Source of the DNA: Archangium sp.
GTDB lineage: Bacteria; Myxococcota; Myxococcia; Myxococcales; Myxococcaceae
Direction of reading: 5' to 3'
NCBI GenBank assembly: GCA_031367385.1
Contig: JANLPS010000511.1
Span: forward strand, 1 to 38,987
Length of the DNA stretch: 38,987 bases
Each line of letters opens with the position of its first letter. Within the stretch, counting starts at the first letter, position 1. Of the stretch, positions 1 to 38,987 are shown piece after piece. Position numbers and translations under genes: made by a program. The notes under the pieces were generated by a model, which saw only the letters and a program-made list of their open reading frames with translations, searched no databases and was not told the origin of the DNA.

Positions 1-2
1 CT

Positions 3-311
3 GATCAGCTGCTGCTGGTCGCGACCCAAGAGGCCGGAGAGCGGGCCAAGGTGTGGCGCTGCGAATGTGGCACCCGCTACGCCGTACCGACCTCGTTGAT
101 GCGGCCGGTGTCGATTCAGTGCGAGCGCTGTGCCCGTACGATTGAGCTCGACCCGACGCGCAGCGATGGCGAGTCGCTGTTGATCGACCCGATTCAAGCC
201 GACATCAACGCGGCCCGTGAATCGCTGTCGGTGTTCTTTCGCGAGGCGATGGCGCGCGGGTGGCCGGTGTTGGTGACGCGCGCTGCCGATGCCAGCGGAG
301 CCAAGCCGTAA
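3..311 (+). CDS. 5'-truncated hypothetical protein with a Zn-ribbon-like motif (CxC...CxxC)
   Basis: The frame of ORF 51..311 stays open back to the window edge (DQLLLVATQEAGERAKVWRCECG). It contains CECG and CERC. The stop lies 3 nt before the next ATG. Confidence 0.7.
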   Translation, partial: DQLLLVATQEAGERAKVWRCECGTRYAVPTSLMRPVSIQCERCARTIELDPTRSDGESLLIDPIQADINAARESLSVFFREAMARGWPVLVTRAADASGAKP

Positions 312-314
312 GCA

Positions 315-1112
315 ATGCGGAGGTCGACGCTCGAGAGCTTGCGATGCCCGAAGTGTCTCGCGGGCAGCTTGGTACCCGAAGCCGATGTGGCTGAGCCCGC
401 GCTCATCTTCGGGCCGGTGCGCTGCCTGGGGTGCTCGAGCCGCTACCCGGTCAACGAAGGGTTGATCGACTTCGGCACCGAGAAGACCAAGAATTCTCCT
501 CTGCAGCAGGCGCTCGAGCTGCCCTGGGTCGCCCGCTCGTGGGACCGGTATTTTCGGCCGGCGCTCGATTCGGTGCTCTCACGCAGCCTGGTCGATCGCG
601 AGAGTGAGTACCACGCCACGCGCACCATGTTGGGCCGGGCACATGGCACGCTGGTCGACCTCGGCTGCGGCTCGGGGGCCTTTCTTCAGCGGCTGGCCAG
701 AGACTTTCCCGATGCGCGGGTGGTCGGGGCCGACATGTCGCGGCCGATGATCGAAGAGGCGATTGCCTTGGCGCGAGAAAACGCGATCGGCGCCGATTTC
801 GTGCGAGCCCAAGTGCCGCCGTTGCCGTTTTTGAATCACTCGGTGTCGAGCATCGTCGCGACCGGAGTGGTGCACTACCTCGAGGAGATCGACACCCTCT
901 TCGCCGAGGTCGCGCGCACCCTCAAGCCACAGGGGCGGCTGGTGGCGAGCACGTATGTCGCTCCGCTCGATGTCGCGCCGATTCGAATGGGCATCGGGTT
1001 GTTCGCGCGCACCGAGCAGCAGCTCGAAGAGGCCATCTCACGCGCCGGGCTGATTCGCTTCGAGCGGGTGCACGCCGGGCCGTTTCTCGTGTGGAAGTGC
1101 GAAGTACCGTGA
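315..1112 (+). CDS. Class I SAM-dependent methyltransferase with an N-terminal Trm112-like Zn-ribbon
   Basis: LRCPKC...VRCLGC..YPVNEG N-terminus, motif I VDLGCGSG, VVGADMSRPM, LPF and LKPQGRL motifs. Confidence 0.88.
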   Translation: MRRSTLESLRCPKCLAGSLVPEADVAEPALIFGPVRCLGCSSRYPVNEGLIDFGTEKTKNSPLQQALELPWVARSWDRYFRPALDSVLSRSLVDRESEYHATRTMLGRAHGTLVDLGCGSGAFLQRLARDFPDARVVGADMSRPMIEEAIALARENAIGADFVRAQVPPLPFLNHSVSSIVATGVVHYLEEIDTLFAEVARTLKPQGRLVASTYVAPLDVAPIRMGIGLFARTEQQLEEAISRAGLIRFERVHAGPFLVWKCEVP

Positions 1113-1119
1113 TCGGGGG

Positions 1120-2670
1120 CTACCGGCCGTCACCGAAAGCCATTTGCAGGCCCAGCGTGGTGTTGAGAAAGTGCGTGCCCGAATTCAGAGCGACCGAGTC
1201 GCGCACCGACAGCACTCCGCCCACATCGAAGCCGAGCTCGCCGGGGTTGAGAAATACCCAGCTGATCGACCCGCCGAACATCACCGCGGGGGCCACAGAC
1301 CCATGGCGCGACAGATCGACCATGCCCACCAGCGCCGGGCCTGCGACCACGGTCACCGAGAGGCTCGACGCGGTGGAGTGAAAGAGCTCCGGGTTCCACG
1401 CCAGGGCGGTATCGACCGACCACCCGGGCACCAAGACCGAGGTCGGCAGCACTCCGAAGTCGCGAATCAGCTGATCGGCAAAGGAGGTCTGGCGCAGCAC
1501 AGAATAGGTGCCGTGCAGAATCTGCCAACCGAAATGCCGCGAGGGCAGCCAGGTGATCGCCGCGTTGAGCGTCAGGCCTTGCACGTAGGGGTTGATTGGA
1601 GCCAGGCCCACCGAGACGTCGCCCATGAAGCGGCGCTGGGTCGCGTGGGTGACGCCTTTGCTCGGCATCACCGGCGACCCGACCAGCAGCAGCGCGCTCT
1701 CGTCGACGCGGGTCGCTTCTCCTGCCTTCACCATCACTTCGCGAGAGTGCACTACCCCGTCGTCGATGCGCCGCACCAGGTACGGCCCGGGGGGCAACGC
1801 CAGGCGCAAGATCTGCTCGCCGGGCAGCCCCTCGACCACGGTGAGGCCGGTCGACAGCTGCACCACCTCGAGCGGCCCCGCGGTCTGCGAGACGAGCAGC
1901 TGGGTGCTCTCGCCGCCGATGGTGGTGAGCACCACGTCTTGCCGGCCGCGCAACCGCAGGTCGAAGCTCGGGTGCTGGGTCATCGCCGAGCGGGTCGCGG
2001 TGTCGCGCACGGTGAAGCGATTGGCGTAGGCGAAGGCCTCTGAGAGCGTCACCTGCCCGTCGCCACTGGCATCGGCGGCGCCTCGCAGCCCGGCGATGAG
2101 GTGGTGGGTGAAGAAGCTACCGCTCAAGGCGTCGGTCTCGTGCGCGTCTTCGATGCCGGAGCTCGAGGCGAGCAGTGCCGTGCCCTCGCTCGACAACCCG
2201 TTGAGCCCCACGGTGAAGGGCGCCGTCGGTGAGAGGCCCTTGGCCTGGGTCCACGAGCCTCCGCGGCAGGCGTCGATGATGCCGATTCGCATGCTCACGG
2301 CTTCGTCACTCAGCTGGGCGCGCAGCACGTCGAGCGCGAGTCGCTGGCCCCCTGGGTAGAGGGCGTTTTCGTCGGCGTGACCCGAATAGTAAAAGAGCAA
2401 CATGTCTTGCCCGGAGTGCTCGGTAATCTGCCCGCGGGCCTCTTTCATCGCGGCCAATACCTGCGCTGGCTGGGGGTCGAGCAGCACATGCACGTCACCC
2501 GTGGCGAAGCCTCCGCTGTGAATGAGCACCTCGGCCAGGTCTTCGGCGTCGTGGTGCGCGAACCGCAGGGCCGCCCGGCCCTCGACCGCGCTGTTCGAGC
2601 CAACCACCACGGCGACTCGGTGTGGCGCTGCAGTCGAGAGAACGGTCAGACAGAGGGTGAGTGCGAGCAT
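1120..2670 (-). CDS. Secreted caspase-family (peptidase C14) protein with a C-terminal outer-membrane beta-barrel-like domain
   Basis: Start moved to ATG 2670 (AAGGAG SD, TGATG overlap with upstream stop, signal peptide MLALTLCLTVLSTAA). Motifs LRFAHHDA, FYYSGHAD (His), IIDACRGG (Cys), GSFFTHHL, DASGDGQVTLSEAF and QHP are present. The C-terminal ~175 aa are amphipathic beta strands. Confidence 0.88.
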   Translation of the reverse strand: MLALTLCLTVLSTAAPHRVAVVVGSNSAVEGRAALRFAHHDAEDLAEVLIHSGGFATGDVHVLLDPQPAQVLAAMKEARGQITEHSGQDMLLFYYSGHADENALYPGGQRLALDVLRAQLSDEAVSMRIGIIDACRGGSWTQAKGLSPTAPFTVGLNGLSSEGTALLASSSGIEDAHETDALSGSFFTHHLIAGLRGAADASGDGQVTLSEAFAYANRFTVRDTATRSAMTQHPSFDLRLRGRQDVVLTTIGGESTQLLVSQTAGPLEVVQLSTGLTVVEGLPGEQILRLALPPGPYLVRRIDDGVVHSREVMVKAGEATRVDESALLLVGSPVMPSKGVTHATQRRFMGDVSVGLAPINPYVQGLTLNAAITWLPSRHFGWQILHGTYSVLRQTSFADQLIRDFGVLPTSVLVPGWSVDTALAWNPELFHSTASSLSVTVVAGPALVGMVDLSRHGSVAPAVMFGGSISWVFLNPGELGFDVGGVLSVRDSVALNSGTHFLNTTLGLQMAFGDGR

Positions 2671-3290
2671 CAGGGCGTCTCCTTGGGCTGCTTGTGCAAA
2701 CTGAAACGGCTGCACCACTGGTCGGCACCAACGCTCTCGCATCGCAACGAGTCGGTGGGTTGCCACGGTTGGCGGGTCAACAGCACCGCGAGATCTTCGC
2801 TCTCACCCTGTGCATCGAGTGCCCAGGCCGGCGTCAGCGTCGGCTGACTCACCAAGGCTTCGTAGAGCACGTGCGGCGAAGGCTTCAATTCGACCACGGT
2901 CAGGTGCGTGAAGCCGGCAGGGGCGACCTCGAAGCGCACGGCTTCTCCGACGCGAACCGGTTCACCGGCCCAGGCGCGCACTTTGGCATCGCCGCGCTTG
3001 ACCCAGAGCTGTACGGCGGGGGCTCCGCCCTTGGCGGTGATCGTCTCGATGATGGCGGCTGGCTTCGAGCGCGAAACAATCAGCAGCATCGCCGCGGCCA
3101 TCGTCAGACCGCCGATGACGTAGCGGGTGATGGCAGGCCGTCGCCGCCCGATTGACAGCGGGACGGGAGGGACTTGCCGCAGCGCTTCGAGGTGTGCAGC
3201 GCAGTGCTCGCACGACTTCACGTGCTCAGCGATTTCAGGGCTCGGTGCCAGCGCGTGCGAATCGAGCGCGAGAAATGACGGGTGGCTCAT
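2670..3290 (-). CDS. Zinc-binding (zf-HC2/ZAS) membrane anti-sigma factor with an extracytoplasmic DUF4384-like domain
   Basis: HVKSCEHC (HxxxCxxC), TM segment YVIGGLTMAAAMLLIV, then AKGG and VRVGEAVRFEV. It sits downstream of an ECF sigma factor. Confidence 0.8.
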   Translation of the reverse strand: MSHPSFLALDSHALAPSPEIAEHVKSCEHCAAHLEALRQVPPVPLSIGRRRPAITRYVIGGLTMAAAMLLIVSRSKPAAIIETITAKGGAPAVQLWVKRGDAKVRAWAGEPVRVGEAVRFEVAPAGFTHLTVVELKPSPHVLYEALVSQPTLTPAWALDAQGESEDLAVLLTRQPWQPTDSLRCESVGADQWCSRFSLHKQPKETP

Positions 3291-3436
3291 TGGGCGACCT
3301 CCGCCAGCGTCGACTGAGCCCCGCTCGGCCGCGGCGTTCGCACATCGCGCGCGAACACTGACCGACCTCCGCGCTCGTCGCGCTGAACCTCGAGGTTCAG
3401 ATTTCTGAACCTTGCGGGAGCCAGAGAGAGGCTCAT
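3284..3436 (-). mobile_element. 146-bp palindromic insertion (REP/MITE-like) bounded by a 7-bp direct repeat and carrying a 49-codon ORF (3436..3287)
   Basis: GGCTCAT occurs at 3284-3290 and 3430-3436. Perfect palindrome CTGAACCTCGAGGTTCAG at 3383-3400. Removing the segment restores an ATGA overlap between sigma and anti-sigma. Confidence 0.55.
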
Positions 3437-3915
3437 GACGTCAGCTCCGCACGGAGGCCGGCCACGCGCTCATCGAAGCTCGTCAGCAGCCGCCGCACCG
3501 TGCGCTCTGACATGTCGAGCAAGCGCGCAATCTCGGGCTGGGTCAGCAAGTCGATGCGGCTCAGCACCGCGGCTTCGAGCTCGTCGGGCTCAGCCACCGA
3601 CGCCAGCCTGCTCAGCACCTGCCGGCTCGCGGTGGCGCTCTCCACGTCACTCGGCGCGTGTACCTCGACCTCAATCGGCGACGCACGCTGGGCACGGCTT
3701 CGCAACCGGTCGATGCACGCCCGGGTCGCCGTCACGTACAGCCACGCCAAGACCCGATTCGAGTCACCGCGCAACACCTCGGGCGATCGCCAGCACTTGA
3801 TGAAGGTCTCTTGCGCCACGTCGTCGGCCTCCTGCGGCTCAGCCAAGACACGCCGGCACTTTTCGCGCACCGGCGGGTAGTAGCGTCGCCAAGCTTCTTG
3901 AACAGAGAGCGTCAC
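3433..3915 (-). CDS. ECF sigma-70 family RNA polymerase sigma factor
   Basis: Region 2 EADDVAQETF...AWLYVTATRACIDRLR and region 4 LTQPEIARLLDMSERTVRRLL. Confidence 0.92.
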   Translation of the reverse strand: MTLSVQEAWRRYYPPVREKCRRVLAEPQEADDVAQETFIKCWRSPEVLRGDSNRVLAWLYVTATRACIDRLRSRAQRASPIEVEVHAPSDVESATASRQVLSRLASVAEPDELEAAVLSRIDLLTQPEIARLLDMSERTVRRLLTSFDERVAGLRAELTS

Positions 3916-3927
3916 GGCGCGCCCTCG

Positions 3928-3948
3928 GACTCGTGCATCACACGAGTC
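3928..3948. promoter_or_regulatory. Perfect 8-bp inverted repeat just upstream of the ECF sigma start
   Basis: GACTCGTG-catca-CACGAGTC, 12 nt from the GTG start. Confidence 0.35.
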
Positions 3949-3990
3949 ACACGGGCGAGCGCCCCAGAAGCGGCCAAACGAAGCGAAGAA

Positions 3991-4224
3991 TTAGATGCGA
4001 ATGCCGCCGCGCGCGTCATCGGAGCGGGCGGTGTCAGGCAACTGCGTGGTCTCTGAGGCGCCCTTGAGCGACTCGAACATCACGCGTTTCACAGGCGGTT
4101 TCGGCTGCGCCTTCGAAGGCAGCGGCAACGGGGCCTGCGCCTTCTTCTCGGAGATCGCGCCAAACGCCACTGACGCGGAGAACATCGCGCCCACAGCCAC
4201 GGTCTTCAGGAGTGAAGTCTGCAT
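3991..4224 (-). CDS. Small secreted hypothetical protein (77 aa)
   Basis: ATG 4224 preceded by AGGAG. Signal peptide MQTSLLKTVAVGAMFSASVAFG followed by a Pro/Lys-rich mature part. Confidence 0.65.
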   Translation of the reverse strand: MQTSLLKTVAVGAMFSASVAFGAISEKKAQAPLPLPSKAQPKPPVKRVMFESLKGASETTQLPDTARSDDARGGIRI

Positions 4225-4279
4225 GGCCGGCTCTCCTACTCCACCCCACAACCGCTTGCCAAGTGGTTCCAGGCACACC

Positions 4280-5872
4280 ATGGTGCGCGCCTTCGTGCGC
4301 CGCCTCCCAAAGCTCGAGCACCTTGCGTGGTTTCTGGCCTTAATCTGCGGGGTTGCACCGCTGTGGGCCTCGCACGCGCTCCCGATGGTCGACCTGCCGC
4401 AGCACCTGCACTTGATCTCGGTGCTCCACCGGCTCGGCGACGCGAGCACCCTCTTCCCCGAGGTGTTTGCCCGGCGCCCCGTGCTCACGCCGTACCTCGG
4501 CTACTACTACGCGGTCTCGGGTCTGAACTGGCTGATGCCGCTCGAGCTGGCGAACACGGTGTTTCTCTCGCTGTACGTCGCCGGCCTGCCGCTCTCGTTG
4601 GCGTTTCTGTTGCGGAGCCTCCGGCGGCCGCGCTGGCCTGCGTTGCTGGCGATACCGTTCGCGTACGGCGACAGCTTCGGCTGGGGCTTCGTGAACTACT
4701 GCAGCGCGTTGCCGCTGGCATTTCTGACCTGCGGTCTCTTCGTGCGAGCGATTGAAGATGTGCCGCGGCGTCGAAGCTGGGCGATCGGGCTCGGCTTTTC
4801 ATTGGTGGCGGTGCTGCTCTTTCACGTGCAGGTCTTCGCCTGGCTCGGCGTGGCGCTGCCGATGCTGCTGCTGACGACTCCGGCACCCGAGGGGCCCAAA
4901 GCCTGGCGCGCGCGGGTGCCGGCCGTGCTCGGGGTGCTGCCGGGAGTGGTGCTGTTCATTCTCTGGGTGGGCCTGCGGGTGGGCGAGCCGGCGGAGATCG
5001 CTCCCGGGCAACCGTGGAAGTCGTGGGGCCCGATGCTCTCGCCCCAGAACCTCTCGTGGAAGTCGTTCGATCAAAACCGGGCCGAGTTCTTCCCGACGTT
5101 GTCGAGCCTGTTGCCCGACGGCAGCGATGCCCGAGCGGTGAACGTGGCGTTTGGGCTGGCCGCACTGGCCCTGGTGCTCGGCGTCGGGCTGGCGCTCATC
5201 AAGCGCGCTGACAACGACGTCGAGCGGGTGGGCCCGATCGCCCGTTTTCGCATGGTGGGCTTGGCGGCGTTGGCGCTGCTGCTCTACTTCGCCCTGCCCT
5301 TCGATATTCGCGGGTACATGTACTACCTCAACACCCGGTACGCGCATCTCGCCGCGGCCCTGCTGGTGTGCTGCGTGCCGGTCTTCTCGTCGTATTGGAG
5401 CAAACGCCTGGTCTGGTTCGGCGTGCTGGTCGCGATTCTCACTGCGCTGCCATTGAGCCGGGCGTTTCGGCTCTTCGATGAAGAAGAGAAGTCGCTCGAG
5501 GCGCTGGCGGCCTCAGCAGGCCCGAAGCCCCGCGTGATGGGCCTGGTGTACGCGACGGGGTCGAGGGCGGTGACCCACCCGGCGTTTCTGCATGCCTCGA
5601 CCGTGATCGCCCGGCTGGCGGGAGGCTTGACCAACTTCAGCTTCGCGCTGACTCCCCACTCACCGCTGATGTACAAAGGCGAGCCGCCGCCGACCTTCGC
5701 GAGCGAGTGGCGCCCCGATCAGATGCAGTGGGAGACGCAGGGCAAGTACTACGATCACTTCGTACTTCGCGGAGTGCACCCGCGGCAGGTCTTCGGCCCA
5801 TTGCTCGATTCACAGCTCGACATCGCCGCGCAATCGGGCGACTGGTTTCTGGTCAAGAAACGACACCCCTAA
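4280..5872 (+). CDS. Polytopic membrane protein, possibly a GT-C fold glycosyltransferase-like enzyme
   Basis: About 11-13 hydrophobic segments, a PMVDLPQH motif in the first loop, and a soluble C-terminal domain. Start moved to ATG 4280. Confidence 0.75.
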   Translation: MVRAFVRRLPKLEHLAWFLALICGVAPLWASHALPMVDLPQHLHLISVLHRLGDASTLFPEVFARRPVLTPYLGYYYAVSGLNWLMPLELANTVFLSLYVAGLPLSLAFLLRSLRRPRWPALLAIPFAYGDSFGWGFVNYCSALPLAFLTCGLFVRAIEDVPRRRSWAIGLGFSLVAVLLFHVQVFAWLGVALPMLLLTTPAPEGPKAWRARVPAVLGVLPGVVLFILWVGLRVGEPAEIAPGQPWKSWGPMLSPQNLSWKSFDQNRAEFFPTLSSLLPDGSDARAVNVAFGLAALALVLGVGLALIKRADNDVERVGPIARFRMVGLAALALLLYFALPFDIRGYMYYLNTRYAHLAAALLVCCVPVFSSYWSKRLVWFGVLVAILTALPLSRAFRLFDEEEKSLEALAASAGPKPRVMGLVYATGSRAVTHPAFLHASTVIARLAGGLTNFSFALTPHSPLMYKGEPPPTFASEWRPDQMQWETQGKYYDHFVLRGVHPRQVFGPLLDSQLDIAAQSGDWFLVKKRHP

Positions 5873-5898
5873 AGCCGGCAAAGTGCCTAGAACCGGGC

Positions 5899-6873
5899 AT
5901 GGCCGACCCGCTGTCGATGTCTGCGTCGTACGTCGAGACCCTCACCGAAAAACAAGCCGCCGAGGTGATGGCGGCCTGGGTGCATGCCAAGCGCATCGAG
6001 CTGCCAGAATCGCTCGCGGCCTCGAAGTCGAAGGTGCACGCGAGGTTGGCGAAGAAGGCGCTGTACCAGTTGCGCTCGGGAGGCGTGGCGGTTTCGCAGC
6101 CTGCTCCGATCGCGCCAGAGCCAGCGGTCGAGACGCCGCCGGTGAACGATTTTCCCGCGGTGATGACGAGCTTGATCGGTAACGGCGAGCGCGGCCTGCT
6201 CTTCGGCCGCCCGATTCGCGGCGGCGGGTGCGAGATCTACGAAGCGGTCATTCAAGACGAGCAAGGCATCATGTCGATGCAGCATGGAGAGGCTCCGCGA
6301 GGGCTCTACCGCGAGCGCATGAAGGTGCTGCGCAAGGGGCCGAACCCGGTGCTGTTCGTCACCTTCGATCGCATTCGTGAAGAGCTCGGCCGGGCCGCGT
6401 CGCGCAATTCGCTGGCGCAGGTGCCGTTGAGCCTCGAGGCGCAGGCGGTGCTGGCAAAGCTTGGCGTCGTGCCTTCCGACTCCCCGTTGGGCATCGACGC
6501 GCCGCACGATGATGACCCGGGGTTGGCTGCACAAGCCGGCGGCCTTCACGATGAGCCTGAGATCGTCTCGTGGTTGCCGCCCGACACCGATTTGCAGGCG
6601 ATGGCGGCGAAGCTCGAGGGCGAGACCACCGCGACCCCTGAACAGAAGCGTGAGGTCGCGCGGCAGCTCAGTGCAGGCTTCGCGACGACTTCGATTCGGG
6701 CGCTGTACGCGAACCGGCTGTGGCGAATGGCCGAGTTCTTCGACGGCACGGGGCGGCTCGCCCAGGCCCAGACCGCGCGAGCCGAGGCACGGCGGTTGTT
6801 GCACTCGAGCCAAACGTCTCGGTTTCTCGAGCGGCTGTTCACCAAAGTGCCCGACGCCGCAGCTCCGGGGTGA
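5899..6873 (+). CDS. Hypothetical cytoplasmic protein
   Basis: Long ORF with host-like GC3 bias, starting at ATG 5899 just after the upstream stop. No recognised domain. Confidence 0.75.
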   Translation: MADPLSMSASYVETLTEKQAAEVMAAWVHAKRIELPESLAASKSKVHARLAKKALYQLRSGGVAVSQPAPIAPEPAVETPPVNDFPAVMTSLIGNGERGLLFGRPIRGGGCEIYEAVIQDEQGIMSMQHGEAPRGLYRERMKVLRKGPNPVLFVTFDRIREELGRAASRNSLAQVPLSLEAQAVLAKLGVVPSDSPLGIDAPHDDDPGLAAQAGGLHDEPEIVSWLPPDTDLQAMAAKLEGETTATPEQKREVARQLSAGFATTSIRALYANRLWRMAEFFDGTGRLAQAQTARAEARRLLHSSQTSRFLERLFTKVPDAAAPG

Positions 6874-6964
6874 CCCTTCGGCCGCCCCGCCGGCCCTTCG
6901 AAGCGCTCAAAAAGCCGCGTAACCCCTCGGTGTGGCACCGCGTAGCCATCGGGTGATTCGACTC

Positions 6965-7441
6965 ATGATGGCGGCGGCGCTGTGCATCGGGTGCGGCTCG
7001 GGTTCGCTGACACCTGTCGACCCGGGCGATGGCGCACCCGATGGCGGCCTCGAGGGGCTCCCCACCAGCCTGGCCGCTCTGCAACGGTTCGTTCGTGCGG
7101 GCGCCTACGCGGGGTGGTCAGCCGAGCCCCGGCCTCACCAGTCGGCCGGGCCTCACGGCGGCTTGGTTCGCACCTTCGTGAACCCGCTGTTGCGCGAGTC
7201 GCTCGCGGCCCACGCCACCGCTCACCCACCGGGGAGCATCGTGGTCAAAGAGCTGTTCTCGGGCGACCAGATCAGGGGCTACGCCATCGATGTGAAGCGG
7301 GCCGACGGCGAATGGGTCTTTCTCGAGGGGTTCTTGCCCTCGCTCGACCAGTATTTCTTCACCGGCACTTCGAACCTGTGCGGCAATTGCCACCGGGCTG
7401 GCGTCGACTTCGTGCTCACACCCTCGGGCTCGTTCGAATAG
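6965..7441 (+). CDS. Cytochrome P460-family lipoprotein
   Basis: Lipobox-like LCIGC, then PH...VRTFVN, PPGSIVVKEL, and a C-terminal CGNCH heme motif followed by DFV. The start could be GTG 6953. Confidence 0.78.
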   Translation: MMAAALCIGCGSGSLTPVDPGDGAPDGGLEGLPTSLAALQRFVRAGAYAGWSAEPRPHQSAGPHGGLVRTFVNPLLRESLAAHATAHPPGSIVVKELFSGDQIRGYAIDVKRADGEWVFLEGFLPSLDQYFFTGTSNLCGNCHRAGVDFVLTPSGSFE

Positions 7442-7510
7442 GCGGCACCTCCATTCGAGAACGTCGTCAGATGATCGCGGGTGGAGTGCGGCCCAGCTAC
7501 ACTCCGCGCG

Positions 7511-10222
7511 GTGCACCGGTCGCGCCTTCTGGTGGTCCTGGCCCTCGGCGCATCGCTGATCAGCGTGGCTGCGTATGTGGTCGGTGGCACGACCCTGGTC
7601 AACGTCGGCTCGACCACGGCCACTTTCGAACGGGGCCGAACCAACAATGTTGGCTGTGCCAGCGCGTGGAACGGCACGGACACCCTCGTCTTGTGGGCCG
7701 ACTACCGACTCACCAACAACGCCGCGATCAGCGACATCTACGGAGCGCGCGTCGCCAGCTCCGGCCTGGTGCGTGATCGGCCGAACCTCCAAGTGCAGGT
7801 CGCCGCGGGCTTGCAGAGCTGGCCTTCGGTCACCTACGGCAGCGGGGTGTGGCTGGCGGTCTGGGCCGATACCCGGGCTGGCAACTCAGACATCTACGCG
7901 GCACGGGTCGACTCCGCGGGTACCGTGCTCGATGACGCCGGCATCGCGATCGCCTCGAGCGCACTGGCCGAGCAATTTCCGAGCGTCGGCTTCGATGGTA
8001 CCCGCTTCGTCATCGCGTACGAGCTCGTCAACAGCGATGGCGGCATCGACGTCGAGGCCGGCGCGCTTCGGCCCGACGGCACGTTCGACTTCCAGACCGT
8101 CACCTTCAGCAATGGCATCGGCGACCAGACCAAGCCCTCGACCGCGTGCAAGACCGGCCAGTGCATGGTCGCGTGGGACGACAACGGCACCGGCCCGGGC
8201 GACATTTATGCGTCACGAATCACGGCCAACGTGCCGACCGACCTTGGCGGTTTCCCGGTGTCGACGGCAGCCGCTCGACAGGGCAACCCGAGCATCTCGT
8301 CAGATGGCACCAACTACCTGGTCGCCTTCGAAGACGCGCGCAACGGCACGCCAGACGTGACTGCGGCACGGGTTTTGGCCACCGGCGCGGTGCTCGACCC
8401 GGGGGGCATCTTGCTGGCTTCGAGCGGCACTCCGAAGAGCGAGGTCGCGGTCGGCTGCACGGCGGCACAGTGCCTGGTGAGCTGGCAGGAGAGCACCTCG
8501 GGCATCAACGTCATGGGCTCGCGCGTCAACCCGTCGACCGGCGCGGTGCTCGATACGACTCCGGTGGCCTACACGATTGGCGGCCGCTTCAAAGATCAGC
8601 CGTGCGTGAGCGCGATGGGCTCGTCGTACCTGGTCTCATTCTTCGACAACACGTTCTCGGGCGCCGACAACAACCGCGGCAGCATCATCGACGCGGCCAC
8701 TGGCAAGCTCGTGTACACGGCGATCAACTCGATCGACAACGGTGACATGTACAACTCGGCGCTGTTCACGCCCGACAAGTCGACCGCCTACGTGGCCTGG
8801 AGCGACAACCGCGACTACGGCTTCCGCCTGACGCTCAGAAAGCTCAACGCCAATGGCACGCCGCTCGGGCCCCCGATGCAGCTCGACACTGAAGAGCTCG
8901 ACTTCACCCCGGGCATCACCGGAGTGCCCTCGTTCGCCACCGATGGCACCGGCAACATGATGGCCGTGTGGTCTCGCTGGTCGTACTACGAGTACTTCAT
9001 CAACGTGCAGTTTCGAACCTTCAACGCTGGCGGGTTCTTCGAAGATGCGGGCACCCAGTTGTCATCGGGGGTCAAAGACGCGCGGGCGCCGAGCATCGCG
9101 TGGGGCGGAGCGAACTACGTCGTGCTGTGGGACGACGCCACCACCGCGAAGAAATCGATTCGCGGGGCACGCATCAGCGCGACGGGCGTCGTCGCTGACC
9201 CGCTGGGGATGGTGCTGTATTCGGGCCTGGTCGACCAGACGTACCCGAAGCTTCGCTGCCATGGCTCGCAGTGCTTGATGGTCTGGGCTGATCGCCGTGC
9301 TGGTGGAGCCGCCTTGCTGTCGGCGTTCATCGACCCGGCCACGTTGACCATGAGCCCGGTGCAGCAGCTCGACCTCCCGGTCGACTTCGAATGGGCGACC
9401 ATCTCAGACACCAATGACGGCTTCTTGGTGGCATGGACGCACGTGAACGGCGCCGATTACGACCTGCGCGCGGCGCGAATGCTCTTCGACGCGGGGGTGC
9501 TCGACACCGATGGAGGCCTGCGCATCGCCGACCGGCCTGAGCGCGACTATGACCCGGCGGTCGCGACCGACGGGCTCGACTTTCATGTCACGTGGACGCA
9601 TCGGCCGGATGCGGGCCCGACCGAGATTCTTGGCGCGCGGCTGAGCTGGGATGGGACGATCGACCCGGTGCTGGGCGAGGTGTTGGTGCCTCCGGGGCTG
9701 GGGAATCAGGTCGAGAGCGACGTGCTCTTCATGGGAAGCGGGAAGTACTTGATGTCGTTCACCGATGAGCGTGACCTCGTGCTTGGGACCGAGGTCGTGG
9801 GGACGAGGTCGTTCACCTACACGTCTGACGCGGGGCCTGTGGTCGATTCGGGCGTGCCCGACGCGGGGTCTGCCTTCGATGCGGGGTCGGTGTTCGATGC
9901 GGGTGCTGGTGTCGATGCCGGCGGCGGAGCAGACGCGGCCGTCGATTTCGACGCAGGGGCGACCGACGTTGATTCGGGCATCGATCTCGACGCGGGTGTC
10001 GGAGGCGACGCCGGGTTCGTGGCCGACGCATCAGTGACCAGTGATGCCGGGGCAGTCGATGCGGGCCTCATTGGCGACTCTGGAGTGCCCGAAGCCCTCG
10101 ACGGAGGAACGATGAGGCCCCCGGTGTACGTGGTCGGCTGCAGCTGTGACGCAGGTGGTGGGCTCGGGGCCGTGCTCGGCGTACTGCTGGCGCTGCGACG
10201 CCGAAGAGCCCGCTCAGCCTGA
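7511..10222 (+). CDS. Large surface protein with beta-rich repeats, a DAG-repeat linker and a MYXO-CTERM sorting signal
   Basis: Signal peptide, repeated 'PSV..GxxYLVAWxDxR...DIYAARV...GxVLDxxG' units, an Asp/Ala/Gly-rich linker and the C-terminus GCSCDAGGGLGAVLGVLLALRRRR. Start likely GTG 7511. Confidence 0.85.
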   Translation: MHRSRLLVVLALGASLISVAAYVVGGTTLVNVGSTTATFERGRTNNVGCASAWNGTDTLVLWADYRLTNNAAISDIYGARVASSGLVRDRPNLQVQVAAGLQSWPSVTYGSGVWLAVWADTRAGNSDIYAARVDSAGTVLDDAGIAIASSALAEQFPSVGFDGTRFVIAYELVNSDGGIDVEAGALRPDGTFDFQTVTFSNGIGDQTKPSTACKTGQCMVAWDDNGTGPGDIYASRITANVPTDLGGFPVSTAAARQGNPSISSDGTNYLVAFEDARNGTPDVTAARVLATGAVLDPGGILLASSGTPKSEVAVGCTAAQCLVSWQESTSGINVMGSRVNPSTGAVLDTTPVAYTIGGRFKDQPCVSAMGSSYLVSFFDNTFSGADNNRGSIIDAATGKLVYTAINSIDNGDMYNSALFTPDKSTAYVAWSDNRDYGFRLTLRKLNANGTPLGPPMQLDTEELDFTPGITGVPSFATDGTGNMMAVWSRWSYYEYFINVQFRTFNAGGFFEDAGTQLSSGVKDARAPSIAWGGANYVVLWDDATTAKKSIRGARISATGVVADPLGMVLYSGLVDQTYPKLRCHGSQCLMVWADRRAGGAALLSAFIDPATLTMSPVQQLDLPVDFEWATISDTNDGFLVAWTHVNGADYDLRAARMLFDAGVLDTDGGLRIADRPERDYDPAVATDGLDFHVTWTHRPDAGPTEILGARLSWDGTIDPVLGEVLVPPGLGNQVESDVLFMGSGKYLMSFTDERDLVLGTEVVGTRSFTYTSDAGPVVDSGVPDAGSAFDAGSVFDAGAGVDAGGGADAAVDFDAGATDVDSGIDLDAGVGGDAGFVADASVTSDAGAVDAGLIGDSGVPEALDGGTMRPPVYVVGCSCDAGGGLGAVLGVLLALRRRRARSA
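9825..10110 (+). repeat. Coding low-complexity D-[AGS]-G repeat linker
   Basis: About 15 DAG/DSG/DGG-type tripeptides spaced roughly 6 aa apart before the MYXO-CTERM tail. Confidence 0.75.
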
Positions 10223-10235
10223 GGCACCCGAAGGG

Positions 10236-11321
10236 CTAGGTGACCGCGATCACCCGACACCCCGCCAACGCCCGTCGAAGTGACTGACCGTCACCGCGCA
10301 GCCGCAACGTCTTCAGCCCCCGCAGCGACTCCTTCGACGCTGCCAGTGCGTTCGCGCTCGTCTTCGACAACGGCACGAAGCTGGTCACGTCGAGCGCCTC
10401 GAGCCGCTTCAACATCATGGGTGACGCCTGCAGGCACACGCCGAGCCGATCCGCCTCGTCTTCTCTCGGAGCGCCAAAGTCAGGCAACCCAAGCTGCGTC
10501 AGCTTCGGCGCATGCTCGCCCAGGCTTCGAAACAGTCGAATCACCTGTGGCGACGAGCAAAATTCTTCTCGAAACTCGCTGTCTTGCGAGATCTCGAGAG
10601 TCAGCGTCTCGAGCGACGGCCACCGGGTCGCGATCAGCGCCTCGAGATCAGCCCGCGACATGCCCATGATTCGCACCTCGAGCTTGCGCAGGCGCGGCAC
10701 GTCGAGCTTCGGGCCCAGCGTCGCGTCACCACCAGCGATCTGCAGCTCGGTCAGGTTCGGGCAGAGCGCGACCAACCGCCCGACGTGCCCGAGCGCCATC
10801 CCGGGCACTCCGTCGAGCTGCGGCTCAGCCACCCCATCTTTGTCGACCTCTAAGAAATCGCCGACCCGCAGCACCGAGAGCGACGGGCGAGGCCCCAGCG
10901 CAGCCAACTCCTTCACCACCATCTCGAAGTCGACGAAGCGCAGCCGCAGCCGCTCGAGCAGCGCGGCCGATGGGCTCGTCATCACCCGCATCACGTGCTC
11001 GACCGAGGTCAGCACCGAGCCCGCGACCCTCTCGTAGAGGTCGGGCACGCCGAACACCGCCTCGCGAATGAACCCCAGGTGCCAGTGCAGCTCGACGCCC
11101 GGGCCCAGCAGCGCCTCACCGCCCACCGCCCGCAGCAACTCGACCTCACGCGAACGCAGCGCCGGGTGATTGGGCCGCAGCTGCAGCTGGTGTTGCACCG
11201 CGATCAGCTCACCCCGAGGGTCGTGCAGCTGCGTCAGCGCATCGGCGTACACCAACCGCAACTGATCATCATGCGGAGCGGCGATCAGCGCCTCGAGCCC
11301 CTGAGGCAGTGCGGCGCTCAT
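10236..11321 (-). CDS. TIGR02996 repeat-companion domain protein with an LRR-like C-terminus
   Basis: ALIAAPHDDQLRLVYADALTQLHDPRGELIAVQ, WHLGFI, and LxxLxL repeats. The ATG overlaps the kinase stop (ATGA). Confidence 0.85.
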   Translation of the reverse strand: MSAALPQGLEALIAAPHDDQLRLVYADALTQLHDPRGELIAVQHQLQLRPNHPALRSREVELLRAVGGEALLGPGVELHWHLGFIREAVFGVPDLYERVAGSVLTSVEHVMRVMTSPSAALLERLRLRFVDFEMVVKELAALGPRPSLSVLRVGDFLEVDKDGVAEPQLDGVPGMALGHVGRLVALCPNLTELQIAGGDATLGPKLDVPRLRKLEVRIMGMSRADLEALIATRWPSLETLTLEISQDSEFREEFCSSPQVIRLFRSLGEHAPKLTQLGLPDFGAPREDEADRLGVCLQASPMMLKRLEALDVTSFVPLSKTSANALAASKESLRGLKTLRLRGDGQSLRRALAGCRVIAVT

Positions 11322-13615
11322 CGACAGAGCAGGTCGATGACGAAGGGCTGCGAGCCGCTGCCGCCTGGAGGCACCTTCGTGGCCAGCGTGAGATCACGAA
11401 CCTTCTGGCCGCGCTTGGTGGGCATGCATCGGTACGAGAGTGACAACGGCCCCGAGGGCAACGCGCGAATCTCGCCCGGGTTGACCGCCATGCCGTCGAG
11501 CATGATCACCGTGCTCTTCGCGGCTCGAAACTGAACGTTCACCAGGCTCGGCACCGGCTTCGGCGCGGGCGTCGGAGCTGCCGCTGACGGCTTGCCCGGC
11601 TTCGTATCGCTGTGCACCACGTCACGCGGCCGGTCGGGCAGCTGGGTCGGCGTCGCCGGCCAGAGCAACCAGATGATCATCACCAACGCGAAGGCCCCGA
11701 GCACGATCGTGGCCGCGATCAGCCAGGTGTTCGAGCTGGGCCGCGTGTACTCCTCTGAATTCGAGACCGAGCGAGAGAGCTCGTCGTCGGCATCTCGAAA
11801 ATCGACCGTGGCGATGTGATCGTCGGGGTCTCCCGCCACGCGCCTCTTGACGATGCGTTTGCCACGCCGCGGGGGTTTGGCCTCGCGCGACGGCTCATCG
11901 AGCGGGTCGAGCGGGTTCAGGTTGGTCGGGCCCGGGCCCACCCGCCGAGCCTGCGGTGGCAGTTGGCGCGCCGGGGCTTCGGGCATCTCCAGCCGGGTCG
12001 GCAACAGCGGCGCAGGCGCCACGGGAGCGTCAGCCATCGGTGCCCTCGCGACTGGCCCTCGCTGCCCAGAATCGACCGGTGGGCCCGGTTTCTCGGCTCG
12101 TGCTCGCGCGGCAGGCTCGGTCGACTCCTCACGCACCGGCGGGCCCGGGCGCACCAGCGGCTGGGCGCTCACCGGCGGGTACGCGGGCATCTGCAGCTCG
12201 GTCGGGTGCGACGGCTCGTCACGCTCAGGCGGCGGCTTTTTGTGCTCGAGCACCGGCGTCTGCAAAATCGCATCGAGGTCGACGCGAACCGAGGGCTCCG
12301 AGGGCAACCGGCGTGGGTCGACGGGCTTCGAGCGCTCCGTCACCGACGCCGTGGGTATCACCAGCGCCCGGGCCGAGACCACCGAGTCGTAGCTCAGCTC
12401 TTGAACGTCGTTCGGCACCGGTGGGCCCGGCTTTTCGATCATCGAGACCGTCGGCTCGGGAGGCGATGGCGCGGGGGTCTCGATCAGCGCGGTGCGCTCA
12501 TCGTCTTCATCGTCATCGTCGACCACCGTCGCGCCGGGCTTCAACGCCGCCGGAGCGGGCATCGACGCGGTGCCCTCATCGTCGTCGTCGTCGCCGGTGT
12601 CGTTCTGCTCGGCCAGCGTGGGCGGGTCGCCGCGCGGGGGCAGCTCGACCCGCGCATTGGGGGGTACGTACACACTGGTGCGTTCGGCGTCGTTTCCGAA
12701 CAGGCCAGCGACGTAGTTGATCACATCGGCCCGCGTGGTCGGCATGTCGACCAGCAACGCGTCTTCGAGCGCGACCCGAATCTCCTCGGCGGTCTGGTAG
12801 CGGTGGTCTCGATCTTTGACCAGGCACTTCAAAATGATGCGCGAGAGCGAGAGCGGGTACCCGGCACGCAAGGTGTGCGGCGGAGGCGGGTCTTCGAGCC
12901 GAATCGCGTAAATCACCCCTTCGGTCTCGGGGCGGTAAAACGGGCTCTGGCCGGTGGTGAGCTCGTAGAGCATCGTGCCCAGCGAGAAGAGGTCGGTGCG
13001 CGAGTCGAGCGGCTCTTCGGCGAGCTGCTCAGGCGCCAGGTAGAGAAACTTGCCCTTGATCACGCCAGGCTTCGAACGGCTGATCCACGCGGTGGCCTTG
13101 GCGATGCCGAAGTCGACCAGCTTCACCTCGCCGCGGTAGCTGACCATGATGTTCTGCGGGCTCACGTCGCGGTGAATGATGCCCAGCGGTTTGCCATCGT
13201 CGCCGACCCGGGTGTGCGCGTACTGCAGGCCTTCGCACAGCCTCGAGACAATCCACGCGGCGATGCCTGGTGGCACCACCCCACCCCGCGCCTGCTCGCG
13301 CTGGAGCACCCGGCGCAGGTCCATGCCTTCGACCCACTCCATGGTGATGAAGATCGACCCCTCGTTCTGCCCCAGCTCGTAGACGTCGATGACGTTGGGG
13401 TGATGCAACGAGCCCGCGATTCGGGCCTCGTCGAGAAACATTTTGACGAACTCGGGCTCCTGCGCGAGGTGGGGCAAGATGCGCTTCAAGACCACGAAGC
13501 GGCCGGCCCTCGGCTCGCTGCCCAGGTACAGCTCAGCCATGCCCCCGACGGCGATGCGCCGAAGCAGCAAATACGGGCCAAACGGCAGCGCGTTCTGAGG
13601 GCCTTTGTCAGTCAC
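11318..13615 (-). CDS. Membrane-anchored Hanks-type Ser/Thr protein kinase
   Basis: IAVGGMAELY, VVLKRI, HRDVSPQN, DFGIAK and YLAPEQ motifs, a long Pro/Asp-rich linker, TM WLIAATIVLGAFALVMIIWLLW and a small extracytoplasmic domain. GTG 13615 follows GGAGG. Confidence 0.93.
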   Translation of the reverse strand: MTDKGPQNALPFGPYLLLRRIAVGGMAELYLGSEPRAGRFVVLKRILPHLAQEPEFVKMFLDEARIAGSLHHPNVIDVYELGQNEGSIFITMEWVEGMDLRRVLQREQARGGVVPPGIAAWIVSRLCEGLQYAHTRVGDDGKPLGIIHRDVSPQNIMVSYRGEVKLVDFGIAKATAWISRSKPGVIKGKFLYLAPEQLAEEPLDSRTDLFSLGTMLYELTTGQSPFYRPETEGVIYAIRLEDPPPPHTLRAGYPLSLSRIILKCLVKDRDHRYQTAEEIRVALEDALLVDMPTTRADVINYVAGLFGNDAERTSVYVPPNARVELPPRGDPPTLAEQNDTGDDDDDEGTASMPAPAALKPGATVVDDDDEDDERTALIETPAPSPPEPTVSMIEKPGPPVPNDVQELSYDSVVSARALVIPTASVTERSKPVDPRRLPSEPSVRVDLDAILQTPVLEHKKPPPERDEPSHPTELQMPAYPPVSAQPLVRPGPPVREESTEPAARARAEKPGPPVDSGQRGPVARAPMADAPVAPAPLLPTRLEMPEAPARQLPPQARRVGPGPTNLNPLDPLDEPSREAKPPRRGKRIVKRRVAGDPDDHIATVDFRDADDELSRSVSNSEEYTRPSSNTWLIAATIVLGAFALVMIIWLLWPATPTQLPDRPRDVVHSDTKPGKPSAAAPTPAPKPVPSLVNVQFRAAKSTVIMLDGMAVNPGEIRALPSGPLSLSYRCMPTKRGQKVRDLTLATKVPPGGSGSQPFVIDLLCR

Positions 13616-13694
13616 CGTGGAGGCCTCCGAGCCTAGTACCGGTGGCGCTTTCTCCGACTTTCTTGTCAGCAAGTCCCGCGGGGGCCGTCATTTC

Positions 13695-13724
13695 TTGACC
13701 CCTCCGGTGGGCGCGTCGTACAAG
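13695..13724 (+). promoter_or_regulatory. Putative sigma70-type promoter of tRNA-Cys
   Basis: TTGACC-18 bp-TACAAG, 12 nt upstream of the tRNA. Confidence 0.45.
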
Positions 13725-13736
13725 CCCGCGAGTTAA

Positions 13737-13808
13737 GGCGGCATAGCCAAGTGGTAAGGCAAGGGTCTGCAAAACCCTCATCCCCCGGTTCGAATCCGGG
13801 TGCCGCCT
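13737..13808 (+). tRNA. tRNA-Cys (GCA), CCA not encoded
   Basis: Acceptor GGCGGCA/TGCCGCC, D-arm AGCCAAGTGGTAAGGC, anticodon arm AGGGT-CTGCAAA-ACCCT, T-arm GGTTCGAATCC and discriminator U. Confidence 0.96.
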
Positions 13809-13836
13809 CATTTTTGCGTCTGACGGCGGGTGTTTG

Positions 13837-15525
13837 GTGCTCGAGCGGCTCCTGCTGGCGATGCTTTTCACGGCCTGCGCCAGCCGGCCAGCCCCTGCGC
13901 CGCGCCCCGCCGTTCTGTTCGCCGCCCCTCCTGCGACCGTGGCCCCCGTCGTCGAGGCCCTGCCCGAGATCATCGACCCCCAGCTCAAGCGCCTCGACTT
14001 CAAGAACGGGGCGCCCATCGTCCCCGTGCGGTTGATGGAGGGCAACGCCGAGGTCACCCTCACCTCGAAGGGCCGATTGCGCTTCAAGGTCTCGGGAGCG
14101 ATCGAGAAGGTCGTCGAAGGGCCTGCCGGCACCGAGTGGCGCGTGCGGCTGGTGTCGGGCACGGCCGCGAAGTTGGTGGCGCGCATTCAAATCGCCGAGG
14201 TGCCGTTCAACGACAAACTGGGCCTGGCGAGCGCGCAAGCGGAGTGGGACGACAAGGGCCTCAAGACCCGCTCGCAGATTCTGGGTGGCGTCTACGGCAT
14301 CGCGGGCAAGGTCATCGACAACCGGCGCTACGTGCTGCTGGTCGATGCGCCTCCGGCTCCGGTGGCTGAGCTGGCGAGCCGGCAGGCTGAGATTCTGACG
14401 CAATTTCAGGTGCGAACGACGCTGCTCGAGACGGTCAAGCAGAAGCCCACCGCCACGATGGACGTGCTCGATGGCGACGGCAACGTGGTGGCGAGGGCGA
14501 CCGATTCACTGGTGGCCGAGTCGATCGACGGCGCACCGATCGAAATTCGCCGGGTCGAGTACGGGGTTGGGTACGACTTTCACAACTTCGAAGACCGCAG
14601 CTTTCGCGGCAGCCTGCAGGTCGCCGCTGACAAGTCGGGGCGGCTGGCGGTGATCAACCTCGTCGGCATGGAAGACCTGCTCAAGGGCCTGGTGCCCTCG
14701 GAGATCTTCGCCAAGGCGCACCCCGAGGCGCTCAAGGCCCAGGCCGTCACCGCGCGCGGAGAAGTGCTCGCGAAGATCGGGCTCAAGCACGAGGCCGACC
14801 CGTATTTTCTGTGCAGCGAGCAACACTGCGCCGTCTACAAGGGGCTCTCGGGCGAAGCGGCGAGCACCAACCTCGCGGTCGAGGCCACCCGGGGCGAAAT
14901 GTCATTCGACGCCGAGGGCAAGCTGGTCGATTCGGTCTACAGCGCGGTCTGCGGCGGCCACACCGAGAACAACGATGTCGTGTGGGGCGGCGTGGCCAAC
15001 CCGTCGCTCCGCGGCCGGCCCGATGTGCTGCCTGGCAAAGAAGCCCCGGCGAGCCCGGGTGACTTGAAGGCCTTCTTGAGCACCGAAGGCCCGTACGCCT
15101 GCCGGCTCTCGAGCTTCGCCCAGCAGTCGAAGTTTCGCTGGGAGAAGCGCTTCACCGCCAAAGAGGTCGACGAGAAAATGGCCGCCTTCAACGTCGGCCG
15201 GGTCTTCGCGATGACCGTCACCGATCGGGGAGTATCGGGGCGTGCGCGGCTGTTGGCGATCTCCGGCGAGCTGGGGGCTACGCAGCTGCGCGGCGAGCTC
15301 ACGATTCGGCGCGCGTTCGGCATGCTCAACAGCGCCATGTTCGAGCTCAAGGCCGAGCGTGACCCCAAAGGCAGGCCGATCTCCTGGGTGTTTACGGGGG
15401 GCGGCTGGGGGCACGGGGTAGGTCTGTGTCAGACAGGCGCGATTGGCCGTGCTGAAGCCGGGCAGTCGTATCGTCAAATTTTGGAGCACTATTTCAACGG
15501 GGCCCAGGTCGCGCGCGTCTACTGA
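13837..15525 (+). CDS. SpoIID/LytB domain lipoprotein (lytic transglycosylase-like)
   Basis: Lipobox LFTAC, EDLLKGLVPSE, EALKAQAVTAR, YSAVCGGHTE, GGGWGHGVGLCQTGA and ILEHYF. Confidence 0.93.
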   Translation: MLERLLLAMLFTACASRPAPAPRPAVLFAAPPATVAPVVEALPEIIDPQLKRLDFKNGAPIVPVRLMEGNAEVTLTSKGRLRFKVSGAIEKVVEGPAGTEWRVRLVSGTAAKLVARIQIAEVPFNDKLGLASAQAEWDDKGLKTRSQILGGVYGIAGKVIDNRRYVLLVDAPPAPVAELASRQAEILTQFQVRTTLLETVKQKPTATMDVLDGDGNVVARATDSLVAESIDGAPIEIRRVEYGVGYDFHNFEDRSFRGSLQVAADKSGRLAVINLVGMEDLLKGLVPSEIFAKAHPEALKAQAVTARGEVLAKIGLKHEADPYFLCSEQHCAVYKGLSGEAASTNLAVEATRGEMSFDAEGKLVDSVYSAVCGGHTENNDVVWGGVANPSLRGRPDVLPGKEAPASPGDLKAFLSTEGPYACRLSSFAQQSKFRWEKRFTAKEVDEKMAAFNVGRVFAMTVTDRGVSGRARLLAISGELGATQLRGELTIRRAFGMLNSAMFELKAERDPKGRPISWVFTGGGWGHGVGLCQTGAIGRAEAGQSYRQILEHYFNGAQVARVY

Positions 15526-15545
15526 GGCAACGTTATGATGGCAGG

Positions 15546-16793
15546 GTGATTTTGGTTCGCCCGCCCTCTCGCAATCGCAGTCGATCGCTCAAGCGATCGC
15601 TGTTGGCGCTCGGGTTGGCGTTGCTGGGCCACGCGATCATCGCCGCGGTGCTGGTGTTCATGTCGATGCTGCAGCTCAACCTGCCGAAGGTCGCGCACGG
15701 GCCCAAGAATAACGGCCGGCCGGTGACGTTGCGGGGGCTGACCGCCGAGCAGTTCGCCAAGAACCGGGGAGAAGCGCCGCCGCCCAACGTTCGCGACGAG
15801 CGCAAGGTGATCGCGCGCAACGAGAAGAAGGCTGAAGAGAAGAAGCCCGAGGTCGCGCCCAAGGGGCAAGTGGTGGCCACCGCGCCGGGCAACGACCAGG
15901 TCGACCCGAACGCGAAGTACGTCTCGGAGACCAACAACGCAGTCAAAAAAGAGAGCCGCGCGAAGGAGCAGACGGCCTTTTACAAGAACGCGATGCCCCA
16001 GCGCACCGCGCCCAAGTCGCTCAACGGCGAAGGCACCGATGCGTCAGAGAAGGCGCAGCTCAACGGCAACAACGGCGTCGGTCAAGACGATCGGCCGCTC
16101 AGAGAGAAGGTCGAGCAGCAGAAGCTGACCATCGAGATCCCCGACGTGAAGGCGCGTTCTGAAGTGGCGATGCGCGAGAGCGCCACGAAGGGCCCGGGCC
16201 TCGAGGTCGGCAACCGTGAAGAGACCGAGGCAGTGAAGGGCAACTCGCAGCGGTTCAAGTTGCAGCGAGGGGCTCCCAACGCGGGCGAAGAGGCCTCGGC
16301 GGGCCGGGTCGGTCAACCGGGCGTGGCGAACCTGCTGCCTTCACCGGCGGTGCTCGACAAGATCACCGGCGCGGCGGCGAATGATCACCTGCGCGACGTC
16401 GACGAAGGCGAAGGCACGTACCTCAACACCCGAGAATGGAAGTACGCGAGCTTCTTCAACCGGGTGAAGCAGAGCGTGGGTCAGCAGTGGAACCCACAGG
16501 AGACGATGCGGCTTCGCGACCCGACTCAGCAGATCTACGGCGGCAAAGACCGGTACACCCTGCTGGCGATTACCTTGGCGGCCGACGGGCACTTGAAAGA
16601 CGCCTACGTCGAGAAGAGCTCAGGGCTCGATTTTCTCGACCTCGAGGCGGTCAAGGCCTTCGAGCGGGCTCAGCCCTTCCCCAACCCGCCGCCGGGCATC
16701 TTGGCGTCAGACCAGACCGTGCATTTTCAGTTCGGCTTCTTCTTAGAGATGAGCGGGCGGCCAGGCATGCGGCTGTTCAGGGCCAACGACTAA
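15546..16793 (+). CDS. TonB family energy transducer (TonB C-terminal domain)
   Basis: N-terminal TM with His (ALLGHAII), a charged linker, and YASFFNRVKQSV...KSSGLDFLDLEAVKAFERAQPFPNPP. Confidence 0.88.
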   Translation: MILVRPPSRNRSRSLKRSLLALGLALLGHAIIAAVLVFMSMLQLNLPKVAHGPKNNGRPVTLRGLTAEQFAKNRGEAPPPNVRDERKVIARNEKKAEEKKPEVAPKGQVVATAPGNDQVDPNAKYVSETNNAVKKESRAKEQTAFYKNAMPQRTAPKSLNGEGTDASEKAQLNGNNGVGQDDRPLREKVEQQKLTIEIPDVKARSEVAMRESATKGPGLEVGNREETEAVKGNSQRFKLQRGAPNAGEEASAGRVGQPGVANLLPSPAVLDKITGAAANDHLRDVDEGEGTYLNTREWKYASFFNRVKQSVGQQWNPQETMRLRDPTQQIYGGKDRYTLLAITLAADGHLKDAYVEKSSGLDFLDLEAVKAFERAQPFPNPPPGILASDQTVHFQFGFFLEMSGRPGMRLFRAND

Positions 16794-16939
16794 GCACCCC
16801 CGTCACCCACAACCCGCGGTGCGACCAGCTCCGATGTCACCGAGGGCACCGGCTTTGTCGGTGAAGGCCCAGGCCACACAGCCCAGGCCGCCACGCAGAC
16901 CAGCGCAATCAGAACCGCCCATCGAAGCCTCGCACGCAC
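16790..16939 (-). pseudogene. Possible truncated membrane-protein remnant or 49-aa small membrane protein
   Basis: GTG 16939, MRARLRWAVLIALVCVAAWAVWPGPSP..., ending at a stop that overlaps the convergent tonB stop. Confidence 0.3.
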
Positions 16940-16952
16940 CTCGGAGAGGCTA

Positions 16953-17231
16953 CTACGCCGAGATCTTTCGCAGGTGTTTGTCGCGCCACGTCGCCCAGCC
17001 ATCGAGCGCCGCATGGGCCCGCCGGTCAACCCCCGGCAGCAGCGCCGCGACCGCAGGGCTGTCGAGCGGCAGCTCATCGAGTGCCGAGAGAAAGCCCGCA
17101 GACAACGCCAGGCTCTCGACAATCTCTGCCGGAGACATCGCGACGATCGCCAACTCGAGCGCGGTCTTCACATCCCGGCACAGGTGCCGAAGCTCCATCT
17201 CATTCGGTGCAACGTGTTCAGTCTTTTTCAT
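16953..17231 (-). CDS. Small helical hypothetical protein downstream of hsp20
   Basis: 92-aa ORF starting 17 nt after the hsp20 stop, with plausible codon usage and a tandem TAG TAG stop. Confidence 0.65.
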   Translation of the reverse strand: MKKTEHVAPNEMELRHLCRDVKTALELAIVAMSPAEIVESLALSAGFLSALDELPLDSPAVAALLPGVDRRAHAALDGWATWRDKHLRKISA

Positions 17232-17248
17232 CTCGGCGCTCCAAGCGT

Positions 17249-17734
17249 TTACGAATGAACCTTCACCTCGATGCTCCGCGGCTTGGCCTCTTCACGTTTC
17301 GGCAGCCGCATCGTCAAGACGCCGTGCGAATAGCTGGCCTCACATTGAGCGCCGTCGACCGACTTCGGCAGCACGAACGACCGCGTCATCGTGCCGAACG
17401 CGCGTTCGCTGCGAACGAGGCCGGTGTGGTTCTCATCGAAGGGCTGCTTTCGCTCAGCTTGAACCGTGAGCACGTCACCTTCGAAGCGCACCTGAATCGC
17501 GTTCGGGTCGCACCCTGGTACATCGAGGCTGACCTCGAGCGCGTTGGGGCCCTCGACCACATCGGCCGCGGCGATGAACGCCGAGGCACCCCAGGCGGTG
17601 GGCAAGGCGCGATCTGCGGCGAACGGCCGGTTCCACAGAGTCAACGCATCGTCGAACAAGCGGTCGACGGCGGGAGCGAGCGCCGCTTCAGTGCGCTCAA
17701 CGGGGCGGGTGTGCGGAAACCAACGGGCAAGCAT
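17249..17734 (-). CDS. Hsp20/alpha-crystallin small heat shock protein
   Basis: ADVVE...LDVPG, VLTVQAER, SERAFGTMTRSFVLP, ASYSHGVLTMRLPKREEAKPRSIEV. AGGAG SD. Confidence 0.95.
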   Translation of the reverse strand: MLARWFPHTRPVERTEAALAPAVDRLFDDALTLWNRPFAADRALPTAWGASAFIAAADVVEGPNALEVSLDVPGCDPNAIQVRFEGDVLTVQAERKQPFDENHTGLVRSERAFGTMTRSFVLPKSVDGAQCEASYSHGVLTMRLPKREEAKPRSIEVKVHS

Positions 17735-17793
17735 TGTCTCTCTCCTTTTCGTGTGATGCGCGGCGTGAGTGCCGCGAGAAATGAAATGAAACA
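17735..17793 (-). promoter_or_regulatory. Candidate RNA thermometer in the hsp20 leader
   Basis: U-rich arm UGUUUCAUUUCAUUUCUCG can pair, with several G-U pairs and bulges, to CGAAAAGGAGAGAGACA, which contains the SD. It encloses a GCGGC/GCCGC hairpin. Confidence 0.4.
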
Positions 17794-17806
17794 GCCTTCA
17801 ATCGTG

Positions 17807-18007
17807 TCAAGCCCCGCTGCGCAGCGAGGCACCGTGTTGCGACCCGGGCCGAGTGACCCACACGTCACGCAGGTGTGCGCTCGCCTTCGCAAGCGCTCCG
17901 GGCTCTGCGGGTAAGAACACCGCGGTTGAAACGCTGCAGCTCGGGCACACCACAGGTGGGCGTCGCTGCTTGGTCGTGGCTCCACAATCACTGCATTCCC
18001 AGTGCAT
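17807..18007 (-). CDS. Small rubredoxin-like (CxxC...CPxC) metal-binding protein
   Basis: ATG 18007 follows GAGGAG. Sequence MHWECSDCG...PPVVCPSC...F resembles the rubrerythrin C-terminal domain. Confidence 0.7.
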   Translation of the reverse strand: MHWECSDCGATTKQRRPPVVCPSCSVSTAVFLPAEPGALAKASAHLRDVWVTRPGSQHGASLRSGA

Positions 18008-18064
18008 GGCCTTTCTCCTCGTTGTGGTTTCTTGCGGGTGAAACGGGGGGGTGCGACGGGCCGA

Positions 18065-18092
18065 AAAATAAATCAGCGCCAAAAGCTGTCAA
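18065..18092 (-). promoter_or_regulatory. Putative sigma70-type promoter of the rubredoxin-hsp20 operon
   Basis: TTGACA-16 bp-TATTTT in an AT-rich patch. Confidence 0.5.
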
Positions 18093-18134
18093 GTCACCGC
18101 GACGCGCACCGTCGCTGACATTCGCACCTGCGGG

Positions 18135-19925
18135 CTACTGGTCGAGCGGCGTGCCCGCGGGCATGCGAATTTCAAAGGTCGTGCCCTTGCCCGGCTTCGA
18201 CTTGAAGCTGACCGTGCCGTCGTGCTCCTCGACGATGGTCTTCACCAACGCCAGCCCCAACCCGGTGCCGTTCTTCTTGCCACTGGTGACGAACGACTCA
18301 AAGAGCCGGTCGGCGATCTCGGCCGGTATGCCCGGGCCGTTGTCGGTGACGCGAAAGATGACGTCGTCTTCGTCGCGGCTGCAATGCAGCGTGAACTTGC
18401 CGCCCTCCGGCATCGCGTCGATCGCGTTTCGAGCCAGGTTGAACAGCGCGCGGGTCAGCTTCTTCTCGTCGAACTTCGCGGTGCCTGTGTAGACCGAGTC
18501 CATCTTCAGCTCGATGGGCTTCGGGGCGGCCGAGAGCTCCTGCACCAGCTGTTCTTGGAGCTCACGCAGGTACACGTGCAAGAACACCTTGCGCTTGAAC
18601 AGGCTGCGCTCACCTCTCACGAAGGCCAGCGTCTCAGACTGCATCGCGGTCACGTGGTCGATCTGCGACATGATGCTCGCGGTGAACTTCGCGCGCACCG
18701 TGCGGTCATTCTCGTCGCTCAGCATCTCGGCGTACCCGCTGATCACCGTCAGCGGAGTTCGCAGGTCGTGAAGCATGCCCGCGATCATCTGGCCAATCGA
18801 CGCCAGCCGCGCCTTGCGCTCTTCTTCTTCGCGGTTCTGCCGACGCACCAACGCGCGGCCAATCTGCCCGGCCAACAGCACCGCGATGTGCTCGTCGGCC
18901 TCGCTGAACCCGCCCTTCTTGTTGAGCAGCTCGAGCGCGCCCAACACGTGGCCTTCGCCGGTGACCGGCACGCACAACACCGCCGCCGCCAGGGGTATGC
19001 CGAGCTTCTTCGAGACGCTCTTGTCGTGGTACGGCGACTCGTCGGCCTTGTCGACGCGAACCACCGCCTCGCTCTGCGTCACATAGCCGGCGATGCCCTG
19101 CCCGCTCTTCAACCGAAACGTCTTGAGCGACTCGCTCCCGGCGCCGCGAGCACTGCGAAAGTACAAGCTGTCGCGGTCTTCTTCGACGATCAGAATCGAG
19201 CCTGCCTCGGCCTCGACCAGCTCGGTCGCGGTCTTCAAGATGCCGTCGAGCAGCTGGGTTTGATCTTCAGACCGCGAGATGGCCTTCTCGGTCGCGTACA
19301 GCGCGTCGAGGTCTTTGACCTTGCTGGCCAGCTCGTCGCTCTGCAGGCGCAGGGTCTCGACCAGCCTGACGTTGTCGAGCACCGCCGCGACCTGCGAGGC
19401 CACGCCTTCGACCAGCGCACGGTCATCGGTGTTGAAGGCCTCGATTTTTCGATGCAGCACCTGCAGCACGCCCAGCAACCGGCCGCTCACGTGCCGCAGC
19501 GGAGCGGCGATGATCGACCTGGTTCGAAACCCCGACCGGCGATCGATGTCAGGGTTGAAGCGCGCATCGGCATACGCGTCGCCCAGGTGCAGCGTTCGCC
19601 CGGTGGTGAACACGTGCCCAGCGATGCCATGCGTGGTGCCGATGCGAATCTCGCGGAGGTCTGAGCCCTTGAGCACCCGAGACCAGAGCTCACCTTTGAC
19701 CTCGTCGTACATGAACAAGGTCGCGGCTTCGGCGCCGAGCAAGGCGGTCAACCGGTCCATCACCGTGCGGAGCAGCTCGTCGACGTCTCGTGCGCTCGAG
19801 ATGTGCGTGCCGATCTCGATGATCGCGCCAAAGCGCTCGGCCTGGCGGGCGACGGCCTCTTCGAGCTCGCCGAACTTACGCCCCAACACGTTGACCAAGC
19901 TGCCCGGATCAGTTCGAAGCGTCAT
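18135..19925 (-). CDS. Cytoplasmic double-GAF sensor histidine kinase
   Basis: Two GAF domains (GIAGHVF...DAYADARFN..D..SGFRTRS; GIAGYV...LELLNK), H-box LHDLRTPL, N-box NLARNAIDA, DNGPGI and GTGLGL. Confidence 0.93.
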   Translation of the reverse strand: MTLRTDPGSLVNVLGRKFGELEEAVARQAERFGAIIEIGTHISSARDVDELLRTVMDRLTALLGAEAATLFMYDEVKGELWSRVLKGSDLREIRIGTTHGIAGHVFTTGRTLHLGDAYADARFNPDIDRRSGFRTRSIIAAPLRHVSGRLLGVLQVLHRKIEAFNTDDRALVEGVASQVAAVLDNVRLVETLRLQSDELASKVKDLDALYATEKAISRSEDQTQLLDGILKTATELVEAEAGSILIVEEDRDSLYFRSARGAGSESLKTFRLKSGQGIAGYVTQSEAVVRVDKADESPYHDKSVSKKLGIPLAAAVLCVPVTGEGHVLGALELLNKKGGFSEADEHIAVLLAGQIGRALVRRQNREEEERKARLASIGQMIAGMLHDLRTPLTVISGYAEMLSDENDRTVRAKFTASIMSQIDHVTAMQSETLAFVRGERSLFKRKVFLHVYLRELQEQLVQELSAAPKPIELKMDSVYTGTAKFDEKKLTRALFNLARNAIDAMPEGGKFTLHCSRDEDDVIFRVTDNGPGIPAEIADRLFESFVTSGKKNGTGLGLALVKTIVEEHDGTVSFKSKPGKGTTFEIRMPAGTPLDQ

Positions 19926-19938
19926 GTCGGCGACCCCC

Positions 19939-22656
19939 TCAGTGCGCGTCAGACCACGAATGCCCGACCCCGACGTCTACTACCAGAGGCACAGAGAAGG
20001 TGGTGACCGACGTCATGATTCGCTTCGCCATCGCGGTCAGCGCCTCGGCCTCGTTCTCGGGGCACTCGAAGAGCAATTCGTCGTGCACCTGCAGCAGCAT
20101 TCGCTGTGATTTCGGCAATTCGACGTCGAGCTGCAACATCGCGCGCTTGACCAGGTCTGCGGCGGTGCCCTGAATCGGCATGTTGATGGCGGCGCGTTCG
20201 GCGGCCGAGGCGATGGCCCGGTTGCGGCTGGCCAAGTCAGGCATTGAGCGGCGGCGGCCGAACAGGCTCTCGACGAACCCGCTGCGCTTGGCCTTTTCGA
20301 CCGTCTGCTCGATGTACCCGGCAATGCCCGGAAACCGGGCGAAGTAACGCTCGATGATCGACTTCGCCTCTTCAACGGAGATGTTGAGGCGGGTCTTGAG
20401 GCCGTGGGGCGACAGCCCGTAGGCAATGCCGTAGTTCACCATCTTGGCCGCCCGGCGTTGCTCGTCGGTGACCTCGGCGACTGGCACCGAGAACACCTCA
20501 GCCGCGGTGCGCGCATGCACGTCGGCCCCCTCGGCGAAGGCGGTGACCAGCCCGGCGTCTCCGCTGATGTGCGCCAAGATGCGCAGCTCGATTTGCGAGT
20601 AGTCGGCCGAGACCAACACGTTGCCCTTCTCGGCCACGAAGGCTCGCCGAATCTGCCGGCCCAGCTCCGTGCGAATGGGGATGTTCTGCAGGTTCGGGTT
20701 GGTCGACGACAGGCGCCCGGTCGCGGCAGAGGCCTGGTGAAAGGTGGTGCGAATGCGCCCGTCGGTGCCGACCAGCGACGGCAAGGTGTCGAGGTAGGTG
20801 CTCTTGAGCTTGGCGACGTTGCGGTACTCGGTGATCGCCCGGGGCAGCGGGTGCTGCTCGGCCAGCTTCTCGAGCACCTCTTGGTCTGTCGAGGGCCCGG
20901 TCTTGCCCTTTTTGAGCACCGGCAGCTTCAGCTCCTCGTACAGCACCTGCGCCAACTGCAAGGGTGACCCCGCGTTGAACTCGCGCCCCGCGTGCTTGTA
21001 GACCTCGGCGAGCAGGCCGTCGATCGACGCATCGACCGTGACTGAGATCTCTTTGAGGGCCGAGAGATCCACCGCGACGCCGGCGCGCTCCATGGTGGTG
21101 AGCACTTTGATCAACGGCACTTCGAGATCTCGGGCGATCGTGCCCAGACCCACGCCATCGACCTCCGTCCACAGCTCGGGGCCGATGCGATCGACCGCGT
21201 CTGCCCTCGCCCCGTACATCGCCGCCAGTCGAACCACCGAGATCTCAGTCATCGGCGCCTTGCCCCGCCCTGCCGCTCCGTCGGGCCAGGGTGGCAGCTC
21301 GATGCGCAGCCGCTCGCGAACGATGTCGGCCAGCGCGTGCTCCCGGCGCGACGGGTTCAACAAATACGACAGCAGCTCGACGTCGGTCGCGATGCGCGGC
21401 AGGTCGAGGCCGACCGATGCCAACAGGTGCAAGGTCGCCTTCGCGTCGTGGGCCAAAAGCTCGAGCCCCTCCCGCTGAATCGCCGGGCCGAACACCTCGG
21501 CCAGCACGTCGTGACCGCACTTGGAGACGTCGATATAGAACACGCTCCCACCCGAGACCATCACGCCGAGGCCGACCAGCACCGCCGAATGCGGCTCACC
21601 TTCGAACGCGGGCACCATCGCCGCGCGCGTGGCCCCTGAAAGCTCGAGCGCCAACGCCTCGAGCCCCGTGCGATCAGTGACGATGGTCGCCTCTTGCCGA
21701 AGCGGGCTCGCCGGAGGCGCCGGCATTTCTCCCAACAACCGGTAAAACTCGAGCTCGGTGAACATCGCCCGCGCCTCAGCCTGCAGAATCGGCTTTCGGG
21801 CCAGCGCCTCGGGGTCGACGTCGAGGGGCAGCGCGTCGCGAAACGAGACCAGGTCGAGCGCCCGCCGCAGCTGGGCCTCGTTCTCGGTCAGCGACTTGCG
21901 TATCGCGGGCTTCTTGACCTCGGGCAGCCGCTTGAGCAGCTCTTCGACCGACCCGAACTGCACCAACAGCTCGGTCGCGGTCTTGGGGCCAATGCCCGGC
22001 ACCTTGGGGATGTTGTCGATCGCGTCGCCGACCAGCGCCTGGTAGTCGCGCATTTGGTCAGGCCGAATGCCGAACTTCTCTTGCGCGTCGGCCTCGGTGA
22101 TCGGCTTGTCTTTCATCGCGTCGTAGATGTGCACGTCGGGCGCGAGCAGCTGCAGAAAGTCTTTGTCGCTGGTGATGATCTGGCTGTGAAACCCGTCTTT
22201 GCGCACCCGCTTGACCATGGTGGCGATGACGTCATCGGCCTCCCAGCCCTCGACCTCGAGAATCGGCAGGTTGAGCACCTCGGCGATTTTTCGAATCAGC
22301 GCGAACTGGGTGATCAGGTCTGACGGAGGCGCCTCGCGGTTCGCCTTGTAGTTCGGGTCGATCGCCAAGCGCCCCTTGCGGCTGTTGTTGTCGAAGCACA
22401 GCGCCATGTGGGTCGGCGGCTTCTCGCGCAGCAGCTTGAGCAGCATGCGGGTGAACCCCAGCACCGCATGGGTCGGTATGCCCTTCGACGTCGTGAGCGC
22501 CGGCAGCGCGTGGTAGGCGCGAAAAATGAAGCCCGAGGCGTCGACGAACATCACCGTTCGGGGCCCGGGCGGAGGCGCCGGCGCTACCGTTTCGGCGACC
22601 ACCGAGGGAGGAACAGACGCGTCAGGGCTCGAGAAGAGGTCTTGCTGCACCGGCAT
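19939..22656 (-). CDS. polA: DNA polymerase I
   Basis: 5'-3' exonuclease VDASGFIFRAYHA, EADDVIAT, GDAIDNIPKVPGIGPKTA. Polymerase TGRLSSTNPNLQNIP, ADYSQIELR, RRAAKMVNYGIAYG, QVHDELLFE. Confidence 0.98.
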   Translation of the reverse strand: MPVQQDLFSSPDASVPPSVVAETVAPAPPPGPRTVMFVDASGFIFRAYHALPALTTSKGIPTHAVLGFTRMLLKLLREKPPTHMALCFDNNSRKGRLAIDPNYKANREAPPSDLITQFALIRKIAEVLNLPILEVEGWEADDVIATMVKRVRKDGFHSQIITSDKDFLQLLAPDVHIYDAMKDKPITEADAQEKFGIRPDQMRDYQALVGDAIDNIPKVPGIGPKTATELLVQFGSVEELLKRLPEVKKPAIRKSLTENEAQLRRALDLVSFRDALPLDVDPEALARKPILQAEARAMFTELEFYRLLGEMPAPPASPLRQEATIVTDRTGLEALALELSGATRAAMVPAFEGEPHSAVLVGLGVMVSGGSVFYIDVSKCGHDVLAEVFGPAIQREGLELLAHDAKATLHLLASVGLDLPRIATDVELLSYLLNPSRREHALADIVRERLRIELPPWPDGAAGRGKAPMTEISVVRLAAMYGARADAVDRIGPELWTEVDGVGLGTIARDLEVPLIKVLTTMERAGVAVDLSALKEISVTVDASIDGLLAEVYKHAGREFNAGSPLQLAQVLYEELKLPVLKKGKTGPSTDQEVLEKLAEQHPLPRAITEYRNVAKLKSTYLDTLPSLVGTDGRIRTTFHQASAATGRLSSTNPNLQNIPIRTELGRQIRRAFVAEKGNVLVSADYSQIELRILAHISGDAGLVTAFAEGADVHARTAAEVFSVPVAEVTDEQRRAAKMVNYGIAYGLSPHGLKTRLNISVEEAKSIIERYFARFPGIAGYIEQTVEKAKRSGFVESLFGRRRSMPDLASRNRAIASAAERAAINMPIQGTAADLVKRAMLQLDVELPKSQRMLLQVHDELLFECPENEAEALTAMAKRIMTSVTTFSVPLVVDVGVGHSWSDAH

Positions 22657-22704
22657 AGCCCACGGCCGTAGCAGCGCCCCCGGGGCATGACAACCGTCGC
22701 TCGG

Positions 22705-24966
22705 TCACTCCTGACATTTCATTTCGGCCATCGCAGCAGTGGCCTTTTCTTTGTACGTGTCACCGTCGACCGCGTACTCGAGCACCGCCTTGAGCTCTTC
22801 GCAGCTGTTCGCGGTCTTGAAGAACTCCGCCGCCCGGCCGGTGCACTTGTTGGTGACGGCGCGCAGCAAATCGGTGTCGCTCTTCGAGAACGACATGCCC
22901 AATTTCCACACCCGGCAGGCCTGCCGCCAGTCTTGGCGATCAGCGAAACCCTTGCCCTTCTGATAGGTGCTCTTGCTCATCTCTTCGAGAATGTTTCGGC
23001 GAACGAACGACTTGCGGCGATCGAGCTCACGGCGCAGCGCCTCGTTGGTGCCCACGGTCTCGCCCATCACCAGCTTCTCATCGATGGCCAGGGCGTTGCG
23101 AAAGGGCTCCTCGGCCTTCTCGGGCTTGTCGTTGCCCAGCTCGGTCGAGCCGCTCTTGTACTGGTTCGCCGCCGAGGTCATGTTTCGCGAGAGCTCGCGC
23201 GCCTGGTCATGCAGCTTCGACTTCTGCATCGAGTCTTGAATGCGCTGCACCGGCACCAGCATCTCTTGAAATTTGCCATCGAAGTACAGCTCGAGCGCGT
23301 GCCCCATGTCGGGGTCGGGGTAGCGCTTCATGAAGTCTTCTTTGGCGCGCTTGGCCGGGTCTTCACCTGCCTGCGGAGGCCGAAACACCAGCAGCTCGGG
23401 GCACACCCACGGAGGCTCATTCGGGGTCAGCCGCTCGCGGGCCTTCAAGAAGTTCAAGTAGAGCGGGTCTTTGGGCCGCCAATCGTTTCGGCCCAGGGGG
23501 CCATCGAGCTTGGCCTTCATCATCACCGGCGCCTGGCGTTCGTCTTTGTCCATCAGCTGGCAGGCCAGCCGGGTGTAGAGCTCGCAGCGCTTGACCGCGT
23601 TCTCCCACTTGCCGTTGGCCGCGTACTGTTTGCACTCGGTGCCGGCGAGCTTCTTCACGTCTTCAACCGGCCCCTTGGCTGCCGCGAGCGCCTTCAGAAA
23701 GTACCCGCAATCAGGGTGAATCTTGGCGAACAGGTCGAGCGACTCTTCGGCGCGACCCGCGGCGACCAGGGTCTTGGCCTGCTTCAGGCTCTCTTCGCAG
23801 GCCCGGTTGAGCGAAATGCGCTTCATCAGCTCGTTGGCCTCTTTGTGAATCGGCTCGAGCTCGAGCGCCGCCTTGCACGCCTCTTCGGCGCGCGGCCAGT
23901 TGGGGCCGGTCGCTGAATCCATCGCGGAGTATTGCCGGCAGGCACCGAGCGCCTCTTCGAGCTGTTCGGCCGGCGACACCGCATGCTTACCAGACCCCGG
24001 CCCCCCCCCGGCGATCGGCTCGATGCCACCGGGGCGCACGGTGGTGCGCGGGCCCATCCAGGCCTTGACGCCGACCATCACGAGCAAGAAGACCACCACC
24101 ACCGCTCCGATGATCAGCAGCCGCTTGCGACTGCCGGGCACCTTGGCGCTGGTGGGCTCGAAGTCGTCGTCGTCTCGGGTTCGGTCGCGGCGCACTGGCG
24201 CTCTTCGCGGCGACACCGGGGCCTCCTTTGCCCGCACGACCGCCTGCCGTGGCCCTGACCCCGCCGATGACTCGAAGATCAGCTCGACCACACCGAATTG
24301 AATGATGTCGCCGACGGTGAGGGCGGTGTCGGTGGTGATCGGCACGCCGTTGACGGTGGTGCCGTTGGCGCTGCTCAAGTCGCGGAGCACCACCTCGCGC
24401 CCCTTCACTTCAAGCTCGGCGTGCTTTCGGCTCACCGAGTCGTCTTCGACCTGCAAATCGACCTCGGGCACGCGCCCAACCACCATCGTGCCCTTGAGCA
24501 CGAACGACTTGCCGCTCACCGCGCCGGTCAGGCCACGCAGCTGCGGGCTGACCGACCGGTTGGGCTTGGTGCGTTTGGCGAGCGCCGCGGGGCCACCCGG
24601 CTTGACCGCGTCGACCACGCCGGTCGAACGGCTGCCAGCCGGCTTGGCCTTGCCCGAGCTGGGCGAGCGCTTCGAGCGCGGTGACTCTTTGAGCCGCACC
24701 TCGTAGTCACCCACCACGACCACCGAGCTCGAGGTGATCGCCGTCGGCCCGTCGATTTTGACCCCGTCGACGAAGGTACCGTTGGCCGAACCCACGTCTT
24801 CGACCTCGACCTCGTCTCTCTTCAAGAAGAAGCGCGCGTGCTTTCGAGACACGCCCCCTTCGGTCAAGATGAGATCATTGCCCTCGGCGCGCCCGATGGT
24901 CAGCTGACCACCCAGCGTCTCTTCGGTTTCAGAGCCATCGGGGTGGCGAATGACGAGCGTCGGCAC
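22705..24966 (-). CDS. Double-FHA membrane protein with a Cys-rich TPR-like periplasmic domain (KilD-like)
   Basis: Two FHA domains (IGRAEGN...VSRKHA...SANGT; VGRVPEV...VSRKHA...SANGT), one TM and a helical Cys-paired C-terminus. It directly follows the ATPase. Confidence 0.85.
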   Translation of the reverse strand: MPTLVIRHPDGSETEETLGGQLTIGRAEGNDLILTEGGVSRKHARFFLKRDEVEVEDVGSANGTFVDGVKIDGPTAITSSSVVVVGDYEVRLKESPRSKRSPSSGKAKPAGSRSTGVVDAVKPGGPAALAKRTKPNRSVSPQLRGLTGAVSGKSFVLKGTMVVGRVPEVDLQVEDDSVSRKHAELEVKGREVVLRDLSSANGTTVNGVPITTDTALTVGDIIQFGVVELIFESSAGSGPRQAVVRAKEAPVSPRRAPVRRDRTRDDDDFEPTSAKVPGSRKRLLIIGAVVVVFLLVMVGVKAWMGPRTTVRPGGIEPIAGGGPGSGKHAVSPAEQLEEALGACRQYSAMDSATGPNWPRAEEACKAALELEPIHKEANELMKRISLNRACEESLKQAKTLVAAGRAEESLDLFAKIHPDCGYFLKALAAAKGPVEDVKKLAGTECKQYAANGKWENAVKRCELYTRLACQLMDKDERQAPVMMKAKLDGPLGRNDWRPKDPLYLNFLKARERLTPNEPPWVCPELLVFRPPQAGEDPAKRAKEDFMKRYPDPDMGHALELYFDGKFQEMLVPVQRIQDSMQKSKLHDQARELSRNMTSAANQYKSGSTELGNDKPEKAEEPFRNALAIDEKLVMGETVGTNEALRRELDRRKSFVRRNILEEMSKSTYQKGKGFADRQDWRQACRVWKLGMSFSKSDTDLLRAVTNKCTGRAAEFFKTANSCEELKAVLEYAVDGDTYKEKATAAMAEMKCQE

Positions 24967-24969
24967 CCT

Positions 24970-26718
24970 CTAGTCCTCTCTGAAGATGCCCATGTTGACG
25001 GGCATGCCACGGCGCTGCAGGTCTTCGTAGAAGCGCGGCACGAAGCCCGACGCCACGAAGCGGCCCCGCACCTTGAAGTCTTCAGTGAAGCCTTCTTGCT
25101 TGAAGGTGAAGATGTCTTGCAGCGTGACGATGTCGACCTCCATGCCGGAGATCTCGGTGATGTACGACACCTTGCGCGTGCCGTCTGAGAAGCGCGATTG
25201 CTGCACGATGATGTGCACCGCGCTGGCGATCTGCTCGCGAATGGCCTTCACCGGCAGGTCCATCCCCGCCATCAGCACCAGGGTCTCCAAGCGGGCCAGC
25301 GCGTCACGTGGGGTGTTCGCGTGCAGGGTGGTCAGCGAGCCGTCATGGCCAGTGTTCATCGCCTGCAACATGTCGAGCGCTTCACCCGAGCGGCACTCGC
25401 CGATCACGATTCGCTCGGGGCGCATGCGCAGGCAGTTCTTCACCAGGTCGCGAATGGTGACCGCGCCTTTGCCTTCGAGGTTGGCGGGGCGTGACTCGAG
25501 CTGAACCCAGTGCTCTTGATGCAGCTGCAGCTCGGCCGCGTCTTCAACCGTAATGATGCGCTCATCTTCGGGGATGAAGGAGCTCACGATGTTGAGCGTG
25601 GTGGTCTTGCCCGAGCCGGTGCCGCCCGAGATGATCGTGTTCTTGTGCGCCTTGACGCACATCTCGAGAAACTCAGCCATCTGCGGCGTGAGCGTGCGGT
25701 ACTTGATCAGATCTTCGATGCGCAGCGCCTCTCGCTTGAACTTGCGAATGGTGATGCACGGCCCCTTGAGCGCCAACGGAGGGATGATCGCATTGACCCG
25801 CGAGCCATCTTTGAGCCGGGCGTCGACCATCGGGCTCGACTCGTCGATGCGGCGGCCGATCGGAGCGACGATGCGCTCGATCACCCCCAGCACCGCCTGG
25901 TTGCTCGAGAAGATCTTGTCTGACAGCGTCAGCTTGCCCTTCTTCTCGATGTAGATCTGGTTGGCGTGGTTCACCATGATCTCGCTGATGTCGTCGTCAG
26001 CGAGAAAGGCCTCGAGGGGCCCCAGGCCCAGCGCCTCGTTGAGCACGTCGGTGAGCAACATCGAACGGTCGATGTCGGCGGGTATCTCGTTGTCGCCGTC
26101 CATCTGCTCGAGAATGTCGCGAATCGCTTTTTCGGTTCGCTTCCACAGCTCCTCGTCGCCGAGGCGGTCCATGTCCATTCGGCGGAGGTCGAGGTATTCG
26201 ATCAACCGGTCGTGAATGTCTTTCTGCAGGTTCGAGTACGCCTCGATGCGCGGGTCGGGGCCCTTGCCACGCCGCCGCAGCGCCGAGGCCAGTGACGCCG
26301 GCATGTTGTTCTTCTTCGCCACCACCGCTGCGGGCGCAGGCGCCGGGTCATCAGCCCCGTCGTCGTCGTGCTCTTCGGGCTCGTCGTCTTCGTCTTCGTA
26401 CTCACCGGCCGCCTCGAGGTCTTCTTCGCTCGGGGCCTCGATGTTGATGGTGTAGTCGCCGATCTGCACGCGGTCGGTGGGCTTGACCACCTGCGGAGCG
26501 CCGATTTTCTTGCCGTTAATGAACGTGCCGTTGGTCGACTTCAGGTCGACCACGATGTACTTGCCGTCTTTGAGCACGAAGCGCGAGTGGTACTTCGAGA
26601 CGTTGCCCTTGTTGAGCACGAGGTCATTGCCCGCAAGGCGGCCGAGCGTGACTTCGTCTTTGTCGAACGTCACTTGCGACGTGTCGCCGCCCTTTTCGGC
26701 GAGCGTGATCAAAAACAT
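24970..26718 (-). CDS. cpaF: FHA-fused Tad pilus assembly ATPase CpaF/TadA (KilF-like)
   Basis: N-terminal FHA (LGRLAGND...VSKYHS...STNGT), GLGPLE, RRIDESSPMVDARL, Walker A GGTGSGKTT, LRMRPERIVIGECR and MNTGHDGSLTTLHAN. Confidence 0.95.
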   Translation of the reverse strand: MFLITLAEKGGDTSQVTFDKDEVTLGRLAGNDLVLNKGNVSKYHSRFVLKDGKYIVVDLKSTNGTFINGKKIGAPQVVKPTDRVQIGDYTINIEAPSEEDLEAAGEYEDEDDEPEEHDDDGADDPAPAPAAVVAKKNNMPASLASALRRRGKGPDPRIEAYSNLQKDIHDRLIEYLDLRRMDMDRLGDEELWKRTEKAIRDILEQMDGDNEIPADIDRSMLLTDVLNEALGLGPLEAFLADDDISEIMVNHANQIYIEKKGKLTLSDKIFSSNQAVLGVIERIVAPIGRRIDESSPMVDARLKDGSRVNAIIPPLALKGPCITIRKFKREALRIEDLIKYRTLTPQMAEFLEMCVKAHKNTIISGGTGSGKTTTLNIVSSFIPEDERIITVEDAAELQLHQEHWVQLESRPANLEGKGAVTIRDLVKNCLRMRPERIVIGECRSGEALDMLQAMNTGHDGSLTTLHANTPRDALARLETLVLMAGMDLPVKAIREQIASAVHIIVQQSRFSDGTRKVSYITEISGMEVDIVTLQDIFTFKQEGFTEDFKVRGRFVASGFVPRFYEDLQRRGMPVNMGIFRED

Positions 26719-26730
26719 GGGCGGCCCTTT

Positions 26731-28170
26731 TCAGTCAAAAATGCCGAAGGTGACTTCGCCGCGCGCCTGCTTGTAGCGGCTCTTCACGTCTTCGATGATC
26801 GTTCGAATCTTGTCAGAATCGGGGTTCACGATTCGAGGCGTGACGAAGATGACCAGCTCGCGCTTGCTCGAGTCGAACGCCCGGTTTTTGAACAGCTCTC
26901 CGATGATGGGTATGTGCCCGAGCCCCGGCAGCTTCGAGACCGACTTCTGCTCGTCGTGTGAGAACACACCCGAGAGCACGATGGTCTCACCGTGCCGAAC
27001 GGTGACGTTGGTCTTGACCTTGCGGGTTCGAAAGCCCGGCACCGACGCGCCGCCACCGACCGAGACCGCCACCGAGAGGTCGATCTCAGAGACCTCGGCC
27101 TCGAGCTCAGTCTGAATGTTGCCGTTGCGGTCGGCGGTGGGCTGAATGTTCAAGATCACGCCGTACGGTTTGTACTCGACGGTGAACTGGTTGTTGGTGA
27201 TGAGCGGTATCGGCACCTCGCCACCGGCGGTGAACGAGGCCTTCTCGCCGCTCGCGCAGACCAGCTTCGGCTGGGCCAGCAACCGGCCGTAGCCGTCGTT
27301 GTTCTGAAACCCGATGTTGAAGTCGCCGCTCGCGCGAAACGGTGAGCTCAAGTCGCCCTGCGCAAAGTTACCGGGGAAGAGCTCTTTGGTGATGTTCACC
27401 GTCGCGGTGACCGAGCCCGAGATGTCGGTCGGGTACTTGATGCCGTAGCGGTCTTTCGAGTCGCGCCGAATCTCGACGAACTGCACCTCGGTGAGCACCA
27501 TGCGCTTGATGCCGACGACCAGCAGGTTTTCGACGTGCTCGCCGATCGCCTTGGTGATGAGCTCTGCCTTGGCCAGGTCTTGCTGCGACTCGACCGAGCC
27601 CTCGAGAAAGATGGTCGCGCCGACCACGTTCGCCGAGACGTTCTTGAGGCCCGCCTTTTGAAACGCCGCGTTGAGGTTCTGCGCCACCAGCTTCTTGGCG
27701 TTGGGCGCGATCTTCACGAAGTTCTTCACGTTCGGGTACAGCTCGGCCACCTGCTGAATCTTGTCGGCGTCGCCCTGCGTGTAGGCCTGGCCGTCGAGGT
27801 AGATGCGGTCTCCGACCTGACGGGTGATGACGCCTTCGACCCCGTCGAGGAGCTTCTTGATCTCGCTGACGACCTGGTTCGGGTCGACCTTGCGAACGGT
27901 GATCATGTAGTTGACCCGCGAGCCGTTGCTCTTCCACACCAGCAGGGTGGTTCGGCCTTCGGCGTTGCCGGTGATCAAGAGCTGGCCGTTGGTCAGCGCC
28001 TTCACGTCGGCGATGGTGCTGTTACCGACCGCGACTCGGTTGACGCCCGCGATGGTGACGACCTTTTGTGCCCCTTCAGCGAGGCCGATTTCGCCGCCCT
28101 CCTGGGCCCAAGCCGGCACGGCGATGACCAACGCCAGGGCCGACAGACGAAGAAATGCGAGGCTCGGCAT
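26731..28170 (-). CDS. cpaC: Tad secretin CpaC/RcpA with pilus-formation N-domain and BON domain (KilC-like)
   Basis: Signal peptide, RVAVGNSTIADV, LAQPKL..SGEKASFTAGGEVPI, YKPYGV, KLPGLGHIPIIGELF and ELVIFVTP. Confidence 0.93.
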   Translation of the reverse strand: MPSLAFLRLSALALVIAVPAWAQEGGEIGLAEGAQKVVTIAGVNRVAVGNSTIADVKALTNGQLLITGNAEGRTTLLVWKSNGSRVNYMITVRKVDPNQVVSEIKKLLDGVEGVITRQVGDRIYLDGQAYTQGDADKIQQVAELYPNVKNFVKIAPNAKKLVAQNLNAAFQKAGLKNVSANVVGATIFLEGSVESQQDLAKAELITKAIGEHVENLLVVGIKRMVLTEVQFVEIRRDSKDRYGIKYPTDISGSVTATVNITKELFPGNFAQGDLSSPFRASGDFNIGFQNNDGYGRLLAQPKLVCASGEKASFTAGGEVPIPLITNNQFTVEYKPYGVILNIQPTADRNGNIQTELEAEVSEIDLSVAVSVGGGASVPGFRTRKVKTNVTVRHGETIVLSGVFSHDEQKSVSKLPGLGHIPIIGELFKNRAFDSSKRELVIFVTPRIVNPDSDKIRTIIEDVKSRYKQARGEVTFGIFD

Positions 28171-28249
28171 GTACTCCCTCTCTTGCTCGAAAGCGCTTAC
28201 GAGTCAGAGCGGCAGGGTATCACCAGAGCTGGCAAATCATTGAAGCGAA

Positions 28250-29011
28250 TCAGCGGTAGACGAACTTCACCTTTTCGCTGCAGATGAAGTACTCGTCGCC
28301 GTCTTCGATCTTGCGCCGCTTGATGCGCTGCTTGTTGAACCAGGTGCCGTTCGACGAGCCCAGATCTTCGATGAAGAACTCACTGCCATCGCGGCTGATG
28401 ACCGCGTGCTCGCGCGAGACCTTGCCCGAGTTGATCACGAAGTCGCAGTGCTTGCCGCGGCCGATCACGAAGCGCTCTTTGGCGATGCGGTCGAGCTCTC
28501 CACCTTCGAGCATCATGTAGAGGGCGGCGGCACCACCGGCTTCACCGCTGCTGTCATCGACGTCGACCCGCATGCTGCCGCTGCTGCTGTCGGGGTTGTC
28601 GAGGCCTTGTTCTGAGTTCTGCGCGCCTTGATTCTTCGATTTGATCAGCCGTTCGAGCTCAGCGGCGGTCTCGAGCACGCGTTCTTGCACCTGGCGGCGA
28701 ACCGGGTCGTCGTCCATCGACCCTGCCGGCTCACGGGGCTGGGCCACCGGTTTGAGCATCGGCGGAGCACCGGGCGACGCATTGCGAGACGGGCCCGCAC
28801 CTCGACCCGCTGACGCCGGGGCCGCGGCTTTACCCGCCGCCGGAGCGCCACCCGAATCGAGAAACCCATTGAGCCGGGCGAACATGAACATCGCTTGGTT
28901 TATGAGCGCGTCGCGGTCTGACCCCATCTGGGAGGCCATGTCTTCAAACGCCTGCCAAATGTGGTCAGCAATGGCGACCTTGCGCGGCGGCCGTGAACTC
29001 GGATCCATCAT
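28250..29011 (-). CDS. FHA domain protein with an N-terminal ribbon-helix-helix-like domain
   Basis: C-terminal FHA IGRGKHCD...VSREHA...DLGSSNGTW. N-terminal RKVAIADHIWQAFEDMASQMGSDRDALINQAMFMF. Start uncertain (29041 GTG or 29011 ATG). Confidence 0.85.
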   Translation of the reverse strand: MMDPSSRPPRKVAIADHIWQAFEDMASQMGSDRDALINQAMFMFARLNGFLDSGGAPAAGKAAAPASAGRGAGPSRNASPGAPPMLKPVAQPREPAGSMDDDPVRRQVQERVLETAAELERLIKSKNQGAQNSEQGLDNPDSSSGSMRVDVDDSSGEAGGAAALYMMLEGGELDRIAKERFVIGRGKHCDFVINSGKVSREHAVISRDGSEFFIEDLGSSNGTWFNKQRIKRRKIEDGDEYFICSEKVKFVYR

Positions 29012-29118
29012 GCTCAGCGACACCCTCTCGTGGGATTGCACAACGCGACTGCGGTTTCGTCACGATACCTGAACATGCCCCACGCGGCCAATCTCTGATG
29101 CGGGCGGCCCGTCGATCT

Positions 29119-31116
29119 TCAGTGGTAGCAGTACGTGCCTTGAAGGGCCCCGAGCGCGACCCGCTGAGCCAGCCCCGGGTCGACGTCGATCACGCTGTTG
29201 CTCGAGGGGTACAGCACGTACACGTGCGCCCGGCGGTTATCGACGATCACCTGGCCCGGCAGCTGGGTCGAACACCCCACGCTGTTGGGGTCAACGATGA
29301 ATGAATACGGGGAGTAGCCGCTGGCAATGAAGAACTGCCACAGCGAGCCACGGCCCACGCCCGCATCGACCGTGTCGAGACCGAATGACATCGTCAGTGC
29401 GGGCTTGGAGGGATCGTACCCACTTAAGCGCACATACGGCACCGCTTCATTCCACACGAATTGATCGCCCGCTCCGGCGCGGCCCAGGTACCGCGGCTGC
29501 TGGCCTCGAAAGATGGCGAAGGGTGCGGCAGGGCCGGCGCGAACGTTGAACGAGATGACGTCGAAGCACCCGCGCGGCACCGCGGCGATCGAGATGGTGT
29601 CGACGCCGATCGCGGTGATCGGCGCATCGGCACACAACGCGGCCGCGCTTTGAAAGACGACGAAATCGCCCACCTTGAGCCGAGGCACCAGGCTCACCGG
29701 CACGGCGAGCGTGGTCGACGGCGCGGCGATGGGGAGCGAGGCGTCGTTCAAGATGCCCTCCCAGAAGGTCTGAATCAGCTGGGAGCGCCACACGCCATCG
29801 GCCACCGAGATGCTCTGCGCGCGGAGGTTTGAGTCGGTGCCGGCGTCGAGACCGGTGACCCACTCTGCGAGGTAGCCGTTGTTGTCGAAGTACAGCGGGT
29901 TCGAGGCGTACGCCTGGTTGTCGTCGCCGTCGATCTGCAACAGCGTGGTGCTGTCGAAGAAGGTGACTTGGCCGTTGGCCGAGGTCGCCACGCCGAGGGC
30001 CGCATACCAGTTGAGCGAGATGCCGCCGTCGCCGTTGGCGGTGAGCAGCCGGGTGACTCCCGAGTCGGCGGTGAACGACGGGTTGGTGCCGATGGCCAGG
30101 CCCACCGGGAGTGAATCTCCGAAGGTCAGCGGCAGCATCGCGCCGCCGTCGGCGTACTGCGCGACGGGGAAGCCGCCGGTGCGCTCGTGCGAGGTGACCG
30201 TGTCGACCGCGATCACGCCGCCGCAATTCGAGCCGCCGCATTTTTCTTCGTCGAGAATCGCGAAGATGCGGTGCCCTGCCCCGCGCGCCGGCGTATCGAG
30301 GCCGTCGGGCAACACGGTCTGCCCATTGGTGGTCAAGAACCGCACCGGCCCGGGGTACCCCAAGGGCGCCCGGCGCAGCGAGACCGGGTCGATCATCAGG
30401 GTCTGGCCGTCGGTGCCGCTCGCGCGACGGGTGCCGACCACCAGGCAATGATTCACCGTCAGGTCGCAGAAGGCCTGGTCTTCGGCGGTACGGCCATTCA
30501 AACCGGGCACCACCAACATCGAGACCACGGTGTCGCTGCCGAAGGTGATCACCAGCTTGATGAGAGAGGTCAGCTGCGCCGCCGGGAGCGCTCGCAGCGC
30601 CGCGGGGCTGGTCGGCAGGTCAATCGAGTACAGGCTGCCGAGCGCGCCATCGTAGGTCGCGAAGTAGAGCCGGCTGCGGTCGGCGTCGAGCTTGACCGCG
30701 GCGGTGCTGGTGACCGGCGCGGGGCTGACCAGGCGTGAGATCTCTCTGAACTCGGCGCGTGCGGCGCCGACCACCGACATCTCGGAGCCTCCGGGGCGGC
30801 TCACGTAGAGGTAACTGCCGTGCACCACGCGGCCGTTGACCCATTGGTCATCGAGCGCAAGCGAGGTCGGCCGGGTGATGACTGGTATCGAGAGCGTCTC
30901 GAGCGGGTTGGGCGCCGCGACATAGGTGCGTTGCCCAGGCGAGTTCGGCACGGTGAGCTGCAGCACTTTGAGGTCGTTGGTGTCGGCCGAGGTGATGAAC
31001 AGGTACTCGTCGGTCAGCGCGAGATCGTGCGCCCCCGAGAGGCCACCGCGCGAATACCCCGACGATGGCGTACAGGCCGCGAGCGCGAGCCCCAGCACCA
31101 GCAGGCGGCGCATCAT
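29119..31116 (-). CDS. Beta-propeller-like lipoprotein of the Tad/Kil cluster
   Basis: Lipobox LALAAC, beta-rich sequence with several Cys pairs. ATGA overlap with the upstream gene. Confidence 0.8.
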   Translation of the reverse strand: MMRRLLVLGLALAACTPSSGYSRGGLSGAHDLALTDEYLFITSADTNDLKVLQLTVPNSPGQRTYVAAPNPLETLSIPVITRPTSLALDDQWVNGRVVHGSYLYVSRPGGSEMSVVGAARAEFREISRLVSPAPVTSTAAVKLDADRSRLYFATYDGALGSLYSIDLPTSPAALRALPAAQLTSLIKLVITFGSDTVVSMLVVPGLNGRTAEDQAFCDLTVNHCLVVGTRRASGTDGQTLMIDPVSLRRAPLGYPGPVRFLTTNGQTVLPDGLDTPARGAGHRIFAILDEEKCGGSNCGGVIAVDTVTSHERTGGFPVAQYADGGAMLPLTFGDSLPVGLAIGTNPSFTADSGVTRLLTANGDGGISLNWYAALGVATSANGQVTFFDSTTLLQIDGDDNQAYASNPLYFDNNGYLAEWVTGLDAGTDSNLRAQSISVADGVWRSQLIQTFWEGILNDASLPIAAPSTTLAVPVSLVPRLKVGDFVVFQSAAALCADAPITAIGVDTISIAAVPRGCFDVISFNVRAGPAAPFAIFRGQQPRYLGRAGAGDQFVWNEAVPYVRLSGYDPSKPALTMSFGLDTVDAGVGRGSLWQFFIASGYSPYSFIVDPNSVGCSTQLPGQVIVDNRRAHVYVLYPSSNSVIDVDPGLAQRVALGALQGTYCYH

Positions 31117-32594
31117 TGGCCCACTCCCGCGTCACAGAGCGACGGGTTTCGCTGGCCTTGCGTCAGGCACAGCTGCTGCTCACCTAGGTGCGCGACCAGG
31201 CGTGCGTCTTGAGGTCGCAGCAGGTCGGGTATGTCGATGACCGCGATGCGGCCGTCGTCGAAGTCGCTCACGTACAACCGGGCACCCGCGCCGCGCAAAT
31301 CGACGGTGACGTCGAAGGGTGAGAGGCCGACGCCGTTGACCTGCGCGACGAGATCTCCCACTTCGTCGTCGTAGATGGCGACCGACTGCGCGCCGGTGCA
31401 GGCGATGACCAGCAGGTCGCTGCGCCCCACCCGCGGTATGATTCGCATCTCGTTCGGGCTGGCCGGCAACGGCACCGAGCGCGCGACCTGAATGATCGGC
31501 CGCACCGCGCTCGGGTCATCGATGGTTGCCACGAGCAACGAGTCGGGTATTCGGGCGGCGATGTAGATTCGGCGCTCGTCACTCGAGAGCTGAATGCCGC
31601 GCGCCTCGATCGCCCGAAAGCTCTGCTCGAGCCCGGCGCTGTAGACCAAGGTGCCGCCGTCGTCGTTGATCGTCTCGGGGTCGACCAGGCGCATCAGGTT
31701 GCCAGTCGGGTTGAGGCCCCGGCCGCTGGTGAACACATAGCGCCTGCCGCTCACCACGCTGTTGGTCGCGCCGACACCGATGTTGATGAAGCTGCTCTCG
31801 GTCACGGTCGGGTTCTGCGAGGCGAGGCGAATCAGGTAGCCGCGCGGCAAGAGACCGGTGGCCAGCGGGGAGTCGGCCTGGGTGATGTGGGTGACGAAGA
31901 CGTCGGCGTACGGCTCGGCGACGCCGGCCGGGTTGGTGGTCATGCAGCGGCCCGCCTGACAGGTGCCGACCGGGCATGAGGTGGTGCACGCGCGGGGGCG
32001 AACGGCGACGCCGAACGGGCCTGGCGCTCGGGGCACTCCGGTGGTGCTCAGCTCGAAAGCCTTGGGGCTGAGCGACGGAGCGTTGGTGCCGCAGTCAGAG
32101 GGGCTGGTGCCCTCGGGAGTCGAGCAGTGCAGCACCGGTTGAGCCGTCGGTGAGGCCAGCGGGTCGGCGTCGATGGCCTGCAGCTTCATGCCCTCGGAGC
32201 GCGAGGGGATGAACAGGCGCGTGCGCCCGCCGCCCAGATCGAGCGCGGCCATTTCTCCGGCGAAGCTGGTGATGAGCACGATACCGGCGTCGTTGACGTT
32301 GAGGGGCAGCTGCACCGGGCCTTTGGGGCCGACCGGGTCTCCGAACGTGGGCAGGCCGAGGGTCGAGAGGTTCAGGCCCACCACCGACCCCGACGAGTAG
32401 CGTTTGTCGAAGTTGGCGTTGGCGACGAACAGCACGCCTTCGGGCGAGAGCGCCGAGTCGACATGCATGATCCCACTGGGGAAATAGAACTGCCCCGATG
32501 GCGGGAGGTTGCCGTTGCCCACGCCTGAAGGGCAGCCAGTGACCCAGGCGGCCAGCACCAGCGCGAAAACGAAGGCGAACGAAGTTCGAACCAT
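31113..32594 (-). CDS. YncE-like beta-propeller lipoprotein, first gene of the Tad/Kil cluster
   Basis: Lipobox VTGC, FYFPSG, LFVANANFDKRYSSG and VGLSPFDV...RLYVSDF. Confidence 0.82.
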   Translation of the reverse strand: MVRTSFAFVFALVLAAWVTGCPSGVGNGNLPPSGQFYFPSGIMHVDSALSPEGVLFVANANFDKRYSSGSVVGLNLSTLGLPTFGDPVGPKGPVQLPLNVNDAGIVLITSFAGEMAALDLGGGRTRLFIPSRSEGMKLQAIDADPLASPTAQPVLHCSTPEGTSPSDCGTNAPSLSPKAFELSTTGVPRAPGPFGVAVRPRACTTSCPVGTCQAGRCMTTNPAGVAEPYADVFVTHITQADSPLATGLLPRGYLIRLASQNPTVTESSFINIGVGATNSVVSGRRYVFTSGRGLNPTGNLMRLVDPETINDDGGTLVYSAGLEQSFRAIEARGIQLSSDERRIYIAARIPDSLLVATIDDPSAVRPIIQVARSVPLPASPNEMRIIPRVGRSDLLVIACTGAQSVAIYDDEVGDLVAQVNGVGLSPFDVTVDLRGAGARLYVSDFDDGRIAVIDIPDLLRPQDARLVAHLGEQQLCLTQGQRNPSLCDAGVGQ

Positions 32595-32603
32595 GTGCGG
32601 CCC

Positions 32604-32632
32604 GCCTTAGACGGTGCCCCACCCCCGCGCAA
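32604..32632 (-). promoter_or_regulatory. Putative promoter of the Tad/Kil operon
   Basis: TTGCGC-17 bp-TAAGGC, 9 nt upstream of ATG 32594. No SD. Confidence 0.35.
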
Positions 32633-32701
32633 CAGAACAAAACCCTTGGGGATTCTGTTCGGCGAGGCGGTCATTTCAACGCGGCGTCTCGCCACGGTCA
32701 G

Positions 32702-32812
32702 AACTTGGAGCTCGTTTGAGCTTGGTTTCGGCCAACTTCCCGAATTCGAGCTCGTTTGAGCCTGGTTTTGGCCAACTTCATCGAATTCGAGCTCGTTTGA
32801 GCCTCGGCTTCG
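32702..32812. repeat. Intergenic tandem repeat, about 2.7 copies of a 40-41 bp unit
   Basis: GAGCTCGTTTGAGC starts at 32708, 32748 and 32789. The unit continues yTGGTTTyGGCCAACTTC..CGAATTC. Confidence 0.85.
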
Positions 32813-32932
32813 GCTGCGGCCAGCATTTTCGACTCCCAAGTGCTCGAAACGTCAGCGCAAAAAAAGAAATGAAGCGCGGTGAATAAGCCGAAACGGGCCA
32901 CGTCAACCCACGCACGCTGCGCAATCTCGCGC

Positions 32933-33697
32933 ATGCCCAAAACAAGACTGAGGTCGCGGATGAAAGCGAAGAAAGAAGAAGTGGTGGTTGGTGATGTCTT
33001 GCAGCTTCAAGCGGAGTCGATACCGGCGGAGGCGGTGCAGCAAGGTCTGCGCATCGACCCACTGACGGCGAAGCGCGCGTTCAACGCGGGCATTGCGATC
33101 GTCTCGGAGAACCAGGTTGAGCTGAAGCGGCTCTTCCCCGGTGCGAACCTCGAGGAGATCTTCGCCCTGCCCGTGCTGTGCGATCGTTTCGCGGTGGCGA
33201 ACAGCAATGCCATTTCGTCTCGTCGCATCAAGCCTCCGTCTGCGGCTCGGCCGCTGATCGCGACCGCGTTGCTGTGGCGGCGCAAGCTGATGTCGGTCGC
33301 GCAGACCCTGGTCGCCAATGGCAAGGTCGATGCCGTTGCGGTCGCTCGAATTCGCGCCGGCCGCGGGCCGCTCGACGGAGTGACCGATGTGGTCGCGCTC
33401 GTCGCGCTGCTGAAGCCGTTTCCCGACGTGATCGAAGTGACCTGCGACGCCTCGGCACTCTCCCAGGCCAGCGCCGCGGCCACCGCGGCCCTCTCGGCTC
33501 TCGGCTCCGAGGCCGCACCCGACACCGCGGCGATCGATCTGCGCGATCGGTACGCAACGTTGATCGCTCGCGGCCATGACCGCCTGCGAGTCGCCGTGGC
33601 GGTGCTCCGCTCGTACCGCGAGGCCGCTGAAGTGGTCGGCGTGCTCACCAAGCACGCACCTCGCAAGCTGAAAGTCGTGCCCCCCGCTCCGCTGTAA
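32933..33697 (+). CDS. Hypothetical helical protein
   Basis: ORF of about 250 aa with alternative starts at 32933 or 32960, followed by a hairpin. No recognised domain. Confidence 0.7.
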   Translation: MPKTRLRSRMKAKKEEVVVGDVLQLQAESIPAEAVQQGLRIDPLTAKRAFNAGIAIVSENQVELKRLFPGANLEEIFALPVLCDRFAVANSNAISSRRIKPPSAARPLIATALLWRRKLMSVAQTLVANGKVDAVAVARIRAGRGPLDGVTDVVALVALLKPFPDVIEVTCDASALSQASAAATAALSALGSEAAPDTAAIDLRDRYATLIARGHDRLRVAVAVLRSYREAAEVVGVLTKHAPRKLKVVPPAPL

Positions 33698-33712
33698 ACC
33701 GAAGGGTTGAAC

Positions 33713-33747
33713 CGAGGGCTCACCGGCATCGTCGCGGTGGGCTCTCG
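33713..33747 (+). terminator. Stem-loop after the hypothetical gene, possible terminator
   Basis: 13-bp stem CGAGGGCTCACCG / CGGTGGGCTCTCG with 2 G-U pairs and a 9-nt loop. There is no U-tract. Confidence 0.4.
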
Positions 33748-33798
33748 CTCTGTCGTCACACTGCGGGCATCGACTGCCCCGGGCAGATTGAAGCTGCA

Positions 33799-35255
33799 GT
33801 GAAATCATTCTCGGCTTTTGAGAAGGCCGTCGAGTTGTCAGTGAGGGGCGGGGTTGGTACGACCGACGCTCGCGTGTCGGTGTCCCCTGTTCGCAGCTTT
33901 GATCTCGCAACGGCGTTGACGTTGTTGCCGCGTCTCGAGAACCCTGCGGCGCGTGCGGCGATTCTCAAGGCGAAGAGCGAGGCCCGAGCGACCGTCGAGC
34001 TCGACGTCGGCTGGTTGCCCAAAGACCTGAGCGGAGTCGAGGAGCGTCGCGAAGAAGGGCTTCGACGGCTCGAGCGCTTTTGCGGCTGCGACGTACGGAG
34101 CCCAAGGGCTACGCGACGGGTGCCGTCAACGTCGTGCTCGACACGGCCAACCTCGTCAATCGCGCGACGAATGCGGTGCTGACGCCGCTGGGTGTGCCCG
34201 CGTTCAAGACTGACGGCCACGTTGACGCGACCTCTGAGGCCGAGGCCAGCGCGCAACGGGCAGTTCGACTCGCGTCTTTCGTCGTTCCTGTTGGCGCTGC
34301 GCTCAACTCAGCTCGCGCCACGGCGACGGTGACGGCGGCTGCGCGCGCGGTTGCGGCTGAACGCATGGCAGCTGCTCCTGTCGCGGCCGAGGCAGCGGCC
34401 GCTCACGCGCGGACTGCCGCAGCGGCTCCAGCCGTGGCGCGGACTCCAGTGGCTGCGACGGCGGCGCCTGTCGTCGCTCGAACGGCAGTGACGGCGGCTC
34501 CGGCCGTGGCTCCGACCGCTGTGGCTTCGACGGCGGCTCCGATGGCTGTGGCTTCGACGGCGGCTCCGACCGCTGTGGCTTCGACGGCGGCTCCGACCGC
34601 TGTGGCAGTGACGGCGGCTCCGACCGCTGTGGCTTCGACGGCGGCTCCGACCGCTGTGGCAGTGACGGCGGCTCCCGCCGTAACTCCGGCTGTTGCAGCT
34701 GCGGCTCCCGTCGTAGCTCGAACGGCAGTGACGGCGGCTCCGGCCGCGGCTCCAATTGTTGTGGCTCCGACCGCTGCGGCTGCGACGACAGCTCCCGCCG
34801 GGGCGGCTGCGGCGGCGGATGCGGCGGCTGCGGCCAAAGTGACCGCGACGGTGGCCCGGGTGCGACCGGTTCGTCCTCCGTCACCGTTTCCTCAAGCGGC
34901 TCCGGCGGCGCGACGACAGAATTTGAGCACGCGCTCGGCCCAGCCGGTCGAAACGCACCGAATCAAAGAGCACGTCTTCAACGGCGAGCTCGATGCCGCT
35001 CGCGTCGAGGCCAACACTGGCACCTTGCTCGAGAAGCACGGCCGCGAATGGAACCACGTCGAAGAGCTCCGGGCCGCGCAGAGCGCGCTGCTGAACCGAA
35101 TCAAAGAGCTCAAGCGCGACCTCAACAAGCCGCTGTATCAATTCTCAGAGGCCCAGCGCGTCGAGGCGACCCGCGAGCTCAAAGAGGCCAGCACGTTGCT
35201 CGACAAGACCGAAGGTTTCTTGCCGCGCGTGAAAGCGCCGCCAAAGCCGAAATAG
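33799..35255 (+). pseudogene. Frameshifted polymorphic-toxin-like gene with an Ala-rich repeat linker and a C-terminal Ntox28-like tRNase domain
   Basis: The C-terminus IKEH...ELDAAR...REWNHVEEL..AQSALLNRI..LK..LNKP...ELKEASTLLDKTEGFLP fits Ntox28. The coding-like frame switches near 34045 and 34101. Confidence 0.65.
34521..34682 (+). repeat. Six tandem 27-bp coding repeats (VA[S/V]TAAPTA)
   Basis: GTGGCTTCGACGGCGGCTCCGACCGCT-like units start at 34521, 34548, 34575, 34602, 34629 and 34656. Confidence 0.92.
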
Positions 35256-35475
35256 CGCCCAAGGGCGACGGTTCGCCCAATACCCGAGCCGAGTGCGACA
35301 CAGCGTCAACGACTGTCGCTGTGCCGCCCCGACGGCTTCGCGGGGGGGGCGACCTCCGGGGCCAACGACCGTCAACAGCAGCCGCCCACCAGGCCGCGCG
35401 GCGGTGCCGCCGGGTGACTTCGGGTGCAGCGTCGCGCACGAGTGTGTGAGCAGCAGCAACCCGAATCGCACGCCT

Positions 35476-37587
35476 TCACCCTTCTGTTTTGGCCTCGGCC
35501 TGAATCTTCGAGAAGTCGGCGACGGTGCCGAACAGGCCGGCGATCTCCATGAGCAGCCGCACCCGGTTCGCTTTCACGGCCGGGTCATCGGCGATGACCA
35601 TCACGCCATCGAAGAACGCGTCGACGTGGGGCTTGAGGGGCACGACTTTGGCCAACGCTCCAGCGTAGTCGTCGACCTTCACGGCGGCGAAGACCGCGTC
35701 GCTGACCTGTGAGACCTGGGCAAAGAGCGTCTTCTCGACCGCCTCGGTGAGCTTGGCCGGGTCGACGGGAGCCTTCGACACGTCTTTGGCCTGCTTCTCG
35801 ACGATGTTCGCGACCCGCTTGAACGTGGCCGCCAGCGCCGCGAAGTCGGGCTGCCCGACGTACTTCGAGATGGCCTCGAGCCGCTTCTGGGCAGCGACCA
35901 GATCATCGAACCCCGCCGCAAGCACCGCATCGACCACGTCGGCCCGGTGATTTTCACGCCAGGTCGATTCGAGGCGGCCGCGAATGAACTCGAGCACCTG
36001 ATCTTTGAGCGGCGCATCGGTGGGCTTCTTCTTCACGTCAGCGAACTTGGGCTCGAGCGCCTTGAGCGCCTCGTCGATCGCGGCCGCCAATGAGAAGCGG
36101 TACCCCCTGCCGGTGACGATGCGAATGAAGGTGATCGCCGCGCGGCGCAACGCGAAGTCGTCTTTCGCGCCAGTGGGCTTCTTCCCAATGCCGAAGAGGC
36201 CGCACAGCGAATCCAACCGGTCGGCGAGGCCAATCAGCGCGCCGGCGTCTTGGGTTGGGAGGCCGTCGCCTGCTCCGCGCGGCAAGTAGTGCTCGAAGAT
36301 CGCGGTCGCGACCTCAGGCGTCTCTTTGTCGTGCAGCGCGTACTCACGACCCATCACCCCCTGCAGCTCGGGGAACTCGCCCACCATGCCGGTCTGCAAG
36401 TCGGCCTTGCACAGGTACGCCGCGCGTTCGACGGTCGGCACGATCTTCTCGAGCTTCACCGCCTTCGCCAGGTACCCGGCGAGTGCCTGAATGCGCTTGG
36501 TCTTCTCGGCCATGCTGCCGAGCTTGTCGATCCACGAGCGGCGCTCGAGCTTGGGCAGGCGGCTCTCGAGCGTGGTGCGGCGATCTTCGTCGAAGAAGAA
36601 CCGGCCGTCGGCCAGGCGCGAACGCAGCACGCGCTCGTAGCCGCGCACCGACAATGCCTCGTCTTTGACCGGCGTATTCGAGACCGCGATGAACTTGGGC
36701 AGCACCTTGCCGGCCGCGTCGGTGAGGGTGAAGTAGCGCTGGTGGCTCTTCATCTCTTGAATCAACACCTCGGGGGGCAGATCGAGGTGTCGCGCTTCGA
36801 ACGTGCCCACCACCGGGTTCGGCAGCTCAATCAGGTTGAGCACCTGATCAACCAGCGCCTCGTCTTGCAATACCGTGCCGCCTGCCTTCTTCGCCGCCGC
36901 CGCGATGCGCTCGTTGAGCAGCGCGCGACGCTTGGTCAAATCGGCCACCACGTGCGCCTTCTCGAGCGCTGCCTCGTAGTCAGCGGGCTTGTCGATGGTG
37001 ATGGCCGCCGGAGCCAGAAATCGGTGCCCGTAGCTCACGCGCCCGCTCTTCACGTCAGAGAACGTGACCGGCACCACCTCGGTGCCCAGCAGCGCCACGA
37101 TCCACTGCAGTGGGCGGCCGAATGACTGCTCGACGTCACCCCATCGCATCGACTTCGCGAAGTTGATCTTTCGCACGCAGCCGTTGAGCACCTCGGAGAG
37201 CAGCTCGAACGTGCGCCGGCCCTTCTCTTCGACCGTCGCCACGAGATACTCGCCCTTGGGCGTAGTCACCCGCCGGAGCTTCTCGACCGGCAGCTTCACG
37301 CTCTCGGCGAACTTGATCGCCGGAGTCTTCGGCGTCGTACCGTCAGCCTCGAACGCGGCCTTCACCGACGGGCCTTGCACCTCTTTGGTGACGTCGTCGG
37401 TCTTTTCGGCGACTCCATTGACCAGCAACGCCAGGCGCCGCGGGGTGGCGAAGCGCTTGACCTCTCCGAAGGTGATGTTCAACGCCGCGCACTGCTCGCG
37501 AAACGTCTTCTCGATGTCGTCGAGCGCGGGCACCACGAACCGGGCCGGGAGCTCTTCAGAGCCCAGCTCAAAAAGCAGCTCAGCCAC
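35476..37587 (-). CDS. glyS: Glycine--tRNA ligase beta subunit
   Basis: [64 protein letters not shown] and a DALR domain. Confidence 0.98.
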
Positions 37588-38557
37588 GCGGCGCCTCTTT
37601 CTCTTTCTTCTCGAACGACATGGTCTTCCACATCTCGCTGGCGGGTTTGCCCTCGAGCATCGGCAGCTGCTCGCCGACCGTCCACGCGGTTTTGCACAGG
37701 GGCCAATCGAGCTTCTGCCGCATCTTCAAGTACCCCTCGGCGCACAGCGCGGCGTTGTCTCTGACGCGTTTGATGTACCCGGCCCGGTCGGTCACCGAGA
37801 TGGCCCCGCGCGCGTCGAGCAGGTTGAAGGCATGGCTGCACTTGAGCGCGAAGTCGTACGCCGGCAACGGCAGCTGCTTCTCGACGATCAACCGCTTGCA
37901 CTCGGCCTCGTAGCTCTTGAACAGCATCTCGAGCTGCTCGGGGTCAGAATCGCGCTGCGCGTACTGCGACATCTCGACCTCGTTGGCGTGAAAAATCTCT
38001 CGGTACTTCACGCCCTTGACCCACTCGATGTCGTACACGCTCTCGACGCCTTGCAAGTACATCGCGATGCGCTCGAGCCCGTAGGTCAGCTCAGCCGCGA
38101 CCGGCTTGCACTCGTAGCCGCCGCACTTTTGAAAGTAGGTGAACTGGGTGATCTCCATGCCATCGCACCAGACCTCCCAGCCCAGGCCCGAGGCGCCGAG
38201 GGTCGGTGACTCCCAGTCGTCTTCGACGAAGCGAATGTCGTGCTCGAGCGGGTCAATGCCGAAGGCGCGAATCGAGTCGAGGTAGAGCGCCTGCACGTTC
38301 TTGGGCGCCGGCTTGAGCAACACCTGAAACTGGTGGTGCTGAAAGAGGCGATTGGGGTTCTCACCGAATCGACCATCGGCCGGGCGTCGCGAGGGCTGCA
38401 CGTACGCCACGTTCCACGGCTCGGGGCCGAGGGCGCGCAGAAACGTGTACGGGGCCATGGTGCCAGCGCCAACCTCGGTGTCGTACCCCTGGGTGACGAT
38501 GCAGCCGAGCTTCGCCCAGTGGTTCTGCAAGGTGAGCAACAAGTCCTGAAAATACAT
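37580..38557 (-). CDS. glyQ: Glycine--tRNA ligase alpha subunit
   Basis: [56 protein letters not shown] and [16 protein letters not shown]. Confidence 0.98.
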
Positions 38558-38649
38558 AGGGCGCGCACCTTAGCACCCACCCACGTTCGACTTCTGAAAC
38601 TCTCAGTGTGCAAAAGCTGAAGCTGACGTCGCCCGCCCTGAGCGCTCGA

Positions 38650-38985
38650 CTACTCGACGGGCCCGAACTTGAGCTTGAGCCAGGTGACCAGCTCGTTCGC
38701 ATCTGCCTCTGAGACGTCGGCCTGCAACTTCGGCGTTCTCCCCCGACCGCGGGTGACGGTCGCGAGCATCGTCAGCCGCGAGACCCGAGGCACGCGCACG
38801 AACAGGCTCGGGCCTTCGCTGGTGCCAGTGCCCGAGCCGTCGTGGCATCGCCAACACTGCACGCCGGGGTGGGTGTAGCCATTGAAGTAGCGCTCGGCGC
38901 GACCGGTGATGGCGGCCTCTGGCAAGCGTCTGCCTTTCAACTCGCCGGCGCAGCCGACGGTACACAGTATCAGCAGCAGCGGCAG
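38650..38985 (-). CDS. Monoheme cytochrome c lipoprotein, start outside the window
   Basis: CWRCHDGSGTG...GPSL. The frame stays open to the window edge through LPLLLILCTVGC (lipobox). Confidence 0.78.
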   Translation of the reverse strand: MPLLLILCTVGCAGELKGRRLPEAAITGRAERYFNGYTHPGVQCWRCHDGSGTGTSEGPSLFVRVPRVSRLTMLATVTRGRGRTPKLQADVSEADANELVTWLKLKFGPVE

Positions 38986-38987
38986 CA

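Follow-up and report, generated by a model that had tools for sequence, protein, structure and literature searches.

The question raised by this locus is whether a predicted tRNase toxin gene lying beside a Kil-type predation cluster encodes an effector with which a myxobacterium kills its prey. The effectors delivered by the Kil/T3SS* machine are described as unknown or hypothesised in the accessible portions of PMC12075869, PMC10433427 and PMC12428579, in line with the first-pass annotation of this DNA, which had treated them as undefined. The window analysed here is the whole stretch of 38,987 nucleotides from Archangium sp. and constitutes an entire contig, C316, of genome G000, an assembly of 7.97 Mb in 562 contigs with a completeness of 98% and the gene content of a member of the Myxococcaceae. 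The sequencing runs containing it are freshwater sediment metagenomes. The features of the window are listed in Table 1, where the names glyS and glyQ are those which we take the sequences to indicate.

Table 1. Coordinates of the features of the toxin locus and its surroundings in the window
Feature	Position	Strand	Basis or remark
Kil cluster I-like operon	22705..32594	-	Pfam/NCBIfam matches; composition as MXAN_3102-3108
Multi-FHA protein (operon)	22705-24966	-	
FHA-fused ATPase (operon)	24970-26718	-	
Secretin (operon)	26731-28170	-	
FHA protein (operon)	28250-29041	-	
Two predicted lipoproteins (operon)	29119-31116, 31113-32594	-	
Stretch between glyS and first Kil-cluster gene	32595..35475	.	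2.9 kb; missing in most relatives
272-aa gene, no known family	32879..33697	+	part of inserted stretch; five paralogues elsewhere in G000
N-terminal piece of broken toxin gene	33874..34041	+	87.5% identical to P0001 residues 1-56
Frameshift break 1 (approximate)	34042	+	frame shift between P0001 residues 56 and 58; in X1-X6 contigs
Second piece, other frame	34043..34114	+	75% identical to P0001 residues 58-81
Frameshift break 2 (approximate)	34102..34103	+	not in X5 strain
Conserved pre-toxin module, begins KGYATGAxN	34104..34331	+	family alignments and searches
Ala/Pro/Thr-rich linker, longer than that of P0001	34332..34930	+	27-bp tandem array at 34508-34675, 6.2 copies
Ntox28 toxin domain	34935..35225	+	Pfam, profile and model; HxxE at 35055-35066; ORF stop at 35253-35255
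Gap before convergent glyS stop	35256..35475	.	220 bp, without immunity-like gene
glyS (35476-37587) and glyQ (37580-38557)	35476..38557	-	usual upstream neighbours of the cluster

A single toxin gene had been proposed to span positions 33799-35255. This stretch measures 1457 bp, is indivisible by three and contains two ORFs in different frames, one starting at 33799 and ending at 34182 and the other, which encodes the Ntox28 domain, extending from 34080 to 35255. Together with this length, the three-frame alignment to the protein P0001 rules out a single ORF from 33799. P0001, whose tip is 96% identical to that of the window, is one of two intact 329-aa orthologues, the other being a protein of the congener G046, and aligns with the window at 33874-34041 (87.5%), 34043-34114 (75%) and 34104-35252. 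An HMM search divides the locus likewise, with one piece corresponding to residues 58-82, and the window copy is thus spread over three frames instead of forming a single open one. The alignment places the homologous start at the GTG codon at 33874, where P0001 and the G046 protein begin as well, and the breaks near 34042 and 34102. The N-terminal domain is small and has a predicted beta-alpha-alpha-beta fold (AF2 pLDDT 72-92 over P0001 residues 1-50), while the single-sequence model of P0001 is poor past residue 50 and yields no fold match. Assembly error as the origin of the breaks is ruled out by contigs from the sequencing runs, which derive from two studies, one of them possibly the source of the assembly. 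The X1, X2, X3 and X4 contigs cross both breaks with zero differences from the window, the X6 contig bridges the first break only, and the X5 contig, from a slightly different strain, contains the first break and not the second; X7, the last of the seven runs aligned, yielded no contig here. The strain with the first break alone indicates that this break is older than the second, which is the usual pattern of decay. Prior to breakage the toxin gene appears to have been under purifying selection, given dN/dS values between the window and G046 of 0.24 for the N-terminal domain, 0.40 for the module and 0.39 for the tip (rough NG86 estimates, dS ~1.2). A leftover frame of 391 aa (34080-35255) retains the module and tip and loses the N-terminal domain, and no ribosome-binding site is evident in the sequence before 34080. 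Judged from its sequence, the window copy is a twice frameshifted pseudogene, likely non-functional, and given the two frameshifts the claim of a working effector at this locus is not supported. The remaining description of the reading frame stands, in that the spacer is indeed Ala-rich (47% Ala in the linker) and a Sec signal is absent, with no lipobox in evidence and no signal-like hydrophobic stretch at the N-terminus of the intact orthologue.

The assignment of the toxin tip to Ntox28 is borne out by a search with the Pfam model (PF15605; 53.4 bits, E 3.3e-14, cut-off 25), the match being the sole one in the G000 genome, and the reported motifs are found at 34962-34973 (IKEH), 35049-35066 (WNHVEE) and 35187-35204 (ASTLLD). 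No paralogues of the tip, module or N-terminal domain were found elsewhere in G000. A direct phmmer search of the tip against the PDB missed the CdiA-CT of E. coli 536, which was recovered with a six-sequence profile of the tip (5J5V, E 6e-13). Modelled with AF2 (mean pLDDT 79), the tip is predicted to be all-helical, as is CdiA-CT536, and the top two Foldseek matches of the model are 5J5V and 5J43 (probability 1.0, TM ~0.6, E 0.016 and 0.055), with no match at E <0.001. The K[DE] and [DN]HxxE motifs given as the Ntox28 signature in a table of PMC3482391, as far as that source was available, occur in the window tip as IKEH and WNHVEE. The active site of CdiA-CT comprises Asp155, Trp176, His178 and Glu181 (PMC9086364, consulted as an excerpt). 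Trp176, His178 and Glu181 are kept in the window tip. The window, P0001 and G046 all have Glu at the position of Asp155, as had been observed for the window, while Asp is retained in G116 and L004-L006. In the KIDN motif further upstream, Asp is replaced by His in the window and P0001, and Trp176 by Phe in the G046 protein, with His178 and Glu181 retained in all three Ntox28 members. The C-terminus reads ...KAPPKPK and, as previously remarked, has no GYGI, presumably the CysK-binding C-terminal tail of CdiA-CT. The tip is predicted to represent a tRNA-cutting (anticodon nuclease) domain.

The neighbouring operon has the composition described for Kil cluster I, MXAN_3102-3108, in the available part of PMC8460266. 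A gap of ~80 bp (28171-28249) occurs between its FHA and secretin genes, and the prepilin peptidase KilA, found in cluster I of M. xanthus, is not encoded in the operon. The toxin start first proposed lies 1205 bp from the first cluster gene, matching the distance of about 1.2 kb originally given. The toxin is, moreover, encoded on the strand opposite to the cluster and points away from it, and a 272-aa gene overlooked in the first-pass annotation sits between the two. This gene may belong to a dispersed or mobile gene family; its paralogues (~40% identity) on contigs C522, C468, C356, C332 and C41 occur in unrelated contexts. A 40-bp tandem repeat (2.6 copies, 32708-32814), unique in the genome, is located at the edge of the inserted stretch, and the Logan contigs end there. 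Among 31 other loci inspected, glyS lies directly next to the start of the cluster in 29, with gaps estimated at -18 to +137 bp, the exceptions being G065 and G046. The sample, which is not random, consisted of the 29 best-scoring non-self matches along with G186 and G187. The 2.9-kb stretch of the window thus represents a lineage-specific insertion. With the slot empty in these 29 loci, and with the intact G046 orthologue unlinked, being located on another contig beside a histidine kinase, neighbourhood conservation speaks against the notion that position ties the toxin to Kil. The first cluster gene is present in 201 of 208 family genomes and a SctV/FlhA gene in 348 of 401 phylum genomes, so that co-occurrence of the toxin with these genes is uninformative. 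The place of the toxin beside the Kil cluster is probably incidental. The single result favouring an effector slot is that both genomes of the genus carry a signal-less effector-like gene there, the G046 slot (L044:3863-5254) containing a divergent class-3 lipase gene (PF01764) whose leader is Pro-rich and in which a signal peptide is not evident. The slot is on this account perhaps not wholly random, and two cases are too few to tell a slot for effectors from a hot spot of insertion. In G046 the gene for the first lipoprotein of the Kil cluster (L044:2096-3612) is apparently split over two frames. A lipase-like ORF (by eye) without an evident signal peptide is also found in G000 (contig C45, L110:154-1329), ~3.7 kb from the sole SctV/FlhA gene of this genome.

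Behind the N-terminus, the toxin and its relatives have in common a module of ~75 aa, which defines the family. The module is found in 27 proteins (90% clustering), in 26 representatives among 1.84 billion (E <1e-10 for 21) and in eight of 401 phylum genomes; within the family-level set it occurs in four of 208 genomes, after five weak matches which proved to be histidine kinases were dropped. These genome tallies include the unpublished genome G049 as one row. An iterated module search added six loci from contig collections. The stretch at 34104-34331 is also found in two genomes whose proteins end in Ntox50, and the tips encountered across the family are NTase-like, Ntox28, Ntox50, weak CdiA_C and weak Fic, along with several unnamed ones, some of which are kinase-like or GNAT-like by eye. 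The NTase-like tip, with a GS...DxD motif, is the commonest (19 of 33 tree rows), and is assigned by an Atlas score of 0.91 to an NTase cluster, its Pfam match (E 0.39) being below threshold. N-terminal relatives with swapped toxin tips, for which a search had been proposed, therefore exist, and a common N-terminal part joined to exchangeable C-terminal toxin domains is the feature by which polymorphic toxins are recognised. The members constitute a small polymorphic toxin family, rare and patchy in the Myxococcota, of which no description was found in the literature searched, a set from which subscription papers, for the most part, and supplements with possible effector lists were absent. Neither the leader nor the module has a match in Pfam, NCBIfam or the PDB, and the Atlas leads for the module, MafB (0.85) and PT-TG (0.83), are below the 0.9 level. 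The tree of the module (33 rows, without G250, which the motif search had missed) is weakly resolved, with 14 of 30 branches open and the long branches joining at the Ntox28 rows, and no order of tip swaps is therefore claimed. Searches with single proteins matched P0001 only or nothing, and weak matches to the N-terminal domain in six other genomes were set aside, the three of seven loci that were read being in the wrong frame or unrelated. In G046, the N-terminal domain of the toxin is also fused to a GNAT-like tail (by eye) in a possibly broken gene (L027:7280-7888, minus strand) upstream of a DUF7689 gene. A second broken member is possibly P0034, which matches P0036 until the tip begins and from there on departs from it as a frameshifted sequence would. 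The genes on either side of one NTase-tipped member, a CHAP-domain gene and a long unknown one (L082:1296-2024, 3801-5426), are both co-oriented and have low-complexity leaders, forming a possible effector-like gene cluster.

The role of the module is suggested by an Rhs protein, P0046, which contains the module (E 4.3e-6; 33% identity to P0001 over 66 residues) followed by an Ntox28-like tip (E 1.6e-4). The module directly follows the predicted Rhs cleavage site. This arrangement, and the occurrence of the module ahead of many tips that must act in the cytoplasm, suggest that it is an entry subdomain. P0046, although one protein only, provides the best evidence for the module as the entry half of the toxin payload. 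The hydrophobicity of the module is modest, with a 19-residue maximum of 1.3-1.55.

Most leaders in the family are of low complexity (S/T/G/P-rich) and have no signal peptide, while four members (P0024, P0026, P0027 and P0038) have Sec-like leaders. The window member has a small folded domain as its leader, whereas those of the other members are unstructured. Leaders of the low-complexity kind resemble type III secretion signals. No lipobox, Rhs repeat or PAAR domain was found in the intact Ntox28 members, and the gene for the T6SS sheath (PF05943) was found in none of the five carrier genomes tested, out of eight (all but G186, G187 and G285). A SctV/FlhA gene (PF00771) is present in all eight carriers against a background of 348 of 401 genomes, the model being blind to the difference between flagellar and type III gates. 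By elimination, a type III route for the Sec-less members may be entertained as the likeliest of those considered, if only as a tentative proposal, while it is doubtful, again by elimination only, that the T3SS*/Kil predation machine specifically is the route. When the family leader was searched as a general secretion signal in five genomes only family members were matched, with nothing in G000; as the leader is not common to other genes, a type III signal of general use did not emerge. The N-terminal motif (FxGxSxF, DSFE) likewise showed no enrichment as the mark of an effector class in G000. Genomes G243, G285, G250 and G263, which also have several SctV/FlhA genes, encode KilF-like proteins (L106-L109) in which the FHA part is retained (53-60% identity) and the ATPase part is only 25-34% identical.

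The observation that no small co-oriented ORF follows the toxin holds, as none that is gene-like occurs ahead of the convergent glyS. The intact orthologue in G046 is similarly followed by 137 bp up to a convergent gene, with no gene-like co-oriented ORF in between. The ORFs at 35048-35449 and 35293-35712 were rejected as immunity genes, having no Pfam match in the parts scanned and overlapping the toxin or lying antisense to glyS, as was a 47-codon ORF at the stop of the G046 toxin, where codon bias is not gene-like. CdiI_3 was not found in the G000 and G046 (87% complete) genomes, and in the control genome G116 it follows the Ntox28 gene. Ntox28-like tips are accompanied by at least two immunity types, CdiI_3 (G116) and a HEAT-repeat gene (L006). 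The latter, a probable second immunity type, occurs after the Ntox28-like-tipped gene in L004, L005, L006 and L008, genes which presumably encode SitA-like lipoproteins, and the present family might therefore conceivably rely on an unlinked immunity gene of a different type. Among 14 family loci an immunity-like neighbour is absent from ten, namely both Ntox28 loci, all seven NTase-like loci and L085; in three of these the next gene is co-oriented but long. In the other four (G186, G187, G250 and one G263 copy) a small co-oriented ORF abuts the toxin gene and is judged immunity-like by position and size, with no Pfam immunity match in any. Close kin among the 14 loci (G186/G187, L082/L084) reduce the number of independent cases. 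The proposal that these toxins form a class that needs no immunity protein thus holds for a part of the family only and does not extend to the four loci with an abutting immunity-like ORF.

The reading that we consider probable, if well short of certain, is that the window contains a dead toxin copy that came to lie between glyS and Kil cluster I through a chance insertion, and that its intact relatives are predicted tRNA-cutting toxins for export. The intact relatives would be exported without a Sec signal, the Sec-less members perhaps leaving via the myxobacterial type III export gate, the shared pre-toxin module would let the toxin enter a neighbouring bacterium, and the tip would then cut the tRNA of this neighbour. 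The family may have arisen through the placement of Rhs-type payloads, each of a module and a tip, behind other export leaders, with low-complexity leaders acquired in most members, Sec-like leaders in four and a small folded domain in the window member. The producer might be spared because the toxin is unfolded or inactive until delivery, or because the tip, with Glu for Asp155, is weak, and the ease with which an unprotected toxin would be lost fits the breaks in the window copy. It seems questionable that the family goes further and supplies accessory prey-killing effectors, Rhs-type payloads placed behind type III leaders, to the needleless T3SS*/Kil machine, so that most would need no immunity gene; on that reading, the window would hold a dead member and the cultured Myxococcus strains the live ones.

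That the Ntox28 members are decaying relics, which lost their immunity gene and had their tip detoxified by substitutions, such that the immunity-less members are not weapons, is rather unlikely. Such decay would account for the substitutions of Asp155 (Glu in the window and G046), Trp176 (Phe in G046) and the KIDN Asp (His in the window and P0001), the two breaks and expanded linker of the window copy, the resemblance of P0034 to a frameshifted P0036 and the rare and patchy distribution of the family (four of 208 family genomes), but sits poorly with the retention of His178 and Glu181 in all three Ntox28 members and with dN/dS values of 0.24-0.40 over a dS of ~1.2. The NTase-like form, which makes up 19 of the 33 tree rows and has no immunity-like neighbour in seven of seven loci, further looks like a stable design and not like decay. 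It is also improbable that the members serve in kin discrimination or competition and leave the cell by some route outside type III, such as lysis, vesicles or Sec/type II, with their immunity encoded elsewhere or unrecognised, since kin discrimination requires linked immunity, which is missing in ten of the 14 loci, and since the intact Ntox28 members have no lipobox, Rhs repeat or PAAR domain and the T6SS sheath gene was found in none of five carriers tested. The four members with Sec-like leaders (P0024, P0026, P0027 and P0038) and the toxin-immunity layout of four of the 14 loci would fit this origin, as would the scattered layout, the toxins of myxobacterial kin discrimination being typically encoded in scattered toxin-immunity cassettes according to the accessible part of PMC10433427.

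The original proposal of a working, Kil-linked prey-killing effector could be upheld only via the shortened ORF at 34080-35255 or recoding, and is very improbable. The 391-aa ORF does retain the module and tip, and the slot of the congener also holds a signal-less effector-like gene, the lipase (PF01764). The gene has, however, two breaks, one of them polymorphic among strains, the short ORF lacks both a visible ribosome-binding site before 34080 and the N-terminal domain, and linkage to Kil is countered by the opposite strand, the intervening gene, the slot empty in 29 of 31 loci and the unlinked intact orthologue.

As the pseudogene of an uncultured organism, the locus itself reveals little on Kil. 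The family it belongs to, which might include toxins that these predators deliver to prey, supplies named candidate effectors, short proteins for the most part without a signal, in which the module is constant and the tip varies, some of them in cultured Myxococcus species (P0018 and P0019). A further question that it poses is how toxins acting in the cytoplasm persist without an adjacent immunity gene, as seen in ten of the 14 loci. Should the type III route prove true, the family would exemplify the export of antibacterial polymorphic toxins through such a system. The rarity of the family (eight of 401 genomes) suggests that it is at most an accessory part of predation.

Among known systems, the operon beside the toxin has the make-up of cluster I of the Tad-like Kil/T3SS* machine of M. 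xanthus, but shows no conserved linkage with the toxin family, whose presence in only two of the 32 genomes of the genus holding the Ntox50 members indicates that it is not a core killing activity. The tip has the domain family (PF15605; 5J5V and 5J43), the predicted fold and Trp176, His178 and Glu181 in common with the CdiA-CT of E. coli 536, and differs from it by Glu in place of Asp155, by the missing GYGI tail and by the broken gene. A CdiBAI system is not what is encoded, as the intact form is a protein of 329 aa with PF15605 as its only domain and has no CdiA filament, CdiB or CdiI. Tox28 of Ruminococcus lactaris is an Ntox28 toxin outside CDI which acts independently of CysK (PMC9086364, as excerpted), and a missing CysK tail therefore need not mean inactivity, although this toxin differs from that of the window in its Gram-positive host and other delivery system. 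The myxobacterial SitA lipoprotein toxins and T6SS effectors resemble the family in that their genes are scattered singly and their tips are swapped, Ntox28-like tips being found in certain SitA-like proteins (L004-L006), and differ in that the family has no lipobox or PAAR domain and mostly no adjacent immunity gene; the lipobox and immunity gene that define SitA are thus absent, as are the Rhs repeats and PAAR domain of Rhs and T6SS effectors and, in the five carriers tested, the T6SS sheath gene. In comparison with Rhs toxins, the family members have no Rhs repeats, are mostly 260-600 aa in length and have a short leader in place of the Rhs cage, while in P0046 the same module and an Ntox28-like tip are carried after the predicted cleavage site of an Rhs protein.
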